NCBI GenBank assembly: GCA_964570825.1
Contig: CAZMZJ010000008.1
Location: 24,853-88,852 of the forward strand
Length of the DNA stretch: 64,000 bases
DNA from: an uncultured Lachnospiraceae bacterium
GTDB taxonomy: Bacteria > Bacillota > Clostridia > Oscillospirales > CAG-272
Direction of reading: 5' to 3'
Shown: positions 1 through 64,000 of the stretch, piece by piece
Layout of the letters: each line of letters opens with the position of its first letter
Numbering within the stretch: position 1 is the stretch's first letter
Position numbers and translations under genes: made by a program
The notes under the pieces: generated by a model
What the model saw: the letters and a program-made list of their open reading frames with translations, nothing else
Databases searched by the model: none
Told to the model about the DNA's origin: nothing

Positions 1-150
1 TCGGTTGAAGTATATGTAAGAGGTCCCGGAGCGGGAAGAGAATCGGCTATCCGCGCACTTGAGACAGTCGGCCTCCAGGTCACTATGATCAAGGATGTTA
101 CGCCGATACCTCATAACGGATGCAGACCGCCTAAACGCAGACGCGTTTAA
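1..150 (+). CDS. rpsK: 30S ribosomal protein S11, C-terminal 49 codons (5' end outside window)
   Basis: Frame 1 is open from the window edge and translates ...[38 protein letters not shown], the conserved S11 C-terminus. It is followed by rpsD-rpoA-rplQ as in the alpha operon. Confidence 0.9.
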
Positions 151-176
151 TTATTATTCGGAGGTATTTTAGTAAT

Positions 177-851
177 ATGGCAAGATATACCGGTCCTGCA
201 TGCAAAGTCTGCCGCAGAGAAGGAGTAAAGCTTTTCCTTAAAGGCGACCGTTGCACATCAGGCAAATGCGCGCTTGATTCCAAGCGTGGTTCTACAGCTC
301 CCGGACAGCATGGCGCAGAACAAAAGAAGCAGAGAGAATACGGCATGCACCTTCGCGAGAAGCAGAAGGCAAGAAGATACTACGGTGTGCTTGAAAGACA
401 GTTTGTAACATACTTTGACGAGGCATCGCGTCACAAGGGACAGACAGGTCTTAACCTTCTTATCACACTTGAGCGCCGCCTCGATAATGTAGTATACAGA
501 ATGGGCATGGCATCCTCACGCAAGGAAGCGCGCCAGCTTATTCTTCATGAGCATGTTCTCCTTAACGGCAAGAAGGTTAATATTCCTTCGATACTTGTTA
601 AAGCGGGAGATGTTATTTCAATAAGCGAAAAATTCAAGGAATCCAAAAAGTTCCTCGGCACAAAGAAGGTCGTTGACGAAAAAGAGTATGTAAATGCCGG
701 CCTTGTTGATAATTTCCGCAGTGCTACTGTTCCGAAGTGGCTTGTAGTCGACAAAGAGAAGGTAACTGCAAAGGTTCTGTCGCTTCCGGCAAGAGATGAT
801 ATCGATATGGATATCAACGAACAGCTTATCGTCGAGTTTTATTCCAAGTAA
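177..851 (+). CDS. rpsD: 30S ribosomal protein S4 (224 aa, about 20 aa longer than typical)
   Basis: [27 protein letters not shown]-terminus and a C-terminal S4 RNA-binding domain ending [13 protein letters not shown] lies upstream. Synteny is consistent. Confidence 0.95.
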
Positions 852-964
852 TATTCCGAAGGATTTGCCGAAACATAGGGCTTCCGCGCGGATATTGTGG
901 AAAGCCCGGCAAAAACAGCAGTTTTTATGCGACCCGAATAATATTATAGGAGGATTTATTTGGA

Positions 965-1939
965 ATGATAGAGATAGAGAAGCCCAATATCACAACCGTC
1001 AACTTAAGTGAAGACGGCAGATGCGGCAAGTTCATCGTGGAGCCGCTGGAGCGGGGGTACGGCATAACTCTGGGTAATTCACTCCGGAGAGTTTTGCTCA
1101 GCTCGCTTCCCGGCGTTGCGGTGACGAGCGTCAAGATCGACGGTGTTCTCCATGAATTTTCAACAATCCCCGGAGTTAAAGAGGATGTTACTGAGATAAT
1201 CCTCAATATCAAAGGAATTACGGCAAAACTGCATACAAACTCGCCGAAGACTGTCATTCTTGACATAACCGGCGAACGCGATATCACAGCAGGCGATATC
1301 AAGCAGGATGCCGATATAGAGATACTCAATCCCGAACATCATATTGCGACTATCGGCGAGAACGAGAGACTTTATATGGAACTTACCTTTGATCACGGTC
1401 GCGGATATGTTTCACAGGAGCGCAACAAGCAGATCCACAGCGCACAGCTCGGACAGAATGTAAGCGCACCTATTGGAACGATTTACACCGATTCGATTTA
1501 CACACCGGTTTATAGTGTTAACTATACGGTTGAAAACACCCGTGTCGGAAACATTACTGACCTTGATAAGCTGACTCTTGAAGTTCTCACGAACGGAACG
1601 ATAACAGCAAAAGAAGCGATTTCACTTGGAGCCAAGATTCTCAACGAGCATCTCAACTTGTTTGTGGATTTGTCTGATGAAGCAAAGAAGGCCGAAATAA
1701 TGGTCGAAAGAGAAGAGACCATCAAGGAAAAAGTCCTTGAGATGACCATTGAGGAGCTTGACATGTCGGTACGCAGTTTCAACTGTCTGAAACGTGCCGG
1801 CATCGATACGGTCGAAGACCTGACGAAGCGTACCGAGGCGGATATGATTAAAGTTCGCAACCTCGGCAAGAAGTCGCTTGAGGAAGTAATACAGAAACTG
1901 CATTCGCTCGGACTCGACCTTAAAAAGGAAGAGGAATAA
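965..1939 (+). CDS. rpoA: DNA-directed RNA polymerase subunit alpha
   Basis: 324 aa. N-terminal domain [20 protein letters not shown]; C-terminal domain with [22 protein letters not shown]...[10 protein letters not shown]. Confidence 0.97.
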
Positions 1940-2006
1940 TCCGGCGGAATGCTGAACGCAAAACAAAGCCTTAACTCAGAGAATCACCAGAAGGAGGGAA
2001 TTTATA

Positions 2007-2357
2007 ATGCCCGGAACAAGAAAACTCGGCAGAACGACTGCTCATAGACAGTCTATGCTCCGTGGACTCGTAACTTTGCTGTTAGAAAACGGACAGGTCG
2101 AGACCACTCTTGCAAGAGCTAAAGAAGTTCGTTCCGCAGCGGAAAAAATGATCACGCTCGGAAAGATGAATACATTGGCCAGCCGCCGTGCCGCACTCGC
2201 ATATATAACAAAAGAAGATGTTGTTTCCAAACTGTTCAGCGAACTTGCACCTAAGTACGCCGGCAGAAACGGTGGTTACACACAGATTTTCAAGCTTGGT
2301 CCTCGCAAGGGCGACTCGGCAGATATGGCGATTGTGCGCCTTATCGATGAAAAGTAA
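2007..2357 (+). CDS. rplQ: 50S ribosomal protein L17
   Basis: 116 aa, [17 protein letters not shown]...[15 protein letters not shown]. Last gene of the alpha operon. Confidence 0.95.
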
Positions 2358-2381
2358 ATCAACACAAAGTAATTAAAAAGG

Positions 2382-2416
2382 CCGCCGCAGGTTCTTTGAA
2401 CCTGCGGCGGTTTGTT
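2382..2416 (+). terminator. Rho-independent terminator of the alpha operon
   Basis: 12-bp GC-rich stem ccgccgcaggtt/aacctgcggcgg with a 5-nt loop, followed by tttgtt. Confidence 0.85.
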
Positions 2417-2523
2417 ATATCCTATACTTGAGATGAGCGTTATTAAGATGTATCAACGCTCCAAAAATCAAGTGAGGTTTTGAGCGAGCTTCCGACAGTA
2501 ATTTAATTTATTGTATTTACAAA

Positions 2524-3675
2524 TTACCCCTGTGCGATGTTCTTAACCTCACGCCAAAGGGCTTCAACATCTTTTATCGTGTTATAAATACTAAAGCTTG
2601 CGCGAACGGCTCCGTAAGCCGGAGTATTAAGCGTCTTATGTCCAACGGGGCAGCAATGGAAACCGCAGCGAACGCATATTTCTTTCTTATCAAGCTCGCG
2701 TCCTATTTTATCTGAAGGAATGTCTTTTACGTTGAATAAAAGCACGGTTCCGGAATAATCAGGGGCGTATATAGTCACTCCCTTGACGGAAGAGAGCATA
2801 TCGAAGAGCGAATTCCAGAGAAGGCTGATGTTTGCGCGTATATTAAGAATGCCTGTTTTGTTGACAGTTTTTATTCCTTCGCAAAGACCGGCGATCGCGG
2901 GAACAGCAAGAGTGCCGGTTTCATAACGCTCCGGCGAGAAGTCCGGCATTAAGCCTTCAAGAGAATTTACCCCGTTCCCGCCTTCTGTTAGCGTAAACAG
3001 CTTGACATCTGTGTTAAGGGCGAGGATTCCGCTGCCCTGAGGACCGAGAAGTCCTTTATGTCCGGGAACACAAAGTGCATTGATATTCATTCGTTTCATG
3101 TCAATTGGTATGTGTCCGGCAGACTGTGCAGCGTCGAGCGCAAAAAACAAACCGCGGCGGCGGCATAAAGCTCCTATTTCCTGAATTGGAAGCGTAAAGG
3201 AGCAGATATTTGATGAGTGGCAGCATATAAGCATTCGGGTATTAGGCTTTATCAAGCCGGAAATTGCAGAGCAGACAAGGTTGTGGTTGCGGCTCCGAAT
3301 GGCATCCTGTACGAAAGTCGGGAATATATCGTAAGATATAAAGCCTTCTTCTGCCATTTGAAAGATTGGTCGGAAAACCGAATTATGCTCAAGATCGCTT
3401 ATTAAAACATGGTCTCCGCGTCGGAGAACCCCTTTTATTACTATATTTAGAGCATGAGTTGTGTTAAGAGTAAATACTATATTTTCAGGTTCGCCGCATC
3501 CGAAAAATTCTGAAGCCACCTCGCGGCATTCAAATACTTTTTCGGCAGCAGCCATCGAAAGCGAGTGTGCACCGCGTCCCGGATTGCCGCAGTAATTTTT
3601 AAGGCAATTCATCACCTCATTGCATACGGTTTCGGGCTTTGGAAAACTTGTCGCTGCATTATCAAGATATATCAC
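2524..3675 (-). CDS. Class V aminotransferase, cysteine desulfurase / selenocysteine lyase-like (383 aa from a GTG start)
   Basis: (V)IYLDNAATSFPKP N-terminus, HKGLLGPQGSG PLP-lysine region, C-terminal RCGFHCCP active-site Cys loop. I moved the start from ATG 3759 to GTG 3675. The longer ORF would overlap all of the upstream DUF3343 gene. The GTG overlaps that gene's stop (aTGTGA), indicating coupling. Confidence 0.85.
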   Translation of the reverse strand: MIYLDNAATSFPKPETVCNEVMNCLKNYCGNPGRGAHSLSMAAAEKVFECREVASEFFGCGEPENIVFTLNTTHALNIVIKGVLRRGDHVLISDLEHNSVFRPIFQMAEEGFISYDIFPTFVQDAIRSRNHNLVCSAISGLIKPNTRMLICCHSSNICSFTLPIQEIGALCRRRGLFFALDAAQSAGHIPIDMKRMNINALCVPGHKGLLGPQGSGILALNTDVKLFTLTEGGNGVNSLEGLMPDFSPERYETGTLAVPAIAGLCEGIKTVNKTGILNIRANISLLWNSLFDMLSSVKGVTIYAPDYSGTVLLFNVKDIPSDKIGRELDKKEICVRCGFHCCPVGHKTLNTPAYGAVRASFSIYNTIKDVEALWREVKNIAQG

Positions 3676-3911
3676 ATAAAGCCGCCCCCATTCACATATC
3701 GGGTGACCTTGATGCCGGATGAATTCATGACTGCATGAACATTCGAATCCTGATTGCACGCATATTCAAGACCGTAAGCGCAGCCGCGCTTTGTGACTGA
3801 TGAATCAAGCTTAACAACAGTTGCAGGAATAGCGGATGCAGCAAGAGCTTTCTGCGCTTTTATGGCTATTGTCAGCGAGCCGATAACGGCTGTACAGTTA
3901 TACATTTTCAA
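3672..3911 (-). CDS. DUF3343 (putative S/Se carrier-like) small protein
   Basis: 79 aa. The pattern ...AIKAQKAL...IPATVVKLDSSVTKRGCAYGLEY is typical of DUF3343. It sits directly upstream of, and overlaps, the cysteine desulfurase, a recurrent pairing. Confidence 0.7.
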   Translation of the reverse strand: MKMYNCTAVIGSLTIAIKAQKALAASAIPATVVKLDSSVTKRGCAYGLEYACNQDSNVHAVMNSSGIKVTRYVNGGGFM

Positions 3912-3961
3912 GGCCTCCTTTCAGTTATAACTGATCGGTCCTAATGTCAATATATGACGAT

Positions 3962-5080
3962 TTAATTCCATATGTGTCTGTTTTGTATGGCTTTTATCAC
4001 CGCTCCGGAAAGAGCGGCGACAAATGTTATTAGTACTGCTGTTATGAAATACTTCTGCACGCCTGATATGTATGCAGAACTGACGGCACTTTTAGCGGTT
4101 GATAGGAATTGCGGAAAAGCTATGCAGATAATAAACATGATCAGCGAGTTCAAAAGCCCGTGAATTAGTTTTGCCGCAAAATAACCCCGAAAATTCAGTC
4201 CTTTCCCGGCGCAGACTGATAATATTTGAAGGTGAACCGAGATTCCGGACCATCCGACAATAAACGCCGTCAGGCAGACGCCTGCGGTATTAAGGCCAAG
4301 AGATGATGATGTGCTAACGCCACAAGACAGTTCTACAATTCCATAGATAAAAGCGGTCAGCGGCGGCGGACATTTAAAGGCCGCAAGCAGCTGCGAGAGG
4401 CAGCCTAAAATGGCAGAGAAAAAAACAACATAAGCGCAAATTATCAGCATACTGTTTGCTGCGCGCGTCACAGAATCAGTAAATACATTGATACTACGGG
4501 GATATATTCTGATATTGTGATCATTATCCGTTTGTAATTTTGGGCAGAAAAAACGCTGGGCAGCGCCGATAATGAATGCGTTGATAAGTGTTACAATATA
4601 CAGGGTTATTCCGAGCTTCCGGCAGAAATATAGTGATACTCCCACAGCGTTTATCAGGTAAGCTGAGCTTGGGTTATTGCAGAATGTGAGAAGGCGTGAA
4701 GCCTCTTTTTTATTAATCAGACCCTGATCAAGCAGAGCGACAGCAGTACGGGCGCCAATAGGGAAACCGCAGAATGCTCCGAGCAGCACCGCGCAGGAGG
4801 ATACTCCGGATATGCCGAAAATCCATCCAAGGGGCCTGTCAAGGAATCTTCCCAAAATATCCCCAAGCCCGCTTAAGACAATCAGCTCGGAGATAACCAT
4901 GAAAGGGAAAAGCGCCGGAATGACGGTTCGGACGCACAACTTTAATCCGTTTCCGATATATTCGATCGCGATATCAGAATTTCGGAGAATTAAGATCAGC
5001 GAGAATCCGCACAAAAAAATAAACACAGACTGCCCCGGCGAGGGGAGAGACAGACGTGCACGGCTCCTTTGAACAGTCAT
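3962..5080 (-). CDS. ylbJ: Sporulation integral membrane protein YlbJ-like (nucleoside-recognition/Gate domains)
   Basis: 372 aa polytopic membrane protein. N-terminal motif GLKLCVRTVIPALFPFMVISELIV resembles YlbJ. It is divergent from yqfC-yqfD. Confidence 0.65.
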   Translation of the reverse strand: MTVQRSRARLSLPSPGQSVFIFLCGFSLILILRNSDIAIEYIGNGLKLCVRTVIPALFPFMVISELIVLSGLGDILGRFLDRPLGWIFGISGVSSCAVLLGAFCGFPIGARTAVALLDQGLINKKEASRLLTFCNNPSSAYLINAVGVSLYFCRKLGITLYIVTLINAFIIGAAQRFFCPKLQTDNDHNIRIYPRSINVFTDSVTRAANSMLIICAYVVFFSAILGCLSQLLAAFKCPPPLTAFIYGIVELSCGVSTSSSLGLNTAGVCLTAFIVGWSGISVHLQILSVCAGKGLNFRGYFAAKLIHGLLNSLIMFIICIAFPQFLSTAKSAVSSAYISGVQKYFITAVLITFVAALSGAVIKAIQNRHIWN

Positions 5081-5151
5081 TTTACGTGATCCTCCGGCAT
5101 AGATATTTATAGATAAATGTAATAAATAATATGCTCCGACGGAGGGAATCT

Positions 5152-5475
5152 ATGAGAGACAAAAAAGATGATGAGCATAAAAAAAACCGGATGAATTTAA
5201 TGGAGCGTATTGGCGCAAAGCTCGATATTCCGATGGATGTATTTAATAGTATTCATATTGAGCTCCGAGGAAGAAACAACCTGACAGTGAGAGGCTGCCG
5301 TAAAATTCTGCGATATACAACCGAGGAAGTACGGCTGCTTCTTAACGGAGTCACGCTTATTGTATGCGGGGAGCAATTATATTGCACAGCATATCACAGC
5401 AATACTGTCGAAATTGACGGTATTATCGATTCGATAAGTTTTTGCCCGCCTTCAGGCGCGGATAAACGAAACTGA
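5152..5475 (+). CDS. yqfC: Sporulation protein YqfC (YabP/YqfC family)
   Basis: LDIPMDVF...IELRGRNNLTVRGCRKILRYTTEEVRL... is the YabP-like fold pattern. The start is set at ATG 5152 with GGAGGG 5 nt upstream. yqfD follows. Confidence 0.8.
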   Translation: MRDKKDDEHKKNRMNLMERIGAKLDIPMDVFNSIHIELRGRNNLTVRGCRKILRYTTEEVRLLLNGVTLIVCGEQLYCTAYHSNTVEIDGIIDSISFCPPSGADKRN

Positions 5476-5499
5476 GCATTTTTTGAACCGGGGGTAAAA

Positions 5500-6681
5500 A
5501 TGAAACTAATTTACTTTTTCTGCGGCGGCTGCAGACTCTGCGCCGCACCGTATGAGGCAGAGAAAATTCTTAATATCTGTTTGCATTACAGATTTGTTTA
5601 CCGCAATATGAAGCGCAGCAAGGATTTCTTCACTCTCGAATGTTCTATGTATACCGCCAATATGCTGTGCAGTGTTTGCGAAAAGTACGGTATTGCAATA
5701 AAGGTCATTGAAAAGTACGGATTGCCGGATGTTTTTATTCGTTACCGAAAGCGGATTGGAATACTTGCAGGTTTCATTATTTCCGCAGTTCTTATAATAT
5801 GGTCGGAACAGTTTGTCTGGGATATACGCGTAAAAGGATGCGAGAATATTGATGAAATTATTGTAAAAAAAGAGTTGAGCGACCAGAATTTCAGGCTTGG
5901 AACGTATATTCCCGGAATAGATATTGACATGATAGAGAACCGCGTGTTAATCTATTCGCAGGATATTGCATGGATCTCAATTAACATGAAGGGAAGCGTA
6001 GCTTATGTTGAAATCAGAGAAAAGACCGCTGAACCTGAGAAAAAGAGCGACAGGCCGGCTAATCTGATAGCTTTATGGGATGGCATGATAGAGGCAATCG
6101 AGGCGACTGAAGGAAATATCATGGTGAAAGTTGGACAGCATGTCAGAAAAGGAGAGCTTCTTGTCAGCGGAGTATACGACAGCAATGTGTGGGGCTACCG
6201 TTATACCCGTGCCGCCGGGAACGTTTATGCGCGGACTGTGCGCGAAATACACGTTGAAATACCTCTTTATTATGAGGAAAGACGCTACAGCGGCGAAGAA
6301 TACAGCGAAATCACGCTGTTTTTTTTCTCAAAGCCAATAAAACTTTACAGAAACACTGGATTTTTAGTGGGTACATATGATACAATATGTAAGGAAGAGA
6401 ACATTTGTCTTTTTGACGGAACCAGGATTCCGTTGACTGTTATAACGACAATCAACAGATGGTACACATGCGAAACATTGAAGCGTGATACAAATACCGC
6501 GATGGAACTTGCGTATGATAAGCTTGACGTCGAACTCGCAAAATTTTTGTCGGACGGTGCCGTTCTGCTCGGTAAAAATATTACATGGACGATTACAGAC
6601 GACACATATGTTCTCGACTGCACGGCGACACTGATCGAAAATATTGCCGGAATCGCTGAATTTGATGTTTCGGAAAAATAG
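5500..6681 (+). CDS. yqfD: Sporulation protein YqfD (stage IV)
   Basis: 393 aa with one central TM segment (ILAGFIISAVLIIW). The position between yqfC and phoH matches the B. subtilis order. Confidence 0.8.
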   Translation: MKLIYFFCGGCRLCAAPYEAEKILNICLHYRFVYRNMKRSKDFFTLECSMYTANMLCSVCEKYGIAIKVIEKYGLPDVFIRYRKRIGILAGFIISAVLIIWSEQFVWDIRVKGCENIDEIIVKKELSDQNFRLGTYIPGIDIDMIENRVLIYSQDIAWISINMKGSVAYVEIREKTAEPEKKSDRPANLIALWDGMIEAIEATEGNIMVKVGQHVRKGELLVSGVYDSNVWGYRYTRAAGNVYARTVREIHVEIPLYYEERRYSGEEYSEITLFFFSKPIKLYRNTGFLVGTYDTICKEENICLFDGTRIPLTVITTINRWYTCETLKRDTNTAMELAYDKLDVELAKFLSDGAVLLGKNITWTITDDTYVLDCTATLIENIAGIAEFDVSEK

Positions 6682-6689
6682 AGGTTTTG

Positions 6690-7718
6690 ATGAAACAGAA
6701 AACAGTAATATTTGATACGAGCGAACAGATTTCAAGAGTATTCGGCGCGTTTGACGAGAACACGCGGGCGGTTGAAAAAGAATTTGGGGTAACAATAAAC
6801 AACCGTATATCGGACAACGAGGAAACTGTGACTGTAAGCGGAGGAACAGATGAAGCCGTTGAGATGGCGGCAAAAGTCATATCATTCCTCAAACGTATGG
6901 CGGAGTACGAGGAGACAATTTCCGAGCAGTCGGTGCGTTACCTGATTGATACAGTAAGAAACGGCAGGGAAGACGAACTCTCGGATTTTGGAGATGATTG
7001 CCTTTGCGTAACGACCAAAGGACGACCGATTAAAGCAAAAACAGTCGGACAGAAGCAGTATGTTGAAAAAATTAAAAAAAATACAATTACTCTTGGTGTC
7101 GGACCTGCCGGAACCGGAAAGACTTTTCTCGCGGTCGCGATGGCCGTCAAAGCACTGCGTGACAAGCAGGTAAGCAGGATAATATTGACGCGCCCCGCAA
7201 TTGAAGCAGGAGAAAAACTCGGGTATCTGCCAGGCGATCTTCAGAGCAAGATCGATCCATATCTTCGTCCGCTTTACGATGCGCTTTACGAGATGATAGG
7301 GGTTGAAAATTTTGCGCGGCTTCGCGAAAAACAGACTATTGAAATCGCCCCTCTCGCGTATATGCGCGGACGCACTCTCGACGATTCCTTTATAATTCTT
7401 GATGAAGCTCAGAACTCCACGCCGGAGCAGATGAAAATGTTTCTTACCCGTCTTGGCTTCAATTCAAAAGCGGTCGTAACCGGAGACCTGACACAAACAG
7501 ACCTGCCTCACGGGCAGAGGAGCGGGCTCGCTCAGGCTGTTAAAATTCTGAACGGAATTGACGATATCGCCGTTCATACTTTTACAGAGCGCGATGTGGT
7601 GCGCCATAGGCTTGTTCAAAAAATCATCCTTGCTTATGAGAAGTATGAAAAAGATATAAGCCGCAGCGCTCCGACGGTGGCCAGATATATAAAGCTGAAG
7701 GGAAGCGGAAAACACTGA
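6690..7718 (+). CDS. phoH: PhoH-like ATPase
   Basis: Walker A GPAGTGKTFLAV; ILDEAQN; PhoH signature LTRLGFNSKAVVTGDLTQTDLP. ATG 6690 lies 5 nt after AGAGG. Confidence 0.93.
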   Translation: MKQKTVIFDTSEQISRVFGAFDENTRAVEKEFGVTINNRISDNEETVTVSGGTDEAVEMAAKVISFLKRMAEYEETISEQSVRYLIDTVRNGREDELSDFGDDCLCVTTKGRPIKAKTVGQKQYVEKIKKNTITLGVGPAGTGKTFLAVAMAVKALRDKQVSRIILTRPAIEAGEKLGYLPGDLQSKIDPYLRPLYDALYEMIGVENFARLREKQTIEIAPLAYMRGRTLDDSFIILDEAQNSTPEQMKMFLTRLGFNSKAVVTGDLTQTDLPHGQRSGLAQAVKILNGIDDIAVHTFTERDVVRHRLVQKIILAYEKYEKDISRSAPTVARYIKLKGSGKH

Positions 7719-7719
7719 T

Positions 7720-8193
7720 ATGAAAATCAGAATTTATTTTGAAAACATGCAGAACAAGCTTCCGGCATGCTACTCGCTGAAAATTCTTATGAGACATGCC
7801 GTTGAGGCAACACTAAGGTATGAGAATATCACAAGAGACACCGAAATATCAATCACTTTCGTTGACAACGCTGAGATCAGAAAACTTAATTTGCTTTACC
7901 GGTCGAAAGACAAGGCTACCGATGTACTTTCGTTCCCACTTGAGGAGAACGCGGAATGTTCAGGTGACAGCGGAACGCTGGTGCTCGGGGATATTGTGAT
8001 ATCTCTCGAGCGTGCGAAGGCGCAGGCGGCTGAGTACGGTCATAGTTATGAACGCGAAGCGGCGTTCCTTTGCGTTCATTCCATGCTGCACCTGCTCGGA
8101 TATGACCATGAGAAGAGCGAGGCGGACGACATGGATATGCGAAGAAGACAAAGGGAAATTATGGAGTCGATAGGACTTGGAGTGAAACAGTGA
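7720..8193 (+). CDS. ybeY: rRNA maturation endoribonuclease YbeY
   Basis: 157 aa with the HSMLHLLGYDH zinc motif. Synteny phoH-ybeY-era. Confidence 0.95.
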   Translation: MKIRIYFENMQNKLPACYSLKILMRHAVEATLRYENITRDTEISITFVDNAEIRKLNLLYRSKDKATDVLSFPLEENAECSGDSGTLVLGDIVISLERAKAQAAEYGHSYEREAAFLCVHSMLHLLGYDHEKSEADDMDMRRRQREIMESIGLGVKQ

Positions 8194-8194
8194 T

Positions 8195-9079
8195 ATGAGA
8201 AAGACTGGATTTATCGCGATTGTGGGCAGGCCTAATGTCGGAAAATCGACATTGCTCAATGCAATTCTTGGAGAAAAAGTGGCGATCGTTTCGAATAAGC
8301 CGCAGACGACCCGCAACCGGATTACCGGCATACACACAGAAGGTGACTGTCAGTTTATCTTCATTGATACGCCCGGCATGCACAAGCCGAGAAATCTGCT
8401 CGGCGATTTTATGGTTAAGACTGCAGACGAATCCATGAAGGATGCCGACGCTGTTATACTTGTCGCCGACGCAGGCAAGCCTATAACCGATATTGAGGAA
8501 AATGTAATTGCATATATGAAGGAATCGGGAGCGGGTTCGCTGCTGGCGCTCAACAAGGTCGATCTTTACCGCCGTGAGCAGATAGCCGAGACAATCTCGG
8601 CGTATGCGGCGAAGCATAACTTTGACGCCGTAGTGCCGATATGTGCGAAAAAAGGCGAAAATGTAAAAGTGTTGCTTGACGAATGCAAACAGTTTCTATC
8701 CGAGTCCGACTGGTTTTTCCCGCCGGAAATGGTCACGGATCAGCCGGAGCGGCAGATTGCTGCTGAAATAATCCGTGAAAAACTGCTACGGACACTCGAC
8801 AAGGAAATACCTCACGGAGTCGCCGTGGTTATTGAAGATTTCAAAGATGAAGACTCGCTTATCAGCATCCGCGCCGAAATATACTGTGAAAAAGAATCTC
8901 ACAAAGGTATAATTGTCGGCAAAGGAGGGGCGGCGCTTAAGCTTGCCGGCACATACGCAAGAGAGGATCTTGAAAAGCTTTTCGGCACTAAAGTATATTT
9001 GAATCTTTGGGTCAAGGTCAAAGAGAATTGGCGCGATGATGTCGCGGCGGTAAGCAACTTTGGCTATAAAAAAGAATAA
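8195..9079 (+). CDS. era: GTPase Era
   Basis: GRPNVGKSTL (G1), DTPG (G3), NKVD (G4) and a C-terminal KH domain VGKGGAALK. Confidence 0.96.
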   Translation: MRKTGFIAIVGRPNVGKSTLLNAILGEKVAIVSNKPQTTRNRITGIHTEGDCQFIFIDTPGMHKPRNLLGDFMVKTADESMKDADAVILVADAGKPITDIEENVIAYMKESGAGSLLALNKVDLYRREQIAETISAYAAKHNFDAVVPICAKKGENVKVLLDECKQFLSESDWFFPPEMVTDQPERQIAAEIIREKLLRTLDKEIPHGVAVVIEDFKDEDSLISIRAEIYCEKESHKGIIVGKGGAALKLAGTYAREDLEKLFGTKVYLNLWVKVKENWRDDVAAVSNFGYKKE

Positions 9080-9113
9080 TTTATTTTAAGTATGTCGCAG
9101 GAGGCGGCGCAAT

Positions 9114-9950
9114 ATGGTATTTTCGACTGATGCTCTGGTGCTGCGCAGCCTTGATACAGGCGATTATGACCGTCTTCTGACACTTCTTACGCCTGAGCAT
9201 GGCAGGATTAGCGCGCTGGCAAAAGGAGTCCGTTCGCCGAGGAGCAAGTTTGCGGCTGCCTCGCAGCCATATGTTTATGGAAACTATGAAATATACCGCA
9301 AAAACGACATGAACTGGCTTCGCGCAGGAACGGTGACTGAATATTTCAAAGGATTGCGGGAGGATATTGAAAAACTGTCGCTTGCCGCATACCTTTCAGA
9401 TATAGCGGCCGAGGTGACGGGTGAATATGTCCCGGCTGTCGATATACTGCGTATGACGCTGAACACATTTTATGCTCTTGACAAGAACATAAGACCGGCA
9501 TCCGAAATAAAAGCAGTTTACGAATGGCGGGCCGCAGGGTATGCGGGATATATGCCTGACCTTGAATGCTGCGGAATATGCAGGGTAGAGGCAGGGAACG
9601 AGAACTGCGAAGTTATGTATCTTGACGTGATGAACGGACGGCTTATATGCCCTGCTTGCCTTAAAGTTATGCCGCATAAGGCTATGGACAAGCATTTTGC
9701 GGAGGAGAACGTCGACGGGAAATATATTGACGGTTCAGAATATGAACGAAGCATTCTGATACCGATGGGAGCGGGGGCCGTCGCCGCATCGCGGTACGCG
9801 CTTTCTTCGCTGCCTGAGAGAATGTTTTCATTCAGGATAAAAGATATGTCGGACAGGGATGAGTTTTGCCGCGCGGGCGAGGTATATTTGCTTAATCACC
9901 TCGAGCGTGGGTTCGATTCTCTGAATTTTTATAAAACACTTATTAAATAA
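9114..9950 (+). CDS. recO: DNA repair protein RecO
   Basis: 278 aa with an N-terminal OB-fold pattern (ALVLRSLDTGDYDRLLTLLTPEHGRISALAKGVRSPRSK) and a Cys-rich zinc region CCGIC...CPAC. It follows era. Confidence 0.9.
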   Translation: MVFSTDALVLRSLDTGDYDRLLTLLTPEHGRISALAKGVRSPRSKFAAASQPYVYGNYEIYRKNDMNWLRAGTVTEYFKGLREDIEKLSLAAYLSDIAAEVTGEYVPAVDILRMTLNTFYALDKNIRPASEIKAVYEWRAAGYAGYMPDLECCGICRVEAGNENCEVMYLDVMNGRLICPACLKVMPHKAMDKHFAEENVDGKYIDGSEYERSILIPMGAGAVAASRYALSSLPERMFSFRIKDMSDRDEFCRAGEVYLLNHLERGFDSLNFYKTLIK

Positions 9951-9960
9951 CGGAATATTT

Positions 9961-12351
9961 ATGCAATTTACGGAAAAAACATTAAAAACACTTGAATTTG
10001 ATAAAATAAGAAGTATGCTCGCCGCCTGTGCACCGACAGACGGCGCTAAAGAGATGGCGCTATCCCTTGTGCCAAGCGAACATACAACTGTAATACTTCG
10101 GAATCTACGGCACACCAGCGATGCCAAAAAGCTGATCGGGAATAAAGGTATGCCGCCGTTCGGGGGCGTAAAAGACATGAGCGGTATATGCGAGCGTGCG
10201 AACAAAGGCGCGCTTCTCACCACGAGGGAGCTGCTCGACGCGGCGAATGTGCTCCGGACCTCGCGCTCCATGCTTGACTATATCAGGACAAACAAGCTTT
10301 TTGACACCTCGCTTGACGAGATATTCGAACGTCTGATTACCGATCAAAAGACAGAGGACCATATTTACCGGGCCATAATTGCCGAGGATATGATCGCCGA
10401 CGAAGCGAGCGGAACTCTTTCAGATATCCGCCGGAAAATCAAGGCTGCAAACAATAAAATCAAGGATCTGCTGGCGAAATACACCGGAGGAGCTTATTCG
10501 AAATACCTTCAGGAAAATATTGTTACGCAGCGCGGCGGGCGGTATGTAGTGCCGGTTAAGATTGAGTGCCGCAACGAGATAAAAGGGCTTGTGCATGATA
10601 CATCGTCATCGGGTGCGACGCTTTTTATTGAACCCATGGCGGTGGTTGACGCGAACAATGAGCTGCGCGAGCTTGAAGCTGCGGAGCAGCATGAAGTCGA
10701 AAAAATACTTGCCGCTCTTTCGGCGGAGGTTGACGCCATTTCGGGCGCATTGAGGCTTGACTATCAGAACATCACCGAGCTGGCCTTCATATTTGCCTGC
10801 GGGGAGCTTTCATTCAGGCTGAACGGAATCGCTCCAATGATATCCGGCGACCGTTCACTGAGTCTGCACAAGGCAAGACACCCTCTTATAGACAAGGAAA
10901 AGGTTGTTCCGATAGACATTGAGATCGGACACGGCAGGGATACGCTGATAATAACAGGTCCCAATACCGGCGGCAAAACGGTAACACTTAAGACACTCGG
11001 TCTGTTTGCTCTCATGACACAGGCCGGACTTCACATTCCCGCCGAGGAATCTTCTTCAATCTGCGTGTTTGACAATGTTCTTGCTGATATCGGCGACGAA
11101 CAGAGCATAGAGCAGTCGTTATCAACATTTTCGGCGCACATGGTAAATATTGTGTCGATTATGCGAGAGGTTACAGAACGTTCTCTTGTCCTGTTTGACG
11201 AACTCGGAGTCGGAACCGACCCGATTGAAGGTGCGGCGCTTGCGGTGGCTGTCATTGAAGCTGTGAGAGAAAAGGGAGCCATATGCGCATCTACAACTCA
11301 TTACGCAGAACTGAAAGCTTACGCGCTTGAAACAGACGGCGTCGAAAACGCTTCCTGTGAGTTTGATATCGAAACATTAAGACCGACATACAAATTGATA
11401 ATAGGGACGCCTGGAAAATCCAACGCGTTTGCAATTTCCCGGAAGCTCGGGCTTCCGGAGGAGATAATAAAACGCGCGCAGAACTCCGTCAGTGCCGACA
11501 GCAAGCGTTTTGAACTTGTTATCGAAAAGCTCGAGAAAAGCCGGATGGAGATGGAACGCGACCGCGAGGAAACAGCAAGGCTGCGTGCGGATTACGAGAA
11601 ATTCAAGGCGGAAGCTGAAAAGAAAATCAGAGCGCAGACGGCAGAGGCCGAACGCGAGCTTGAAAAAGCACGAGAAAAAGCACAGGCAATGGTGGAAAGC
11701 GCCAAGGCGTCGAGCGACTATATTATGGCGCAGCTGGACAAAGCAAGAAAAGCCAAGGAAAGCGAAAGGTTCGGAGAAGAACTTGAGCGCACACGTCAGG
11801 AAATAAGGGCGCATATTAAAGCCAACTCCGACAAATTTAACCCTATCGATGAGGTGGAAGACGACGGATACAAGCTGCCGCGTCAGCTCGTCAAAGGTGA
11901 TCAGGTCTATATTAAAAATATCGGAGCTTCGGGAACCGTGGTAGAAGCTCCCGACCGTTCGGGAACTGTGGTGGTTCAGGCCGGCGCTGCACGGACAAAG
12001 ACAAATATATCGAACCTGAAGCTTATAATACCGGGCGAAACAATTGTATCAGAACGGGAAAGCAAAAGAGTATCCGCATCTGAATACAAGCAGAAGCCAA
12101 TTAAAGAATTTTCGCCGGAGATCGATTTGCGCGGAATGACAGGAGAAGAGGCGTGGTATGCGGTCGACAAGTATATCGACGAGGCGCAGATGATGAATAT
12201 GAACGAGATACGCCTGATACACGGTAAGGGAACCGGAGCGCTCAAAAATGCTCTCTGGCGTTTTCTGCAGTCCGACCGGCGGATTGCGTCATACCGCCTC
12301 GGCAGGTATGGCGAGGGTGACGGCGGCGTCACGGTAATTGAGTTAAAGTAA
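9961..12351 (+). CDS. mutS2: Endonuclease MutS2 (MutS domain V plus C-terminal Smr)
   Basis: 796 aa; ITGPNTGGKTVTLKTLG Walker A; DELGVGTDP; K/E-rich coiled coil; C-terminal Smr LIHGKGTGALKNALWRFL. Confidence 0.95.
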   Translation: MQFTEKTLKTLEFDKIRSMLAACAPTDGAKEMALSLVPSEHTTVILRNLRHTSDAKKLIGNKGMPPFGGVKDMSGICERANKGALLTTRELLDAANVLRTSRSMLDYIRTNKLFDTSLDEIFERLITDQKTEDHIYRAIIAEDMIADEASGTLSDIRRKIKAANNKIKDLLAKYTGGAYSKYLQENIVTQRGGRYVVPVKIECRNEIKGLVHDTSSSGATLFIEPMAVVDANNELRELEAAEQHEVEKILAALSAEVDAISGALRLDYQNITELAFIFACGELSFRLNGIAPMISGDRSLSLHKARHPLIDKEKVVPIDIEIGHGRDTLIITGPNTGGKTVTLKTLGLFALMTQAGLHIPAEESSSICVFDNVLADIGDEQSIEQSLSTFSAHMVNIVSIMREVTERSLVLFDELGVGTDPIEGAALAVAVIEAVREKGAICASTTHYAELKAYALETDGVENASCEFDIETLRPTYKLIIGTPGKSNAFAISRKLGLPEEIIKRAQNSVSADSKRFELVIEKLEKSRMEMERDREETARLRADYEKFKAEAEKKIRAQTAEAERELEKAREKAQAMVESAKASSDYIMAQLDKARKAKESERFGEELERTRQEIRAHIKANSDKFNPIDEVEDDGYKLPRQLVKGDQVYIKNIGASGTVVEAPDRSGTVVVQAGAARTKTNISNLKLIIPGETIVSERESKRVSASEYKQKPIKEFSPEIDLRGMTGEEAWYAVDKYIDEAQMMNMNEIRLIHGKGTGALKNALWRFLQSDRRIASYRLGRYGEGDGGVTVIELK

Positions 12352-12434
12352 TATAATTTTTTGTAATGTAAAATCGGCGAACGGATGAAAAATATTTATT
12401 GCCGCCTAATGCTTAAAGGAAAGGACAAATCTGT

Positions 12435-13919
12435 ATGAATATAACGAAAAATTATCTTGCTATAGATCTTGGCGCTTCGAGCGGACGTGGAATCATCGGC
12501 AGCTTTGACGGAAAAAAACTGACGCTGCGCGAGAACTGCCGCTTAGCAAACGAACCGGTAAAGCTCTGTGGCCGGCTGCACTGGGATATTTTAAGAATAT
12601 TTCACGAAATTAAAAATTCGATAAGGCAAAGCGTACTTGACAAGGATAATATAGCCAGCATCGGCATAGACACATGGGGCGTTGATTACGGACTTATCGA
12701 CAAATGCGGAAGACTTATGTCAAATCCCGTGCATTACCGTGATGCCAGGACGTCGGGAATAACCGATTATATCAAAAATACAGCCGGTGTGAGCGTTGAT
12801 GATATTTACGCCGTTACGGGAATTCAGTCGATGGATTTCAATACCATATACCAGCTTGCTTCCGAGAGAAGGGACGATTCTGAATATATTGACCGCGCGG
12901 ACAAGCTTCTCTTTATTCCTGACCTGCTCAACTATTTCCTGACCGGCAAAATGGCGTCAGAGTACACTGTCATGTCAACAGGCGCAGTTCTTGACGCAAA
13001 GAAACGCGCTCTGGCATCCGATCTTCTGAAAAAGCTCGGAATTAAGACCGAGCTTTTTGCGCCGATAGTGAAGCCTTGCGGACGGCTTGGAAAAATTCTT
13101 CCTTCAGTCCTTGAAGATACAGGTAACACATATGCGGAAGTTATAAACGTAGCTTCGCATGATACTGCCAGCGCAGTCTTATCGGTTCCGGTGAAGGAAA
13201 AAGGAAAGAAATTTATTTACATAAGCAGCGGCACATGGTCGCTCATGGGGACCGAACTCGACGCTCCACTGATTAACTCGGAAACCTGCCGGCTTAACTA
13301 TACAAACGAGGGCGGAGCAGAGGATACAATACGCTTTCTGAAAAATATCATGGGTCTCTGGATTCTGCAGGAATCTCGGCGCCAGTGGAAGCGCGAGGGC
13401 AAGGATTATAGTTTTGCGGAGCTTGAGAAAATGGCGAGAAATTCAAAACCTTTTGCCTGCCTTATCAATCCGGATGACAAACGGTTTGCTGTACCCGGGA
13501 ATATGCCCGGCAGAATCGCGGAGTACTGCCGCGAGACCGGGCAGTATGAGCCGCGGGACACCGGCGAAATCGTTCGCTGCATATATGAGAGCCTTGCCCT
13601 GAAATACCGCATGACAGCGGAGGTGTTATCTGGACTGACAGGCATAAAACCCGACGGAATAAATATTGTAGGAGGCGGTTCGAAAGACGGCCTTCTCAAC
13701 CAGATGACGGCGAATGCATGCGGTATGCCGGTAACAGCCGGCCCTACCGAGGCGACAGCAGTTGGCAATATTGCAATACAGGCGATCGCATCTGGAGAAA
13801 TACGCGATATGGCCGAAGCAAGATCAGTTATTGCGGATTCATTTGCTCCTGAGTATTATTTGCCGGAAGACCGCGGGGCTTGGGATGAGGCTTACGCCGT
13901 TTTCAGAAAATTAAAATGA
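12435..13919 (+). CDS. FGGY-family carbohydrate kinase, rhamnulokinase-like
   Basis: 494 aa; LAIDLGASSGRGIIG N-terminus, GIDTWGVDYGL, and C-terminal GGGSKDGLLNQMTANACGMPV typical of RhaB-like kinases. No rhaA or rhaD is nearby, so the substrate is uncertain. Confidence 0.75.
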   Translation: MNITKNYLAIDLGASSGRGIIGSFDGKKLTLRENCRLANEPVKLCGRLHWDILRIFHEIKNSIRQSVLDKDNIASIGIDTWGVDYGLIDKCGRLMSNPVHYRDARTSGITDYIKNTAGVSVDDIYAVTGIQSMDFNTIYQLASERRDDSEYIDRADKLLFIPDLLNYFLTGKMASEYTVMSTGAVLDAKKRALASDLLKKLGIKTELFAPIVKPCGRLGKILPSVLEDTGNTYAEVINVASHDTASAVLSVPVKEKGKKFIYISSGTWSLMGTELDAPLINSETCRLNYTNEGGAEDTIRFLKNIMGLWILQESRRQWKREGKDYSFAELEKMARNSKPFACLINPDDKRFAVPGNMPGRIAEYCRETGQYEPRDTGEIVRCIYESLALKYRMTAEVLSGLTGIKPDGINIVGGGSKDGLLNQMTANACGMPVTAGPTEATAVGNIAIQAIASGEIRDMAEARSVIADSFAPEYYLPEDRGAWDEAYAVFRKLK

Positions 13920-13949
13920 AAGAGATACGTTTATCCCGGAAGATAACGA

Positions 13950-14921
13950 GTGATTTATATGTGGAATAATTTTGTTTACAGCGTTAATGTAATTTTACCG
14001 ATTTTTATTCTTGTTATGCTTGGCTGGCTGCTCAAGAGATTTAATTTTTTCAAGGAAGGCTTTCTTGAATCGGCGGATAAAATGGTTTTCAAGATAATGC
14101 TTCCATGCATGCTTTTTATTGAATCGTCCAAAGCGGATCTTCGCGGCGGTTCGGGGCAGATGTCATTTATTTTATTCGGATGCGCAGGGATCAGCGTTTC
14201 GTTTTTAATATTGTGGCTGATAATTCCAGTTTTCGTAAAGGACGACGCAAAGCGAGGCGCTATGATTCAAGGAAGCTTCAGGTCGAATTTTACGATTCTC
14301 GGCGTTCCTCTTGCCGCCAGCATGTTCGGGGAGAAGGGAAGCATAGCGATTGCGGTGCTTACGCCTTTTATTATTCTGCTTGTGAATATTTATTCGGTAA
14401 TTATTCTGAGCGTTTTCGCCCCGCACGGCACGGAAAAGAGCATTATTAAAATTGCGGGTAGAATTGCCAAAAGCACACTTACGAATCCGCTTATTATTGC
14501 TGTTGTCCTCGCGCTGCCATTTATGCTCACCGACATATCTTTGCCGGTTTTTGCCGAAAAGACACTCAGCTATCTGTCTCAGGCAACTGTTGCGCTTTCT
14601 CTGATAAGCCTCGGAGCCGGAATTACCGGCAGCGCAATCAAGGGAAAAATCAAATATTCACTTGCGGCAACATTTATAAAGACCGTGCTTCTGCCGGCGG
14701 TTATGGTTGCTATTGCGTACATATTCGGATTCAGGAATACCGAACTCGGAGTACTGTTTATCCTGTTCGGAACGCCATCGGCTGTCGCCAGCTATATAAT
14801 GGCTAAGAACATGAAGAGCGACGACGAGCTGGCGGGACAGATTCTTCTGCTCACTACGATGTTTTGTCTTATTACGATATTCGCGGGAATTTTTGTGATG
14901 AAAAACATTGGATGTATATAA
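13950..14921 (+). CDS. AEC (auxin efflux carrier) family transporter
   Basis: 323 aa, about 10 TM segments. The N-terminal NVILPIFILVMLGWLLKR pattern is typical of AEC/malate-permease-like carriers. The start is GTG 13950 (GGAAGA 6 nt upstream) or ATG 13959. Confidence 0.75.
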   Translation: MIYMWNNFVYSVNVILPIFILVMLGWLLKRFNFFKEGFLESADKMVFKIMLPCMLFIESSKADLRGGSGQMSFILFGCAGISVSFLILWLIIPVFVKDDAKRGAMIQGSFRSNFTILGVPLAASMFGEKGSIAIAVLTPFIILLVNIYSVIILSVFAPHGTEKSIIKIAGRIAKSTLTNPLIIAVVLALPFMLTDISLPVFAEKTLSYLSQATVALSLISLGAGITGSAIKGKIKYSLAATFIKTVLLPAVMVAIAYIFGFRNTELGVLFILFGTPSAVASYIMAKNMKSDDELAGQILLLTTMFCLITIFAGIFVMKNIGCI

Positions 14922-15127
14922 TATTAAAAAAATTAACTTTTGCCATGGCAAAAGCTGCATAAAATATATATGTTCGGAATATCTTTTCAAAATGCCTGTT
15001 TTATGATATAATACTAACTGATTTAAGCAAATGAAAGCTTGCATTGTAAAACTGTAAATGAATATACGGTAGACAATTTGAAAATTTCTATTATTAAGTA
15101 AGTATGCCTTAAAAGGCGGGAGGCTTT

Positions 15128-16270
15128 ATGAACGATTCGCTTTTCGGAGAGCTTAGTGTCATTGCAATGAAAGGCTGCGAGCAGTTCGGCGCCCAGGTTG
15201 ACTATTATCTAAAGGAATGGAGAGGCTGCGGCGAAAGTGATACTTTCTTTATCAAAACCGAATGCCCGCGGTTCAGTTCCGGCGAGGCGAAAGGTCTGAT
15301 ATTCCAGTCACTGCGCGGTCATGATCTTTATATTATATGCGATGTGTTTAATCACGGCGTGACATACAAGATGTACGGACAAACCGTACCCATGAGTCCG
15401 GACGACCATTATTCCGACCTAAAACGGCTTATTGCGGCTGCGGGGGGAAAGGCAAGACGCGTTTCGGTGATTATGCCGATGCTTTACGAAGGCAGACAGC
15501 ATAAACGCTCCTCACGCGAATCACTTGACTGCGCGCTTATGCTTCAGGAGCTTCAGTCGATGGGAGTAACGAATATCATCACTTTTGACGCTCACGATTC
15601 GAGAATTCAGAATGCGGTTCCGCTTTGCGGATTTGACGACGTGCGTCCGACATACCAGATGATCAAGGCTCTCGTAAAAAATGTTCCGGATATTGTCATC
15701 GACAAAAATGCCCTGACGATTATTTCACCCGATGAGGGCGCCATGGGGCGTTGCATGTATTATTCATCGGTGCTGGGCATTGACATAGGTATGTTTTACA
15801 AACGCCGCGACTATACAAAAGTTGTGAACGGACGCAATCCGATAGAGTCACACGAGTACCTCGGAGGCGACCTTACCGGGAAGGATGTGATAGTTGTCGA
15901 CGATATTATTTCCTCCGGTGATTCGCTCCTTGACGTGGCGCTCCAGCTCAAACAGAAAGGCGCGAAACGTATTTTTGCTTTCGTATCGTTCGGGCTTTTC
16001 ACGGACGGCCTTGAGAAATTTACAAAAGCATACAACGACGGACTTATTACAAAAGTATTTACGACAAATCTTGTCTACCGTACGCCGGAGCTTCTCTCGA
16101 TGCCGTGGTATGTCGAGGTCAATATGTGTAAATATGTGGCATACATAATCGACACTCTCAACCATGACGCAACAATAAGCAATCTGCTTGATCCGGTACA
16201 GAGAATACACAATCTTATTGAAAAGCACAAGGCTGAAATGGAAAACAGTCAGATGACAATAAAGTTTTGA
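15128..16270 (+). CDS. Ribose-phosphate pyrophosphokinase-like protein (long 380-aa form)
   Basis: PRPP-binding loop VIVVDDIISSGDSLLD and a Prs-like N-domain, with divergent motifs (PMLYEGRQHKR). Confidence 0.7.
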   Translation: MNDSLFGELSVIAMKGCEQFGAQVDYYLKEWRGCGESDTFFIKTECPRFSSGEAKGLIFQSLRGHDLYIICDVFNHGVTYKMYGQTVPMSPDDHYSDLKRLIAAAGGKARRVSVIMPMLYEGRQHKRSSRESLDCALMLQELQSMGVTNIITFDAHDSRIQNAVPLCGFDDVRPTYQMIKALVKNVPDIVIDKNALTIISPDEGAMGRCMYYSSVLGIDIGMFYKRRDYTKVVNGRNPIESHEYLGGDLTGKDVIVVDDIISSGDSLLDVALQLKQKGAKRIFAFVSFGLFTDGLEKFTKAYNDGLITKVFTTNLVYRTPELLSMPWYVEVNMCKYVAYIIDTLNHDATISNLLDPVQRIHNLIEKHKAEMENSQMTIKF

Positions 16271-16297
16271 ATTTAGGCCGTTAAGGGAGATGCAAAC

Positions 16298-17569
16298 ATG
16301 CTGAAAAGAACAAGCCGGGATGAAGACAACAGTGCCTGCCGGAAAAAAGTCAGGAAAACATCGATAGGCGGTCAGGCGCTGATCGAGGGGATAATGATGC
16401 GCGGCCCGAAAAAAATATCAATGGCGGTGCGTAATCCTGACGGCGACGTGGTTGTTGAGACATGGGACTCTGACGCCAAGGACAGGCCGAAATATTACCG
16501 TCTTCCGTTTTTGCGCGGAGTGTTCGGATTTATCGATTCGATGCGGTTCGGTTATAAATGTCTTATGCGTTCAGCTGAAATCGCGGGTTTTGACGACCTT
16601 GAAAACCAAGATGATAAGGGCGGCAATAAAAAAATAAAGAAAAAAGAAAATACTGATAATAAGGCGGTAAGCGGCGCTGAACGGGACTATTCATCTAACG
16701 ACAGCTTTAATAATAATGCCGATCAGGTTTTAACAGAGGAAATTTCCGCCGATATTGAAATCGCGCCCGGCAAGGCCGGAGACGGAGACGTCCAATCCCC
16801 CAAAAACGAGGACGCAAATTCGGTTTCTGAAAATACAGCAGAAAGTAAAACGACGGACGTAAAATCTTCCGGTAAAGATAACAAGAAGAGCAATTCAGTT
16901 TTTATAAACGCGATTATGGTTGTGGCGTCGGTTCTTGGCGTCATTCTTGCCATCGTACTTTTCAAGGCTCTTCCGGAAATGCTGTATGAGATGCTAAAAA
17001 AGTTAATCCCTGAGCTTGGCGGCGAGGGATATGGTTATCAGCTGGTCAGGTCGCTGTTCGTGGGAATACTGAAAATAATCATTTTGGTAGCATATATGGC
17101 TCTTATCACCCTTATGAAGGACATTAGGCGGACATTCATGTATCACGGAGCAGAGCACAAGTCTATTATGTGTTATGAACAGGGGCTTGAACTTACGGTC
17201 GCCAACGTCAGGTCGCAGAGGCGTTTTCATCCCAGATGCGGCACTTCATTTCTTATCCTAATGGTTATAGTCGGAATATTCATTACAATGTTCATACCTG
17301 CAAACCTCAGCGATAACGGAATTCTCAACGTGGTATTGAGGACTTTGATCAGCCTTGCGCTGCTGCCGGTGATGATGAGCGTCGGATACGAGCTTATCAG
17401 AATTGCCGGGAAACACGATAATATGCTGACAAGGATTATTTCCGCGCCCGGTCTCTGGCTGCAGCGTATCACAACGAAAGAGCCGGACGACAGTATGATT
17501 GAATGCGCGATCATTGCGCTTAATAATGTCATACCCGGCGACGGAAGCGATGACTGGGACAAAAAATAA
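16298..17569 (+). CDS. DUF1385 (YqhQ-like) membrane protein with a low-complexity insertion
   Basis: IGGQALIEGIMMRGP, HGAEHKSI and HPRCGTSFL motifs. There is an extra K/D/N/S-rich segment of about 100 aa (residues about 98-200). Confidence 0.8.
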   Translation: MLKRTSRDEDNSACRKKVRKTSIGGQALIEGIMMRGPKKISMAVRNPDGDVVVETWDSDAKDRPKYYRLPFLRGVFGFIDSMRFGYKCLMRSAEIAGFDDLENQDDKGGNKKIKKKENTDNKAVSGAERDYSSNDSFNNNADQVLTEEISADIEIAPGKAGDGDVQSPKNEDANSVSENTAESKTTDVKSSGKDNKKSNSVFINAIMVVASVLGVILAIVLFKALPEMLYEMLKKLIPELGGEGYGYQLVRSLFVGILKIIILVAYMALITLMKDIRRTFMYHGAEHKSIMCYEQGLELTVANVRSQRRFHPRCGTSFLILMVIVGIFITMFIPANLSDNGILNVVLRTLISLALLPVMMSVGYELIRIAGKHDNMLTRIISAPGLWLQRITTKEPDDSMIECAIIALNNVIPGDGSDDWDKK

Positions 17570-17582
17570 ATATATTAAAAAC

Positions 17583-17630
17583 AAAAAAATAACCGGCGGA
17601 AGCTTTTACAAAAGGCTCCGCCGGTTTTTG
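17583..17630. terminator. Bidirectional Rho-independent terminator between convergent genes
   Basis: Hairpin aaccggcggaagctttt/aaaaggctccgccggtt (17 bp, 2 mismatches), flanked by an A-run upstream and a T-run downstream. Confidence 0.85.
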
Positions 17631-17643
17631 CAAATATCAAGAA

Positions 17644-19128
17644 TTACACAGTCGATTTCAGCACGGCGTCAGCCGCCTCAAGGACGATGTCTTTTTCGCA
17701 GAAGGGTGTTTTTATTCCTCTTATAAGCTGATAATTCTCATGTCCCTTGCCTGCGAGGAGCAGGATGTCACCTTCTCTGAGAATCCCGACGGCGTACTTT
17801 ATGGCTTCGCGGCGGTCGGGAATAGATATATAATCGCATCCTCCCGGCACAAAGGCAGATGCAATATCGCGAATGATAAGCGCAGGGTCTTCACAGTCGG
17901 GGTTGTCAGCGGTCAGAATACATAAATCGCACAGTGACGAGGCGATTGCCCCGAGTTCCGGACGGCGCATCTGCGTGCGCCCTCCGACGGATCCGAAAAG
18001 ACAAATAAGGCGTTTTGGCTTGTAGCTTCTCAGAGTGTGAAGCACCGCGGAAAAGCTTGTCCCGTTGTGTGCGTAGTCGATGACTATCGTGGCATAGGGA
18101 AGTGCGTTGACAAGCTCAAATCTGCCCTCCACCTTTATCTGCGGCAGTGTATCAATAATCCTGTCGGTATCAGGAATATAGTTTCTACAGACTGCAATAG
18201 CCGCGAGAGCATTGCTTACGTTTATTTCTCCCGGAAGATTTAGCTGTGTTCTTCTGCAGTATGAGCCATTGATATAATCAAACGACACTCCGAGTGCTCC
18301 TGAAGTCCTGAATTGGGAAATATTCCCGGCCCGATGGTTTGCGTCAGTATTAAATCCGAATGTATCTACAGGTGCTTTGCAGCCGGCTACCATGTCATAA
18401 GAGTTGATATCGTCAGCGTTGATTATCGCACGGTCAAGCTTATATTTTGTAAAAAGGCTTGCTTTGCACGCCTTGTAATGGCTGAAGTCAGGGTGCTCCG
18501 AACCGCCTATGTGATCCGGTGAAAGATTTGTAAAGACGCACGTATCAAAATCTATGCAGCGAATGCGGTCAAGGTAGAGAGCCTGAGAGGAGACCTCAAG
18601 AGCGACATATCTGATACCGTATGACGCCATTTCGTAAAGATAACGCTGCAAATCGCAGCTCTCTGGCGTGGTGTTTGAAGTGCGGTGTTTGAAATTACCG
18701 TATTCGACGCCGTTTGAACCAATATAACCTGCCGGTATTCCGCAGCTGTTGAGAATTCCGGCAATCATCAGCGCTGTCGTGGTTTTTCCCTTAGTGCCGG
18801 TTATTCCGATTACTTTAAGACGCTGAGACGGATTTGCATAAAGACCGGCGGAAAGAGAGGCAAGAATTTTGCGGGTATTGACAGCATACATAACCGCCGC
18901 GTCGCTTGGAAGATCAAGCTTTTGTTCGGCAACAAACGCCCGGCAGCCGAGGTTATATGCCGACCGGGCAAAAAGATGTCCGTCTGTCACCGAACCGCTG
19001 ATGCAGACAAAGACTGAATTTGATCTTGCGGCTCTTGAGTCGGAGCATATGTGACCTATTTCAATATCGGTGTTCCCAATGCAGTAATTATTTGGGCAGG
19101 TCAATGATATTAGATCACTAAATTTCAT
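17644..19128 (-). CDS. murE: UDP-MurNAc-L-Ala-D-Glu:diamino acid ligase (MurE family), probably not meso-DAP specific
   Basis: 494 aa; GITGTKGKTTT P-loop, DYAHN, LLLAGKGHE. The DAP-recognition motif reads DNPD (17896-17907) instead of DNPR. Confidence 0.88.
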   Translation of the reverse strand: MKFSDLISLTCPNNYCIGNTDIEIGHICSDSRAARSNSVFVCISGSVTDGHLFARSAYNLGCRAFVAEQKLDLPSDAAVMYAVNTRKILASLSAGLYANPSQRLKVIGITGTKGKTTTALMIAGILNSCGIPAGYIGSNGVEYGNFKHRTSNTTPESCDLQRYLYEMASYGIRYVALEVSSQALYLDRIRCIDFDTCVFTNLSPDHIGGSEHPDFSHYKACKASLFTKYKLDRAIINADDINSYDMVAGCKAPVDTFGFNTDANHRAGNISQFRTSGALGVSFDYINGSYCRRTQLNLPGEINVSNALAAIAVCRNYIPDTDRIIDTLPQIKVEGRFELVNALPYATIVIDYAHNGTSFSAVLHTLRSYKPKRLICLFGSVGGRTQMRRPELGAIASSLCDLCILTADNPDCEDPALIIRDIASAFVPGGCDYISIPDRREAIKYAVGILREGDILLLAGKGHENYQLIRGIKTPFCEKDIVLEAADAVLKSTV

Positions 19129-19907
19129 ATTGAACAGCCTTTCATGCCTATTGTTGAAATTTGTGATGCGGCAAATCTGTTAAGAGTATCCGGAAAGCCG
19201 CGGCTTTTTTTGCCGCAGGCTGCGATGGTGCATGCCGCGAGGACTTCAAGCGAATCGATATATGTTTCGGGAAGGTGATATGTCTTTTTTATTAGCGAAA
19301 GCTCGGTGCATCCGAGAATCAGCCTTTCGCTGCCCATAGCGAGCAGGCTTTCCGAAACGGCATGGAATGACGTCATATCTGGTTCGTTTCCGCGTTTGAC
19401 CGCGCCATATATTATGTCTGTAAGCAGAGCTTGTTCCTTCGGAGCGCATTGTATGCAGCCGACTCCTTCCGTAAGACATACGGTTCGGTATGCCCCCGCC
19501 CTCGCCGTGCCTTCTGTGGACATGATTCCGATGCTGCCAGCGCCGATATATTTTGCGTATCTTACGGTCAGTTCAATAATATTCAGCAGAGGGACGGGAG
19601 ATGCGTCTTTTAACGAATTGTAAAAATAGTGAGCCGTGTTGCATGGCATTGCGATAAGATCTGCGCCTGCGTCAGCCAGACGGCGAGCCTCCTCAACCAT
19701 GACCGGAAGCGGATTCAAGCATGATGCGCCGGTTATAAAAGCCGTTCTGTCCGGGGTTGTCGCCCGGCTGCTGAGTATTATATCTATATGATCCTGATCG
19801 CAATTTGCGGCGGTATGTGTGGTTATTAGTTCATAGAAATAAACGCTGGACATGGGGCCGAGGCCACCAAGTATCCCAAGCACAGGGGTCGAATTGCTGG
19901 CTTTCAC
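19125..19907 (-). CDS. Asp/Glu-family (PLP-independent) amino-acid racemase, aspartate racemase-like
   Basis: 260 aa with both catalytic Cys motifs (MPCNTAHYF and LGCTELSL). The stop overlaps the murE start (ATGA). Confidence 0.85.
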   Translation of the reverse strand: MKASNSTPVLGILGGLGPMSSVYFYELITTHTAANCDQDHIDIILSSRATTPDRTAFITGASCLNPLPVMVEEARRLADAGADLIAMPCNTAHYFYNSLKDASPVPLLNIIELTVRYAKYIGAGSIGIMSTEGTARAGAYRTVCLTEGVGCIQCAPKEQALLTDIIYGAVKRGNEPDMTSFHAVSESLLAMGSERLILGCTELSLIKKTYHLPETYIDSLEVLAACTIAACGKKSRGFPDTLNRFAASQISTIGMKGCSI

Positions 19908-19912
19908 CTTGA

Positions 19913-20296
19913 TTACCTTCTTTTTTGCTGCAGAGTCGGGAGCGCGTCCCGTAAAATTTTGAGAGAAATAATAATAAACGACGTTTCAAGAGTATCTTTG
20001 AATTCTGTGACAAACTGTTCATATATTGCAGTGCAGGGAATAAGCAGCGTGGTCTGCCGGATATGAATATCGTCGTTGAAATCGAGCAAAGTATGCAGCA
20101 AATAAAATTTGTTTTCCGGATATTTTAGCTTGGCATACTTAAATCTAATAATTCCGGGTATTGCTGATACACGTTTTTCTGCATAAACAAACGGCTCTAT
20201 TTCATAATCTTTATTCAGAGCGTGAATAAGCTCGGAAATTCCCGGGCCGGCGCCGAAAAGAAGGATATACGGCTTTTGCTCAAGGAGGTTTTCCAT
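19913..20296 (-). CDS. Hypothetical 127-aa protein; possible pre-ATP-grasp (carboxylate-amine ligase N-terminal) domain remnant
   Basis: An ORF with AAAGGA upstream of ATG 20296. The track's ATG 20344 lies within an extended -10 (TGgTATAAT). The layout KPYILLFGAG...TLLIPCTAIYEQFV resembles the N-domain of D-Asp-ligase-type ATP-grasp enzymes, but no ATP-grasp domain follows. Confidence 0.4.
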   Translation of the reverse strand: MENLLEQKPYILLFGAGPGISELIHALNKDYEIEPFVYAEKRVSAIPGIIRFKYAKLKYPENKFYLLHTLLDFNDDIHIRQTTLLIPCTAIYEQFVTEFKDTLETSFIIISLKILRDALPTLQQKRR

Positions 20297-20486
20297 ACAG
20301 GTGTCATCCTTTCCCTTTGCACTTTCCTGGTTGATATTTAACATACATTATACCATACTGAACCGATAAAATAAATAGAATTTTCGCCTCTGAAAGCTTT
20401 TTTATATGAATTGACTTGAAATAGACGGAATTATTATATATAATTAGCAAGAGAGAATTGCGGAGCGAGAGGTTTATATTGTCACT

Positions 20487-21059
20487 ATGAAAAGGGAATC
20501 TGTTTACAGGATTTTTTCCAATATCCCGGAACTTAAAACTGAGCGTCTCGTGCTTCGGAAAATGCTTGTTAAAGATGCCGACGATATGTTTGAGTATGCA
20601 AGACGCGCCGATGTTACAAAATATCTTACATGGAGTCCGCATCCAAGCCGCGCCTATACAAAGGAGTATCTTGAATATATCGCGACAAGATACGCCGCAG
20701 GCGAATTTTATGACTGGGCGGTGACTGACGCACGAACCGGCAAAATGATAGGAACATGCGGGTTCACGAAATTTGATTTTATGTCAAACAGCGCAGAGGT
20801 CGGATATGTGTTAAATCCGGTTTTCTGGGGTCACGGATACGCCTGCGAAGCGCTTGAAGCGGTGCTTAATTTCGGCTTCTGCAACCTTAAGCTAAACCGG
20901 ATTGAAGCAAGGTATATGGAAGGCAACATCGCATCAAGAAGAGTTATGGAAAAATCAGGGATGAAATATGAGGGAATGTTCCGCCAGTCTCTTTTGATAC
21001 ACGGCGAATACCGTAATGTCTGCGTGTGCTCGATACTTAACTGCGAGTACATCAGATAG
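20487..21059 (+). CDS. GNAT family N-acetyltransferase (RimJ/RimL-like)
   Basis: 190 aa; TERLVLRKM start of the domain and the WGHGYACEAL acetyl-CoA-binding region. Confidence 0.85.
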   Translation: MKRESVYRIFSNIPELKTERLVLRKMLVKDADDMFEYARRADVTKYLTWSPHPSRAYTKEYLEYIATRYAAGEFYDWAVTDARTGKMIGTCGFTKFDFMSNSAEVGYVLNPVFWGHGYACEALEAVLNFGFCNLKLNRIEARYMEGNIASRRVMEKSGMKYEGMFRQSLLIHGEYRNVCVCSILNCEYIR

Positions 21060-21135
21060 AAAGATAGAATAAAATATGATTTTTCATATATGCAGGAATG
21101 TGGCGTCAGAATTGCAATATTATATAAAATATATG

Positions 21136-21163
21136 TTGACAATATCACATAAAATGGTATAAT
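21136..21163 (+). promoter_or_regulatory. SigA-type promoter of the rpiR-family gene
   Basis: TTGACA, 16 nt, TATAAT with TGn extended -10, about 40 nt upstream of ATG 21203. Confidence 0.7.
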
Positions 21164-21202
21164 CAGATATGAAATATCAGCGTTTTACGATGTGAGGGAT
21201 AA

Positions 21203-22066
21203 ATGATACATGATATTTTAAATTCAATGGAAACAAAAATGACTGACTTTTCAAAGGGTCAGCGCGCCATTGCAAGGTATATAATTGAGAATTATGAAAA
21301 AGCGGCGTATATGACCGCTGCAAAACTCGGAAGCCTTACAGGGGTGTCGGAATCGACTGTCGTCAGATTTGCTCTTGAGCTGGGTTATGAGGGATATCCT
21401 GAAATGCAGCGCGCCTTGCAGGAACTCACACGAACAAAACTCGACTCGGTGCAGCGGATGGAAGTCACAAACACTCTGATCGGTAATTCCGACATACTTG
21501 ACAAGGTGCTTGTTTCTGATATGGATAAGATCCGCCATACTCTTGAGCAGATTGACAAGAAGGCTTTCTATAACGCAATTGACAAAATCGTTTCGGCAAA
21601 AAATATATATATTATAGGCGTAAGATCATCATCATATCTTGCAGGATTCATGAATTACAGTTTCAGAATGATTTTCGACAATGTACGCCTAATCCAGACA
21701 ACCTCGGCAAGCGAGATGTTCGAGCAGATAATACAGATTGGCGAGGGAGACGTTATGATTGCCGTAAGCTTCCCGCGGTATTCAAAACGGAGCATCAACG
21801 CCGTTGCCTTTGCGCGCACGCGGGGAGCTGATGTCGTGGCGATAACGGACAGCGCGCAGTCTCCGATAGCAGCACACGCTAACCAGCTGCTCACCGCTTG
21901 CTCTGACATGGCATCATTTGTCGACTCTCTTGTGGCGCCGCTGAGTATAATAAACGCAATAATAGTCGCGCTTTCAAGGAAGAAAAAAGAAGAGCTTACC
22001 GTGCGGTTGCGCGAACTTGAAAAAATTTGGGACGAATACGATGTATACGATAAAAACAACACCTGA
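21203..22066 (+). CDS. MurR/RpiR family transcriptional regulator (HTH plus SIS domain)
   Basis: 287 aa; QRAIARYIIENYEKAAYMTAAKLGSLTGVSESTVVRFA HTH_6 region and a SIS domain (IYIIGVRSS...). Confidence 0.88.
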   Translation: MIHDILNSMETKMTDFSKGQRAIARYIIENYEKAAYMTAAKLGSLTGVSESTVVRFALELGYEGYPEMQRALQELTRTKLDSVQRMEVTNTLIGNSDILDKVLVSDMDKIRHTLEQIDKKAFYNAIDKIVSAKNIYIIGVRSSSYLAGFMNYSFRMIFDNVRLIQTTSASEMFEQIIQIGEGDVMIAVSFPRYSKRSINAVAFARTRGADVVAITDSAQSPIAAHANQLLTACSDMASFVDSLVAPLSIINAIIVALSRKKKEELTVRLRELEKIWDEYDVYDKNNT

Positions 22067-23351
22067 TTCCAAAAAAGCAGCATCGTTTGAGCCCGGTGAA
22101 ATGCCAGATTCGGAAGAAAAAAAGTCAGTTGCGGTTATCGGAGGCGGTGCCGCTGGAATGAGAGCTGCCGCTGCGGCGGCAAAATGCGGTGCGAGGGTTA
22201 CACTTTTTGAAAAAAACAAAATACTCGGGAAGAAGCTGCGGATCACGGGCAAAGGAAGATGCAATGTGACGAATGACTGCCAGTTGAACGAGTTCATGGC
22301 AAACATTCCGGCTAACTCCCGTTTTTTATGGTCTGCGCTCAGCCGTTTCTCGCCTGAAAAAACGAAAGAGCTGTTTGAAGGGCTTGGTGTTCCGCTTAAA
22401 ACCGAACGTGGTAAAAGAGTCTTCCCGGTTTCCGACCTTGCGGGAGATATTGCCGGAGCGATGATAAAGGACTGCCGGGCGTCGGGAGTCGACATTGTTC
22501 ATGAAAAGGTGCTGGCGGTTGATATAGCTGACGGCCGTGTTAACGGTGTTATCACAGAAACTGGGAAGTACGGTTTTGATTCTGTGATTGTCTGTACGGG
22601 AGGTTTGTCTTATCCTGGAACAGGCTCTGACGGCGATGGATATAAATTTGCTAAAGCAGCCGGACACCATGTTACTGATCTTGAGCCATCGCTTGTTCCA
22701 ATCGTATGCGACGGAAACATCTGCGCTGAAATGCAGGGACTGTCGCTCAAGAATGTATCTTTGGCTATTTTACGCTGCGACAGCGGAAAAATTGTCTTCG
22801 AGGATTTCGGAGAGATGCTTTTTACGCACTTTGGATTATCAGGTCCGATGATACTCAGTGCGTCGGCGCATATACCTGATATAAAACCCGGAGCTTATGA
22901 AGCCAGAATCGACCTGAAACCGGCGCTTGACGAGGCAAAGCTCGACACGCGAGTGCTGTCTGATTTTCAGAAATATGCGAACCGCGATTTTCAAAACGCG
23001 CTTGACGACCTGCTGCCTCAAAAGATGATTCCTGTGGTTGTAAAGCTTTCTGGCATTGACCCGTATAAAAAAGTCAACTCAGTAACGCGTGAGGAGCGCA
23101 GACAGCTGGTCGGGCTTCTCAAGTGCTTTAAAATAAAGCTGTGTGGATTCAGACCTATCGATGAGGCGATAATTACACGCGGCGGAGTGGATGTTAAGGA
23201 AATAAATCCCAAGACGATGGAATCCAAGCTGGTTTCGGGCCTTTATTTTGCCGGTGAGGTGCTTGATGTTGACGGTTATACCGGCGGCTTCAATCTGCAG
23301 ATTGCATTTTCGACCGGGACGCTCGCGGGAGAGAGCGCAGCAGGAGCATAA
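22041..23351 (+). CDS. HI0933/BaiN-like NAD(P)/FAD-dependent flavoprotein
   Basis: VAVIGGGAAGMRAA dinucleotide fold; GKKLRITGKGRCNVTN; C-terminal GLYFAGEVLDVDGYTGGFNLQ. The start is uncertain (TTG 22017 or ATG 22041). Confidence 0.85.
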   Translation: MYTIKTTPDSKKAASFEPGEMPDSEEKKSVAVIGGGAAGMRAAAAAAKCGARVTLFEKNKILGKKLRITGKGRCNVTNDCQLNEFMANIPANSRFLWSALSRFSPEKTKELFEGLGVPLKTERGKRVFPVSDLAGDIAGAMIKDCRASGVDIVHEKVLAVDIADGRVNGVITETGKYGFDSVIVCTGGLSYPGTGSDGDGYKFAKAAGHHVTDLEPSLVPIVCDGNICAEMQGLSLKNVSLAILRCDSGKIVFEDFGEMLFTHFGLSGPMILSASAHIPDIKPGAYEARIDLKPALDEAKLDTRVLSDFQKYANRDFQNALDDLLPQKMIPVVVKLSGIDPYKKVNSVTREERRQLVGLLKCFKIKLCGFRPIDEAIITRGGVDVKEINPKTMESKLVSGLYFAGEVLDVDGYTGGFNLQIAFSTGTLAGESAAGA

Positions 23352-23418
23352 TAATATATAAATATAAACGGTATTTCGGCGTTATGAATGTCACAATACA
23401 ATAATATTTGAGGTATTT

Positions 23419-24090
23419 ATGATAAAAATTGCAATTGACGGACCCAGCGGAGCGGGAAAAAGCACACTTGCGAAATCGCTTGCAAAAAAACTGGGCATAA
23501 TATATGTCGACACCGGAGCGCTTTACCGGACGGTCGGATATTATGTTAAGGAAAAAGGAATTGACCCGAAGGATGCTGAAAAAGTTGAGGCTTTGCTTCC
23601 GGAAATAAAAATCGAGCTGAAATACGAGAACGGCGTTCAAAGTGTTTATCTCAACGGAGAGGATCTCGGAGATAGAATACGCCGCCCGGAAATCTCAATG
23701 TACGCGTCGGCGGTGTCAGCAATTCCCGCGGTGCGTGCATTCCTGCTTGAAACGCAGAAAGATGTAGCAAGAAAAAACAGCGTGATAATGGACGGGCGGG
23801 ATATCGGGACCGTGATTATGCCGGACGCCGACGTGAAAATATTCCTTGTCGCATCCGACGAGGACAGAGCACGCAGAAGATTTGAAGAGCTTCGCGAAAA
23901 GGGGCAGGATGTCAGCTATGACAAGGTGCTGAAGGAAATGCGCGAGAGGGATGCGAACGACAGAAAACGCGAAATCGCGCCTGCTGTTCCGGCCGCCGAC
24001 GCCGTGCTGCTCGACAACTCCGGCTACACAAGCGAAATGTCGCTTGAAGCCGCGCTTAATATTATAAACAGCAGGCTGGGTATAAAATGA
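23419..24090 (+). CDS. cmk: Cytidylate kinase
   Basis: IAIDGPSGAGKSTLAKSLAKKLG..YVDTGALYR. Confidence 0.95.
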   Translation: MIKIAIDGPSGAGKSTLAKSLAKKLGIIYVDTGALYRTVGYYVKEKGIDPKDAEKVEALLPEIKIELKYENGVQSVYLNGEDLGDRIRRPEISMYASAVSAIPAVRAFLLETQKDVARKNSVIMDGRDIGTVIMPDADVKIFLVASDEDRARRRFEELREKGQDVSYDKVLKEMRERDANDRKREIAPAVPAADAVLLDNSGYTSEMSLEAALNIINSRLGIK

Positions 24091-24737
24091 AAGGAACATA
24101 TGCGTTTTTTCACAAGCTGCTGGCAGCTTTTTTTCGGTTTATATTCAGGATAAAGGTTTGCGGCCGCGAATATGAACCCAAAACTGACGGCGGCGCATAT
24201 CTTATCTGTGCAAACCATATGTCGGGATGGGATGTGATATGGCTTGCGGCAGCTCTCAAATACAAGCAGATTCATTTCATGGCAAAATCGGAGCTGTTCA
24301 AAATTCCGCTTCTTGGGTGGCTTATCCGCTCGCTCGGCGCTTATCCGGTTAACCGGGGTGCCGCTGATATTTCAAGCATACGGACGACCATGTCGATGCT
24401 TGAGAATGGCGAGTGCGTTTGCATATTTCCGCAGGGACACAGATATCGGGGAATCAATCCGCTTGACACGGAAGTTAAAAGCGGAGCGGGTATGATAGCA
24501 TACCGCTCAGGAGTCGATGTACTTCCGGTATATATAAAAGCTAAAAATTTCCGTTCCTCGGTATTTGCCGGGAAAACTGTAATAATCGGTAAGCCTATTC
24601 CGAATTCAATCATAAATAAGTTGCATGACGAAGGCGCAGAATACGGCAGGATATCCCGGTTTATCTTTAACGAGATCTGTGCGCTCGGCGGACTGATAAA
24701 AAAAGAGTATGGCGGAGAAGCACATGAACATGAATAA
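24087..24737 (+). CDS. plsC: 1-acyl-sn-glycerol-3-phosphate acyltransferase
   Basis: NHMSGWD (HX4D) and FPQG motifs. ATGA overlap with cmk. Confidence 0.88.
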   Translation: MKGTYAFFHKLLAAFFRFIFRIKVCGREYEPKTDGGAYLICANHMSGWDVIWLAAALKYKQIHFMAKSELFKIPLLGWLIRSLGAYPVNRGAADISSIRTTMSMLENGECVCIFPQGHRYRGINPLDTEVKSGAGMIAYRSGVDVLPVYIKAKNFRSSVFAGKTVIIGKPIPNSIINKLHDEGAEYGRISRFIFNEICALGGLIKKEYGGEAHEHE

Positions 24738-26775
24738 TATTACAATAGCAGTAAGTTCGGGCTTCTGCTTCGGCGTCAGAAGAGCAGCGGACAGTATCGA
24801 AAAAAAACTTCGCGAATCTGCCCCGGGCGAGAGGATATGCACGCTTGGGAAACTGATTCATAACGACGCCTATAATTCATATCTTGCATCACGTGGAGTT
24901 AGGATAGTTGGCAATACAGATATTGTTGCGCTCGCGTCATCGGCGACGGAAGGCTCGCCGGTGACGCTGTTTGTGCGCGCGCACGGCATAACGAAGGAAA
25001 CCGGGCAATTGCTTGCCGATGCTGCCGCGGGAAATTCAAATTTCAAATATGTAGACTGCACCTGCCCGTATGTGAAAAAAATACACTCGATAGCTTCGGA
25101 GAACTCCGGAGAAGGGAAATGTTTTATCCTTATGGGGGACTCCGGGCATCCGGAAGTAATAGGGATTCTGAGCTTTGCTAAGGGAGAGAAATATGTTTTT
25201 TCCTCGGCGGATGAGCTTGAAAAAGCTGCTGAGGAAGGGTTGTTAGGCGATTTGCACAAAAAAAGCACTGTTATTGCGGCTCAAACCACCTTCGATTTGT
25301 CGGAGTGGAAAAAAAGTCAGAAAATATTGAAAAAGCTATATACAAATCCTATTATTTTTGATACAATATGTGGTGTTACTGAAAAACGCCAGACAGAAGC
25401 AAAAAGTCTTTCGGAACAATGCGGACTCATGATAGTTATAGGAGGACGCGATAGCTCGAACACCAAAAAACTATATGACATCTGCAAAAAAAACTGCCCC
25501 GCTGCCTATCTGGTGGCAGACGACGCAGAGCTCCGTGCGATTCTGCCGGAGATAAAATCGTTAGTTTCCCGTAAAAGAACGGGGATTGTCGCGGGTGCAT
25601 CAACGCCTGCCGGCATAATACAGGAGGTATACAAAACAATGAGCGAAATTACTGAGATCAAAGCTGAAAACTTTGAGGAAATGCTCGAATCATCACTGAA
25701 AACTTTAAATACAGGAGACACCGTTACCGGTATCGTTACATCGGTAACTGACGCGGAGCTTCAGCTTGACCTCGGCGCAAAAGTTACCGGCGTCATCACC
25801 GCCGACCAGGCAACGGATGACCCCTCTGAAAAGCTGACGGCGATATTTAAGGTTGGAGACAAAGTTGACGCATTTGTCATCAAGGTGAGCGACATCGACG
25901 GGGTAGCCACGCTTTCGAAAAAGCGCATCGATTCTGATAAAAACTGGCAGAAAGTCGCTGCCGCAAAGGACACAGAGGAGGTTCTTGAGGGCAAGGTCGT
26001 TTCCGTCAACAAGGGCGGCGTTGAAGTAAGCGTTAATTCAAACCGCGTTTTTGTTCCTGCTTCGCAGACCGGAATTCCGAAGGGCGAGGATATGTCAAAG
26101 CTGGTCGGCGAGACCGTACGCATACGTATTATCGAGGTAAAAGAACAGGGTAAGCGGGCTATAGGCTCCATAAGAATGGTTATCCGCGATGAAAAACGCG
26201 CACGTGAAGCTGCTTTCTGGGACACGCTTGCGGTCGGACAGCAGTTCACAGGTAAAGTCAAGAGTCTAACCAGCTACGGTGCGTTTGTGGATCTTGGCGG
26301 AGTTGACGGCATGGTACATACCACCGAGCTGTCATGGAAGCACATCAAGTCCCCCGCAGAGGTGGTTTCGGTAGGCGACGAGCTTACAGTGTTCGTCAAG
26401 AGCTTTGACCCTGAGAAAAAGCGCATATCTCTCGGCTATAAGACCGAAGAGACCGAGCCGTGGCGCATATTCACAAGCAAATATGCTGTCGGTGACGTTG
26501 TAAACGTCAAGATAGTAAGTATGATGCCATTCGGAGCATTTGCGGAAATAATCGACGGCGTCGACGGGCTTATTCACATCTCGCAGATATCGACCAAGCG
26601 CATTGCAAAACCGCAGGATGTTCTGAACATCGGCGACATGGTTGATGCCAAGATAGTCGGGATCGATGATGAAAAGAAGAAAGTCAGCCTTTCAATTCGC
26701 GCGCTGCTTGAGGAGGCTCCGGCCGAAACCGCAGAAGAAACCTGCTCCTGCGAACAGTGCCAACAGCAGCAATAA
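24724..26775 (+). CDS. ispH: Bifunctional IspH (HMBPP reductase) / ribosomal protein S1 fusion
   Basis: N-terminal about 285 aa LytB/IspH (GFCFGVRRA, CPYV, GGRDSSNT), then four S1 repeats (GDTVTGIV..., VLEGKVVSV..., GQQFTGKVKSLTSYGAFVDL, GDVVNVKIVSMMPFGAFAEI). The start is ATG 24724 (GGAGAAG upstream); 24709 and 24730 are also possible. Confidence 0.9.
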   Translation: MNMNNITIAVSSGFCFGVRRAADSIEKKLRESAPGERICTLGKLIHNDAYNSYLASRGVRIVGNTDIVALASSATEGSPVTLFVRAHGITKETGQLLADAAAGNSNFKYVDCTCPYVKKIHSIASENSGEGKCFILMGDSGHPEVIGILSFAKGEKYVFSSADELEKAAEEGLLGDLHKKSTVIAAQTTFDLSEWKKSQKILKKLYTNPIIFDTICGVTEKRQTEAKSLSEQCGLMIVIGGRDSSNTKKLYDICKKNCPAAYLVADDAELRAILPEIKSLVSRKRTGIVAGASTPAGIIQEVYKTMSEITEIKAENFEEMLESSLKTLNTGDTVTGIVTSVTDAELQLDLGAKVTGVITADQATDDPSEKLTAIFKVGDKVDAFVIKVSDIDGVATLSKKRIDSDKNWQKVAAAKDTEEVLEGKVVSVNKGGVEVSVNSNRVFVPASQTGIPKGEDMSKLVGETVRIRIIEVKEQGKRAIGSIRMVIRDEKRAREAAFWDTLAVGQQFTGKVKSLTSYGAFVDLGGVDGMVHTTELSWKHIKSPAEVVSVGDELTVFVKSFDPEKKRISLGYKTEETEPWRIFTSKYAVGDVVNVKIVSMMPFGAFAEIIDGVDGLIHISQISTKRIAKPQDVLNIGDMVDAKIVGIDDEKKKVSLSIRALLEEAPAETAEETCSCEQCQQQQ

Positions 26776-26786
26776 AATGTTTTCAA

Positions 26787-26830
26787 AAACAGGAACGTCC
26801 GCATTCGGCGGAAGTTCCTGTTTTTATTTT
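26787..26830 (+). terminator. Rho-independent terminator after ispH/rpsA
   Basis: acaggaac...gttcctgt stem with inner gtccgc/gcggaa pairing, followed by a tttttatttt run. Confidence 0.85.
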
Positions 26831-26950
26831 AATATATATCGATTTACAAATTCCGCTTTTTATCGGGCGGATATTGTAAAAATGTTGCCTGTGATGTATA
26901 ATTTACTATTGTAAATATGTATCATGTCATATGGAAGGATGGTCGTGAAA

Positions 26951-27493
26951 ATGGATTTTGATGTGATAAAGAAGCAGGCATCCGACGCCGTTGCCGAACT
27001 GCTTTCATGCGCAGGTCTTAAGCCCGGCGATATTTTTGTCGTCGGCTGCTCGTCGTCGGAAATAATGGGTGGAAAAATCGGAAAAGAATCATCTCTTGAG
27101 GCTGCCGAGGCAGCATTTGCCGGAATATACCCGGTTTTGTGCGAGCATGGGATTTATCTTGCCGCCCAATGCTGCGAGCATTTGAACAGGGCTCTGATAA
27201 TTGAAAGGGAATGCGCCGAGAAGTACGGTTATGAGATTGTATCTGTTGTCCCGCAGCCGAAAGCGGGAGGATCGTTTGCAACGACTGCGTATGCCAATTT
27301 CAAAAATCCCGTGGCTGTTGAGCATATAAAAGCCAATGCCGGAATGGATATCGGTGATACTATTATTGGAATGCACCTGCGCGATGTGGCGGTTCCGGTA
27401 AGACTTAATATTCATCGGATAGGCGAGGCCAATCTTGTCTGCGCGAGAACAAGGCCGAAATATATCGGCGGCGAGAGGGCAAAGTATAATTAA
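26951..27493 (+). CDS. TIGR01440/DUF436 family protein
   Basis: The FVVGCSSSEIMGGKIG motif and about 180 aa size are typical of the family. The start is ambiguous (GTG 26945 or ATG 26951). Confidence 0.7.
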   Translation: MDFDVIKKQASDAVAELLSCAGLKPGDIFVVGCSSSEIMGGKIGKESSLEAAEAAFAGIYPVLCEHGIYLAAQCCEHLNRALIIERECAEKYGYEIVSVVPQPKAGGSFATTAYANFKNPVAVEHIKANAGMDIGDTIIGMHLRDVAVPVRLNIHRIGEANLVCARTRPKYIGGERAKYN

Positions 27494-27659
27494 ATATTGT
27501 TTGGTTATGACAAATACTAATATGCCGGGATGCTCTGAATGTCTTAACATAATGAATATTTGCAGGCACAAGTATAAGTATAATGGTTTTTGGAAGATTT
27601 ATAACTTTTTTTGAGAAGTAAGCCAATGTCTTTAAATTTTAGAAAGGTAATAAAACAAC

Positions 27660-28844
27660 TTGGCAGATTTTGAATTGGTTGCAACTTGTCTGTTCGGTCT
27701 TGAGAAATTGCTCGGAAGCGAAATAGATGCGCTGGGGCTTAAAAGAATCGACACAATGGACGGCAGGGTTACATTTTCAGGCAATGAACTTGACATAGCA
27801 AGAGCAAATATTAACTTAAGGACAGCGGAGCGGGTGATGATTAAGCTCGGCTCCTTTTCCGCGAAAACATTTGACGAACTGTTTGAGGGAACCAAGGCTT
27901 TGCCGTGGGAGAGATTCATCGGCAGAAACGACGGTTTTCCGGTGAAAGGACACTCGATTAAAAGCGGTCTGACTTCGATTCCGGACTGCCAGAAAATAAT
28001 TAAGAAGGCTATCGTCGACAGGCTGTCGTCAAAGTACGGGATTAAATGGTTTGAAGAGAGCGGAACAAAATACCAGATAGAATTTTTTATTTTCAAGGAT
28101 ATCGCCGCACTTATGATTGACACCTCGGGCGTCGCGCTTCATAAGCGCGGGTACCGTCCCGAAGCCGGACTTGCACCTCTGCGCGAGACGCTCGCCGCGG
28201 CGCTTGTAATGACGTCACGCCCGAGAGCCGATGTCCTTTTATGGGATCCATTCTGCGGCTCCGGAACTATAGCGATAGAAGGCGCGATGATAATGACCGG
28301 GAAGGCTCCCGGCGTCGGGCGCGGGTTCGCAGGCGAAGCCTTCGCCCAGCTTCCGCCGGCAATCTGGAAGGAAGCCAGAGAACAGGCAATGTCTGCCGCT
28401 GCGCCGGCTCCGGACTATGAAGTCTGGGCGTCGGATATTGATAACGAGATGCTGAAGCTTTCCGACGCAAACGCGCGACGCGCAGGAGTGCTGAAAAATA
28501 TAAAAATTTTCATGGCAGACGCCAGAAAAATCGAGAAGCCCGACCGGCGCGGGACAATAGTCTGTAATCCGCCATACGGGGAACGGATGCTTGAGATTTC
28601 GGAAGCCGAGCGGCTTTACCGCGAGATTGGGAAAAATTTTTCAAGGTTTGGAATGTGGCAGATTTATATTCTTTCCGCATCCGAGAATTTCGAGCGGCTC
28701 TACGGCAGGCGCGCCGATAAAATTCGCAAGCTTTATAACGGCATGATCCCCTGTAATCTTTATCAGTTTTTCAAACCGGAAGGCGGATTCAGGGAAGACA
28801 CGAAAAATTCTAAAAACGGAATAAATGATAATAAAAAGTCTTGA
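27660..28844 (+). CDS. THUMP-domain class I SAM-dependent RNA methyltransferase (RlmL/YpsC-like)
   Basis: The N-terminal FELVATCLFGLE THUMP pattern, DPFCGSGT SAM motif and NPPYGER catalytic motif. Apparent TTG start. Confidence 0.85.
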   Translation: MADFELVATCLFGLEKLLGSEIDALGLKRIDTMDGRVTFSGNELDIARANINLRTAERVMIKLGSFSAKTFDELFEGTKALPWERFIGRNDGFPVKGHSIKSGLTSIPDCQKIIKKAIVDRLSSKYGIKWFEESGTKYQIEFFIFKDIAALMIDTSGVALHKRGYRPEAGLAPLRETLAAALVMTSRPRADVLLWDPFCGSGTIAIEGAMIMTGKAPGVGRGFAGEAFAQLPPAIWKEAREQAMSAAAPAPDYEVWASDIDNEMLKLSDANARRAGVLKNIKIFMADARKIEKPDRRGTIVCNPPYGERMLEISEAERLYREIGKNFSRFGMWQIYILSASENFERLYGRRADKIRKLYNGMIPCNLYQFFKPEGGFREDTKNSKNGINDNKKS

Positions 28845-28868
28845 CAATATTCGATATTGTGTTATAAT
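28841..28868 (+). promoter_or_regulatory. SigA-type promoter of uvrA
   Basis: TTGACA, 16 nt, TATAAT with TGn. The -35 overlaps the upstream stop codon. Confidence 0.7.
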
Positions 28869-28952
28869 AATTCCAAATAAAGAATATTGCATTAAGGCAT
28901 AATAAATAATCGCGGCGGCAATCCGCGCGGTTCCATGCCGTCAGAGGTAAAA

Positions 28953-31793
28953 ATGTCATCAAATATCGTAATCAAAGGCGTAAGAGTACACAACCTTAAA
29001 AATATTGACGTAACAATTCCGCGGGACAAGCTGGTGGTGCTGTCGGGGCTTTCGGGTTCCGGCAAGTCATCACTGGCTTTTGATACGCTTTACGCCGAAG
29101 GTCACAGACGATTTGTCGAGTCGCTGTCGTCATACGCCCGCCAGTTTCTGGGGCAGCTCGACAAACCTGATATTGACTCTATAGAGGGCCTGTCACCGGC
29201 AATATCAATTGACCAGAAAACGACCTCGCGCAATCCGCGTTCGACTGTCGGGACAGTGACTGAAATTTATGATTATCTGCGCCTTTTGTATTCCCGAATA
29301 GGCATCCCGCACTGTCCGGTCTGCGGAAAGGAAATAAGACGCCAGTCGACAGACCAGATAATCGACCGAATAATGAAATTGCCGGCAGGTGAGAGATTCA
29401 TGGTAATGGCGCCGGTTGTTCGCGACCGCAAGGGTTCTCATGAAAAAATTTTCACTGACGCCAAAAAAAGCGGTTATGTCCGAGTGCGTGTCGACGGCAG
29501 CATGTACGAGCTTAGCGAGGAAATCAGACTCGACAAGAATATTAAGCATAAAATTGAAATTGTCGTGGACAGGCTTGTAATGCGCGAGGACATCCGTTCA
29601 AGGCTCGGCGATTCTGTCGAAACCGCTTTGTCGATTGCCGAAGGGCATCTGCTTATCGTGACTGTTCCGCGAGATGAAGATGGCAGAGAGGCCTGCGAGC
29701 TCGAATTTTCGCAGAATTATGCCTGCGAGGAGCACGGAATTTCATTTGGCGAGCTTGAACCCAGAATGTTTTCCTTCAATAATCCAGCGGGTGCCTGTCC
29801 GAAATGCGCTGGTCTTGGAGATATGAGAAGGATTTCGGTCGAGAAGATTATTCCCGATAAATCGCTGTCACTGTCAGAGGGTGCGATAGCTGTCAACGGA
29901 TTTAAGACGCTTGAAATGGAAAGCTGGAACGGCCCCCTTTTTGCTGCTGTCGGAGAATATGCCGGCTTTACTCTCGACACTCCGGTTTCTGAAATGAACG
30001 AGGAGGCGTTCAAAGCCCTGCTGTACGGGACAGGAGATAAATTATATAAGCTCAAACGCTATTTTGGCGGCGAAGGGCATACACAGTCCGCAAAATTCGA
30101 AGGCATTATTAAAATGATTGAAAATCGGCTCGAAACGAGCGGTATTGGCGAATACTACGAGCAATTTATTGAGGAAGCGCCGTGCCCGGTGTGCGGTGGC
30201 AAGCGGCTTAACGACACTGTTTTAGCCGTGACTGTCGGCGGACTGAATATTCATGAATTCTGCTCTCTTCCGGTCACATCGGCGCTTGACTTTATCGGGC
30301 AGCTGAAACTTACTGAAACAGAGGAGAAAATTGCACACGAGATTCTGAAGGAAATACGCTCAAGACTTACTTTCCTTGTCAGCGTAGGGCTGAATTATCT
30401 GACGCTCACGAGAAAAGCCGGAACGCTTTCAGGCGGCGAGGCGCAGCGTATCAGGCTTGCAACACAGATTGGTTCGGCACTTGTGGGAGTCATGTACATC
30501 CTTGACGAACCGAGCATCGGACTGCATCAGCGAGACAACGGCAAGCTGATCGCCACGCTCAAGCGGCTGCGTGACCTCGGAAACACCGTCATCGTTGTTG
30601 AACACGACGAGGAGACGATGGAAAACGCAGATTATATTATAGACATAGGCCCGGGCGCCGGAATTCATGGCGGACGCGTTGTTGCGGCTGGAACTCCGGA
30701 TGAGGTCAAAAAAAATCCAGATTCCATAACTGGCGCATATCTTGCGGGAAGAATGTCGATACCTGTCCCGAAAAAGCGGCGAGAAGGCAACGGATACAGT
30801 CTGAAAATTATTGGCGCGCAGCAGAATAATCTGAAGAATATTGATGTGGAGATTCCTCTTGGAAAGTTTGTCTGCATCACCGGCGTATCTGGCTCCGGTA
30901 AATCATCGCTTATAAACGGAATTCTGTATCCTGTACTTGCGGCGAAACTGAACCGTGCTTTTACGACACCGGGGAAATATGACAGAATCGAGGGAATCGA
31001 GCATCTTGACAAAATTATTGATATTGACCAAAGCCCGATAGGGCGCAACCCGCGGTCGAATCCCGCAACGTACACCGGACTGTTTGGAGATATCCGCGAG
31101 CTTTTCGCCTCGACAGCCGACGCGAAAGCAAGGGGGTACGGTCCCGGAAGATTTTCATTCAACGTCAAGGGTGGACGCTGCGAGGCCTGCGAGGGAGATG
31201 GTGTTAAAAAGATTGAAATGCACTTTTTGCCAGACGTATATGTTACATGCGACGTCTGCCACGGGAAAAGGTATAACCGCGACACTCTTGATGTGAAATA
31301 CAAGGGAAAAAATATTTACGAGGTTCTTGAAATGACAGTCGAGGAGGGAGTGGGTTTCTTCGACGGTATACCGGCGTTGAAAAAAAAGCTCCAGACACTG
31401 TATGACGTAGGTCTCGGATATATCAAAATCGGACAGTCGGCTACCACGTTGTCGGGAGGAGAGGCGCAGCGAGTCAAGCTTGCGTCAGAACTTGCAAAGC
31501 GCGGAACCGGTAAAACAATCTATCTGCTCGACGAACCGACGACGGGGCTTCACTCGCATGACGTCAGCAAACTGCTCGAAATATTAAACCGTCTGACAGA
31601 CGCCGGCAACACCGTGCTTGTGATAGAGCACAATCTCGACGTGATAAAATGCGCCGACCATATAATTGACCTCGGACCGGAAGGAGGGAACGGCGGCGGT
31701 AATATCGTCGCGACAGGGACTCCCGAGGAAGTGGCGAAGTGCTCCGGCTCATATACGGGTCAATATCTAAATAAATTATTGAACAATGAATAA
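28953..31793 (+). CDS. uvrA: Excinuclease ABC subunit A
   Basis: 946 aa; two ABC modules ([22 protein letters not shown], two LSGGEAQR signatures) and zinc fingers CPVCG, CPKC, CEAC..C..C. ATG 28953 follows AGAGGT. Confidence 0.97.
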
Positions 31794-31815
31794 ATGATGA
31801 ATAAATGTATAACTG

Positions 31816-31844
31816 TTGACAACAATGTTCAGTTGTATTATAAT
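31816..31844 (+). promoter_or_regulatory. SigA-type promoter of the amino-acid ABC operon
   Basis: Perfect TTGACA, 17 nt, TATAAT. Confidence 0.75.
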
Positions 31845-31897
31845 GTTTCCGTTAAGACAAGAGAACAAAAGAATAATTATTCGGGAGAAATGACAAA

Positions 31898-32761
31898 ATG
31901 AAAAGAATACTCAGCTTAGCTCTCGCTGTTTTGATGATGGTTTCAATGATTCCGATGTTTGCCTCCTGCGGCAAGAACAAGGATGTCAAAGTTGTGGACA
32001 TAGCATTGTCGGAAGAAACATACGCATTCTGCGTGGGCAAGGAAGATACTGAGCTGCTGGCAAAAACAAACGAATACCTTAAGCAAATTGTAAACGATGG
32101 GACATTCGATACAATCTGCGACAGATATTTCGGCGGCGGCACACCGGTCAAGATCACATCGGCTGCCCTTGATTCGTCGAAAAATCAGCTTGTTGTTGCT
32201 ACGAGCACAGGGTTCGAACCCTTCGAGATGGTTGATGAAAACGGAAAGTTTTACGGGATAGACCTTGAAATAGCCGCCGGACTCGCAGCGTATCTCGGAC
32301 GCGAGCTTGTTATACAGGATATGAAATTCGAATCGGTTGTGACTTCCGTTCAGAATGGGATCTGCGACATAGGCATGGCAGGCCTTTCGATCACTCCGGC
32401 AAGACAGGAAATCGTGACCTTCAGCGATCCTTACTACAACGCCTCCCAGGTTCTTATAGTCATGGCAAATGACACAACATTCGACGCCTGCAAGACTGTT
32501 GATGATGTGGTTGCTATTCTTGACGGTCTGACAAGCGCTACGAAAATAGGCTGCCAGGCAGGCACAACAGGCGAGATTTACCTGACCGGCGACCTTGATC
32601 TCGGCGATGAAGGATACGGCTTCAAGGGTGTTCCTGCAACTAAAATGGCTTATGATTACGGCGCTCTTGCAGTGACAGCAATGCGAAACGGCGAGATAAG
32701 CTACGTAATTCTTGACAACGCGCCGGCAAAAGCTATAGTAAAGTCGGTAAACGGCAAATAA
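31898..32761 (+). CDS. Amino-acid ABC transporter substrate-binding lipoprotein
   Basis: Signal peptide with lipobox MFASC; SBP_bac_3-type body (GFEPFEM, GIDLEIA, DIGMAGLSITPAR). Confidence 0.88.
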   Translation: MKRILSLALAVLMMVSMIPMFASCGKNKDVKVVDIALSEETYAFCVGKEDTELLAKTNEYLKQIVNDGTFDTICDRYFGGGTPVKITSAALDSSKNQLVVATSTGFEPFEMVDENGKFYGIDLEIAAGLAAYLGRELVIQDMKFESVVTSVQNGICDIGMAGLSITPARQEIVTFSDPYYNASQVLIVMANDTTFDACKTVDDVVAILDGLTSATKIGCQAGTTGEIYLTGDLDLGDEGYGFKGVPATKMAYDYGALAVTAMRNGEISYVILDNAPAKAIVKSVNGK

Positions 32762-32768
32762 AAATTCC

Positions 32769-32804
32769 GGGGCTGCTCCATTATTGCGGTGCAGCCTCTT
32801 TTTC
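32769..32804 (+). terminator. Candidate intra-operon (partial) terminator after the binding-protein gene
   Basis: ggctgc/gcagcc stem with a 14-nt loop, followed by tcttttt. It lies between the SBP stop and the permease start. Confidence 0.45.
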
Positions 32805-32818
32805 TGAAAGGAAAGCGG

Positions 32819-33526
32819 ATGAATCTTAATGCAAGCTGGGAAGCATTCTGGAGACTGTTTTACACAAACGGCGGATACAAAAGAGTGCTTTCGGAAGGCC
32901 TTTCAAACACATTGATAATCGCAATATCAGGTCTTCTAATAGGTATTGTGATAGGAACACTTATCGCGGCGGTTCGCGTTATGCCTAAATATAAGACATG
33001 GCCGAAGGTTCTGAATGGAATCTGTTCGGTTTATGTCGGCTTTTTCCGCGGGACGCCTATTGTTGTTCAGCTTCTTCTGGCTTATTATGTTGTGCTGCCG
33101 ACCATAGGAGTCAGTTTAGGCTCGCTTAACACATGTATTATGGTTTTCGGACTGAACAGCGGAGCATATGTATCGGAGCTGATGCGAGCCGGGATACAGT
33201 CGGTGGACATAGGACAGATGGAGGCGGGGCGCGCTCTTGGCCTCGGCTATGCTCCGGCAATGTTCAAAATCATTGTCCCGCAGGCGGTTAAGAACATATT
33301 GCCGACGTTAGGCAACGAATTTATTGCCCTTATCAAGGATACTTCGGTTGTCAGCTTCGTGGCTGCGGTCGACCTTTATAAAGTATTTACCGAGCTTGGG
33401 AACAAGAATTATGAATATCTTATGCCGTATCTGATGATGGCGCTTATTTATATTATACTTGTACTTATGATAGCTCTCCTTGTAAAAATAATTGAAAAAT
33501 GGCTGCGCCGCAGCGACCGGACATAA
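32819..33526 (+). CDS. Amino-acid ABC transporter permease (His/Glu/Gln/Arg family)
   Basis: EAA-loop region EAGRALGLGYAPAMFKIIVPQA. ATG 32819 follows AGGAAA. Confidence 0.9.
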   Translation: MNLNASWEAFWRLFYTNGGYKRVLSEGLSNTLIIAISGLLIGIVIGTLIAAVRVMPKYKTWPKVLNGICSVYVGFFRGTPIVVQLLLAYYVVLPTIGVSLGSLNTCIMVFGLNSGAYVSELMRAGIQSVDIGQMEAGRALGLGYAPAMFKIIVPQAVKNILPTLGNEFIALIKDTSVVSFVAAVDLYKVFTELGNKNYEYLMPYLMMALIYIILVLMIALLVKIIEKWLRRSDRT

Positions 33527-33538
33527 GGAGGGGCTGAG

Positions 33539-34363
33539 ATGAACGATATTAACAATACTTCATTTGGCGCAATAGGCGATAACGACCTTATCGTAATACG
33601 CAATCTCTGCAAAACATATGTAAACAGAAAAAAAACAGTTTACGCGCTGGATCATGTCAGTAACATAATTCATAAAAATGAAAAAGTAGCTGTTATCGGG
33701 CCTTCGGGAAGCGGGAAAAGCACTTTTCTGCGATGCATCAACTGCATGGAGGATCCGACAGGCGGTTCTATATTTTTTGAAGGCGAAGACCTTGCCGATA
33801 TGAGAGTAGATATAAACAAACACCGCGAGGATATTGGCATGGTGTTCCAGCAGTTCAATCTCTTCAACAATAAAACAGTCCTCGAAAATATTATGCTTGC
33901 CCCGGTTTATCTGCGCACAAAGAAAGCCGGCGGGCTGTTCGCGCCGCGAGAAACAAAGAAAAAAATCAAGGACGAAGCATATGAAAATGCGATTCGGCTG
34001 CTAAGAAGAATAGGTCTTGAAGATAAGGCGAATGTTTATCCGTCAACATTATCCGGCGGACAGAAGCAAAGAATCGCGATAATCCGGGCGCTTGCAATGA
34101 ATCCTAAGGTTATGCTGTTCGACGAGCCGACATCGGCGCTGGATCCTGAAATGGTCGGAGAAGTGCTCGACCTTATACGTGAACTGGCAAGAGAAGGCAT
34201 GACTATGGTGATTGTAACCCATGAAATGGGTTTTGCACGCGAGGTAGCGGACCGAATAATTTTCATGAGCGACGGCCGGATAACCGAGGAGGGAACTCCT
34301 TCCGATATTTTTGACCATCCAAAAAATGAAAGAACACAAAACTTTTTGAAAGCCGTGTTGTAA
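33539..34363 (+). CDS. Amino-acid ABC transporter ATP-binding protein (GlnQ-like)
   Basis: [44 protein letters not shown], with a short insert after the Q-loop. Confidence 0.93.
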
Positions 34364-34380
34364 TGGCATAAAAACAAAAC

Positions 34381-34407
34381 CCCGGAAAAGCATTAAGCCT
34401 TTCCGGG
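34381..34407. terminator. Bidirectional terminator between convergent ABC and icd genes
   Basis: cccggaaaagc/gcctttccggg stem (1 mismatch), flanked by an A-run and a T-run. Confidence 0.8.
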
Positions 34408-34434
34408 AATTTTTGTTACATCACAATGCTACAA

Positions 34435-35646
34435 TCAGATTGTCAATTCAAGTCTTGATTTTATTTCCGTGATAAATTCCGGGGTATTGACCACTTTTAC
34501 AGGAGTTCCGGGAACGACAAGTGAAGCGAGGTCTTTGGTCATAATTCCGGATTCTATTGCGTCAAGACTTGCCTTTTCAAGCTTATCCGCGAAAGCGCTG
34601 AGTTCCGGGATTAAGTCAAGCTCGCCGCGTTTGCGAAGCGCCCCGGTCCATGCAAAAATCATTGCCATTGGGTTTGATGTTGGCGTTTCTCCTTTAAGAT
34701 ACCTGTAATAGTGCTTGGTAATAGTACCGTGTGCGGCTTCGTATTCATAGTTGCCGTCGGGAGAAACGAGAACCGAGGTCATCATTGCAAGAGAGCCGAA
34801 AGCTGTTGACACCATGTCGCTCATGACGTCGCCGTCATAGTTTTTGCATGCCCAGATGAATCCGCCACTGCTCCGGATAACGCGCGCCACAGCATCATCA
34901 ATCAGCGTGTAGAAATATTCTATGCCGAGCTTTTCAAATTCAGCCTTATATTCAGAATTGTAGATTTCCTCAAAAATCAGCTTGAACGTCTGGTCATATT
35001 TTTTTGATATGGTGTCTTTGGCCGAGAACCAGAGATCCTGCTTTAATGAAATAGCATATTTGAAGCAGGAATGAGCAAAAGAGCGGATTGAATCGTCTTT
35101 GTTGAACATTCCCTGAAGTACGCCGGGACCTTTCAGCTCGCAGATAGTCAGCCGGGTTTCCTGGCCTGACATTCCGGTGAAGACAAGCTCGGCTTTCCCG
35201 CCCTCCTCGGTACGGATTTCAGAGGCTTTGTAGACGTCTCCAAAAGCATGGCGCGCAATCGTGATGGGCTTTTCCCAGTTTGTCACTACTGGTTTGATAT
35301 TGCTGACTATGATCGGCGTGCGGAACACAGTGCCGTCAAGAATTGCACGGATTGTTGCATTCGGGCTTTTCCACATTTCGTGAAGTTTATATTCGTCGAC
35401 GCGCTGTTTGTTTGGCGTGATGGTGGCGCACTTGACCGCGACTCCGTATTTTTTGTTGGCGTTCGCCGCGTCGACCGTCACCTGATCGGCGGTGCGGTCG
35501 CGCTCGGGCAAGCCGAGGTCGTAGTATTCGATTTTAAGGTCGATGTAAGGGATAAGAAGCTCGTCCTTTATCATCTTCCAAAGGACTCTTGTCATTTCGT
35601 CCCCGTCCATTTCGACAAGGGGAGTTTTCATCTTGATTTTATTCAT
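34435..35646 (-). CDS. icd: NADP-dependent isocitrate dehydrogenase (eukaryotic-like IDH1 type, 403 aa)
   Basis: [23 protein letters not shown]..., [14 protein letters not shown]. The start ATG 35646 overlaps the aconitase stop (ATGA). Confidence 0.92.
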
Positions 35647-37895
35647 CTGGCGGCTCCGTTGTTTTGATTTTTGTAGTAGTTCATAAGGCAACCATCAAGG
35701 ATTATCTGCTTCTCGTCGGTAGTAAGTCCGTTTATTTCAAGTTTTATATCGCCGACAGTTCCGTCTGCTTTGATAGTTTTTGCGATGAAAATCGTATCGC
35801 CTGCCACAAGCTTTGCGCGTATGTCTGGAACAAATATGAAGTCGCCCTGTGAAAGCTCGAATTTTTCGCCCTGTGCAAGGGTAAAGGGAAGAATTCCCAA
35901 GTTAATGCAGTTTGAACGGTAACGTTTGGTCGCATACTGGACGCAAATATTCGCAAGTCCGCCAAGCACCTTCTGGCATGACGCCGCCTGCTCGCGCGCG
36001 GAACCGTCGCCCGGGCGTGTCGCATAGATGCAGGAGCCGAACTGTGTTCTCCCGAGAAGATTGTCCGCGCTGCCAACAAGCGAAAGCACCTTCCTGATTT
36101 TTTCGGGAGAGCCGCCGGAGCGCCTTTCAGCTTCAATTTTTGCCGCCGCTTTAGCACGGGATACATAGTCCGGGACTCTGCGTGAAAGAGTAAATTCGGC
36201 AAGGCGCAGGGGATTTGAACGGTATGATGATGTTTCCCCTGAGGGAATCAGCTCGTCTGTGGTTGTCACTTCGTCGCGTATTACAGCGGCAAGCTCGACG
36301 AGCAAGTTTTCGCCAAGTGAATACTGCGCTGGCCAGTCGGTGATATTCGGGCCCAAAATAAGTTTTGTTTCTGGCTTGGCTTTTCCGAATCCGTAATAAA
36401 CTCGGTGTTCGTAAGGTGAGTTATCAAAGTGATAGTCATATGTCGGTGAAAGGTAATCAATTTCATCCGCCGGGGTAATCGCTCCGCCGTTTATTGCTGT
36501 GGCTGCGATGCTGCGCGAGTCCATTAGAGCAACTCCGGCTATCTGATGGTCTTTCGGTATCGATCCCTCGCGGTTCGGAAAATTCCGGGTAGTATGGCGG
36601 AGCGAAAGGCCGTTGTTTGCCGGGACGTCGCCTGCTCCGAAACAGGGGCCGCAGAAGGATGGTTTTATTACGGCGCCGTTTTTCAGCAGAGCCGAGGTTA
36701 CTCCAATGCGCGTCAGCTCAAGCGATACCGGAACGCTTGTCGGATATACTGAGAGCGAGAAATAATCGTTTCCGGCTCCGCCTTTCTCAAGAATTGACGA
36801 TGCCTCGCAAATATTGTCGAACATGCCGCCGGCACATCCCGCAATAATGCCCTGATCAGCGTAAACCTTGCCGCCTTTAATTTTGCTAAGCAGTGAAAAT
36901 TTTTGCCCTTTGAATAAGTTTTGAGCTTCATTTTCTATCCTTGAGAGTATATCGGAGGCGTTTGCAGTAAATTCTCTTATTGTATAGGCATTGGAGGGGT
37001 GGAAGGGCAGAGCTATCATTGGCTCAAGCTTTGAAAGATCAAACTCTATGCAGCGGTCATAAAATGCGACGGCTCCGGGTTTGAGCTCTTTGTAGTCCTG
37101 CGGGCGTCCGTGGATCGCATAGTGCTTTTTTATCACATCGTCTGTTTCCCATATGGACGTAAGGCAGGTTGTTTCCGCTGTCATGACATCAATGCCGTTT
37201 CTGAAATCCACGGGCAGGGATGCGATACCGGGGCCTGCAAATTCAAGGACAAGATTCTTGACAAATCCGGATTCGTACACCGCCTTGATAAGCGCTATAG
37301 CGGCATCATGCGGGCCGACGCCGCGGCGGGGTTTGCCGGTCAGATAGACAAGTACTATCTCCGGATAGTTGATATCATAAGTGCGGCGGAGCAGCTGCTT
37401 TACAAGTTCGGGACCGCCCTCGCCGATTCCCATAGTGCCGAGAGCCCCGTAGCGCGTGTGAGAGTCTGAGCCGAGAATCATTGATCCGCATTTTGACATT
37501 TCCTCGCGCGCGTAGGAATGTATTACGCTCTGGTTTGCAGGGACATATATTCCGCCGTATTTTTTTGCGGCGGAAAGCCCGAATACATGGTCGTCCTCGT
37601 TGATTGTGCCGCCGACTGCGCAGAGTGAGTTATGGCAGTTAGTGAGAGCGTACGGCACTGGGAACTCGGTCATTCCGCTCGCCCGGGCGGTCTGTATTAT
37701 GCCGACGTATGTAATATCGTGGGACACCAACGAATCAAAGCGGAGCATAAGCTTGTCCTCTTTGCCAGAAATGTTATGTGCCTTTAGGATGCCGTAGGAA
37801 ATTGTGTTTTTCCTCGCCTCGGCTGCGGGTACTGAAGATGTCGCGGACAGTTTTCCGCCGGCTAAAAATATGCCGTTCTGGTGGAGCTTAATCAT
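35643..37895 (-). CDS. Aconitate hydratase (about 750-aa form)
   Basis: Fe-S ligand motifs GSDSHT, CAGG..., CGPCFG; C-terminal swivel domain. Confidence 0.9.
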
Positions 37896-37978
37896 AAATT
37901 CAGAAATCCTCTATAGGTTTATTTATATCCTTATGCAATCCGGCGTAGCCGGAAATAATTGATACGGACAATAAAAAC

Positions 37979-38007
37979 ATTTTAACATGATACATTGTAA
38001 AAGTCAA
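37979..38007 (-). promoter_or_regulatory. Candidate SigA promoter of the aconitase-icd operon
   Basis: Minus strand TTGACT, 17 nt, TAAAAT, about 80 nt upstream of the start. Confidence 0.55.
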
Positions 38008-38080
38008 TATTGCATTTATAATTTCGTCAACATATATACCCTTAAGCATATATAATCACAGTATATAGTACTTCTTTTTG

Positions 38081-38109
38081 TTGACAAAGAAAAACAGCGA
38101 TGTTATAAT
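38081..38109 (+). promoter_or_regulatory. SigA-type promoter upstream of the transglutaminase-like/Dlt-like gene string
   Basis: Perfect TTGACA, 17 nt, TATAAT. Confidence 0.75.
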
Positions 38110-38200
38110 AAATATGTTTATTTATTATTAAACTATTGGCGATACCGCCGAAAAATCATACGGCATAATGACATGTGCCAATACGCCACGGGAGTCATGT

Positions 38201-39184
38201 ATGAATCGGACCGCTCAAACTCCGCGCGCTTATCGCGATAAAAACAAAGATAAATATAAAAAAGATCAAAAAGATAGAATACTGATATTTTCTTCGCTTG
38301 CAATGGCGTCGGCAGCCATGTTGATTTTTATCCTGATACTGACGCTGCCGTTGCTTTTTCGGGGAAACACGTCGGAAAATGTCAAAAAAGGAACTGAAAA
38401 CGATTTTAGCTGGGATACTACGGCGCCGGTTATTAAAGGAGTAAAAAATCTCACTGTATATAAAGGAGAATCGGTCGCATACAGAAAAAATATTATTCTT
38501 GACGACAACAGCGGAAGCGGCAACGTCACGCTGACGGTTGATTCGAGCAAGGTTAATACTGATAAGCCCGGAACATATGTTGTGTATTATATTGCGACCG
38601 ACAAAGCAGGAAATAAAACTTCGGTTTCGGTTTTTGTGACAGTCATAGAACCGCAGATTCCGCTTGAGAAGCTCAACGCGGCTGTGGACAATGTAATCGC
38701 CGCAATTATTACCGACGGAATGAGCAAGGAAGCACAATGCCGCGCTGTTTATAGCTATATTCAGGGGCACATTGCGTACGCCTCGACATCCGATAAGTCG
38801 GACTGGCGGGCTGAAGCCTACCGGGCGTTATTTGTCAGCGGGACAGGAGACTGCTTCAGCTTTTTTGCCGCAGCGAAAGCATTCCTTGACAGGCTCGGAA
38901 TTGAAAATCTCGATATCCAGCGGACACCCGGACTGCTTGACGAAACGCATTACTGGAGCCTTGTGAATATTGGCACCAGCGCGCAGCCGCGCTGGTATCA
39001 CTTTGACGCCACAAGGCTGAGAGCGGAATACAACCACAGCGGATGTCTTCTTACAGAGGTTCAGATTGAAGCATATAACCATGTGAGAAAAAACTTTTAT
39101 GCATACGATAAATCCGCATACCCCGAGGTCTGCAATATAATAATCACTCCGACACCGGAGCTTGAACCATATTATAATAACTGA
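38201..39184 (+). CDS. Membrane-anchored extracellular protein: Ig-like (DUF5011-type) domain plus transglutaminase-like Cys protease-fold domain
   Basis: Basic N-terminus and one TM segment (ILIFSSLAMASAAMLIFILILTLPLLF). Ig-like region APVIKG...GTYVVYYIATDKAGNKTSVSVFVTV. Cys-His-Asp core: GTGDCFSFFAAAKAF ... HYWSLVNIG ... WYHFDAT. ATG 38201 follows GGGAG. Confidence 0.75.
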   Translation: MNRTAQTPRAYRDKNKDKYKKDQKDRILIFSSLAMASAAMLIFILILTLPLLFRGNTSENVKKGTENDFSWDTTAPVIKGVKNLTVYKGESVAYRKNIILDDNSGSGNVTLTVDSSKVNTDKPGTYVVYYIATDKAGNKTSVSVFVTVIEPQIPLEKLNAAVDNVIAAIITDGMSKEAQCRAVYSYIQGHIAYASTSDKSDWRAEAYRALFVSGTGDCFSFFAAAKAFLDRLGIENLDIQRTPGLLDETHYWSLVNIGTSAQPRWYHFDATRLRAEYNHSGCLLTEVQIEAYNHVRKNFYAYDKSAYPEVCNIIITPTPELEPYYNN

Positions 39185-39217
39185 AAAGGACAAACAGCCG
39201 TAAACAGGCTTACGCAT

Positions 39218-40717
39218 ATGCTCAACAATATACTTCAATATCTTGAAAATACCGCCGCAAGACTGCCGGACAAGACGGCCCTGTCGGATGGCACCGACAA
39301 CTTATCATTCGGAGAATTGCTAAAAAGGGCGCAGGCAATCGGAAGCTTCATCGCGAAACGAGGCTGCCATAAAGAGCCGGTTCCCGTTGTTATGGACAAG
39401 CATCCGAATACCGTTGCGGCATTTCTTGGCGTTGTATATGCCGGATGTTTTTATGTGCCGATAGATTCTGAGATGCCGATAAAGCGCGCGGAGCTAATAG
39501 CTCAGTCTTTGAACCCGAAATTTATAATAGCCGATAAAAAGAACTGTGATTTTGCGCGAGGACTCGGAACCGGCGAGGTGCTGCTTTACGACGATATTTC
39601 GTCAGACCTGCCGGACGATGTGCTTCTCGATAGAATACGCTCCGGACAGATCGACACAGATCCGATTTATATTGTTTTTACTTCTGGCTCGACCGGAGTT
39701 CCGAAGGGCGTTGCAGCCTGCCACCGTTCAGTGATCGACTATGCGGAAAGTCTTTCTGAGGCGCTCGGATTCAGCGAAAAAAATGTTTTCGGGAACCAGA
39801 CGCCGCTTTATTTTGACGCACCGCTCAAGGAAATCCTGCCGACGCTCAAATTCGGAGCTACGACATATTTTATCCCGAAAAAGCTGTTTATGTTTCCGGT
39901 AAAGCTTGTCGAGTATCTGAACGAGCATAAAATAAACACAATATGCTGGGTGGTCTCGGCTCTGACAATGATATCCGCTTTTAATACATTCGATAAAATC
40001 AAGCCTCAATATCTTACCACAGTCGCATTCGGGAGCGAAGTTTTTCCGATTAAACAGTTCAATATATGGCGCGACGCGCTGCCCGACGCTGCTTTTTACA
40101 ATCTTTACGGACCGACCGAATGCACCGGAATGTCAACATGGTATAAAGTAGAAGATAAAGTTAAAGACGGTGAACCCATACCCATAGGCCGGCCTTTCAG
40201 GAACACCCGTATAACCCTGATTAACGAAAATGGAAAAGAGGCCGCGCCGGGGGAAACGGGGGAAATCTATATTTCAGGAACCTGTGTTACGCTGGGGTAT
40301 TACAACAACCCGGATAAGACGAACGAAGCGTTTGTTCAAAACCCCCTTGTATCGGCATACCGCGAGATTGTGTATAAAACCGGAGACCTTGCTCGCAGAA
40401 ACGAGAAGGGAGAGCTGATATTCATATCCCGCAGGGATTATCAGATAAAGCATATGGGACACCGCATAGAGCTGGGGGAGATTGAAGCAGCCGCAGACAA
40501 ACACCCTGATGTTGCGCGTTCATGCTGCATTTATGACGATGAGAATAAAAGGATCCTCATGTTTTATATAGGAACCGCGGAACCGACGGAGCTGGGGCTA
40601 TATCTTAAAGACTATTTACCGCGCTATATGCTGCCGGGAAGCATCAGGAAACTCGATATGCTGCCGCTTACTCCGAACGGAAAGCTCGACCGCCGGGCAC
40701 TTAAAAATTTAGAATAA
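39218..40717 (+). CDS. DltA-like carrier-protein ligase (stand-alone adenylation enzyme)
   Basis: 499 aa; FTSGSTGVPKG, YGPTE, YKTGDL and PNGKLDRRAL motifs. The size and the following small carrier protein mirror DltA/DltC. Confidence 0.8.
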   Translation: MLNNILQYLENTAARLPDKTALSDGTDNLSFGELLKRAQAIGSFIAKRGCHKEPVPVVMDKHPNTVAAFLGVVYAGCFYVPIDSEMPIKRAELIAQSLNPKFIIADKKNCDFARGLGTGEVLLYDDISSDLPDDVLLDRIRSGQIDTDPIYIVFTSGSTGVPKGVAACHRSVIDYAESLSEALGFSEKNVFGNQTPLYFDAPLKEILPTLKFGATTYFIPKKLFMFPVKLVEYLNEHKINTICWVVSALTMISAFNTFDKIKPQYLTTVAFGSEVFPIKQFNIWRDALPDAAFYNLYGPTECTGMSTWYKVEDKVKDGEPIPIGRPFRNTRITLINENGKEAAPGETGEIYISGTCVTLGYYNNPDKTNEAFVQNPLVSAYREIVYKTGDLARRNEKGELIFISRRDYQIKHMGHRIELGEIEAAADKHPDVARSCCIYDDENKRILMFYIGTAEPTELGLYLKDYLPRYMLPGSIRKLDMLPLTPNGKLDRRALKNLE

Positions 40718-40738
40718 AGGATTGTGTGAATACTTGAA

Positions 40739-40966
40739 ATGGATGAACTGTTGAAGATACTGAAAGAGCTGCACGGTGATGTGGATTTCACATGCGAGGA
40801 GGGGCTTGTTGACAACGGCATTCTCGATTCGCTTGACATCGTAACCCTTGTCACAGAAATTAACGATAAATTCGGCGTATCAATACCCGCTGAAGAGATA
40901 CTGCCCGAAAATTTCAACTCGGCAAAAGCTATAATGAATCTAATCACAAAACTTGACGAGGTTTAA
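40739..40966 (+). CDS. DltC-like acyl/aminoacyl carrier protein
   Basis: 75 aa with the GILDSLDIVTLV phosphopantetheine Ser motif in a DltC-like context. Confidence 0.8.
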   Translation: MDELLKILKELHGDVDFTCEEGLVDNGILDSLDIVTLVTEINDKFGVSIPAEEILPENFNSAKAIMNLITKLDEV

Positions 40967-40971
40967 GGCAG

Positions 40972-42561
40972 GTGCTTTTCACATCATTTGAGTTTCTGCT
41001 GTTCGCCGCGACGCTGCTGGTTTTGTATTACATCGTCCCGAAAAAGGCGCAATGGGTGCTGCTTCTTCTCGCAAGCTACATATTTTACGGCTTTGCGGGT
41101 TTGAAGTATCTTGCCTTTATCGTGTCGACGACGGCGGTGTCGTATTTCACCGCCTTTTTCATGGGCAGGATGGAGGAACGCGAAAAGCAATATATCGACG
41201 CAAACCGAGACAATATGTCAAAGGACGAGCGAAAGGAATACAGGGCGAGGGCAAAAAAACGCAGGGTTTGCGTTTTGCTCACGGGGCTAATCGCGGGCTT
41301 CGGCATTCTCGCGGTAATAAAGTATTCCGCCTTTGCGGTAATAAATATAAACTCGCTTCTCCATATCTTCGGAGCACGCACTCTGGTTGTTCCAAACCTT
41401 TTGCTGCCTCTTGGAATTTCGTTTTACACATTTATGTCGATGAGCTACATCATCGACGTTTACCGCGGCAAAACGGCGCCTGAGAAGAACCCGGCAAAGC
41501 TTGCGCTTTTTGTGTCTTTTTTTCCTCAGGTTATTCAGGGACCTATATCGCGTTTCGGAGACCTTGAGCCTCAGCTATGCTCAGGGCATAAATTCGACTC
41601 GAAAAATCTTGTATTCGGGCTTCAGCGCGTTATATGGGGGTATTTCAAGAAGCTGGTCATAGCCGATAGAATTCTTGTGGCGGTGCAGACGCTGATGAAG
41701 AACACCGATGATTACAGCGGAATGTATGTCGTGCTTCTCATATTATTCTATTCGATTGAAATTTACGCCGACTTTACCGGAGGAATTGATATTACAATCG
41801 GCATTGCAGAAGCACTGGGGATAAAATTAGCCGAAAACTTCAGACACCCGTTTTTCTCAAAGTCTACGAAGGAATACTGGCGCCGCTGGCATATCACTAT
41901 GGGCACATGGTTCACCGATTATATTTTTTATCCGTTATCGGTGTCAAAACCCATGCAGAAGCTGTCGAAAAAGAGCCGTGAAGTATTCGGAAGTACGGTC
42001 GGTAAACGGATACCGGTCTATCTTGCAACAATAATTACATGGTTTCTGACCGGTCTCTGGCACGGAGCCGGGTGGAACTTTATCGTCTGGGGACTTTTGA
42101 ACTGTCTTGTTATTCTCGTATCGCAGGAATTCCAGCCGCTTTATGATAAATTCCACAGCGCCGCCCCACGGTTTGCCGAATCGAAGGGCTATGGGATTTT
42201 CATGGCGGCGCGCACATTCTGGCTGATGGGAGCCATACGAGTACTTGACTGCTACAGGGATGTGCCGCTGACATTCAGAATGTGGGGAAGTATCTTCTCG
42301 GCTGCCAACTGGGGAGATATTTTCAATGGAAAAATCATTTCGCTGGGACTTGGCGCGGCCGACTACATCGTTGTGGCTGCGGGATGTCTGATAATGTTTG
42401 CGGTAAGCTTTCTCGGCGAAAAGAAAAGCGTCCGCGAAAGGCTTTACGGGCGGACGGTGCTGTCGGCATCGGTATTTTCACTGCTGTTTTTGTCTATCAT
42501 AATTTTCGGAGCATACGGCGTCGGATACGACGCAAGTCAGTTTATATATAATCAATTTTAA
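40972..42561 (+). CDS. MBOAT family membrane O-acyltransferase (DltB/AlgI-like, 529 aa)
   Basis: MLFTSFEFLLF N-terminus, polytopic, with the conserved EYWRRWHITMGTWFTDYIFYPL His region. Longer than canonical DltB. Confidence 0.85.
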   Translation: MLFTSFEFLLFAATLLVLYYIVPKKAQWVLLLLASYIFYGFAGLKYLAFIVSTTAVSYFTAFFMGRMEEREKQYIDANRDNMSKDERKEYRARAKKRRVCVLLTGLIAGFGILAVIKYSAFAVININSLLHIFGARTLVVPNLLLPLGISFYTFMSMSYIIDVYRGKTAPEKNPAKLALFVSFFPQVIQGPISRFGDLEPQLCSGHKFDSKNLVFGLQRVIWGYFKKLVIADRILVAVQTLMKNTDDYSGMYVVLLILFYSIEIYADFTGGIDITIGIAEALGIKLAENFRHPFFSKSTKEYWRRWHITMGTWFTDYIFYPLSVSKPMQKLSKKSREVFGSTVGKRIPVYLATIITWFLTGLWHGAGWNFIVWGLLNCLVILVSQEFQPLYDKFHSAAPRFAESKGYGIFMAARTFWLMGAIRVLDCYRDVPLTFRMWGSIFSAANWGDIFNGKIISLGLGAADYIVVAAGCLIMFAVSFLGEKKSVRERLYGRTVLSASVFSLLFLSIIIFGAYGVGYDASQFIYNQF

Positions 42562-42579
42562 TGGAAGGCTGCCTGTCAT

Positions 42580-43197
42580 ATGAAAATCGTTCTTGCAACA
42601 AGGAACAAACATAAAATTAAAGAATATGAGGCTCTGCTTGCCCGGCACATAGACGGTATCGAGCTTTTGTCGCTTGACGACGTCGGAATAAGTGGCGACA
42701 TCGAGGAAACCGGCGAAACGTTTTACGATAACGCTATGATTAAAGCAAGGGCCGCGGCAAAATCAGGATATTTGTCAATTGCCGACGATTCGGGACTTGC
42801 AGTGGCAGCACTCGGAGGAGAACCCGGAGTGCGTTCGGCGCGATATGCCGGAGAACACGGCAACGACAGGGCAAACAATGAGCTGTTGCTGAAAAAAATG
42901 CGTGGAGTGTCTGACCGGAGTGCGGAATTTGTCTGCTGTATTGCATGCGCGTTTCCAAACAGCGACGGAGAAGGGGATTTTGTAGTCCAGGGCACCGTGC
43001 CCGGCGAAATTCTTTGCGAAGCGCGCGGCGATGGGGGATTCGGGTACGACCCGCTTTTCTGGTTTGACCCGCTCGGAAAGACTTTCGCGGAACTTACGAT
43101 GGAGGAAAAGAATGAGGTGAGTCACAGGGCTGTGGCGGTAAAGACACTGGCTGAGAAGCTCAAGGAAATAATCAGAATAAGGAATATGTTATGCTGA
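42580..43197 (+). CDS. rdgB: Non-canonical purine NTP pyrophosphatase (RdgB/HAM1)
   Basis: IVLATRNKHKIKE, DDSGL, GFGYDPLF, SHRA. Confidence 0.93.
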   Translation: MKIVLATRNKHKIKEYEALLARHIDGIELLSLDDVGISGDIEETGETFYDNAMIKARAAAKSGYLSIADDSGLAVAALGGEPGVRSARYAGEHGNDRANNELLLKKMRGVSDRSAEFVCCIACAFPNSDGEGDFVVQGTVPGEILCEARGDGGFGYDPLFWFDPLGKTFAELTMEEKNEVSHRAVAVKTLAEKLKEIIRIRNMLC

Positions 43198-43478
43198 CAT
43201 CAAAACAGAGAGCGTATCTGCGCGGACTTGCCTCCGGCGAGGATACAATTATACAGATAGGCAAGGGCGGTATCGGCGGGAATCTGATAAAAAATGTATC
43301 AGACGCTCTTGAGGCGAGGGAGCTTATAAAGCTGCGTGTGCTCGAAAACAGCGAAGAAACGCCGAGAAGCGCGGCTGAGGAGATTGCGAAAGCGACCGGC
43401 GCCGAAGTGGTGACTGTTATAGGGACAAAATTCGTTTTATACCGCGAGTCTGAAAACCATAAGAGAATAGAGCTGTGA
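43191..43478 (+). CDS. yhbY: Ribosome assembly RNA-binding protein YhbY (CRM domain)
   Basis: 95 aa; LTSKQRAYLRGLA...IQIGKGG...LIKLRV. Confidence 0.9.
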   Translation: MLTSKQRAYLRGLASGEDTIIQIGKGGIGGNLIKNVSDALEARELIKLRVLENSEETPRSAAEEIAKATGAEVVTVIGTKFVLYRESENHKRIEL

Positions 43479-43481
43479 AGT

Positions 43482-44099
43482 ATGATTGACAAGATATTGA
43501 GGACCGGGATTTACGGCGGAACATTTGCGCCGGTGCATAACGGCCATGTTTTGGCAGCCAAAGCTTTTCTTGAGCAGATGAAGCTCGACGAACTGCTAAT
43601 CATCCCGGCGTCGATTCCGCCTCATAAAAAGATAGACGAATCCGATAACCCGGAACATCGGATGCGGATGTGCGAGCTTGCCTTCGGGGATATTCCGAAC
43701 ATTGTGGTTTCTGATATAGAAATCCGGCGCGGCGGGCGGAGCTATACTGTCGATACCCTCCGCGAGCTGACAGCACCCGGAAGGAAACTGTTTCTCCTCT
43801 GCGGCACAGACATGATGCTTACCTTTGATGAATGGCGGGAATTTGAAACGATATTCAAGCTTTGCTGCCCTGTGTATATACGGAGAGAGGATGACCGCGG
43901 GCTTGACGCAAGGATAATCGAAAAGAACAACGAATATTATAATAAATACGGAGTTGCGTTCAGAAAAATCGTGGCAGATCCGGTTGTAATGTCGTCGACG
44001 GAAATAAGGGAAAAAATAAAAGCCGGCGGCGATATATCTGATTATGTGCCTCCTAAAGTGGCGGAATATATAAAAGAGAATAAATTATATGTCAAATGA
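43482..44099 (+). CDS. nadD: Nicotinate-nucleotide adenylyltransferase
   Basis: GIYGGTFAPVHNGH, SSTEIR. Confidence 0.93.
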   Translation: MIDKILRTGIYGGTFAPVHNGHVLAAKAFLEQMKLDELLIIPASIPPHKKIDESDNPEHRMRMCELAFGDIPNIVVSDIEIRRGGRSYTVDTLRELTAPGRKLFLLCGTDMMLTFDEWREFETIFKLCCPVYIRREDDRGLDARIIEKNNEYYNKYGVAFRKIVADPVVMSSTEIREKIKAGGDISDYVPPKVAEYIKENKLYVK

Positions 44100-44721
44100 A
44101 AAAATAACAGAAAAGATGCTAAACATGCTGCGCGAGGAAATCAGAGGGCGGCTGAGTGAAGGGCGGTTCATTCACACGGAAGGCGTTGAAAAAACAGCTG
44201 CGGCAATATCAGAGATATATGCTCCCGGACTTGTGCAAAAAATGCGCGCCGCAGCTCTTCTTCATGATTTTACAAAAGAATATTCTTTGGAAAAGCAGTT
44301 GAAAATCTGCCATGATTTTGGTATAATATTAAGAGATGACGAAAAATCAGCGCCCTTGATATTGCATTCTATAACAGCAGCTGCGCTGATTCCTTCAGAG
44401 TTTCCGGAATACGTCTGCGATGAAATAATCGGGGCTGTCCGCTGGCATACCACAGGACACGCCGGGATGACACTCCCGGAAAAAATCCTTTGCCTTGCTG
44501 ATTATATCGAGGATGGGAGAAAATATTCAGATTGCATCGCTGCCAGAGAAGTATTCTGGGGCGGTCATCCGGAAAAGCTGGGTGAGAGTGAACGTATTAG
44601 TCTCCTCGACCGCACGCTGGTAATATCGTTGGAAAATACAGTGGCGCATGTTGAGGCAAAAGGCGGAGTAGTCAACCGCGATACGTATGAAGCTTTGAAA
44701 TATCTTGGGAAAAACAATTGA
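44089..44721 (+). CDS. yqeK: HD-domain bis(5'-nucleosyl)-tetraphosphatase YqeK
   Basis: HTEGV...LLHD HD motif. It follows nadD as in Bacillus. Confidence 0.88.
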   Translation: MSNEKITEKMLNMLREEIRGRLSEGRFIHTEGVEKTAAAISEIYAPGLVQKMRAAALLHDFTKEYSLEKQLKICHDFGIILRDDEKSAPLILHSITAAALIPSEFPEYVCDEIIGAVRWHTTGHAGMTLPEKILCLADYIEDGRKYSDCIAAREVFWGGHPEKLGESERISLLDRTLVISLENTVAHVEAKGGVVNRDTYEALKYLGKNN

Positions 44722-44812
44722 ACCGAGATATACATATTATTTAAGATTACATATAGCAAAATTGTTTAATTAAATATTTCCGAATTACATAATTGCGGCA
44801 TGCCCGTCAAGG

Positions 44813-46006
44813 ATGATGAAAGCACGAGGTGTAATTATTGTGATTCGGAAAACAAATCGCAGCTATACGCTGCTTCCGCTGCCGGTTATCGGCATTATGA
44901 TAACAGCGCTGTTCCTTTTGATTTATGCAACTGTTTTTGTTTTTGCAAAACCAAGTGAGGTCGCCGGCACAAGCAGACTGACAAAAGAGGGAAGCGGTCT
45001 GTTCGGTGATGATTATACTGCCGGCAGCAACAGCTGCAACCGGGACAATGGCATTGAAACAGGCGTCGAAGAATCTTCTGTGCCTGATGCGGAGCATGGA
45101 AAAACTTATGTTTTTCTTGCCGCAGGCAGGGACGAGGTGTCCGGACTCACCGATGTATTGATGCTTGTTTCGTTTGACACCGAAAACCTGAAAGTCAATG
45201 TAGTACAGATCCCGCGCGACACATATTTCCGCTGTACGAAACGCACCTACCGTAAAATAAACGGCGCGGCGGAAGCGCTTGGAGGAATCGACAAGCTTGC
45301 TGAAGCTCTTGAAGCCGCGTTGGGAATAAATATCGACTATACGGCGCAGTTTTCGCTTGATGCCTTGGGAAAAATGGTTGATCTCATCGGCGGAGTGCCG
45401 GTGAAAATTCCGTATGAAATGGACTATGAAGATCCATATCAGAACCTTTATATACACCTTGACGCGGGGGAACACATATTGAACGGCGATGACGCCAAGC
45501 AGTTTGTGCGTTTCCGCGCCGGATATGTCCGTGGAGATATAGCCAGAACAGACGCACAGAAAATATTCATGGCGGCTTTTGTCAAAAAGCTCACGACGGG
45601 AGTAAGCATTCTGAAGATTCCGTCTATAATAAACGTTATGCTTGGCGACGTTAAAACCAATATGACCTTTACGGAATGCCTTGAGTTTGCGCAGAAGGCC
45701 CTGAAGGTAAAAACAACCGACGTCATTATGATTACCCTGCCCGGAAACGATGCCAGAACTAAGGTTGACAGCGGGGCGTGGTACTATATAATAAACAGGA
45801 TTGCGGCGCTTGAGGTGGTCAATAAATATCTCAACGCTTCTGATGCTCCGGTTGCGGAAGAAATGTTCGATAAGGAGCGTCTCTTCACAAACGAAGAATA
45901 TCCGCAGTTTGAAGAAATCTATTGCGGCGACGGATATAGCATTCAGGAATACCGCGCCGATGAAATAAATGAAAACGGTATTGAAATTAGTATAACAGAC
46001 AAATGA
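44813..46006 (+). CDS. LCP (LytR-CpsA-Psr) family cell-wall polymer transferase
   Basis: N-terminal TM segment; core VFLAAGRDE...TDVLMLVSFD...VQIPRDT...FVRFR. The start is uncertain (ATG 44813 or GTG 44840 after GAGGTG). Confidence 0.85.
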   Translation: MMKARGVIIVIRKTNRSYTLLPLPVIGIMITALFLLIYATVFVFAKPSEVAGTSRLTKEGSGLFGDDYTAGSNSCNRDNGIETGVEESSVPDAEHGKTYVFLAAGRDEVSGLTDVLMLVSFDTENLKVNVVQIPRDTYFRCTKRTYRKINGAAEALGGIDKLAEALEAALGINIDYTAQFSLDALGKMVDLIGGVPVKIPYEMDYEDPYQNLYIHLDAGEHILNGDDAKQFVRFRAGYVRGDIARTDAQKIFMAAFVKKLTTGVSILKIPSIINVMLGDVKTNMTFTECLEFAQKALKVKTTDVIMITLPGNDARTKVDSGAWYYIINRIAALEVVNKYLNASDAPVAEEMFDKERLFTNEEYPQFEEIYCGDGYSIQEYRADEINENGIEISITDK

Positions 46007-46037
46007 TTCTGACTTAAGAAGGAGATACAGTGAACTG

Positions 46038-46529
46038 ATGAGAGAAATTCTGACGGACGACCAATACAGACTGCTGCCTTCGCTGAAAAATGCCGAACCG
46101 CTTGAGTTGGCGACAGCGATTTACGATATACTATATGACAAAAGAGGCAGGAATATCAGGATGCTGCATGTTGAGGACAAGACGACAATAGCGCATTATT
46201 TTGTTCTGTGCACCGGTACTTCAAGCACGCAGGTGAGAGGCCTTGCCGACGAGGTGGAGTATAAAACGCGGCTGCGCGGGTTGCATCCGTCAAATGTGGA
46301 AGGCCGGGGAAACGGAGCATGGATTCTCCTGGACTATGGGACAGTGCTTGTACACGTATTCAACCGCGAAGCGCGCGAGTTTTACAATCTTGACAAACTA
46401 TACGGCGACGCAACCGTTGTCAATATGAAGGACAATGAGGATGAAGAAAATACAGACGACGGAGTTTTATATAATTCCGAATCCGATGACGGAAAAGAAA
46501 CCGGCGAAGAAAAAATAATAGATAATTAA
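46038..46529 (+). CDS. rsfS: Ribosome silencing factor RsfS with an acidic C-terminal tail
   Basis: HYFVLCTGTSSTQVRGLADEV..., WILLDYGTVLVHVF..E.REFYNLDKLYGDA, plus a D/E-rich extension of about 35 aa. Confidence 0.9.
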   Translation: MREILTDDQYRLLPSLKNAEPLELATAIYDILYDKRGRNIRMLHVEDKTTIAHYFVLCTGTSSTQVRGLADEVEYKTRLRGLHPSNVEGRGNGAWILLDYGTVLVHVFNREAREFYNLDKLYGDATVVNMKDNEDEENTDDGVLYNSESDDGKETGEEKIIDN

Positions 46530-46652
46530 ACGCGTGTAAACAGATCAGCAATAAATATGCAGTGCGCGGCAGAGGCAGAACTCCTGTCCACGGTGTTCCG
46601 AAAGATGCGCGCAGAGTTCAGCTGCAGTAAAACGAAAGGTAATCATTTTAAG

Positions 46653-49055
46653 ATGAAATACGATTTTAAGGCAATTGAGGAAAAATGGCAGTCGCGCTGG
46701 GAGAGCGAGGGTGCTTTCCGCGCGAAGGACGGCTCTGATAAACCCAAATTTTATGCACTTGTGGAGTTTCCGTACCCGAGCGGCGCCGGGATGCACGTCG
46801 GACACATAAAGGCTTATTCTGGGCTTGAGGTCATTTCACGGAAGCGTAGAATGCAGGGGTACAACGTACTTTTCCCGATCGGGTTTGATGCATTCGGCCT
46901 TCCGACCGAAAACTACGCGATAAAAACCGGAGTTCACCCGAGGGCGGCAACCGATAAAAATATCGCAAAATTTACTTCTCAGCTCAAGCGCGTCGGCTTC
47001 TCGTTCGACTGGTCGCGCGTGATTGATACAACGGATGAGAGCTATTACAAGTGGACGCAGTGGATATTTCTGAAAATGTTCGAAAACGGACTTGTATTCC
47101 GCGACAAGGCGCTCGTAAACTACTGCCCGAGCTGTAAGGTTGTGCTTTCAAACGAGGACTCGCAGGGCGGAAAATGCGATATCTGCCACAGCGAGATTGT
47201 TCAGAAGTCAAAGGATGTCTGGTATCTGCGAATCACAGAGTACGCCGACAAGCTGCTCAAAGGTCTTGACGAGGTGGATTATCTTCCCAATATTCGCCAG
47301 CAGCAGGTCAACTGGATCGGCAGGTCTGCCGGAGCTTTCGCCAACTTTAGGATAAAAGGCACAGACGACAGCCTGAAAATTTACACAACGCGCCCCGATA
47401 CAATGTTCGGAGTTACCTTCATGGTTATCGCGCCCGAGCATCCGGTTATCGAAAAATACAGAAACAAGATAAAAAACATGCCGGCCATTGAGGCTTACCG
47501 CGACGAGTGCGCCAAAAAGACCGAGTTTGAACGCACACAGCTGGTCAAGGATAAAACCGGTGTGAAAATTGAAGGCATCGAAGCAATCAATCCGCTGACC
47601 GGCAAAGAAATTCCGGTTTACATAGCCGATTACGTTATGATGGGCTACGGAACCGGAGCGATAATGGCGGTTCCGGCTCACGACGAGCGCGACTATGATT
47701 TTGCAAAGAAGTTCGGACTTGAAATAATTGAAGTTATAAAAGGCGGAAACATTGCCGAGGCCGCGTATACCGGCGAGGGCGAAATGGTCAATTCCGGATT
47801 TCTCAACGGGATAAAAACAAAAGAGGAAGCTATAAACGCCGCCATAAAGAAGCTTGAAGAAATCGGAGCCGGCGAGGCCGGAGTCCAGTACAAGATGAAG
47901 GACTGGGCATTCAACCGCCAGAGATATTGGGGCGAGCCGATTCCGATTGTTCATTGCCCAAAGTGTGGTATGGTTGCCGTGCCGTATGACGAGCTGCCGC
48001 TTAAACTGCCAAAAGTCGAAAATTTCGAGCCGGGCGAGGGCGGGGAAAGCCCGCTGGCTAAAATCGAATCTTTCGTCAACTGCAAATGTCCCAAATGCGG
48101 AGGAGCGGCAAAACGTGAAACTGACACCATGCCGCAGTGGGCGGGTTCATCATGGTATTTTTTGCGCTACATCGACCCGAAGAACGATACGGCGTTTGCC
48201 GATAAGAATAAGCTGAGATACTGGCTGCCTGTCGACTGGTACAACGGCGGAATGGAACATGTGACCAGGCATATGATTTACTCGCGTTTCTGGCACAAGT
48301 TCCTCTATGATATCGGCGAGGTCCCGACCGACGAGCCGTATGCAAAGAGAACGGCGCAGGGCCTTATCTTAGGGCCTGACGGCGAAAAGATGAGCAAGTC
48401 AAAGGGGAATGTGGTTGACCCGAACGATGTGGTGGACGAATACGGCGCTGACGTGCTGCGTCTTTATATTCTTTTCATGGGCGACTATGAAAAGGCGGCT
48501 CCGTGGTCCGAGAGCAGCGTGCGCGGCTGCAAGCGGTTTCTTGACCGCGTTGCGGGACTTGCCGACATGGTGACGGGAAGCGGAGTCTCACCTGAGCTTG
48601 ACGCAAAGATGCACAAGGCAGTCAAAAAGGTGTCGGCTGACATAGACGAGATGAAATTCAACACCGCAATCGCAGCCATGATGACTCTGGTGAACGACAT
48701 ATACGAGTACGGTTCTCTGACCGTTGACGAGCTTAAAACATTTATTAAAATATTATGCCCGTTTGCTCCGCATCTTTGTGAAGAAATATGGGAGCAGCTC
48801 GGAGGGAAAGGATTTTTATCGCTGTCCGAGTGGCCTTCGTTCGATGAGGCAAAAACTGTTGATGAAAGCGTTGAAGTTGCGGTTCAGATTAACGGCAAGC
48901 TGCGCGGGACGGTGATGCTTCCGCTTGACTGTCCGCGCGACGACGCGCTTGCCGCCGTTAAGGCTGACGAAAAAATCGCGCCGATGCTCGAAGGCAAAAC
49001 AATAATCAAGGAAATCACGGTGCCGAACCGCATTGTGAATTTTGTGGTTAAATAA
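46653..49055 (+). CDS. leuS: Leucine--tRNA ligase
   Basis: 800 aa from MKYDFKAIEEKWQ; HVGH (HIGH) and KMSKS motifs and the CP1 editing domain. The track's upstream ATG 46557 adds a non-conserved 32 aa. Confidence 0.96.
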   Translation: MKYDFKAIEEKWQSRWESEGAFRAKDGSDKPKFYALVEFPYPSGAGMHVGHIKAYSGLEVISRKRRMQGYNVLFPIGFDAFGLPTENYAIKTGVHPRAATDKNIAKFTSQLKRVGFSFDWSRVIDTTDESYYKWTQWIFLKMFENGLVFRDKALVNYCPSCKVVLSNEDSQGGKCDICHSEIVQKSKDVWYLRITEYADKLLKGLDEVDYLPNIRQQQVNWIGRSAGAFANFRIKGTDDSLKIYTTRPDTMFGVTFMVIAPEHPVIEKYRNKIKNMPAIEAYRDECAKKTEFERTQLVKDKTGVKIEGIEAINPLTGKEIPVYIADYVMMGYGTGAIMAVPAHDERDYDFAKKFGLEIIEVIKGGNIAEAAYTGEGEMVNSGFLNGIKTKEEAINAAIKKLEEIGAGEAGVQYKMKDWAFNRQRYWGEPIPIVHCPKCGMVAVPYDELPLKLPKVENFEPGEGGESPLAKIESFVNCKCPKCGGAAKRETDTMPQWAGSSWYFLRYIDPKNDTAFADKNKLRYWLPVDWYNGGMEHVTRHMIYSRFWHKFLYDIGEVPTDEPYAKRTAQGLILGPDGEKMSKSKGNVVDPNDVVDEYGADVLRLYILFMGDYEKAAPWSESSVRGCKRFLDRVAGLADMVTGSGVSPELDAKMHKAVKKVSADIDEMKFNTAIAAMMTLVNDIYEYGSLTVDELKTFIKILCPFAPHLCEEIWEQLGGKGFLSLSEWPSFDEAKTVDESVEVAVQINGKLRGTVMLPLDCPRDDALAAVKADEKIAPMLEGKTIIKEITVPNRIVNFVVK

Positions 49056-49089
49056 AAGGCCGGGATATTCAAAAAGTAGCTGAAAGCTA

Positions 49090-49118
49090 TTGACAAACGA
49101 TGGCTAATAAGGTATAAT
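49090..49118 (+). promoter_or_regulatory. SigA-type promoter of rpsU
   Basis: Perfect TTGACA, 17 nt, TATAAT. Confidence 0.8.
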
Positions 49119-49182
49119 ACTAAAGTAAATTTGTCGTGAGATAACATACTCTTGACTGCAAGCGGAGGGGGGGGAAAAAAGA

Positions 49183-49359
49183 ATGGCAGAAATCAAACTC
49201 AAGGATGGCGAAACTCTTGACAGTGCGCTCCGTCGCTTTAAAAAACAGTGCGCCCGCTCCGGAATCCTTGCCGAGCTCCGCAAAAGAGAACACTACGAGA
49301 AGCCCAGCGTAAAGCGCAAGAAGAAGTCCGAAGCCGCAAGAAAGCGCAAGAGCAAATAA
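49183..49359 (+). CDS. rpsU: 30S ribosomal protein S21 (58 aa; below the ORF-track length cutoff)
   Basis: Translates [59 protein letters not shown] strong SD (GGAGGGGGGGG) lies upstream. Confidence 0.93.
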
Positions 49360-49368
49360 TAATAAAAA

Positions 49369-49398
49369 CAGGCCTGATTATTCGGGCCTGATTTTTTT
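49369..49398 (+). terminator. Rho-independent terminator of rpsU
   Basis: caggcc/ggcctg stem followed by attttttt. Confidence 0.8.
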
Positions 49399-49533
49399 AT
49401 ATTTGATGAAGGAAGGCTTAGAAGAGAAGCACCCGTATTAAAACGTTAAATTTAATCAGATCTGTATTGATTGTTAATAAATTTACGGAATAGACGCGCA
49501 GCAATATCAGATGGAAAATCCTTAATATAATAA

Positions 49534-50610
49534 TCAGAATTTCCGGACGGCGAGAAGGTTTATGTCCCATGCGGGAATATACCTGCCGCGGCGAATGTAA
49601 TAATTATATCGGGGATTAAGGCTTCCGACGAGCATCGGGAGAAGGAATATGTCTTCCGAACGGTGATAGAGGGATACACAGAGGTCTGGTGTGTATTGCC
49701 GGATGGTTTTAGCCGAACCGAGCAGAGCTTCGGTTTCAGAGCCTTCAACGTCGTATTTAATGTAGTCTGCGGGACGGCCGAGAAGAATATTATCAAGCGA
49801 TTCGGCTTCTATTTCAATGGTATTCTGCCCTTGTGAAACATTTGAATTCTTGTTTCCGGAGCAGTCAAAAGCAAGCGTTTTTTTCTCCGACCATGCGGCA
49901 TAGTTAAGCGGCGCAATCTGGCAGCGCGTTTCGGCCTGAGCGTATTTCTCAAGCTTCCGGAAGGTTTTTTTATCAGGTTCGAAAGCTATTGAATATTGCA
50001 GGGAAGGTGAATACCCGAGCAGTTCTTTTATTGTGTCACCGGTGTAGGCGCCGAGATCGGCAAAGATGCGGTAATTGCAGGCGTGCAGCAGGGAAGTGAA
50101 AATTTCCTCACGCGGATGCTCACAATTCAATAAATAATTTATATTTCCGGTTAATTTATATGAAATTATATCACGGTATGCGGATTTTGACACATCGTCG
50201 GCAAGCATTTCATATACTGTGTCCATATCATTTTTATACTTATTATAGAAACTCATGTCAAACAGGTTGCTGCCGGCAACCGGAACATCTGGGGCGTAAA
50301 GCTCGTTTTCCGAGGCTATTCTTTTTATATTTTCAATAACGTCGGGCAGTCTTGTCGCGAATGAAAGCAATACTATAAAATTGCCGCACCCATACCTGCC
50401 GCAGATCTGGGAGTAGGTCATGACGGTTTTACCGTGGAATGACTGGCCGCGCACAAAAGCGTCGCTTGCAAAAAAGTCGCGCACCTCGATGCCTCGCTCC
50501 AGTGCGACGCGAAGCACCTTGTCTGCGCCGTCCCCCATTCCGTACATGACAATCGGCTTTTCCTGACGCGCAAGATATGTCCATAAATCTTCAGTTATAT
50601 TAAGCTCCAT
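49534..50610 (-). CDS. FkbM family methyltransferase with an extra N-terminal Rossmann-like domain
   Basis: The C-terminal half has FADLGAYTGDT and IKYDVEGSETEAL, typical of FkbM. The N-terminal about 120 aa (PIVMYGMGDGADKV...) is an additional domain. Confidence 0.75.
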   Translation of the reverse strand: MELNITEDLWTYLARQEKPIVMYGMGDGADKVLRVALERGIEVRDFFASDAFVRGQSFHGKTVMTYSQICGRYGCGNFIVLLSFATRLPDVIENIKRIASENELYAPDVPVAGSNLFDMSFYNKYKNDMDTVYEMLADDVSKSAYRDIISYKLTGNINYLLNCEHPREEIFTSLLHACNYRIFADLGAYTGDTIKELLGYSPSLQYSIAFEPDKKTFRKLEKYAQAETRCQIAPLNYAAWSEKKTLAFDCSGNKNSNVSQGQNTIEIEAESLDNILLGRPADYIKYDVEGSETEALLGSAKTIRQYTPDLCVSLYHRSEDIFLLPMLVGSLNPRYNYYIRRGRYIPAWDINLLAVRKF

Positions 50611-50659
50611 GCAAGCCTCCAGGTTGTTGCGGCCCGCAAAAACGGCGGCGTAGCCGTTA

Positions 50660-50688
50660 TTGACAAAGCCGCCGTGTTGTGCTAAAAT
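50660..50688 (+). promoter_or_regulatory. Candidate SigA promoter of the HIT gene
   Basis: TTGACA, 17 nt, TAAAAT. Confidence 0.6.
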
Positions 50689-50766
50689 TTTAACTGTTCA
50701 TATAATGTATGCTAAAAATTACCCGCGCTGCAACAGCAAAATAAATTATCAAGAAAGGATTGTCAA

Positions 50767-51105
50767 ATGGATTGCATATTCTGCAGAATAATTAGTGGAG
50801 AGATTCCGTCAAAAAAGGTTTACGAGGATGAAAACACATATGCGTTCAGGGATATCAACCCGCAGGCGCCGGTTCACATACTGATCGTTCCAAAGACTCA
50901 TATTTCCGGCGCAGACGCAGTAAACGGAGGAAACAGCGCAACTGTCGCCCGGATATTCGAAGCTATACCGAAAATTGCCGCGGCCGAAGGTCTTAAAAAC
51001 GGTTACCGTGTCATTACAAACGTCGGAGAGGACGGCTGCCAGTCGGTAAAGCATATGCACTTTCACATTTTGGGCGGAAAGAAGCTGTCTGAGCGGATGG
51101 CGTGA
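50767..51105 (+). CDS. Histidine triad (HIT) nucleotide-binding protein
   Basis: 112 aa; CIFCRII...; HMHFHILGG triad. Confidence 0.93.
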   Translation: MDCIFCRIISGEIPSKKVYEDENTYAFRDINPQAPVHILIVPKTHISGADAVNGGNSATVARIFEAIPKIAAAEGLKNGYRVITNVGEDGCQSVKHMHFHILGGKKLSERMA

Positions 51106-51127
51106 CTATATCGGGATAATCTTTGAA

Positions 51128-51156
51128 AGCTGGTCTGAACCGAAGTTCAGACCAGC
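51128..51156. terminator. Perfect 13-bp hairpin between convergent genes (possible bidirectional terminator, no clear U-tract)
   Basis: agctggtctgaac cga gttcagaccagct. It overlaps the stop of the minus-strand gene. Confidence 0.4.
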
Positions 51157-51956
51157 TCTTTCATATAATTGATATACTGGTAAAGCGCGATTCCGGGCTC
51201 GGCAAGTTCTCGCGACCAGCGCTTCACCCATTCGTATGACAGGTGGGCATCATACCCGATCGCTTTGAGCGACTTGACGATTTCATCAAACGGTATCGTG
51301 CCGTAGCCGGTCAGAAGATATGTGATTCTGCCGTTAGTTCCCATAACGGAATCCTTAAGATGCACATGGCGCAGGTACGGACCTATATTGTCAAGGGATT
51401 CTTCGGGGGATTCTCCGAAAAATCTTATTGTGTGATGAGCGTCCCAGATGACGCCGCAGTTTTCACGGTCTACCGAGTCGAGAAATGCACGGCACTTTTT
51501 GGTGTCGGCAAGAGCCCCGTTGGTTTCTGTCAGTAAAGTTATGTTATGCTTCGCGGCGATGTCACAAAATGATGAAAATATTTTAACCACGCTTTCCAAT
51601 TCCGGATTGGTGATCTCGGGTTCGGGAGTTTTTTCGACAAGAAGGCGGGTGTATTTCACACCCAGCTTTGCGGCAAGCACGCAATAATCCTCGACTTCGC
51701 GCCGCGCGGCATTTATATCCGGATTCTCAAGTATATATGCGCCCGAGGTCAGAATCGGTATCTCAAGCGAACGGCGCGCAAGATGGCCTTTTGTGCTCTC
51801 TAATTTTTCATCAGAAAAAGCATAAATTTTCGGAGCGTATATTTCGTCTGCAATTCCGCGTATCTCGATGCCTTTATAGCCGAGATCAGCGGCGGTGGCG
51901 TATATATCCCGGAAAGTCCAGTCGGGGCAGGATAGAGTCGAAAACGACAATTTCAT
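51147..51956 (-). CDS. Sugar phosphate isomerase/epimerase (xylose isomerase-like TIM barrel)
   Basis: 269 aa with the typical family layout (GYKGIEIRG..., LLTETNG, HVHLKD, YEW). Confidence 0.8.
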   Translation of the reverse strand: MKLSFSTLSCPDWTFRDIYATAADLGYKGIEIRGIADEIYAPKIYAFSDEKLESTKGHLARRSLEIPILTSGAYILENPDINAARREVEDYCVLAAKLGVKYTRLLVEKTPEPEITNPELESVVKIFSSFCDIAAKHNITLLTETNGALADTKKCRAFLDSVDRENCGVIWDAHHTIRFFGESPEESLDNIGPYLRHVHLKDSVMGTNGRITYLLTGYGTIPFDEIVKSLKAIGYDAHLSYEWVKRWSRELAEPGIALYQYINYMKELV

Positions 51957-52106
51957 GGGAACACCTCCCTTATTCAGTATAACTTATTTTAACATATTTT
52001 TTATTAGATTGCAAGGACGGCTTTTAGCGTTTTGCAGCCGCGTTCACAAAATAGTTACAAATTGTCAATAAACTGTTTATTATTTTGTCGGCTTGGCTCG
52101 GAATTT

Positions 52107-53771
52107 TCAGGCGGTCTCAATCGAGGCAGCGTCCTGCAGATTTTTTGCCTCGATTGCCATCTCGCGGAGCTTGTATTTGAGTATTTTACCCGCCGCATTC
52201 ATCGGGAAGGCGTCGATAAAGGTGACGTATGCAGGCACCTTGTGCTTCGCCATCGAGGCGCGCACATACTCCTTGATTTCGTCTTCGGTTATGCTTACAC
52301 CTTCCTTTGGGATCACAAACGCCATAACCTCCTCGCCGTAGACCTTCGAGGGAACGCCCACAACCTGAACGTCGCGGACTTTCGGGTGCGTGTAGATGAA
52401 GTCCTCGATTTCCTTCGGATATATGTTCTCGCCGCCACGGATTATCATGTCCTTGATGCGGCCGGTTATTTTATAATAGCCGTCGGCGTCGACCGTAGCA
52501 AGGTCGCCGGTGTGCAGCCAGCCGTCCTTGTCTATTGCCTGTGCGGTCGCCTCGGGCATTTTATAGTAGCCCTTCATTACATTGTACCCGCGGGCGCAGA
52601 ACTCCCCGACCTTGCCCGGCCCCAGCGTTTCGCCTGTCACAGGGTCGATTATTTTGGTTTCCACGCCCGGAAAGGCGCGGCCGACTGTATTGACGCGGCG
52701 TTCGATGCTGTCGTCCGTCGTTGTCTGCGTGCATCCGGGAGAGGCCTCGGTCTGGCCGTATGTAATGGTTATCTCCCGCATCCCCATTTCGTCTATAACC
52801 TGCCGCATGACCTTGATAGGACAGGGAGAGCCCGCCATAATTCCCGTGCGCAGATTGAACTTGAATTCCTTAAAGCGAGGATGCTCGAGTATCGCGATGA
52901 ACATGGTCGGAACGCCGTGCAGAGCCGTGCACTTTTCCTTCTGGCAGGCTTCCATAACCTTTACGGGACTGTAGTAATTCACGGGAACCATTGTAGTTGC
53001 GTGAGTAATGCACGCCATCTGCCCGAGCACAAGGCCGAAACAGTGGAAAAAGGGAACCGTGATGCAGAGCTTATCCTTAGTCGAAAATTTCATGCAGTCG
53101 CCGATTGTCTTGCCGTTATTGAGTATATTATAGTGGCTGAGCATGACTCCCTTCGGAAATCCCGTGGTCCCGGAGGTGTACTGCATATTTACCGTGTCGT
53201 GGCAGGATATGCCGCGGCGGGCCGCCGCGTATTCCTCATCGGATATTCCGGCGGCAAGCGCGGGAAGCTCGTTCCAGTTATACATCCCGGGGTAGCTGTC
53301 CTCGTCGATGGTAATTATGGTTTTAAGCATGGGAAGGCGTTTGCAGTTGTGTTCGGCCGTCTTGCCCTCCGCGGCTATTTCGGGGCAGAGGCTGTTTATG
53401 ATTTCTATATAGCTGACGTCCTTGAACCCGTCGCACATGACGAGCATCTTTGTGTCCGACTGCTTGAGCAGGTATTCGGCTTCGTGGATTTTATACGCCG
53501 TGTTGACAGTGACAAGCACAGCGCCTATCTTTGCGCAGGCATAAAGCGTGAGCATCCACTGAGGATAGTTGGTCGCCCAGATGGCCACATGGTCGCCGCG
53601 CTTTATCCCGAGCGCAAGAAACGCTTTGGCAATCATATGAATTTCATCGTTGAACTCGCGGTATGTGCGGCGGTATTCAAATTTGTCGGTATAAATAACC
53701 GCGGGCTGGTCCGGATGCTCGGCCGCCATCTTATCCATCCATTCGCCGATTGTAATATCGATAAATTCCAT
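52107..53771 (-). CDS. AMP-dependent acyl-CoA synthetase, YngI/ACSF2-like (short/medium-chain type)
   Basis: 554 aa; YTSGTTGFPKGVMLSH, YGQTE, GWLHTGDL, IIRGGENIYPKEIE, PMNAAGKILK. AAGGAGA RBS. Preceded by a T-box leader. Confidence 0.88.
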   Translation of the reverse strand: MEFIDITIGEWMDKMAAEHPDQPAVIYTDKFEYRRTYREFNDEIHMIAKAFLALGIKRGDHVAIWATNYPQWMLTLYACAKIGAVLVTVNTAYKIHEAEYLLKQSDTKMLVMCDGFKDVSYIEIINSLCPEIAAEGKTAEHNCKRLPMLKTIITIDEDSYPGMYNWNELPALAAGISDEEYAAARRGISCHDTVNMQYTSGTTGFPKGVMLSHYNILNNGKTIGDCMKFSTKDKLCITVPFFHCFGLVLGQMACITHATTMVPVNYYSPVKVMEACQKEKCTALHGVPTMFIAILEHPRFKEFKFNLRTGIMAGSPCPIKVMRQVIDEMGMREITITYGQTEASPGCTQTTTDDSIERRVNTVGRAFPGVETKIIDPVTGETLGPGKVGEFCARGYNVMKGYYKMPEATAQAIDKDGWLHTGDLATVDADGYYKITGRIKDMIIRGGENIYPKEIEDFIYTHPKVRDVQVVGVPSKVYGEEVMAFVIPKEGVSITEDEIKEYVRASMAKHKVPAYVTFIDAFPMNAAGKILKYKLREMAIEAKNLQDAASIETA

Positions 53772-53823
53772 ATAAATTCTCCTTGTGTTGTGGTATGTTA
53801 TGTGTTGTTATGCTGATTTATAT

Positions 53824-53861
53824 AAAAAAGTCCCGGAAGGCTTAATTAAGCCTTCCGGGAC
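53824..53861 (-). terminator. Intrinsic terminator of the T-box expression platform
   Basis: Perfect 14-bp stem gtcccggaaggctt/aagccttccgggac, 4-nt loop, then UUUUUU, 50 nt upstream of the acyl-CoA synthetase ATG. Confidence 0.92.
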
Positions 53862-54127
53862 GAATAAACTTATTATTCGCGGTACCACCCGAATTCGTCT
53901 TACGACGCCCTTTCGGACACTGTCATGTCCTCATCCCGGTAACGGGGGAAACCGCGGCAGCCTACTTGACCTTATTGGCGTTCGGTGCCGTGCGCGGCTT
54001 TTATGCCGGCGGAGTGAGTTCGGTCTGTCTTCCGGGGGACTTCTCAGCTTGCCGTCCCTCTCTGTGCCGTATGACCGGGTTTTGCCCCGACCTACTTTTT
54101 CTCCGTTAACGCATTTTCAATATTATA
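53824..54127 (-). promoter_or_regulatory. T-box riboswitch leader, specifier codon CUC (Leu)
   Basis: On the minus strand: Stem I base CGGAG (54105-54101)/CUCCG (54014-54010). Specifier loop with AGUA (54096-54093) and GAA-CUC-A (54021-54015). AG bay AGAGAG (54063-54058). Distal loop GCUGAGAA. AGUA-II. F-box CCGUUA (53945-53940). T-box GGGUGGUACCGCG (53890-53878), with a UGGU bulge complementary to ACCA. Antiterminator helices are mutually exclusive with the terminator. Confidence 0.9.
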
Positions 54128-54133
54128 TGAATA

Positions 54134-54162
54134 ATTATAAGTAATTCTGTCCGGTTTGTCAA
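54134..54162 (-). promoter_or_regulatory. SigA-type promoter driving the T-box leader
   Basis: Perfect TTGACA, 17 nt, TATAAT on the minus strand, about 25 nt upstream of Stem I. Confidence 0.8.
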
Positions 54163-54189
54163 TTGTAAATATTGTACAATATGTCCGGC

Positions 54190-55503
54190 TTATTTTACAA
54201 ATTCGTTGTATATTGCTTTGAGCGCGGTTTCAAAATCGTTCTCGTCCACGCCTATTATTATGTTGAGCTCGCACGAGCCCTGGTCGATCATGCGTATATT
54301 GACGTCGGCCGCGGATATTGCGCCGAATATTCTCGCGGCGATCCCTTTTGCCTTGACCATGCCGCGCCCGACGACGGCGATAAGCGCAAGACCGTCCTCG
54401 ATTGTAACGCTGTCCGCCTTTGTCGCTCTGTTAAGCTGCGTCAGCAGCTTGTCGCGCCTGCCTTCAAGATCGGCTGTCGGGAGAATCAGGCTCATTGTGT
54501 CAATGCCCGATGGCAGATGCTCGAACGAAAGCTCGTTGTCCTCGAGTATCTCGAGTACTTTGCGGCCAAAGCCGATTTCCGAGTTCATCATATCCTTGAT
54601 GATGGTGATTACCGAGAAGCCGTGCTTTCCGGCGATGCCTGTTATCACGCGCTTATGGTCGTATGCGGGAGCGTTCGCCACTATCATCGTGCCTTTGTCT
54701 TCGGGAGCGTTCGTGTTCCTTATATTGATCGGAATACCTGCGTGGCGGACCGGGAATATGGCGTCCTCGTGCAGCACCGTCGCACCCATGTAAGAAAGCT
54801 CGCGCAGCTCGCGGTAGGTTATCATATCTATCACGCAGGGGTCCTTGACAATGCGGGGATCAGCCATCATGAAGCCCGACACGTCGGTCCAGTTCTCATA
54901 TATGTCCGCGTCGGCAGCGCGCGCAACTATCGAACCGGTAACGTCGGATCCGCCGCGGGAGAACGTCTTGATTGTGCCGTTCGGCATCGAACCGTAAAAC
55001 CCCGGAATGACCGCGTTCTTGTGGCTGCACAGCTCGCAGCGAAGCGCTGTGTCGGTCTTGTCTTCGTCGAATGTGCCGTTTTCCCTGAAGAATATCACGT
55101 TCTCGGCGTCGATAAAGTCAAAGCCGAGATATTTCGCAAGTATTATGCCGTTCAGGTATTCGCCGCGGCTTGCCGCAAAGTCGCGCCCGGAGCGGTGAAG
55201 AAAGGCGTTTTTTATATACTCGAACTCGCCGGCAAGGTTTATGTTAAGCCCCAGCTCGGATATAATCGAATTGTAGCGGTTTACTATCTCCCCGTAGGTC
55301 TTCTCGAAATTGCCGCCGGAATGGATTTCGTCATAGCAGCGGTAGAGCAGATCGGTGATTTTTGTGTCGCCGGAAAAGCGTTTGCCCGGCGCGGACGGAA
55401 CCACGAAACGGCGGGACGGGTCGGACTTTATGATTGAGGCGACCTGCCGGAACTGCTTTGCGTCGGCAAGTGACGTGCCTCCGAATTTTACAACCTTCAG
55501 CAT
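54190..55503 (-). CDS. Aspartate kinase (monofunctional, two C-terminal ACT domains)
   Basis: 437 aa; VVKFGGTSL, SRGGSDVTG, and ACT regions ending NIRMIDQGSCELNIIIGV. Confidence 0.92.
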   Translation of the reverse strand: MLKVVKFGGTSLADAKQFRQVASIIKSDPSRRFVVPSAPGKRFSGDTKITDLLYRCYDEIHSGGNFEKTYGEIVNRYNSIISELGLNINLAGEFEYIKNAFLHRSGRDFAASRGEYLNGIILAKYLGFDFIDAENVIFFRENGTFDEDKTDTALRCELCSHKNAVIPGFYGSMPNGTIKTFSRGGSDVTGSIVARAADADIYENWTDVSGFMMADPRIVKDPCVIDMITYRELRELSYMGATVLHEDAIFPVRHAGIPINIRNTNAPEDKGTMIVANAPAYDHKRVITGIAGKHGFSVITIIKDMMNSEIGFGRKVLEILEDNELSFEHLPSGIDTMSLILPTADLEGRRDKLLTQLNRATKADSVTIEDGLALIAVVGRGMVKAKGIAARIFGAISAADVNIRMIDQGSCELNIIIGVDENDFETALKAIYNEFVK

Positions 55504-55543
55504 ATTTTCTCCTTAAGCTCATTTGTCAATTATAATTTATGAT

Positions 55544-55572
55544 ATTATATGTGTTTTAAGGCTGCATGTCAA
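55544..55572 (-). promoter_or_regulatory. SigA-type promoter of the aspartate kinase gene
   Basis: Perfect TTGACA, 17 nt, TATAAT on the minus strand. Confidence 0.78.
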
Positions 55573-55671
55573 GAGATATGAAAAAAATAAATTGCGATGC
55601 TATAATTATTCAGATAATACGCATAAATGAATATAATTCAGCGAGTAAAGACGCAAGCCTTTTGATTATTG

Positions 55672-55735
55672 TATAAAAACGAAAACCGCCCGTCCTCAAT
55701 ACGCCTTGAGGCAGAAGCCTTGAGGACGGGCGGTT
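55672..55735 (-). terminator. Rho-independent terminator of the ABC exporter gene
   Basis: 16-bp arms aaccgcccgtcctcaa/ttgaggacgggcggtt, followed on the minus strand by ttttcgttttt. Confidence 0.85.
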
Positions 55736-55760
55736 ATGATTATAATTATGTTATATAATA

Positions 55761-57860
55761 CTACTGAGCCGTTATTCCGCTGAAATCATCGGGTGTGCTT
55801 CTTTCAGCGTCGCGCAGAGGATTATCGGACATTCCGTGCGCGCCTTCGCCGGCGCGTCTTGAAAATGATCCGGAGTATCGCTCCCCCATGTTCATCCCAT
55901 GCCCCAGCCCGCCGTTTTCATCCTCGCCGAGATAGCGTTTTGCCTGGGTCGAGAAAAGCTCGTAGTATCTGCCGTGCTTTGACATAAGGGTTTTATGGTC
56001 GCCTTCCTCGATTATCTCGCCGTATTCAAGAACGACGATTTTTGTCGCTACGGTGGCGCTTGAAAGACGGTGCGAAACAAATATCGTCATCTTATCCTTG
56101 CGCAGACGGTCAAACTGATTGAATATCTCCTGCTCCGCCATCGGGTCGAGCGAGGCGGTCGGTTCGTCGAGAATCAGAATGTCAGAATCGCTGTAAAATG
56201 CGCGCGCGATGGCGAGCTTCTGCCACTGACCGATGGAAAGCTCTATTCCTTCCTGCTCGAATATGCGCATGAGCGGCGTTTCATAACCATAAGGCAGCTT
56301 AGATATGTATTCGTCGGCGCTCGACTGCTTTGCAGCGTTTATGATTTCGTCGGTTATTATTTCTTTTTCTATTTCGCCGAAGTGAATGTTGTCGGTGACG
56401 GTGACTGCGTATTTCCCGAAATCCTGGAATATTATGCCGAATATTTTGTAAAGCTCCTTTGTGTCATATTCGCGTATGTCGCGCCCGTCAAGCAGGATTA
56501 CGCCTTCGGTCGGATCGTAAAGCCGCGTCAGAAGTTTGATGAGCGTCGTTTTACCCGCTCCGTTGAGACCGACGAGAACTATGGTGTCACCCGGACGAAA
56601 GGTGAGATTGATGTTCTTAAGCACCTTCCTGTCGGTTCCGGGATACGAAAAGCTGACGTTCTTGAATTCTATCGTGTGCGGACTGTTATGCTTTACCGGC
56701 TCGGGCACTTTTTTCAGCGGCACAACAGTTTGCTTTTCCTTCATGAAGGATATAAGGTTGTCGATGAACAGCGTGCCTTCGTATATTGTCGCGGATACGC
56801 TGATGAGCGATGTGACGTCTGACGCGATGCTTGAAAGCGCTCCGGTATACAGCGAATAGTCTCCTATGCGGAAAATGCCGCGGAATACTCCGAGCGCGAT
56901 AAGAGCATAGCAGAAACAGTTAACCAGCGCCGAAATGACCGATATCGCAACGTGCCAGAGGCTTTCATTCACAATAAGGCGGCGCAGTCCGGCGTAATAG
57001 CGTCTGAAAACCTCCTCGTATCTGCTGATAAATGTGTCGGACAGGTCGTACATCCGGACTTCCTTAACCATGTCTTTGTTGACGAGCAGGTCTGAATAGT
57101 AGCTCATCTGGCGGCGGTCCTTTGAACGGTGGCGCATATACTGGAAGTTTTTCTTCCGGTATATGAAGCTGATAATGGCGGACGGGATTGAAACTATGGA
57201 AATAAGCAGCGCGGTCCACCACATCCCGGGTGCCGTCGCAAGAATCACAATATAGCTGACAAGACTTATGGCGGTGCTTATCATTGTGAAGGTCGACGAG
57301 AGTATGGAAATTGGGCGGTTCCCGGCTTCACGGTTCGCATTCTCGAGTTTTTCGTAAAACTCGGGACGGTCGAACGAGGCAAGATCGAGAGTCTTCGCCT
57401 TTTTCATTATTTCAATCTTTACGCTGCGTACGACTTTTTCGCCGGCTATACGGGTCACGGCGTTCGATATCTGGCTGATTACGCGGTTCAGTATGCGGTA
57501 TGCAAAGAGAATAAGCAGCAGGTAAAATGCCGCCGATCCGAGAAACCTGGCTATGGATTCGCTGCCGGTGGAGTTCTGGTAATTAACCTGCAGCTCGTTC
57601 AATATGTTTTTGGATATCAGAGAGCCGACGACAGGCATTATTCCGTTGAAAAGAGCTATGAAAATCATGAGAAACATTATCCACGGCCCGGTCTTCCATA
57701 CAAGTCCGAATATGTAGAAGAGCCGGTAGAAAAAACCGCCCAGCAGTTCTTTCAGGTACCGAGAGACGTCTTTGAAGGATTTCGGCGGCTCGACACGGTC
57801 GTATTTGTACCCGCTTCCGGGACCATAACCGAAACCGCCCATCTGGGGACCACCAGTCAT
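55761..57860 (-). CDS. ABC exporter, fused permease/ATPase (MsbA-like) with Gly-rich N- and C-terminal extensions
   Basis: 699 aa, six TM segments; GLNGAGKTTL, SIGQWQKLAIARA, ILILDEPTASLD. Confidence 0.9.
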   Translation of the reverse strand: MTGGPQMGGFGYGPGSGYKYDRVEPPKSFKDVSRYLKELLGGFFYRLFYIFGLVWKTGPWIMFLMIFIALFNGIMPVVGSLISKNILNELQVNYQNSTGSESIARFLGSAAFYLLLILFAYRILNRVISQISNAVTRIAGEKVVRSVKIEIMKKAKTLDLASFDRPEFYEKLENANREAGNRPISILSSTFTMISTAISLVSYIVILATAPGMWWTALLISIVSIPSAIISFIYRKKNFQYMRHRSKDRRQMSYYSDLLVNKDMVKEVRMYDLSDTFISRYEEVFRRYYAGLRRLIVNESLWHVAISVISALVNCFCYALIALGVFRGIFRIGDYSLYTGALSSIASDVTSLISVSATIYEGTLFIDNLISFMKEKQTVVPLKKVPEPVKHNSPHTIEFKNVSFSYPGTDRKVLKNINLTFRPGDTIVLVGLNGAGKTTLIKLLTRLYDPTEGVILLDGRDIREYDTKELYKIFGIIFQDFGKYAVTVTDNIHFGEIEKEIITDEIINAAKQSSADEYISKLPYGYETPLMRIFEQEGIELSIGQWQKLAIARAFYSDSDILILDEPTASLDPMAEQEIFNQFDRLRKDKMTIFVSHRLSSATVATKIVVLEYGEIIEEGDHKTLMSKHGRYYELFSTQAKRYLGEDENGGLGHGMNMGERYSGSFSRRAGEGAHGMSDNPLRDAERSTPDDFSGITAQ

Positions 57861-57960
57861 AAATTAAAAACCTTGACCTTTCATTTTTATCATTTGTCAA
57901 GTACATTATACCACTAAATAGTTGCGAGAGCAACTATAAAGCGGAAAAAATAAAAATATA

Positions 57961-57989
57961 TTGATTTTTTCAACAGTTTAATGTAAAAT
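57961..57989 (+). promoter_or_regulatory. Candidate SigA promoter of the DUF1015 gene
   Basis: TTGATT, 17 nt, TAAAAT. Confidence 0.5.
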
Positions 57990-58056
57990 AATCAGGAATT
58001 AGATTTTCAAGCTCCGGAAGCGTTTCCGCAGTTTGTGAAAGGAAATATCGACAAAG

Positions 58057-59325
58057 ATGAAGTGCTGTTTCGTTCCGGCCGACATACTGCTGCCGGATTT
58101 CAGGACCACTAACGGGGAGAAGTGGGCGGTTATAGCCTGCGACCAGTTTACAAGCCAGCCGGAATACTGGGAGGAGGCTGCGAGAATAGCGGGGAATTGT
58201 CCGTCAACTCTCAACCTTATTCTTCCTGAGGCTTACCTCGGCGAGGAGAATAGCAGACTGCCTCTCATTGCCTCGCATATGGAGGAGTATCTGAAAAATC
58301 TGCTTATCGAACATAAAAATACAATGATATATCTTGAGCGCACGCAGCCGGACGGCAGAGTGCGCAGGGGAATCGTCGGTGCGGTCGACCTTGAGTGCTA
58401 CGACTGGCGCCCGGGGACCGAAACGCTGGTGCGGGCAACCGAAGGAACCGTGCCGGAGCGGATACCACCGCGCGTGCGGATCCGCAAAAGCGCGCCGCTC
58501 GAGCTGCCGCACATCATGATGCTTGTCGACGATCCCGACAGGAATATCATTGAATACTTCGACGGGCAGAAAGAAAAACTCACCGAAGCGTACGATTTCG
58601 ACCTGATGCTGGGCGGCGGCCATGTGAAAGGCTGGTTTATTGACAGTTCGGACGGCATCAGCCATGTGCAGGAAGGAATAAATGCACTTTCATCTCCGGA
58701 CGCGGCTCTGAAAAAGTACGGCGTCGCCGGAAAACAGCCTCTTGCCATAGCCGTGGGGGACGGAAACCACTCTCTTGCGACGGCAAAGGCGGTCTACGAA
58801 CAACTGAAAGACGAAATCGGAGAAGAGGCGGCAATGTTGCACCCCGCGCGCTTCGCGCTGGCTGAGCTGACGAATATCCATGACAGCGCGCTCGATTTTG
58901 AGCCGATTTACCGGGTGGTGTTCGGAGCCGATCCGCGCGAGCTTATCGGCAGCCTTAAAAAATTCTGCGCCTCTTTGGACGGAGCGGCGTCGCCGCAGAA
59001 AATAACCGCCTTTTACGGCAATAAAAAGGAAAAAATCGAAATCGACAGGCCCGAACATCAGCTCACCGTCGGAACGCTGCAGAAATTCCTTGATATCTAT
59101 GCAAAGAGCCACGAAAACGTGAAAATCGATTATATCCACGGAAAAGACGAGGCGGTGTCGCTTGCGTCAAAGTTCGGTGTAACAGCCTTCATTTTCGACG
59201 GCATGACAAAGGACGACCTCTTCCGCTCGGTTCTGTGCGACGGAGCGCTGCCGCGGAAGACCTTCTCGATGGGTCACGCCGAGGATAAAAGATACTACAT
59301 CGAGGCGAGAAAAATCGTTTTATAA
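58057..59325 (+). CDS. DUF1015 family protein
   Basis: 422 aa. TEGTVPERIPPRVRIRKSAPLELPHIMMLV and VGDGNHSLATAKA resemble the DUF1015 HE.T...R and ADGHHR regions. Confidence 0.6.
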   Translation: MKCCFVPADILLPDFRTTNGEKWAVIACDQFTSQPEYWEEAARIAGNCPSTLNLILPEAYLGEENSRLPLIASHMEEYLKNLLIEHKNTMIYLERTQPDGRVRRGIVGAVDLECYDWRPGTETLVRATEGTVPERIPPRVRIRKSAPLELPHIMMLVDDPDRNIIEYFDGQKEKLTEAYDFDLMLGGGHVKGWFIDSSDGISHVQEGINALSSPDAALKKYGVAGKQPLAIAVGDGNHSLATAKAVYEQLKDEIGEEAAMLHPARFALAELTNIHDSALDFEPIYRVVFGADPRELIGSLKKFCASLDGAASPQKITAFYGNKKEKIEIDRPEHQLTVGTLQKFLDIYAKSHENVKIDYIHGKDEAVSLASKFGVTAFIFDGMTKDDLFRSVLCDGALPRKTFSMGHAEDKRYYIEARKIVL

Positions 59326-59375
59326 TAGAAATCTTCATTTATTTGAAATATTTTTCGGAAATAATTAAAAAACTA

Positions 59376-59404
59376 TTGCAAACAGGTTACAAATATGGTA
59401 TAAT
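59376..59404 (+). promoter_or_regulatory. SigA-type promoter of rpmE
   Basis: TTGCAA, 17 nt, TATAAT with TGn extended -10. Confidence 0.7.
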
Positions 59405-59455
59405 CCTTTGGCATTGTGTGAGTTAATACTTTTTCCATAAAGCGAGGTGTGTAAA

Positions 59456-59668
59456 ATGAAAGAGGGCATTCATCCCAAGTATCAGAAAGCTGTAATCAAG
59501 TGTGCTTGCGGCGAAACTGTCGAGACGAGATCCACTAAGGGCGGGGAAATCAAAGTCGATATCTGCTCAAAGTGCCATCCCTTCTTCACTGGTAAGCAGA
59601 AGTTTGTTGACGCTGGCGGCCGTGTCGATAAATTCAAAAAAAGACTCGGAAACAACAGCGAGAAATAA
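59456..59668 (+). CDS. rpmE: 50S ribosomal protein L31 (zinc-binding type A)
   Basis: MKEGIHPKY...CACG...[16 protein letters not shown] 59456 follows GAGGTG. Confidence 0.95.
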
Positions 59669-59711
59669 TGGTCGGCGGCGTTTTCGCACGACTGTTATCG
59701 GCAAATCGAAA

Positions 59712-59758
59712 AGCAGGCAAGGAATGCAGTCCGGCGGACGCATTGCTTGCCGCTTTTC
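59712..59758 (+). terminator. Rho-independent terminator of rpmE
   Basis: ggcaaggaatgc/gcattgcttgcc stem (1 mismatch), followed by gcttttc. Confidence 0.7.
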
Positions 59759-59836
59759 ATAAGGAAAGAAATCCGGACTTCGGGACTTTTATGCCCCGGG
59801 CATATCAAGCCGGACTTTCGGAAACGGAGCGTTTTT

Positions 59837-61099
59837 ATGGAAAAAATCAATATTTCAAAGGCGGTTCTGGCAGGTTTGGTCAAGGACGCAAAGGAAGCCG
59901 AAAAGGAAGAGCGCCTGCTCGACGAGCTTGAGCGGCTGCTTGAAACCGCGGGCGGAGAGGCCGCCGCGCGGATTGTGCAGACAAGGGAAAATCCCGACCC
60001 CGCGACATATTTCGGCATCGGAAAAATTAACGAACTCAAGACCTTCTGCACCGCGAACAATATAGGGCTCGTGGTGTTCGACAGCGAGCTTTCACCTTCG
60101 CAAATTAACAATTTGGAGGAAATGCTCGGCGGCGATATCGAGGTTATCGACCGGTCAATGCTTATACTCGACATTTTCGCCATGCACGCCACGTCGGGCG
60201 AGGGAAAACTGCAGGTCGAGCTGGCGCAGCTCAAATATACGGCGCCGAGGCTTATCGGCAAAGGCAAAAACATGTCAAGGCTCGGAGGAGGAATAGGCAC
60301 GAGAGGCCCCGGAGAGAGCAAGCTCGAAACAGACAGAAGACATCTGAAGAGAAGAATCGCCGCCCTTGAGGCCGAACTCGAACAGCTTGAAAAGAACAGA
60401 GCCACGATGCGCCTCTCGCGCGATAAAAGCGGAATCGTTAAAGCCGCCATCGTCGGATATACGAACGCCGGCAAATCAACGCTTCTCAACCGGCTGACCG
60501 ACGCGGGAATACTTGCCGAGGACAAGCTTTTCGCAACGCTCGACCCTACGACGCGAAAATATACCCTGCCGGGCGGCGAGTGCATCCTACTGACCGACAC
60601 CGTCGGGTTCATACGCAAGCTGCCGCACCACCTTATCGAGGCGTTCAAGTCCACGCTTGACGAGGCGGTCTGCGCAGATATACTGATTATTGTGGTCGAC
60701 GCCTCGGACCCGGAATTCAACGAGCATCTTGAGGTCACCGAAAATCTGCTGGCGGAGCTCGGAGCGTCCGGCAAGCCCACCCTTTATGTCTTCAACAAAT
60801 GCGACCGCGGCGCGCTCGGCGCGGTCCCGTACGTCAATGGTAACTCAAAACAGACGGTTTTTATTTCCGCAACGTCGGGACAGGGAATAGACCAGCTTAC
60901 CGCAAAGCTTGAGGAAATGGTTAAGAACGGCAAAAAGAAAATCAAGTATCTTATTCCGCACAGCGAGGCGGCGGCGCTGAATATACTGTATAAAAACGCC
61001 GCGGTCGAGAACGCTGAGTTCCTTGACGACGGGGTTCTCGTCATTGCGACGGTTGACCGTAAAACACAGGGGTTGATGAAAAAATTCGAAACCGAGTGA
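59837..61099 (+). CDS. hflX: GTPase HflX
   Basis: 420 aa from MEKINISKAVLAGL; HflX N-domain (LSPSQINNLE, RSMLILDIFAMHA), GYTNAGKSTLLN, DTVGF, NKCD. GGAG lies upstream of ATG 59837. Confidence 0.93.
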   Translation: MEKINISKAVLAGLVKDAKEAEKEERLLDELERLLETAGGEAAARIVQTRENPDPATYFGIGKINELKTFCTANNIGLVVFDSELSPSQINNLEEMLGGDIEVIDRSMLILDIFAMHATSGEGKLQVELAQLKYTAPRLIGKGKNMSRLGGGIGTRGPGESKLETDRRHLKRRIAALEAELEQLEKNRATMRLSRDKSGIVKAAIVGYTNAGKSTLLNRLTDAGILAEDKLFATLDPTTRKYTLPGGECILLTDTVGFIRKLPHHLIEAFKSTLDEAVCADILIIVVDASDPEFNEHLEVTENLLAELGASGKPTLYVFNKCDRGALGAVPYVNGNSKQTVFISATSGQGIDQLTAKLEEMVKNGKKKIKYLIPHSEAAALNILYKNAAVENAEFLDDGVLVIATVDRKTQGLMKKFETE

Positions 61100-61111
61100 C
61101 GGAGGTATCCG

Positions 61112-61768
61112 ATGGCAAACAGCGGAAGCGGAAGCGGCAGCAGCAGCGGCGGCGAGCTTTACACTACCATAAAAAACGAAGCGTCTTCTGAATACGAAGA
61201 AAAAAGGTCGGTTTTCATAGGACACGCAAGACCGGTCAAAACCGAGGAGGAAGCCGCGGAATACATCAGAAGCATTAAGGCAAAATACCATGACGCGCGG
61301 CACAATGTTTCGGCGTTTCTGCTCGCCGGCGGCTGCGCGAGATGCTCTGACGACGGCGAGCCGCAGGGCAGCGCCGGCATCCCTGTGCTCGGGTGCATTA
61401 AAAACGCAGGCGTCGTAGACGCCTGCGTTGTGGTCACAAGGTATTTTGGGGGGATTCTGCTCGGCACGGGCGGACTCGCAAGGGCTTACGCCAAAGCGGC
61501 TGCCGCCGCAATCGAGGCGGCAGGCATCGTCGTTTACGAGGCTTACGCCGAAATGAGGCTCCGCTGTCAGTACTCCGATTACCAAAGAGTGCTTTTCGAG
61601 CTTTCGGGAGCTGGGGCGGTGCTCGACGGAACCGATTTTTCCGAATTTGTGACGGTGCGGTTTGCCGTGAAGAAAAAAATTGCGGGAGCCGTCACCGAAA
61701 AGCTGACCGGCATCTGCGAAGGCAGAAGCAGGCCTGAGCTGACCGGCGAAAGATACGGGCTCAGGTAA
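61112..61768 (+). CDS. yigZ: YigZ/IMPACT family protein (UPF0029)
   Basis: EKRSVFIGHARPVKTEEEA..YI..IKAKYHDARHNVSAF and VVVTRYFGGILLG. Has an N-terminal Gly/Ser-rich 14 aa. Confidence 0.85.
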   Translation: MANSGSGSGSSSGGELYTTIKNEASSEYEEKRSVFIGHARPVKTEEEAAEYIRSIKAKYHDARHNVSAFLLAGGCARCSDDGEPQGSAGIPVLGCIKNAGVVDACVVVTRYFGGILLGTGGLARAYAKAAAAAIEAAGIVVYEAYAEMRLRCQYSDYQRVLFELSGAGAVLDGTDFSEFVTVRFAVKKKIAGAVTEKLTGICEGRSRPELTGERYGLR

Positions 61769-61770
61769 GC

Positions 61771-62496
61771 CTATATCAGCTCGAGCATGTCTCCGCGCAG
61801 CTTTTTCAGTATCTTTTTCTCAAGCCGCGATATATATGACTGCGATATGCCCAGAAGGTCAGCTACCTCCTTCTGGGTCATTTCACGTCTGCCGTTAAGT
61901 CCGAAACGCAGCTCGATTATCAGCTTTTCACGGTCGCAGAGCTGCGATACGGCGCGGAGTATCGCCTCGCGTTCCTCGCGCTGCTCGAGATTGTAGGACA
62001 CTGCGTCCTCCTCGCTGCCCAGAATGTCGGACAGCAGCAGTTCGTTGCCGTCCCAGTCGATGTTGAGAGGCTCGTCTATAGATATCTCGCTTCTCACGTT
62101 CCCGCTTTTCCTTATGTACATCAGTATTTCATTCTCAATGCAGCGCGAAGCATAGGTCGCAAGCTTTATGTTTTTGTCTGAGCGGAAGGTGTTTATTGCC
62201 TTGATGAGCCCTATCGTCCCTATCGAAACGAGGTCTTCAAGCCCGGTCCCGGCGTTCTCAAATTTCTTGGCTATGTAGACTACAAGCCTTAAATTGTGTT
62301 CGATCAGAATATTCTTGGCTCTCTCCCTGTCAGATGCGCTCCCGCCGCACTCAAGCCTGAGTATTATCTCGGCCTCATCCTCCCGGGAGAGCGGCGCGGG
62401 GAGGGTTTCCGGACCGTTGATATAGAATATGCCACTCTCGCGGCGGCGGAAAAAAATTTTTATCAAATATAATATCAGCTTTGTCAGAAAGTCCAT
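61771..62496 (-). CDS. sigE: Sporulation sigma factor SigE (pro-sigma-E)
   Basis: Very close to the Bacillus SigE pattern: NLRLVVYIAKKFEN, IGTIGLIKAINTF, KLATYASRCIENEILMY, DEPLNIDWDGNELLLSD, GISQSYISRLEK. It has an N-terminal pro-sequence and follows spoIIGA. Confidence 0.95.
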   Translation of the reverse strand: MDFLTKLILYLIKIFFRRRESGIFYINGPETLPAPLSREDEAEIILRLECGGSASDRERAKNILIEHNLRLVVYIAKKFENAGTGLEDLVSIGTIGLIKAINTFRSDKNIKLATYASRCIENEILMYIRKSGNVRSEISIDEPLNIDWDGNELLLSDILGSEEDAVSYNLEQREEREAILRAVSQLCDREKLIIELRFGLNGRREMTQKEVADLLGISQSYISRLEKKILKKLRGDMLELI

Positions 62497-62509
62497 GTTT
62501 TTTACTCCT

Positions 62510-63379
62510 TCATGCGTTCAGCTCGCCGGGAACTATGGCTCCGCAGCCGTCCGGCAGATTGGGGATTAACATCGGGGCGAAAAGCGCCGATACATCGGTT
62601 TCGCCTTTCTCGCCCGCCAGCGTTATGCTGTCCGGTATGATGCCGAGCATAAGACTGCTACCGGATACGGTGACGCTCGGTATAATCCTTATGCGCGTCG
62701 AGTACTTTGCGGGAATGTCAGATATCGCGTCCACCCTGCCCGACAGCACCGCCCGGCTCACCGGCTCCGGCAGAATGGGAAGCGTCGCTTTTATATCGGT
62801 GATTATGACGGGCTTCCCGCTTGCGGGATCGCGGATTATATTGCCGGTGTCGGTAAGCCCGGTCAGAGTGACGCTTTTCTGGTCAAAGACTATCTTTAAT
62901 GTCAGTAGCTTTCGGGAGGCCATCCGTTTCAGTATGCCTCCGCTCTTTATGGCGGCAAAACCGCTTATCAGCGCAAGCAGAAAGAAAAGCCAGGACGATA
63001 TGCTGTCTCCGCCGCTCTGAAGCGGCAGGTCGAAGCGGTTGAGAAGGTTGAAAAGCGCAGTCATGATGCCGCCGAGAGCCGTCGACACAAGACAATATAC
63101 GGCGGTCTCCTTCAGAAACTGCATTTTCTTCCTCCCGCGGCGATGAAAGGTCAGTGCGCACATGAGAACGCAGACGGCGGCGTCGGCAAGCAGCGACAGT
63201 ATTATCCCTATCTCGAAAAATAGAGCTACTACAGAATAAACCCCTCCGATAATCGCCGCAAACGTGATTCTTGCCGGAAGTATCCTGCGGCGAAGAAAGC
63301 GCGCGGTAAGATAAAGGCATAAAAAATCCATGCTGAAATTTATCAGAAACAGCAGGTCCGCATATACTTCCTGACGCAT
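62510..63379 (-). CDS. spoIIGA: Sigma-E processing peptidase SpoIIGA
   Basis: 289 aa; five N-terminal TM segments starting YADLLFLINFSMDFLCLY; C-terminal aspartic protease region LTDTGNIIRDP. Sits upstream of sigE. Confidence 0.9.
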   Translation of the reverse strand: MRQEVYADLLFLINFSMDFLCLYLTARFLRRRILPARITFAAIIGGVYSVVALFFEIGIILSLLADAAVCVLMCALTFHRRGRKKMQFLKETAVYCLVSTALGGIMTALFNLLNRFDLPLQSGGDSISSWLFFLLALISGFAAIKSGGILKRMASRKLLTLKIVFDQKSVTLTGLTDTGNIIRDPASGKPVIITDIKATLPILPEPVSRAVLSGRVDAISDIPAKYSTRIRIIPSVTVSGSSLMLGIIPDSITLAGEKGETDVSALFAPMLIPNLPDGCGAIVPGELNA

Positions 63380-63429
63380 ATCCCACCCCGCCGCATATAA
63401 TTATTGTTGCGCGTAATACAACTGCTATA

Positions 63430-63463
63430 ATTATACGATTTCATGGTGTTTTTTTATGTCGCA
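63430..63463 (-). promoter_or_regulatory. Candidate spoIIG-type promoter: TATAAT with an over-long spacer and a 0A-box-like element at the -35
   Basis: Minus strand GCGACA, 21 nt, TATAAT, about 50 nt upstream of the spoIIGA ATG. The plus-strand TGTCGCA matches the Spo0A box TGTCGAA at 6 of 7 positions. Confidence 0.4.
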
Positions 63464-63682
63464 CCAGAGAACGGCCGCGGGGATTATTATTGCCGCGCGG
63501 CGTCATGTTTGAGCGGGACTCGGCGCAAAACAAAAAATTAAATAAAAATATTGCACAATTTATAAATTTGCGCGAATAAAAAAGTAAAACCGCATTCTTT
63601 TGCGTATATTATGAAATAAAGTGATGATATCCGGAAATGCCGCGTCGGCGGCGTTAGCTTTCTGAAAAGAGGTGCTTTCGGT

Positions 63683-64000
63683 ATGGAAAACATATGCGCT
63701 CTTTTCCTCGAAAGGGAAAAGAACACTTTGTCGAAATATGCCTTTCTTACCTGCAATACGCGCGGGCGGGAACATCCGTATGTGCCGTCTGAGGTGCGAA
63801 CCGAGTTCCAGCGCGACCGCGACAGGATTATCCATTCGCAATCCTTCAGGCGGCTGATGAACAAAACTCAGGTCTTCCTCGCGCCTGTCGGAGACCACTA
63901 CCGCACGCGTCTTACCCATACACTTGAGGTTACTCAGGTCGCAAGAATTATCGCGCGCGCGCTCTGCCTTAACGAAGACTTGGCCGAGGCTGCCGCGCTC
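63683..64000 (+). CDS. dgt: dGTP triphosphohydrolase-like HD-domain protein, N-terminal 106 codons (continues beyond window)
   Basis: Translates MENICALF...[69 protein letters not shown], the Dgt N-terminal signature. The frame is open to the window edge, so it is not in the ORF track. Confidence 0.88.

Follow-up and report, generated by a model that had tools for sequence, protein, structure and literature searches.

The MurE-family ligase encoded in the window, i.e., the whole 64,000-nt stretch of DNA analyzed here, is a predicted non-DAP ligase of a known kind that is commonly mis-annotated as DAP ligase. This protein (hereafter MurE2) most likely adds lysine or ornithine, not diaminopimelate; L-Lys and L-Orn are indistinguishable as its substrate in this analysis. 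We propose that MurE2, a predicted aspartate racemase and a short ligase-like ORF (sLIG) together represent, in reduced form, a peptidoglycan-chemotype cassette found widely among Oscillospirales-type Clostridia. The racemase would make D-Asp; in the ancestral and still commonest arrangement, an ATP-grasp ligase would join D-Asp to the side-chain amine of residue 3, and the asparagine synthase encoded next door would amidate it, giving an A4-type Lys/Orn-D-Asp(Asn) cross-bridge. Here, the synthase gene would have been lost together with the part of the ligase gene that encodes the catalytic two-thirds, and a conserved N-domain ORF left, so that the stem peptide made by MurE2 is predicted to be of the Lys/Orn type and to lack the classical D-Asp bridge. 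A second MurE, which contains the Arg and lies in the dcw cluster (MurE1), would provide the DAP-type precursors of the spore cortex, as its counterpart does in Lysinibacillus sphaericus. Taken together, i.e., reduced chemotype cassette, MurE2 as Lys/Orn ligase, D-Asp racemase, and MurE1 for the cortex, we assign this explanation a probability of about 0.65; we infer the substrates and the division of labor between vegetative wall and cortex from the genes, motif, clade, gene contexts, and distributions observed. An earlier reading of the window from its letters alone (the sequence-only reading), which had argued for a racemase-coupled MurE adding a basic or otherwise non-DAP residue, is largely supported as a whole.

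The locus and the substrate motif of MurE2

The genes for sLIG, the racemase, and MurE2 are tightly packed and run in the same direction (Table 1), with a gap of 5 nt between the sLIG end and the racemase start; the racemase stop and the MurE2 start share an ATGA, where the minus strand reads caatATGAaattt. Direct reading of the sequence confirmed the ORF coordinates and the overlap noted earlier. MurE2 and the predicted aspartate racemase are predicted to be co-transcribed. The neighbors of the pair comprise MutS2, an FGGY kinase, an AEC transporter, a PRPP-synthetase-like gene, DUF1385, a GNAT, RpiR, an HI0933-like gene, Cmk, and PlsC; the inventory of flanking genes contains no mur, fts, or mraY gene, as the sequence-only reading had stated. 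A promoter and terminator scan gave the same counts as in shuffled sequence.

Table 1. Positions of the features of the locus in the window
Feature	Position	Strand	Size and basis
MurE2, Mur ligase of the MurE family	17644..19128	-	494 aa; TIGR01085, Mur_ligase N/M/C domains, non-Arg clade
D-N-P-D codons (gac aac ccc gac)	17896..17907	-	direct read and alignment to the DNPR position
PLP-independent Asp/Glu-family racemase, predicted aspartate racemase	19125..19907	-	260 aa, GTG start; TIGR00035, PF01177
ATGA overlap of racemase stop and MurE2 start (translational coupling)	19125..19128	-	direct read
sLIG, short ORF homologous to the ligase N-terminal (pre-ATP-grasp) domain	19913..20344	-	hhalign

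Membership in the MurE family was judged by a curated cut-off together with the N-terminal, middle (P-loop GxxGKT), and C-terminal Mur ligase domains. MurE2 scored 386.5 bits against TIGR01085 (cut-off 257.3), matched PF01225, PF08245, and PF02875, and carries GITGTKGKTT, NLSPDH, the conserved Lys in KACKASLF, and DYAH. Its D-N-P-D sits within TADNPDCEDP, and in phmmer alignments it falls on DNPA of Staphylococcus aureus MurE (4c12) and on DNPR of Mycobacterium tuberculosis MurE (2wtz) and of 8g6p; the motif thus stands at the true DNPR position, and the offset that would have undone the earlier reading is not there. The Arg that defines meso-DAP MurE enzymes (DNPR) is Asp in MurE2. The Arg of DNPR binds the D-center carboxylate of mDAP, and an acidic pocket favors Lys in MurE (PMC3829189); by inference, the Arg-to-Asp swap makes the pocket of MurE2 more acidic and would favor a cationic side chain and exclude DAP. 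Please bear in mind that, according to Ruane et al., the fourth residue of the motif is not the sole determinant of MurE specificity (PMC3829189).

The best solved-structure match of MurE2 is the L-Lys-adding MurE of S. aureus (4c12, E 3e-70), likewise a three-domain Mur ligase that has no Arg in this motif (DNPA); other Lys-type MurEs carry D(D,N)P(N,A). D408 and E464 of MurE2 align with Asp-406 and Glu-460, which bind the ε-amine in the S. aureus enzyme (PMC3829189). The two proteins differ in that they are only ~35-40% identical, the fourth motif residue of MurE2 is Asp, not Ala or Asn, and its substrate may be L-Orn rather than L-Lys.

Among the closest 120 database homologues of MurE2 (51-81% identity), the motif is DNPD in 117 and DNPN in three, and the non-Arg MurEs form one clade with an SH-aLRT support of 99%. 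Because a non-Arg motif occurs in all 120 and the clade is so supported, DNPD is not a chance substitution. The motifs without the DAP-binding Arg in the Clostridia MurE2 clade are DNPD, DNPG, DNPN, DNPA, and DDPD. In the tree, this clade arises from within the DAP-type MurEs of clostridia, suggesting that specificity switched independently here. The MurEs of Lachnospiraceae at 41-43% identity keep DNPR and never adjoin this racemase.

It is very unlikely, in our judgment, that MurE2 is still a diaminopimelate ligase, e.g., for LL-DAP or amidated DAP, with DNPD merely retuning the binding. Such an enzyme would agree with the score of MurE2 against the NCBIfam DAP-ligase equivalog NF001126 (421.8, cut-off 373), its conserved DAP-type GKGHE loop, its nearest Arg-containing relatives, which are clostridial DAP-type MurEs, and the name DAP ligase given to its homologues in the source databases. 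It is at odds with the loss of the carboxylate-binding Arg throughout the MurE2 clade and the acidic residue found instead, with the systematic linkage to cross-bridge enzymes (Asl-type ligase, AsnB, FemAB), and with the presence of a non-Arg MurE as the sole MurE of a Peptoniphilaceae genome, i.e., in a family with Lys/Orn walls. Automatic naming of MurE2 as DAP ligase is to be expected and is probably wrong. Against the Bacilli L-Lys ligase equivalog (NF010628/PRK14022), MurE2 reaches 326 bits, below the cut-off of 536; it falls outside the Bacilli L-Lys MurE sequence family and may still add Lys functionally. The proposal of a basic, non-DAP third residue is supported, indirectly, by Arg loss, the acidic pocket, cross-bridge gene neighbors, and a non-Arg MurE as the sole MurE of Peptoniphilaceae and Tissierella genomes. 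A literature search returned nothing relevant on DNPD with MurE or on a second MurE in Clostridia, and nothing usable on the Tissierella chemotype for deciding between Lys and Orn.

The second MurE and sporulation genes

A search for a second murE in a dcw cluster, which had been suggested as a check, found MurE1 on another contig (G000:C10:6652-8073), between a PBP gene and murF. Its motif, ITSDNSRSEDP (DNSR), keeps the Arg. With this second MurE in the genome, the MurE of the window is a paralogue. The genome carries single MurC, MurD, and MurF genes; its other Mur-ligase paralogues were considered and rejected, being plain MurC, MurD, MurF, and FolC. The genome also has SpoIVA and Spo0A, i.e., two MurE motif types occur together with sporulation genes.

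This combination resembles Lysinibacillus (Bacillus) sphaericus, in which, as reportedly found by Tipper and co-workers in the 1970s, an L-Lys ligase serves the vegetative wall and a meso-DAP ligase is induced for the cortex. Both have two MurE paralogues, Arg-containing and non-Arg, plus a sporulation gene set. The present case differs in being in Clostridia, not Bacilli, and in that some apparently asporogenous relatives keep both paralogues. In our sample of 101 genomes of the family, all four with MurE2 only (a single MurE with DNPD or DNPG) are SpoIVA-negative, i.e., 4/16 SpoIVA-negative versus 0/85 SpoIVA-positive genomes, the four being drawn from related, non-independent genomes. The DAP-type copy is thus lost only in SpoIVA-negative relatives, and the pattern fits the L. 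sphaericus model of a Lys-type vegetative wall and a DAP-type spore cortex. Beyond the family, a MurE of the same non-Arg clade is the sole MurE in one Peptoniphilaceae genome and one Tissierella genome, in both of which SpoIVA is absent and no Spo0A match exceeds the cut-off. Peptoniphilaceae is a family with Lys/Orn walls, Anaerococcus being A4-alpha (PMC11382707). By analogy, MurE1 in the division cluster probably serves the DAP-type spore cortex.

We considered that both MurEs are vegetative, giving a mixed or condition-dependent DAP/Lys(Orn) wall (e.g., a stress, antibiotic, or phage switch) with no link to sporulation. The two paralogues retained in ~10 SpoIVA-negative family genomes, the ordinary dcw position of MurE1, used for vegetative growth in most bacteria, and the single MurF would all suit this arrangement; we nevertheless hold it to be unlikely, given the loss of MurE1 seen only among SpoIVA-negative genomes and the non-Arg type standing alone in the non-sporulating Peptoniphilaceae and Tissierella genomes.

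Gut bacteria are detected by different host sensors according to whether their peptidoglycan is of the DAP or the Lys type; fragments of the DAP type are recognized by NOD1. In a recent review, Ruminococcus, Oscillibacter, and further gut genera of Ruminococcaceae and Oscillospiraceae are listed with an unknown chemotype (PMC11382707). With MurE2 as a Lys/Orn ligase and MurE1 for the cortex, much of this uncultured Oscillospirales family, as well as Gemmiger and Subdoligranulum, is predicted to build Lys/Orn-type vegetative walls, often D-Asp-bridged, with DAP reserved for the spore cortex. The non-Arg motif (DNPD and its variants), taken with the neighbor genes, would then be a genomic marker that corrects the DAP-ligase annotation and predicts the chemotype from metagenomes.

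The cassette in relatives and the racemase

In at least 13 fetched loci of relatives, the gene order is AsnB-type asparagine synthase, ~410-aa ATP-grasp ligase, racemase, and MurE2. Among the 101 sampled family genomes, MurE2 is kept in ~73, a full ligase is present in ~57, and the racemase in 52, the latter two nearly always contiguous with MurE2. The cassette ligase shows ATP-grasp signatures; the Atlas clusters nearest to it are named D-aspartate ligase, and its homologues are entered in the source databases either as carboxylate-amine ligase or, again, as D-aspartate ligase. In a sister subclade, FemAB adjoins MurE2 instead of the ligase and synthase. Asl-type ligase, AsnB, and FemAB are cross-bridge enzymes typical of Lys/Orn chemotypes, and by analogy the cassette or FemAB context of MurE2 follows the gene logic known from cross-bridged (A4/A3) peptidoglycan of the Lys/Orn type.

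The cassette of the relatives, with ATP-grasp ligase, racemase family, and AsnB-type synthase encoded together, resembles the pathway of Enterococcus faecium and Lactococcus lactis. In lactococci and enterococci, Asl is the D-aspartate ligase, RacD the aspartate racemase, and AsnH the asparagine synthase, and aslA and racD share one operon in L. lactis (PMC4155827). Unlike in that pathway, MurE is within the same operon, both here and in relatives, and the genome under study has only the N-domain of the ligase and no synthase. The L-Lys-D-Asp logic put forward in the sequence-only reading is supported by the relatives, which carry ligase, synthase, racemase, and MurE2, and probably does not apply in full to this genome. 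Lactobacillus plantarum, a DAP-type species, likewise keeps racD while lacking aslA (PMC4155827).

For the racemase, we asked for a score over the cut-off, the two catalytic Cys, and the positions aligned with Arg48 and Lys164 of the aspartate racemase of P. horikoshii (1jfl). It scored 166.5 bits against TIGR00035 (cut-off 93.1) and matched PF01177; both catalytic Cys motifs reported earlier are present (MPCNTAH and LGCTEL), with Cys89 and Cys200 as the catalytic residues; and Arg54 and Lys171 align with Arg48 and Lys164 of 1jfl, its best solved relative (E 2e-36). Of the 24 copies aligned, nearly all keep both Cys and both of these positions. At the sequence level, all three place it among aspartate racemases, and its predicted product is D-Asp. 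The CuyB cysteate-racemase model is also narrowly exceeded (195.1 versus 190).

The sequence-only reading had also hinted that the racemase product might enter the stem peptide. Entry through MurE itself is not favored by our data, with an aspartate-like racemase and an Asp in the MurE2 pocket. A version in which the racemase yields D-Lys, D-Orn, or another D-amino acid that MurE2 itself ligates appears highly improbable: the racemase is nearest to aspartate racemase and keeps the Arg48/Lys164-aligned positions, its next-best model is a cysteate racemase, likewise with an acidic substrate, the pocket Asp of MurE2 would repel D-Asp or D-Glu, and MurE2 outnumbers the racemase in the family, with several MurE2 loci (sLIG-MurE2 and GNAT-MurE2) being racemase-free. 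What speaks for it is the translational coupling of the two genes, the persistence of the pair in at least eight racemase-positive family genomes that lack a full Asl-type ligase, and the fact that certain enzymes of this racemase family, RacX and YgeA, use basic or neutral amino acids. Its model would be the MurE of Thermotoga maritima (4bub), which adds L- and D-Lys and whose host has a D-amino acid in the third position or close to it; like MurE2, which matches it with E 1e-58, it has an altered DNPR motif (DDPR). Unlike MurE2, the T. maritima enzyme keeps the Arg, and the Lys racemase of that organism is PLP-dependent and unrelated to the aspartate-type racemase.

sLIG and the reduced locus

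sLIG is 143 aa long from its first ATG; the ATG at 20298-20296, giving 127 aa, is the more likely start, since it has a GGGAAAGGA-like ribosome-binding site. Comparison of the short-form and full-length ligase profiles by hhalign gave a probability of 98.5% and an E value of 3e-15 over ligase residues 1-107; the catalytic domains of the D-aspartate-type ligase are missing from sLIG. A complete D-Asp ligase elsewhere in the genome (97.5% complete) was rejected: the sole hit of tblastn with 22 ligase sequences was the N-domain ORF (127-143 aa), and a profile search of the whole genome gave zero matches. The search of the same genome for an AsnB/AsnH-type synthase (TIGR01536) yielded only glutamine-amidotransferase-domain matches below the cut-off, and FemAB, the alternative bridge enzyme, was not found and was rejected as well. 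With both the full ligase and the AsnB/AsnH-type synthase of an A4-alpha D-Asp cross-bridge absent, this route is probably not operating in this genome, and the racemase stands without its expected partner.

The loci of relatives form a graded series, i.e., full cassette, sLIG-racemase-MurE2, sLIG-MurE2, and MurE2 alone, and by homology the present locus is a cut-down remnant of the known D-aspartate cross-bridge cassette. It would be a record of the step-wise decay of a cross-bridge module in which a domain-sized ORF is retained. The divergent GNAT (20487-21059), which lies next to every sLIG locus, was tried as a partner replacing ligase and synthase and rejected: it occurs in 86 of the 101 family genomes regardless of the cassette state, just past the synthase gene where the cassette is full, and is a synteny anchor.

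That the racemase, and perhaps MurE2, is a decaying relic on the way to pseudogenes and has no current role is hardly credible to us. The graded series, and the internal stops that interrupt some of the relatives' ligase and racemase copies, could be taken in that sense, but none of the three ORFs is broken here and every catalytic motif is present, dN/dS in one close pair is 0.05 (MurE2), 0.11 (racemase), and 0.19 (sLIG), and MurE2 is retained in most of the sampled family genomes and is the sole MurE in four.

sLIG itself has outlived the synthase and its own catalytic domains. The short form is known from at least 17 related loci, in each of which it immediately precedes (racemase-)MurE2, and it evolves under purifying selection. 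It is a rather doubtful idea that sLIG is a functional protein and not debris, perhaps acting as a precursor-binding module with MurE2 and/or the racemase, with D-Asp in these lineages reaching the envelope by an undescribed route. A non-canonical Dlt-like aminoacylation operon, a candidate for such a route, lies 20 kb off in the same window.

Gene structure of the window locus and the second MurE

The window locus consists of three tightly packed, head-to-tail minus-strand ORFs: sLIG (homologous to the N-terminal domain of a D-aspartate-type ATP-grasp ligase), a racemase, and the MurE paralogue MurE2. A purine-rich ribosome-binding site precedes the sLIG ATG at 20298. The sequence-only reading had reported the coordinates of the racemase-MurE pair, the ATGA common to both ORFs (19128-19125), both catalytic cysteines of the racemase, and the motif D-N-P-D at 17907-17896, all of which were read as claimed; its placement of the MurE outside a dcw cluster also holds, the flanking genes on both sides being unrelated housekeeping genes. 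At 494 aa, MurE2 is complete: it scores 386.5 bits against TIGR01085 (cut-off 257.3) and has all three Mur ligase domains. Its motif region is TADNPDCEDP, and in phmmer alignments to MurEs of solved structure, DNPD occupies exactly the columns of S. aureus DNPA and mycobacterial DNPR; therefore, the offset from the DNPR position that had been considered as a possible error is not there.

Features of the window and the second MurE of the genome
Feature	Position	Strand	Description
MurE2	17644-19128	-	494 aa
Racemase	19125-19907	-	260 aa; GTG start, 5 nt past the sLIG stop
sLIG	19913-20344	-	127 aa with the likelier ATG at 20298 as start; 143 aa if counted from the first ATG
GNAT	20487-21059	+	Acetyltransf_3, RimJ/SpeG-like; below all NCBIfam cut-offs
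Dlt-like operon	38168-42561	+	unknown 338-aa protein, DltA-like adenylating enzyme, carrier protein, DltB-like MBOAT
MurE1	G000:C10:6652-8073 (L001:1483-2982)	-	dcw cluster; DNSR

The check for another murE in a dcw cluster found one in the window genome (2.2 Mb, 70 contigs, 97.5% complete): MurE1, flanked on contig 10 by murF and a PASTA-bearing PBP gene, retains the Arg (DNSR), and thus the window gene is a paralogue. MurE1 outscores MurE2 on both the MurE model and the DAP-ligase model, and the two share only 35-37% identity; MurC, MurD, MurF, and FolC are ordinary, with one copy each. The dcw-cluster MurEs of the window, Gemmiger, and Subdoligranulum genomes (L109, L110) have DNSR, not the textbook DNPR: Ser stands where Pro would be, and the Arg is unchanged.

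A clade of non-Arg MurEs and its predicted substrates

The Arg is absent in all 120 of the closest database proteins (51-81% identity), 117 of which have DNPD and three DNPN. In a set of 80 MurE loci from species-representative genomes, members with 42-54% identity have DNPD, DNPG, DNPN, DNPA, or DDPD/E/N; DNPR is found in Lachnospiraceae proteins at 41-43% identity (Blautia, Dorea, Roseburia, [Ruminococcus] torques). The non-Arg MurEs form one clade (99% SH-aLRT) apart from DNPR and DNSR sequences in a maximum-likelihood tree of 99 sequences, with hosts that are, by record titles, Acutalibacteraceae- and Oscillospiraceae-type MAGs, Gemmiger, Subdoligranulum, Tissierella, and Peptoniphilaceae. 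About 73 of 101 genomes sampled from the window's own family have a MurE2-type gene, most of them with a MurE1-type gene as well. MurE2 misses the cut-off of the Bacilli L-Lys ligase model (326 bits versus 536) and passes a DAP-ligase model, which explains the probable mis-naming of the clade in source databases. By sequence, this clostridial clade is distinct, outside the Bacilli L-Lys ligase family, and new, as is the wide spread of non-Arg MurE in gut Oscillospirales. The wall chemotype of gut Oscillospirales is mostly listed as unknown (PMC11382707), and the clade provides a clear, testable prediction for it.

DAP-type MurEs bind the D-centre carboxylate through hydrogen bonds from the DNPR Asn and Arg, while S. 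aureus MurE has Ala in place of the Arg and binds the epsilon-ammonium in an acidic pocket (Asp-406 and Glu-460); the motif is not the sole specificity determinant (PMC3829189). Compared with S. aureus MurE, MurE2 keeps both acidic residues (D408, E464) and has a third, D411; from these we infer a pocket that would favor Lys or Orn and repel DAP. Such a pocket would be an advantage to a cell with its own DAP production for lysine synthesis and the cortex. Lys and Orn are not separable from sequence, and a literature search for Tissierella chemotype data found none.

The racemase (260 aa) belongs to the Asp/Glu family, and among solved structures its best match is P. horikoshii aspartate racemase (1jfl, E 2e-36). 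Both cysteines and the residues aligned with 1jfl Arg48 and Lys164, which we take to be the side-chain carboxylate contacts, are kept in nearly all of 24 aligned racemases, equally beside a full-length or a short ligase. The protein passes the NCBIfam equivalog for cysteate racemase CuyB by 5 bits (195.1 versus 190), so automatic pipelines may label it as such; we regard this match as a putative cross-reaction between racemases for acidic substrates, and gene context in relatives argues for aspartate as the predicted substrate. The Dlt-like operon, which is non-canonical, could conceivably serve as another sink for a D-amino acid, e.g., the one made by the racemase; its DltA-like enzyme (270.7 bits) is well under the DltA cut-off of 559.85 and its DltB-like MBOAT scores 144.6 versus 375.

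Cross-bridge genes around non-Arg MurEs

Clustering of all ORFs around 42 non-Arg loci gave three recurrent arrangements. Arrangement A, at 13 or more fetched loci, has an AsnB-type asparagine synthase (~615 aa; TIGR01536, 493 bits), a ~410-aa protein, the racemase, and MurE2, in that order; arrangement B (the window type) has a 120-145-aa ORF, the racemase (missing in some), MurE2, and a divergent GNAT gene; arrangement C has an unknown 240-aa protein, MurE (DDPD/E/N), and a FemAB-family transferase, and is a tRNA-dependent alternative bridge. The ~410-aa protein and the racemase are present in about 57 and in 52 of the 101 family genomes, respectively, nearly always contiguous with MurE2. 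The former matches ATP-grasp enzymes (CPSase-like proteins, Ddl, and VanA) weakly but consistently, its nearest protein-atlas clusters are named 'D-aspartate ligase' (score 0.99), and its homologues in Tissierella, Romboutsia, Intestinibacter, and Peptostreptococcus are called 'carboxylate-amine ligase' or 'D-aspartate ligase' in source databases; therefore, arrangement A holds the same three functions as Asl, RacD, and AsnH, with which lactococci and enterococci form an amidated D-Asp cross-bridge on L-Lys (PMC4155827; bioRxiv 10.1101/2023.10.08.561446). Unlike in those bacteria, the bridge genes are joined in one operon with the residue-3 ligase. The components are all of known kinds (Lys-type MurE, aspartate racemase, the Asl/AsnH bridge pathway, dual adding enzymes in a spore former); the single operon joining a non-Arg MurE with bridge genes is new. 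D-Asp bridges and tRNA-dependent (FemAB) bridges are both characteristic of Lys/Orn chemotypes, so contexts A and C in relatives support the earlier reading of the racemase-MurE pair, with its non-DAP third-position residue and L-Lys-D-Asp logic.

The DDPD/DDPE/DDPN subclade probably represents another cross-bridge chemotype: the FemAB-family transferase follows MurE in L044, L064, L072, and L096, and a conserved ~240-aa protein without hits in Pfam or NCBIfam precedes it, except in L044 and L096 (other subclade loci: L049, L058, L060). A recurrent feature of L030, L032, L034, L058, and L066 is a pair of ABC exporter genes (ABC_membrane and ABC_tran, ~570-600 aa each) no more than a few kb from MurE2; none adjoins the window locus. 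The GNAT gene, a constant neighbour of the cassette and more conserved (55-64% identity) than MurE2, was rejected as a cassette partner because 86 of 101 family genomes have it in any cassette state, just beyond the synthase where the cassette is full; it appears to be a synteny anchor.

Sporulation and the reduced cassette

The non-Arg MurE is the only MurE in a Peptoniphilaceae and a Tissierella genome, where neither SpoIVA nor an above-cut-off Spo0A match was found; the window, Gemmiger, and Subdoligranulum genomes carry a non-Arg MurE plus one with DNSR, and SpoIVA as well as Spo0A. SpoIVA is present in 85 of the 101 family genomes, which are related and thus not independent observations: 12 of 13 MurE1-only genomes are SpoIVA-positive, MurE2-only genomes number zero among the SpoIVA-positive ones, and all four MurE2-only genomes (one only 72% complete) are without SpoIVA, each with a single MurE (DNPD or DNPG) by the MurE family model. 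About 10 SpoIVA-negative genomes still hold both genes. One would expect such a distribution with MurE2 building the vegetative wall and the spore cortex depending on the DAP-type MurE1, an arrangement reportedly demonstrated biochemically in Bacillus sphaericus in the 1970s.

sLIG is homologous to the ligase's N-terminal ~110 residues, i.e., the pre-ATP-grasp domain (hhalign, 98.5% probability, E 3e-15). Across the whole window genome, tblastn with all ligase sequences found this short ORF only and no full ligase, a ligase profile gave zero matches, and there was no AsnB-type synthase (TIGR01536) or FemAB (PF02388); thus, the classical D-Asp bridge route seems absent. Lactobacillus plantarum likewise keeps racD without aslA (PMC4155827). 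The short form is found at 17 or more loci in many genera, always immediately upstream of (racemase-)MurE2; besides the window, ORFs of ~125-145 aa are at L009, L010, L011, L014-L018, L020, L029-L034, and L042. The frame is preserved though copies share only 16-48% identity, and in one close pair dN/dS is 0.19 for sLIG, 0.11 for the racemase, and 0.05 for MurE2. Because the synthase lies upstream and the catalytic domains downstream of the ligase N-terminus, the sLIG state needs two separate deletions, which speaks against chance survival of the N-domain ORF; such a persisting, conserved ligase remnant is new. The loci form a series (full cassette, sLIG-racemase-MurE2, sLIG-MurE2, MurE2 alone) suggestive of a bridge module lost in steps while MurE2 stays throughout.

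A single in-frame stop is found inside otherwise full-length matches of the ligase (G022, G039, G077, G096), the racemase (G014, G049, G054, G065, G085, G091), and MurE1 (G011, G064, G082), reflecting either MAG sequencing errors or on-going pseudogenisation in several lineages.

Follow-up and report, generated by a model that had tools for sequence, protein, structure and literature searches.

A group of four co-directional genes located within a 64-kb stretch of DNA (64,000 nucleotides, the whole of which is referred to as the window) encodes a membrane-anchored Ig-like and transglutaminase-fold protein, an amino-acid adenylating enzyme, a small carrier protein and an MBOAT. The set recalls a dlt operon and raises the question of which enzyme would carry out the final transfer outside the cell. 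The earlier note on this DNA proposed that the transglutaminase-fold protein stands in the DltD position as a non-orthologous replacement of that enzyme. The analysis described here favors another answer, to which a probability of roughly 0.72 is assigned: the four genes represent the front half, now relocated, of a widespread system for envelope aminoacylation that comprises six genes (seven in some lineages) and is found in uncultured Clostridia from gut and digesters.

The four genes constitute one operon. A sigma-70 consensus promoter (TTGACA-17-TATAAT with a TG extension, 12/12 match) occurs 5' of them at 38081–38109 on the forward strand, and the genes, which are encoded on the same strand, are separated by gaps of 33, 21 and 5 nt, with 18 nt between the MBOAT gene and the following gene, rdgB (42580–43197). 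ORF and promoter scans confirmed this layout as first described, and the motifs GDCFSF, THYW, HFDAT and LDSLDIV were all found in the window proteins. Nine perfect consensus promoters are present in the window (0.02 expected), and 11 related loci also have a perfect promoter directly 5' of the transglutaminase-like gene. An Rfam scan of positions 36000–47000 (E <= 0.1) gave no match, hence no leader riboswitch. The longest ORF of gene 1 extends over 38168–39184 (338 aa, counted from its first ATG); the true start is likely the ATG at 38201 (38201–39184, 327 aa), because GGGAG lies 6 nt upstream of this codon and the homologs begin there. Genes 2, 3 and 4 occupy 39218–40717 (499 aa), 40739–40966 (75 aa) and 40972–42561 (529 aa), respectively.

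Comparison across genomes extends the view of the four genes as a unit, since they stay together in relatives in differing genomic contexts. The gene for the adenylating enzyme is present in 66/66 genome loci that were seeded with the transglutaminase-like gene and had room for it, and the latter opens the cluster in these 66 loci as well as in 30/30 independently seeded metagenome loci; it is thus a constant partner of the adenylating enzyme, carrier and MBOAT triad. Among metagenome loci seeded with the SGNH-like gene described below, an MBOAT gene is found in 49 of 53 and a transglutaminase homolog in 30/30. The flanking genes vary with the lineage (metH, hrcA, acn), which argues that the block is kept as such. 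Searches with the SGNH-like and MBOAT proteins each returned more than 7,000 protein clusters at 90% identity, with members from gut and digester Clostridia, and a search of open-access papers found no description of this gene cluster. Two neighboring genes were considered as further members and rejected. The LCP gene (PF03816, 44813–46006), to which the earlier note had attached relevance, belongs to a housekeeping string (rdgB-yhbY-nadD-yqeK-LCP-rsfS-leuS) and is absent beside the unsplit clusters of other genomes; a 239-aa membrane protein encoded 5' of the cluster in locus L004 is confined to very close relatives.

The product of gene 1 matches the Pfam families Bact_surface_Ig-like (PF16403, 31.1 bits) and, marginally, Transglut_core (PF01841, 23.9 bits vs. 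a cut-off of 23); its relative in locus L004 scores 39.7 bits with PF01841. The catalytic triad comprises Cys218 (C229 in the 338-aa ORF; GDCFSF, codon 38852–38854), His250 (H261; THYW, 38948–38950) and Asp269 (D280; WYHFD, 39005–39007), all encoded on the forward strand and invariant in the aligned homologs (17/17 for the Cys, which is also retained in the 27–29% identical homologs of loci L087 and L088). The AF2 model (mean pLDDT 82) comprises a transmembrane helix at residues 25–63 and a core with pLDDT above 90, for which Foldseek detected a transglutaminase/papain-like fold (Streptococcus pyogenes TglA 9crn, 3isr, TgpA, PeiP and PNGase; E about 2e-4, TMq 0.34), while a sequence search of the PDB gave matches to the Ig-like domains only and none to the core. 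The anchored topology that had been claimed is consistent with this model, and the C-terminal domains should face the outside because the N-terminus is rich in Lys and Arg. Profile match, triad and core fold together place the protein in the PF01841 superfamily, along with TgpA of Pseudomonas aeruginosa, the pseudomurein endoisopeptidases PeiP and PeiW, and TglA, several of which target peptide or isopeptide bonds of the cell wall. Like TgpA, it is predicted to be extracytoplasmic and membrane-anchored. It differs from these relatives in its marginal sequence similarity, in the Ig-like domain(s) in front of the core and in its obligate linkage to an MBOAT aminoacylation cluster; no link between PF01841-type proteins and such clusters was found in the open-access papers searched.

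Whether this protein takes the place of a DltD-type enzyme depends on what else the system encodes. The MBOAT gene is followed by a gene for a DltD-like SGNH-fold protein and a small lipoprotein gene in 54 of 59 genomes, and by rdgB in the other five; only the clade of the window has no such pair at the MBOAT locus. The SGNH-like protein carries a Cys (GDCE) in the position of the nucleophile, and its AF2 model (mean pLDDT 78) gives Foldseek matches to TesA, GDSL lipases, DltD (6pfx, TMq 0.42–0.44) and PatB. No SGNH, DltD-like or partner-lipoprotein gene was detected in the 64-kb window either by tblastn or with family HMMs in --max mode (lowest E-value 0.07). In a relative having 21 genes collinear with the window, a locus of the window type and a locus with the order ftsY-SGNH-lipoprotein-hrcA are located about 81 kb apart on the same contig (CBDSCQ010000070.1). 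GCA_965329805.1 and GCA_016294925.1 also contain both loci; the second of these assemblies includes the closest relative of the window (MBOAT 84% and LeuRS 91% identical) and may be a metagenome-level assembly, which makes co-occurrence there weaker evidence. The solo SGNH genes retain the motifs GDCE, SYIRG and DTYDxGxH, and the unsplit clusters of the nearest lineages also adjoin hrcA. GC content was rejected as a means of tying the solo SGNH loci to the window clade, as the two loci on the single contig differ by 5 points. From the three related assemblies we infer that the organism of the window encodes its SGNH/lipoprotein pair in trans.

The description of the cluster as DltD-less consequently holds for the locus itself and fails for the relatives, in which an intact SGNH-fold gene and a lipoprotein gene lie beside hrcA; the appearance is an artefact of a single-locus view. 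Neither does the transglutaminase-like gene occupy the DltD position, as it comes first in the 54 genomes where the SGNH-like gene comes after the MBOAT gene. A rival reading has the transglutaminase-fold protein of this clade accept the aminoacyl group of the MBOAT as a Cys thioester and itself carry out the last transfer outside the cell in place of a DltD-type enzyme. This reading could draw on the protein's DltD-like topology and invariant Cys-His-Asp triad, on its constant encoding with the other three genes, on the fact that at the split its gene went with those of the adenylating enzyme, carrier and MBOAT rather than with the SGNH pair, and on the lack of an SGNH gene within 64 kb. It is nevertheless unlikely, as both genes coexist in those 54 genomes and in 30/30 metagenome loci, syntenic relatives retain the intact pair in trans with its catalytic motifs preserved, and the transglutaminase-like proteins of the window clade are the shortest forms, with a single Ig domain and no sign of a gained function. 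The earlier note would have abandoned its proposal if a dltD-like gene elsewhere were co-conserved with the triad of genes while the transglutaminase-like gene was not; the former is seen in relatives, whereas the transglutaminase-like gene is co-conserved too. Since it coexists with the SGNH-like gene, the transglutaminase-like protein is better regarded as an added partner than as a substitute.

A second question concerns the cargo. Gene 2 encodes a stand-alone NRPS-type enzyme matching the AMP-binding profile and the NCBIfam amino-acid adenylation domain model (TIGR01733, 342.1 bits vs. a cut-off of 317.4), whereas its scores with the DltA equivalogs are far under their cut-offs (TIGR01734, 270.7 vs. 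559.85; NF003417, 283.8 vs. 476) and its identity to Bacillus cereus DltA is 31.5%. Comparison of the adenylation pocket with that of the D-Ala-specific DltA gave the specificity code DAKCAGLGMK vs. DLMTLCTVAK, which differs at all 8 variable positions and shares only the two universal ones, Asp235 and Lys517. Cys269 of B. cereus DltA, a residue involved in enantiomer selection, is aligned with Gly, and the pocket is not of the D-Ala type. The motif FDAP provides the Asp at position 235, the mark of an alpha-amino group in the substrate, and the pocket also holds Lys239. Positions 299/301 depend on the alignment: the V and F obtained with MAFFT/HMMER against GrsA/LgrA were replaced by the A and G of the indel-free DltA alignment, and the ambiguity persists. 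The window code is essentially invariant in 118 of 121 loci.

An Asp_Glu_race gene is inserted between the transglutaminase-like and adenylating enzyme genes in 18 loci, 17 of which share the pocket code of the window; this racemase is of the Asp type and not an alanine racemase. The window cluster contains no racemase gene, and the only candidate in the window (19125–19907) shows 40% identity to the racemases linked to the cluster and lies beside murE. Because the pocket is unlike that of DltA yet conserved, and an Asp-type racemase occurs in the clusters of 18 relatives, the system probably carries an acidic D-amino acid (D-Asp, for example) and not D-Ala, judging from sequence. Lys239, the neighboring racemase and the code DAKDLGVVDK of Glu-adenylating domains bear on this assignment indirectly. 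The 75-aa product of gene 3 matches PP-binding (PF00550, 31 bits), with the DltC models under their cut-offs, and the phosphopantetheine-attachment residue is Ser31 (DSL in the motif LDSLDIV, codon 40829–40831, forward strand).

The MBOAT encoded by gene 4 consists of a DltB-like core and an additional C-terminal segment. It matches PF03062 (66.4 bits vs. a cut-off of 27), possesses the conserved His within WHG (codon 42061–42063) as well as the motif WRRWH, and is far from the DltB equivalog (TIGR04091, 144.6 bits vs. 375); its only sequence relatives in the PDB are DltB structures (8jem, 6bug; E 5e-22, residues 142–385). The final six residues, FIYNQF (42541–42558, forward strand; Tyr526 codon 42547–42549), correspond to the FxYxxF acyl-shuttle motif (PMC12148441), and the FIY core is kept across related loci. 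MBOATs of the PatA/AlgI type have two additional C-terminal helices and an FxYxxF end, e.g., FIYANF in Neisseria gonorrhoeae PatA (PMC12148441). The gene 4 product is AlgI-sized, as had been pointed out; the size is due to the fused FxYxxF segment and is not a sign of a missing partner. The same fusion accounts for the absence of DltX, for which an ORF has no room in the 33-, 21- and 5-nt gaps of the operon. An adenylating enzyme and a carrier are encoded in every locus, which does not conform to the PatA/AlgI type, defined by an acyl-CoA donor and the absence of a separate carrier.

These features bear on a further reading, in which the locus is a diverged dlt operon for the D-alanylation of teichoic acids and the transglutaminase-like gene, encoding a surface protease with no relation to the operon, lies upstream by chance. 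Beyond the generic adenylation-domain model the best NCBIfam names are indeed DltA, DltC and DltB, DltB is the sole sequence relative of the MBOAT in the PDB, and a JGI annotation names the MBOAT DltB; however, every Dlt equivalog score is far under its cut-off, the pocket has little in common with that of DltA and has lost Cys269, the linked racemase is not one for alanine, a fused shuttle is found instead of DltX, and the transglutaminase gene remains in the cluster despite changing contexts and gene orders. This reading is therefore very unlikely, and the earlier view of the system as something other than a canonical dlt operon stands; in addition, the Ser-type DltD of a dlt operon is represented in relatives by a Cys-type DltD-like fold, adjacent or in trans. 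The split of the cluster and the lack of a visible partner inside the 64 kb would suit a window copy that is a decaying remnant, its four genes non-working after parting from the SGNH/lipoprotein pair. This is hardly credible, since none of the four ORFs is disrupted, the locus is retained by at least ten species-level relatives (56–85% protein identity) with catalytic triad, FIY motif and perfect promoter, and the pair in trans retains its motifs.

In the favored envelope aminoacylation system, the adenylating enzyme would activate an alpha-amino acid, probably D-Asp-like and supplied by an Asp-type racemase, and attach it to the carrier's phosphopantetheine arm. The MBOAT would carry the aminoacyl group across the membrane to Tyr526 of its own FIYNQF end, the solution of PatA/AlgI instead of that of DltX. 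The membrane-anchored DltD-like SGNH-fold protein, with the Cys of GDCE in the nucleophile position, would receive the group and pass it to an envelope acceptor with the aid of the small lipoprotein. The transglutaminase-fold enzyme would most likely act downstream of the SGNH-fold protein or alongside it, with either the aminoacylated product or the acceptor as its substrate, for instance by moving an ester-linked residue to an amine or by trimming the residue. In the window clade the first four genes would have been relocated to the acn/rdgB site, leaving the SGNH and lipoprotein genes behind by hrcA, a split that offers a natural test of which partners need co-expression. A more specific and rather doubtful proposal is that in a widespread pathway of anaerobic Firmicutes an acidic D-amino acid, exported via carrier, MBOAT and fused Tyr shuttle, is relayed through two thiol enzymes, the Cys-type SGNH protein and the transglutaminase-fold protein, the latter forming an amide with an amine acceptor (for instance the Lys/DAP side chain of peptidoglycan, or a surface protein). 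If true, such a relay would form peptide bonds extracellularly in an ATP-independent manner. A cargo of the acidic D-amino acid type would also represent a new kind of cell-wall decoration, shifting the surface charge in the direction opposite to D-alanylation.

MBOAT-SGNH pathways are currently divided into the Dlt pathway (DltA, DltC, DltB, DltX and DltD), with a carrier-bound donor and a separate DltX, and acetyl-CoA systems with a fused shuttle and no carrier. The system described here is a new variant among them. It resembles the Dlt pathway in the adenylating enzyme that loads an amino acid onto a small carrier, in the DltB-related MBOAT core and in the final membrane-anchored SGNH-fold partner, DltD-like in fold. 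It differs in that all its components score well under the Dlt equivalog cut-offs, the 8 variable pocket positions diverge, the Tyr shuttle is part of the MBOAT, the SGNH-like partner has a Cys in place of the expected Ser, and two constant components are added, the transglutaminase-fold enzyme and the lipoprotein; its gene order is TG-A-C-MBOAT-SGNH-LP, split over two loci in the window clade. With PatA/PatB and AlgI/AlgJ/AlgX it shares the two additional C-terminal MBOAT helices, the FxYxxF end and, in relatives, the pairing with an SGNH fold. These O-acetylation systems use acetyl-CoA without a carrier protein (PMC12148441), whereas a dedicated adenylating enzyme and carrier are encoded here, which points to an aminoacyl cargo. 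The cluster thus merges both types, a carrier-protein donor and a fused shuttle, and adds to them a Cys-type SGNH protein, a lipoprotein and a transglutaminase-fold enzyme.

Four co-directional forward-strand genes, separated by gaps of 33, 21 and 5 nt and followed after 18 nt by rdgB, encode a transglutaminase-fold protein (38168/38201-39184), an adenylating enzyme (A; 39218-40717), a carrier protein (40739-40966) and an MBOAT protein (40972-42561). This layout, described in an earlier note, was confirmed by the open reading frames (ORFs) and by the 12/12 match to the sigma-70 consensus, with TG extension, of the forward-strand promoter at 38081-38109, which sits in the 272-nt gap between the first gene and a divergent aconitase gene. 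The window holds nine perfect consensus promoters against 0.02 expected from shuffling, and such a promoter lies directly 5' of the first cluster gene in 11 related loci, so that the operon promoter looks real and its position is conserved. Other perfect TTGACA-N16-18-TATAAT sites occur at 21136, 28841, 31816, 45765 (45765-45792, within the 3' portion of the LCP gene and ahead of rsfS-leuS), 49090, 54134 and 55544; a further one on the reverse strand (41918-41947) is antisense within the MBOAT gene and shows no conservation among relatives. The first gene probably starts at ATG 38201, giving a product of 327 aa, as GGGAG lies 6 nt upstream and homologues begin there. This product carries Ig-like (PF16403) and Transglut_core (PF01841; 23.9 bits, cut-off 23) domains, the A protein an AMP-binding domain and a match above cut-off to the NCBIfam amino-acid adenylation domain model, and the last two proteins PP-binding and MBOAT domains, respectively.

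The first three context look-ups placed the same four-gene block in two settings, acn/icd ... rdgB and metH ... hrcA-grpE-dnaK. A scan of species-representative genomes, using an alignment of the transglutaminase-like protein as the query, yielded 175 relatives; 80 of these were retained, and every one of the 66 loci with 2 kb or more of downstream sequence has the A gene next, with the carrier and MBOAT genes after it wherever the contig reaches. Metagenome contigs, scanned independently with another seed protein (an SGNH-like partner), showed an MBOAT gene in 49/53 loci and a transglutaminase homologue in 30/30 loci with enough upstream sequence. By this kind of neighbourhood co-occurrence test, which the earlier note suggested, the transglutaminase-like gene is linked to the A/carrier/MBOAT triad, and there is good support for the weaker form of the note's claim, in which this protein belongs functionally to a non-canonical Dlt-like system. 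Homologues diverged to 27–29% identity still stand first in the cluster with the catalytic triad intact (adjoining MBOAT 63% identical), and Cys229, His261 and Asp280 (338-aa numbering) are invariant.

The AlphaFold2 model of the transglutaminase-fold protein (mean pLDDT 82, core >90) comprises an N-terminal helix (residues 25–63), an Ig-like sandwich and a papain/transglutaminase-like core, whose top PDB structure matches are Streptococcus pyogenes TglA (9crn), a putative cysteine protease from Cytophaga (3isr), the periplasmic domain of TgpA, the pseudomurein endoisopeptidase PeiP and PNGase. Close homologues share a strongly conserved C-terminal tail, IITPTPxLExYY (residues 325–338 of the 38168-39184 ORF), and have another invariant Cys at C293 (HSGCLLT); the 27–29% identical homologues of loci L087 and L088 have no such tail and keep the Cys of C-L-x-T. 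Some related loci (L019:3612-5114, L020:10927-12423 and L040:4052-5557) contain a 500-aa glycerophosphodiester-phosphodiesterase/inositol-monophosphatase fusion between the transglutaminase and A genes, which may hint at a glycerophosphate-containing acceptor.

The headline of the earlier note was a DltD-less cluster with the transglutaminase-fold protein in the DltD position and as the DltD replacement. This reading is not supported, as in 54 of the 59 genome loci with sequence past the MBOAT gene that position is occupied by a DltD-like SGNH protein, with which the transglutaminase-fold protein coexists. The SGNH-like partner (~345 aa, with an N-terminal helix) is followed by a gene for a ~160-aa putative lipoprotein, and no NCBIfam or Pfam model reached threshold for either protein. 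The partner matches Lipase_GDSL_2 only weakly and retains the conserved SGNH-enzyme blocks F-x-G-D-C-E, S-Y-x-R-G, A-P-T-N and D-T-Y-D-x-G-x-H-L-N, in which an invariant Cys (GDCE) replaces the expected nucleophilic Ser (L004:12668-13717, L170:10001-11035 and ~75 homologues). The AlphaFold2 model of the partner (mean pLDDT 78) resembles TesA, GDSL lipases and PatB, the highest query coverage being to Enterococcus faecium DltD (6pfx; TMq 0.42–0.44). The ancestral gene order is therefore transglutaminase-A-carrier-MBOAT-SGNH-lipoprotein.

In the clade of the window this order is split, and relatives in that clade carry the SGNH-like gene in trans. A direct MBOAT-rdgB junction occurs only in the loci closest to the window (L001/L007, L003, L008, L009, L011, L063, L083, L089, L172, L173 and L175), all within the context acn/icd ... 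rdgB-yhbY-nadD-yqeK-LCP-rsfS-leuS. Solo SGNH-lipoprotein pairs, located between ftsY and hrcA and lacking an MBOAT gene within 10 kb, also emerged from the SGNH-seeded scan (L104, L121), and their SGNH genes retain GDCE, SYIRG and DTYDxGxH. A search with the L104 protein led to a match (P0270) on a 130,367-nt contig, CBDSCQ010000070.1 (GCA_965349405.1), that holds both halves: smc-ftsY-SGNH-lipoprotein-hrcA-grpE-dnaK at ~32 kb and uvrA-ABC-icd-acn/transglutaminase-A-carrier-MBOAT-rdgB-...-leuS at ~111–116 kb. Twenty-one consecutive genes of the latter are collinear with 28.9–53.8 kb of the window (UvrA, Icd and LeuRS 80–81% identical). Both loci also occur in GCA_965329805.1, on separate contigs, and the closest relative of the window, L175 (MBOAT 84%, LeuRS 91%), shares assembly GCA_016294925.1 with the solo locus L104/L174. 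In the lineages nearest to this clade the unsplit cluster is likewise the immediate upstream neighbour of hrcA. The most parsimonious history is a move of the first four genes to the acn/rdgB site while the last two remained where they were. Synteny would place the pair ~80 kb upstream of the cluster and outside the window, which agrees with the searches limited to the 64-kb window, where no such pair was found. Other arrangements occur in L102/L103, L119, L123 and L153; one is carrier-MBOAT-SGNH-lipoprotein with the A and transglutaminase genes absent nearby, another A-carrier-MBOAT separated by several kb from transglutaminase-SGNH-lipoprotein. The system tolerates more than one way of splitting.

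The window MBOAT has a DltB-like core (sole PDB sequence relatives DltB 8jem and 6bug; E 5e-22, residues 142–385) and ~145 extra C-terminal residues ending in ...SQFIYNQF. This end fits the "acyl shuttle" FxYxxF, whose invariant Tyr accepts the acyl group at the outer face; in Dlt the motif belongs to the microprotein DltX, and in PatA, AlgI and related MBOATs it is part of the MBOAT itself, on two additional helices (PMC12148441). The F-I-Y core is kept at the C-terminus across ~70 related loci except two, apparently frameshifted. The fused segment accounts both for the AlgI size, noted earlier, and for the missing DltX-like ORF.

The adenylating enzyme is equally near NRPS A domains (LgrA, 187 bits per domain) and DltA (176–190 bits), and falls below every DltA equivalog cut-off. 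The ten specificity positions were extracted against GrsA, a fragment of which gave the textbook code DAWTIAAICK, and against Bacillus cereus DltA, with a sequence identical to PDB 3FCC. The indel-free DltA alignment gave DAKCAGLGMK for the window, in which positions 299 and 301 are uncertain because the GrsA/LgrA alignments give V and F there, and DLMTLCTVAK for DltA; this comparison with a D-Ala-specific enzyme, suggested in the earlier note, left only two universal positions in common, and DltA Cys269 is aligned to Gly. The code DAKC[A/C]GLGMK recurs in 118/121 loci, which implies that one conserved substrate is used across the family. Asp235 marks alpha-amino acid substrates, and Lys239 occurs in Glu-activating domains (DAKDLGVVDK). 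As a separate line of evidence, 18 loci have an extra gene inserted after the transglutaminase-like gene and before the A gene; its product matches Asp_Glu_race (E 4e-34) and TIGR00035, with a "cysteate racemase" score at the cut-off of that model. Of these 18 loci, 17 share the exact code of the window. On the basis of this pocket, the embedded Asp-type racemase and the shared code, we infer that the cargo is an acidic D-amino acid, most likely D-Asp; D-Glu and D-cysteate remain candidates, and D-Ala is unlikely. The window encodes a member of the same Asp-racemase family (19125-19907, reverse strand; TIGR00035; NCBIfam "cysteate racemase" 195 bits, cut-off 190) 40% identical to the embedded racemases, whose gene overlaps by 4 nt the start of a murE-like ligase gene (17644-19128, reverse strand); it could supply the D-amino acid of the pathway or serve peptidoglycan synthesis.

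Judging from homology and motifs, the amino acid would be adenylated and loaded on carrier Ser31, and the MBOAT would pass the aminoacyl group to Tyr526 of FIYNQF at the outer face. The trans-encoded Cys-SGNH protein and lipoprotein, as their conserved linkage and fold suggest, may then take the group and deliver it to an envelope acceptor, the transglutaminase-fold enzyme putatively carrying out an additional, obligatory extracytoplasmic step on either the product or the acceptor. Transglutaminase-type enzymes normally form a thioester and then give the acyl group to an amine, which makes an ester-to-amide relay attractive, with, e.g., Lys/DAP in peptidoglycan or a surface protein as the acceptor; the data are equally compatible with a hydrolase that trims or edits.

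The cluster family is large: protein-cluster searches gave at least 839 transglutaminase-like clusters, over 7,000 for the MBOAT and over 7,000 for the SGNH-like protein. Its members belong to Oscillospiraceae, Clostridia and Eubacteriales MAGs of gut and digester origin. No description of this system was found in the searchable literature. The specific DltD-replacement claim fails, yet the system behind it is widespread, uncharacterised and open to direct tests. On the cytoplasmic side it works as Dlt does, and its shuttle follows PatA/AlgI. It passes no Dlt equivalog test and has three further components: a Cys-type SGNH protein, a lipoprotein and a transglutaminase-fold enzyme. Fused-shuttle MBOAT/SGNH pathways use acyl-CoA and hence have no carrier protein (PMC12148441); since it combines a carrier with a fused shuttle, this cluster is a counter-example to the division between the two drawn in that work.

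Follow-up and report, generated by a model that had tools for sequence, protein, structure and literature searches.

Known leucine T-boxes precede leuS and the ilv-leu operon in Firmicutes such as Bacillus subtilis; others stand before leuA, in Geobacter as well as in Clostridia. As targets of Leu T-boxes, RegPrecise tabulates leuS, ilvBHC-leuABCD, yvbW and leuA, and the Geobacter leuA T-box has been tied to tRNA-Leu(GAG). The leader that we analyze here lies on the minus strand of a 64-kb stretch of DNA (hereafter the window). It belongs to the same RNA family as these known elements (Rfam RF00230), reads the same CUC codon, and shares with them both the UGGU bulge appropriate to a tRNA with discriminator A and the logic of terminator and antiterminator. 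It differs from them in carrying a degenerate K-turn and a family score under the gathering cutoff, and also in what it controls: whereas the known targets are an aminoacyl-tRNA synthetase, de novo biosynthesis and a transporter, this leader precedes genes for an acyl-CoA ligase and, next to it, a TIM-barrel protein.

The ligase itself also has described relatives. Enzymes of the YngI/ACSF2/PRK12583 type are found in leucine-catabolism (liu) clusters, and PRK12583 is the best family for the window's ligase too; we take YngI of B. subtilis and PP_4063 to be members of the same subfamily. The liu-cluster ligases are catabolic, belong to respiring bacteria and have no T-box, while the window's enzyme is of a type found in anaerobic Clostridia and is predicted to be induced by leucine starvation, which implies an anabolic use of the same acyl-CoA. 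A physiological context for such a use is well established. Isovalerate, 2-methylbutyrate and isobutyrate are required by, or favorable to, the cellulolytic bacteria of the rumen and many anaerobes of the gut, and it has been recognized since the 1960s, some sixty years ago, that the three acids are built into leucine, isoleucine and valine. That earlier work described a physiology without genes or regulation; the present comparison yields a candidate ligase for each branch, with the amino acid read from the specifier, and gene clusters that hold exactly the predicted steps (a CoA ligase, VorB with a ferredoxin, and IlvE).

The first-pass annotation of this DNA had reported a complete minus-strand T-box leader behind a perfect promoter, and every sequence feature that it listed was found where it had been placed. 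A sigma-70-type promoter, TTGACA-17-TATAAT (54134..54162, minus strand, as are all features below), lies just upstream of the leader and matches the consensus at 12 of 12 positions; the related locus L035 has strong promoters at the equivalent position before both its T-boxes. The leader (53853..54118) comprises Stem I, the Stem II region, Stem III and the antiterminator. Stem I (54010..54105), delimited from the sequence, the cmscan alignment and comparison with 19 orthologous leaders, is closed at its base by pairing of CGGAG (54105-54101) with CUCCG (54014-54010). Between these strands lies the specifier loop, AAAAAGUA ... GAA-CUC-A, with an AGUA S-turn at 54096-54093. The cmscan register GAA-CUC-A confirms the proposed leucine specifier CUC at 54016..54018, with the purine A next at 54015, and in an alignment of 20 leaders the three specifier columns do not change whereas the flanking columns vary. 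The AG bay AGAGAG (54063-54058) aligns to the AGAGA columns of the model, themselves invariant across the aligned orthologous leaders, and the distal loop GCUGAGAA (54048-54041) aligns to the distal-loop columns. The leader accordingly has both parts of the Stem I distal platform, which in T-boxes stacks on the tRNA elbow. Further downstream are the motif CCGUUA (53945-53940) and the T-box core GGGUGGUACCGCG (53890-53878), both identified by sequence.

The 3' part of the leader holds two competing structures. The antiterminator helix (53854..53893) folds at -14 kcal/mol, accounts for 0.73 of the ensemble and displays a 7-nt bulge, UGGUACC, which would offer its UGGU for pairing to the terminal ACCA of a discriminator-A tRNA. 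The terminator scan located an intrinsic terminator with a 14-bp stem, a 4-nt loop and U6 (53824..53861), and for the 79-nt platform around this terminator the folding energy is -35 kcal/mol (z -5.9), a value equaled by none of 200 shuffles; the whole leader has a fold z of -4.4. The terminator takes up part of the antiterminator's 3' strand, and since GUCCCGG is common to both helices the two folds are mutually exclusive, in agreement with the competition that had been proposed. Judged by these sequence elements, this is a genuine Leu(CUC) T-box of the transcriptional class. Under leucine plenty, charged tRNA-Leu would fail to stabilize the antiterminator, so that the terminator would form and transcription would stop 52 nt before the ligase ATG. 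Under leucine scarcity, the anticodon of uncharged tRNA-Leu would pair with the Stem I codon CUC and the ACCA end of the same tRNA with the UGGU bulge, and the antiterminator held in this way would let RNA polymerase enter the ligase gene and probably the TIM-barrel gene as well. A search of the window for tRNA-Leu(GAG) found no tRNA genes within it.

The family score of the leader invites a different interpretation. A covariance-model search, as the first-pass annotation had proposed, matched RF00230 over its full length (model positions 1-219 of 219) with an E value of 2e-16, but at 74.8 bits the match falls under the Rfam gathering score of 93 bits, and a default, gathering-level scan of the whole window returned no match. 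The low score arises from departures from the canonical form at the Stem I base. There, the GA motif of the K-turn is degenerate in the window's leader (5' GCGUUAACGGAG, 3' CUCCGCCGGC, against UGA...GAGC in the orthologues): the 5' side reads UAA instead of UGA, the 3' side has lost its GA (cmscan aligns it as CUCC---GC), and a canonical K-turn is not present at this Stem I base. Leader folds suggest a small inserted hairpin at the site.

Both the score and the degenerate K-turn, together with the many orthologues that have no T-box, would fit an element that is decaying in this particular genome and no longer regulates. The enzyme would then activate medium-chain acids in general, or acetoacetate, and its connection with leucine would belong to the past. 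We regard this as very improbable. No damage is seen in the specifier, the AG bay, the distal loop, the T-box bulge, the antiterminator or the very stable terminator, the promoter is perfect, and a terminator of -35 kcal/mol without antitermination would silence the gene. CUC is, in addition, conserved across distant lineages. A T-box lies upstream of the ligase in 24 orthologous loci, from Clostridia, Peptococcaceae and one digester organism, with its core 65-175 nt from the orthologue in 21 of them and farther away, before a fusion or operon, in the other three. The specifier is CUC on all 25 YngI-type leaders, thus leucine only; beyond the 20 aligned leaders, this reading comes from L001, L024, L035, L036, L037 and L081. 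Rfam scores of 92-140 bits were obtained for seven leaders at six loci (six Leu leaders and the Ile leader of L035). Of the Firmicute orthologues that could be assessed, roughly half, most of the fusions among them, showed no detectable T-box.

The gene behind this leader encodes a 554-aa acyl-CoA ligase (52107..53771), with a ribosome-binding site, AAGGAG, 8 nt ahead of its ATG. Its domains are matched at full length (AMP-binding PF00501, E 2e-94; AMP-binding_C PF13193, E 6e-20). The best NCBIfam family is by far PRK12583, at 758 bits against 435 bits for the next, in line with the YngI/ACSF2-type synthetase claimed earlier, and the score stands just under the curated PRK12583 cutoff of 832 bits. 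We confirmed 568 relatives in the genome collection and found no close solved structure. We propose that the enzyme is an isovalerate--CoA ligase, with the substrate and the subsequent reductive carboxylation inferred from genomic context. Geobacter-type orthologues, 57-60% identical, stand last in a leucine-catabolism cluster, after an enoyl-CoA hydratase, an MCC-alpha-like carboxylase and an HMG-CoA lyase, although acetoacetate would be just as plausible a substrate for the ligase there. Fitness data from P. putida make the liu-adjacent PP_4063 a candidate isovalerate ligase (bioRxiv 10.1101/2020.07.04.188060). Isovalerate is the one compound common to leucine catabolism and a response to leucine starvation.

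The suggestion that related synthetases might also carry branched-chain amino acid T-boxes proved productive. While the YngI-type orthologues are Leu only, a second ligase family with the architecture HTH-cupin-AMP-binding has Ile or Val T-boxes, the specifier being AUC (Ile) in 26 leaders and GUA, GUC or GUG (Val) in about 23, and these readings are confirmed by the Rfam alignment register. About 15 contigs carry a tandem arrangement in which T-box(Ile)-ligase comes first and T-box(Val)-ligase second, and in L094, L095, L100 and L136 a YngI-type ligase, 57-73% identical to that of the window, sits directly upstream of the tandem pair. Read from the specifiers, each branch is under its cognate amino acid T-box (Leu, Ile, Val).

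Neighboring genes connect the HTH-cupin ligases, at several loci, to the remaining steps of a proposed salvage route. Four loci (L085, L090, L092 and L105) share the order ligase, P-loop protein, 68-aa 2x[4Fe-4S] ferredoxin and VorB, with VorB matches of 542-565 bits against a cutoff of 399 and, in L085, gaps of 3-23 nt; L145 lacks the P-loop gene but also has VorB downstream of its ligase. IlvE follows the ligase directly in L112 (476 bits against a cutoff of 307), and L017, L022 and L025 have IlvE in the neighborhood of a Leu-type ligase. In L035 (Acutalibacteraceae), a Leu module, T-box(Leu)-LeuA-TIM~ligase-Amidohydro_2, is followed on the same 10-kb stretch by T-box(Ile)-ligase-P-loop-ferredoxin-VorB. 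Among 80 genome loci, L035 is the only one with 2-oxoisovalerate:ferredoxin oxidoreductase (VOR) beside a Leu-type ligase; elsewhere the link runs via the sister family. Induction of VOR by an Ile T-box would be sensible only for an enzyme that works reductively, toward biosynthesis.

We therefore favor, as moderately probable, a T-box-controlled salvage of branched-chain fatty acids into amino acids, of which the window's ligase is the proposed leucine branch. In this model, three ligases would each be governed by one branched-chain amino acid T-box, the YngI type serving the leucine branch and the HTH-cupin-AMP-binding ligases the isoleucine and valine branches. With ATP and CoA, they would activate isovalerate (Leu), 2-methylbutyrate (Ile) and isobutyrate (Val). 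Reductive carboxylation of the acyl-CoA by VOR would then give the 2-oxo acid, from which IlvE would form the amino acid by transamination.

The same acyl-CoA could also be spent elsewhere. It is conceivable, but distinctly unlikely in our estimation, that isovaleryl-CoA mainly primes the synthesis of iso-branched fatty acids, and that induction spares scarce leucine without making any. In L023 and L029 the gene that comes directly after the ligase encodes an acyl-ACP thioesterase, and rumen bacteria place branched-chain volatile fatty acids in lipids as well as in amino acids. In Staphylococcus aureus, MbcS is reportedly a branched-chain carboxylate CoA ligase of the ANL family that activates branched short-chain acids, as we propose here, yet serves the supply of lipid primers and is said to support branched-chain fatty acid synthesis; we know of no T-box control of MbcS. 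T-boxes, however, usually govern genes whose products bring tRNA charging back up. The sister Ile and Val ligases share operons with VOR and IlvE, enzymes that lead to amino acids, and LeuA is in the same Leu T-box operon in L035. The lipid-primer and amino acid roles are moreover not mutually exclusive.

The leader had been described as able to control only the ligase gene, and this part of the earlier description does not hold. The next gene encodes a 269-aa xylose-isomerase-like TIM barrel (51147..51956; PF01261, E 1e-27), separated from the ligase by a 150-nt spacer (51957..52106) in which the terminator scan found no terminator. The spacer is unstructured, folding no better than shuffles (z -0.6), and contains a weak promoter-like site at 52014-51986; the TIM-barrel gene is probably co-transcribed with the ligase. 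It is also a conserved partner, adjoining the ligase or fused to it in 25 related loci, and also in L081-83, with fusions in 14 genomes and adjacency in about 9, or about 12 in the wider count. The AlphaFold model of the TIM barrel (pLDDT 96.6) gives generic fold matches, with TM scores of 0.7-0.8 to AsbF, IolI and ketose 3-epimerases. Four residues invariant in 40 homologues, E144, D172, H199 and E242, resemble the Glu-Asp-His-Glu metal tetrad of the fold and may correspond to it, and the protein is on this basis predicted to be catalytically active. Other partners recur beside the Leu-type ligase, namely Amidohydro_2 (L004, L008, L011, L035, L079, L092 and L095) and LeuA (L035, L056 and L079).

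The TIM barrel, Amidohydro_2 and LeuA are without a place in a simple route from ligase through VOR to IlvE, and may point to the Leu-type ligase acting on another acid. The regulation would then be as described above, with the ligase, together with the TIM barrel and often Amidohydro_2 and LeuA, belonging to an undescribed pathway of leucine supply or of a leucine precursor and acting, for example, on a hydroxy, keto or dicarboxylic acid made or consumed by the TIM barrel or the amidohydrolase. The frequency of TIM barrel-ligase fusion and adjacency speaks for this possibility, as do the apparently active tetrad, the repetition of the order LeuA, TIM~ligase, Amidohydro_2 in L035, L056 and L079, and the fact that ligase-VOR-IlvE chemistry needs neither the TIM barrel nor Amidohydro_2. 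A precedent is available in petrobactin synthesis, where AsbF, a 3-dehydroshikimate dehydratase and the nearest solved relative of the TIM barrel (E 2e-10, TM 0.78, 23% identity), is a xylose-isomerase-fold enzyme beside an adenylate-forming one, AsbC, and makes the acid that AsbC activates. Substrate equivalence is nevertheless unlikely, given the 23% identity and the differences from AsbF/AsbC in ligase subfamily, pathway and regulation. At about 12 of the ligase loci with a T-box(Leu), a TIM barrel is missing from the vicinity, the clusters of leucine catabolism that hold the 57-60% identical orthologues likewise lack it, and for the neighboring Ile and Val ligases the connection to VOR and IlvE is direct. 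We consider a substrate other than isovalerate unlikely overall, although of the alternatives to isovalerate salvage it is the one we take most seriously.

In the remainder of the window there is no T-box core. The sole core in the 64 kb adjoins the ligase, so that leuS (about 46653-49055) is without a T-box, as had been stated. VOR, leu and ilv genes were not recognized among the window ORFs, seven of which, near the locus, were compared with family libraries and the others judged by their N-terminal sequences only. In the literature searched, an acyl-CoA ligase is absent as a target from T-box surveys, and we found neither a prior description of T-box-controlled branched-acid salvage nor a gene assignment for the branched-acid activation step.

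A bolder form of isovalerate salvage, which we hold to be evenly balanced, is that Clostridia of gut, rumen and digester convert branched-chain fatty acids all the way to branched-chain amino acids through a T-box regulon divided by amino acid, with three dedicated ligases switched on by uncharged tRNA-Leu, tRNA-Ile or tRNA-Val and feeding one VOR with its ferredoxin and then IlvE. The window's enzyme would then be the long-missing isovalerate-activating ligase, and the TIM barrel, as its obligate partner, and the frequently associated Amidohydro_2 would represent undescribed chemistry of the leucine branch; in either form, these two uncharacterized enzymes are flagged as tightly tied to that branch.

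T-box specifiers act as built-in labels of amino acid specificity, and the presence of Leu, Ile and Val T-boxes on ligases near VOR and IlvE turns a long-known physiology into gene candidates with predicted substrates. The range of T-box targets would in this way be widened from aminoacyl-tRNA synthetases, de novo biosynthesis and transport to the salvage of carboxylic acids. Looking forward, such T-box-ligase loci may offer a genome marker for dependence on branched-chain volatile fatty acids, which could be of use in work on ruminant nutrition and gut cross-feeding.

Reading the minus strand from 54400 to 51900 recovered every leader element listed in the first-pass annotation, including a promoter (TTGACA-17-TATAAT, 54162-54134) that had been called perfect and that agrees with the consensus at 12/12 positions. 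Over the whole window, the default, gathering-level Rfam scan gave zero matches, and the T-box was exposed only by a permissive scan of 53700-54250, in which RF00230 covers model positions 1-219 at 54118-53853 on the minus strand (74.8 bits, E 2e-16). The anticipated RF00230 match is therefore full-length, but its score falls below the gathering score of 93, mainly because the base of Stem I departs from the model. The K-turn GA motif at this base is degenerate, with UAA instead of the expected UGA and the 3' GA absent; in all other respects the RNA is like an ordinary Leu T-box. In the RF00230 alignment GAA-CUC-A occupies the specifier position, so that the codon, at 54018-54016 and followed by a purine, is CUC (Leu), as originally read. 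The intrinsic terminator (53861-53824, minus strand) combines a 14-bp stem with U6 inside a 79-nt platform that folds at -35 kcal/mol (z -5.9), and the antiterminator (53893-53854, minus strand) folds at -14 kcal/mol with the bulge UGGUACC displayed. Both structures contain GUCCCGG and are therefore mutually exclusive, in keeping with the competition proposed between them. Only one T-box core occurs in the window, and leuS (about 46653-49055) therefore lacks a T-box, as had been claimed, and no tRNA genes were found in the 64-kb window. Taken as a whole, the reading of this leader as a Leu T-box regulating the gene behind it is very likely right.

That gene is a ligase ORF of 554 aa (53771-52107, minus strand) with AMP-binding and AMP-binding_C domains, whose best-matching family, the YngI/ACSF2-like PRK12583, scores 758 bits (cutoff 832). 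A plus-strand ORF of 594 aa (52032-53816), preferred by naive longest-ORF calling, was rejected as a shadow ORF on the strand opposite the ligase gene. The ligase had been described as the only gene that the leader could control, which proved to be wrong: the gene that follows on this strand (51956-51147, 269 aa) encodes a xylose-isomerase-like TIM barrel (PF01261), and the 150-nt spacer between the two contains no terminator-like site in a terminator scan and no significant structure (z -0.6). When the position of the TIM-barrel homologue was tabulated over 80 related genome loci, three arrangements emerged. It lies directly downstream of the ligase (L001, L002, L004, L008, L011, L012, L014, L028), one gene further away (L006, L007, L010), or is fused in frame to the ligase N-terminus to give proteins of 829-861 aa (L013, L018, L022, L024, L026, L032, L033, L035, L042, L054, L056, L058, L077, L079). 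In a widespread digester organism (L081-L083) the two genes are 18 nt apart. This adjacency and fusion across loci marks the TIM barrel and the ligase as functionally paired, and in the window the leader most likely regulates the two genes together. The TIM barrel is predicted with high model confidence (pLDDT 96.6), and residues E144, D172, H199, and E242, which are invariant among its homologues, resemble the metal tetrad of the xylose-isomerase-like fold, to which they may correspond. AsbF, IolI, and ketose 3-epimerases come closest to it, at 15-23% identity and as generic fold matches; likewise, PDB sequence search, structure prediction, and fold search gave generic matches only, from which no substrate could be inferred.

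The suggestion that related synthetases might carry Leu, Ile, or Val T-boxes was borne out, with Leu CUC leaders on orthologues of the ligase and Ile and Val leaders on a second ligase family. Orthologues have a T-box core 65-175 nt upstream in L001-L004, L006, L007, L009-L011, L017, L020, L021, L023, L025, L029, L030, L037, L046, L052, L068, and L072, and a T-box precedes a fusion or operon in L024, L035, and L036. Rfam scores are 92-140 bits for seven leaders in six loci (six Leu leaders and the Ile leader of L035). Specifiers were called from the Rfam alignment register, MAFFT column counts, and visual reading; in an alignment of 20 sequences the specifier columns are invariant CTC while adjacent columns vary, and CUC was also read in L001, L024, L035, L036, L037, and L081. 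Hosts include Oscillospiraceae, Ruminiclostridium hungatei, Marvinbryantia formatexigens, Christensenellaceae, Acutalibacteraceae, and Desulfofundulus. A T-box was undetected in about half of the assessable Firmicute orthologues, most fusions among them; the fusion loci, which have heterogeneous gene neighbours, gave no T-box at the Rfam gathering level, and none was found with the Desulfuromonadota and Methanobacterium orthologues.

The Desulfofundulus thermosubterraneus DSM 16057 locus (L037, NZ_FQZM01000016.1) has its Leu T-box leader at 5577-5866 (119.7 bits), with a complete tRNA-Ala(GGC) gene (5746-5820) forming a 76-nt insertion in the Stem III loop. Here leuS, whose product is 44% identical to the LeuS of the window, follows the ligase. 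A ligase-leuS operon was not upheld, as a GC-rich hairpin and a U-rich tract separate the genes, and we regard this as adjacency only.

The second ligase family came from L035, where a further T-box (8783-9034, 93.6 bits, specifier AUC) stands before the gene for a 753-aa protein that combines HTH_3, Cupin_2, and AMP-binding domains. A search of metagenome contigs with this sequence as query yielded 80 loci, which come from samples of gut, rumen, and digester. Most of the HTH-cupin ligases at least 56% identical to the query have a T-box, and local leader alignment assigns 26 AUC (Ile) and about 23 GUA, GUC, or GUG (Val) specifiers; the Rfam register agrees, with AUC in L084 and with GUA or GUC in L098, L106, and L126. 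In about 15 contigs two paralogues stand in tandem, with an Ile T-box before the first and a Val T-box before the second. Immediately upstream of the HTH-cupin ligases of L094, L095, L100, and L136 stands a YngI-type ligase 57-73% identical to that of the window, in L136 as a TIM fusion. With Leu, Ile, and Val T-boxes on the respective ligases, each branched-chain amino acid thus has its own T-box-controlled ligase.

Members of this second family (L035:8783-11372, L084-L136) are roughly 750 aa long, with an XRE-type HTH and a cupin fused to the AMP-binding ligase. No T-box was found in a subgroup about 47% identical to the query (L130, L133-L135, L138-L163), whose contigs may derive from a phylum that lacks T-boxes; genes recurring near it resemble, from their N-terminal sequences alone, proB, proA, and proC-like genes of proline biosynthesis. 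In L115 an HTH-cupin ligase is preceded by a weak T-box match (149-360, 42 bits), whose Stem I has seemingly shrunk to a short hairpin, GGAG-CCAGUCA-CUCC, with GUC (Val) positioned where it would sit in the terminal loop, and this candidate leader recalls T-boxes with an ultrashort Stem I.

The remaining steps of a salvage pathway appear beside these ligases. In L085, L090, L092, and L105 the genes after the ligase encode a CbiA/ParA-like P-loop protein of roughly 222 aa, a 68-aa 2x[4Fe-4S] ferredoxin, and VorB of 2-oxoisovalerate:ferredoxin oxidoreductase (VOR), with intergenic gaps of 3-23 nt in L085; in L145 VorB lies downstream of the ligase and the P-loop gene is absent. VorB matches NF005507 at 542-565 bits (cutoff 399) and contains POR_N and PFOR_II domains. 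The branched-chain aminotransferase IlvE directly follows the ligase in L112 (476 bits, cutoff 307) and is found close to the Leu-type ligase in L017, L022, and L025. L035 unites two modules on one contig: promoter, Leu CUC T-box, LeuA, TIM-ligase fusion, and an Amidohydro_2 protein, and then promoter, Ile AUC T-box, HTH-cupin ligase, P-loop protein, ferredoxin, and VorB. The classical route that converts branched-chain fatty acids to amino acids has three steps, and ligase, VOR, and IlvE correspond to precisely these. Induction of VOR through an Ile T-box would be sensible only if the enzyme runs reductively. In the window, leu, ilv, and VOR genes were not recognised among seven ORFs near the locus compared with family libraries and the others judged by their N-terminal sequences. 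T-box-controlled salvage of branched-chain amino acids is well supported by this conserved context, and we consider it the probable function. The conserved P-loop NTPase between T-box ligase and ferredoxin-VorB (L085:4779-5450, L035:11505-12164, and six more loci) may help to mature VOR or serve it as an accessory factor.

The PDB was uninformative on the substrate of the Leu-type ligase, the nearest entries being feruloyl-, malonyl-, and oxalyl-CoA ligases with modest scores. Geobacter-type orthologues (57-60% identity) are encoded by the final gene of a cluster that also contains enoyl-CoA hydratase, an MCC-alpha-like biotin carboxylase, and HMG-CoA lyase. Fitness data from P. putida suggest the liu-adjacent ligase PP_4063, a putative homologue of the window enzyme, as one of two candidates for the attachment of CoA to isovalerate (bioRxiv 10.1101/2020.07.04.188060). 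Leucine-starvation induction in Clostridia and the Geobacter-type cluster context together point to the leucine carbon skeleton. Acetoacetate is the other candidate substrate in catabolic clusters but has no role in leucine supply, and we infer that isovalerate is the sole acid to fit both the starvation and the catabolic settings.

The leucine branch also has partners that a simple three-step route does not need. The companions of the Leu-type ligase include an Amidohydro_2 protein in L004, L008, L011, L035, L079, L092, and L095, and LeuA precedes the TIM-ligase fusion in L035, L056, and L079. As the TIM barrel, the Amidohydro_2 protein, and LeuA are all superfluous to that route, the branch may use additional chemistry or a different acid, a reading that we hold to be unlikely next to activation of isovalerate. 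The recurring order LeuA, TIM-ligase fusion, Amidohydro_2 (L035:3721-8711, L056:192-4096, L079:2-3490) places an enzyme of de novo leucine synthesis together with the ligase module behind a single Leu T-box, as shown in L035. Aspartate-family genes form a loose but recurrent neighbourhood of the ligase. An aspartate kinase gene (54190-55503, minus strand) lies immediately upstream of the window's T-box, and in L013 (1454-4837) the fusion is flanked by a protein that clusters with this kinase and by ORFs whose N-terminal sequences resemble homoserine dehydrogenase and homoserine kinase. In the stretch upstream of the T-box (54190-63400; aspartate kinase, an ABC exporter, and other genes), third-codon-position GC is 0.62-0.70, a compositional step from the value of about 0.45-0.55 in most of the remaining window.

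In the RegPrecise tables the targets of Leu T-boxes are leuS, ilv-leu, leuA, and yvbW. No link between a T-box and an acyl-CoA ligase or VOR appears in these tables, in Wels 2008 and its supplements (where neither CoA nor acyl occurs as a term), or in the TBDB paper, and our literature search found no paper combining a T-box with isovalerate or, in the salvage sense, with ferredoxin oxidoreductase. The regulated function therefore lies outside the known T-box targets of the sources compared, although an earlier mention elsewhere is possible. A standard riboswitch class would thus be wired to a new class of function that extends to a three-branch regulon, and an old physiological question becomes testable gene by gene.
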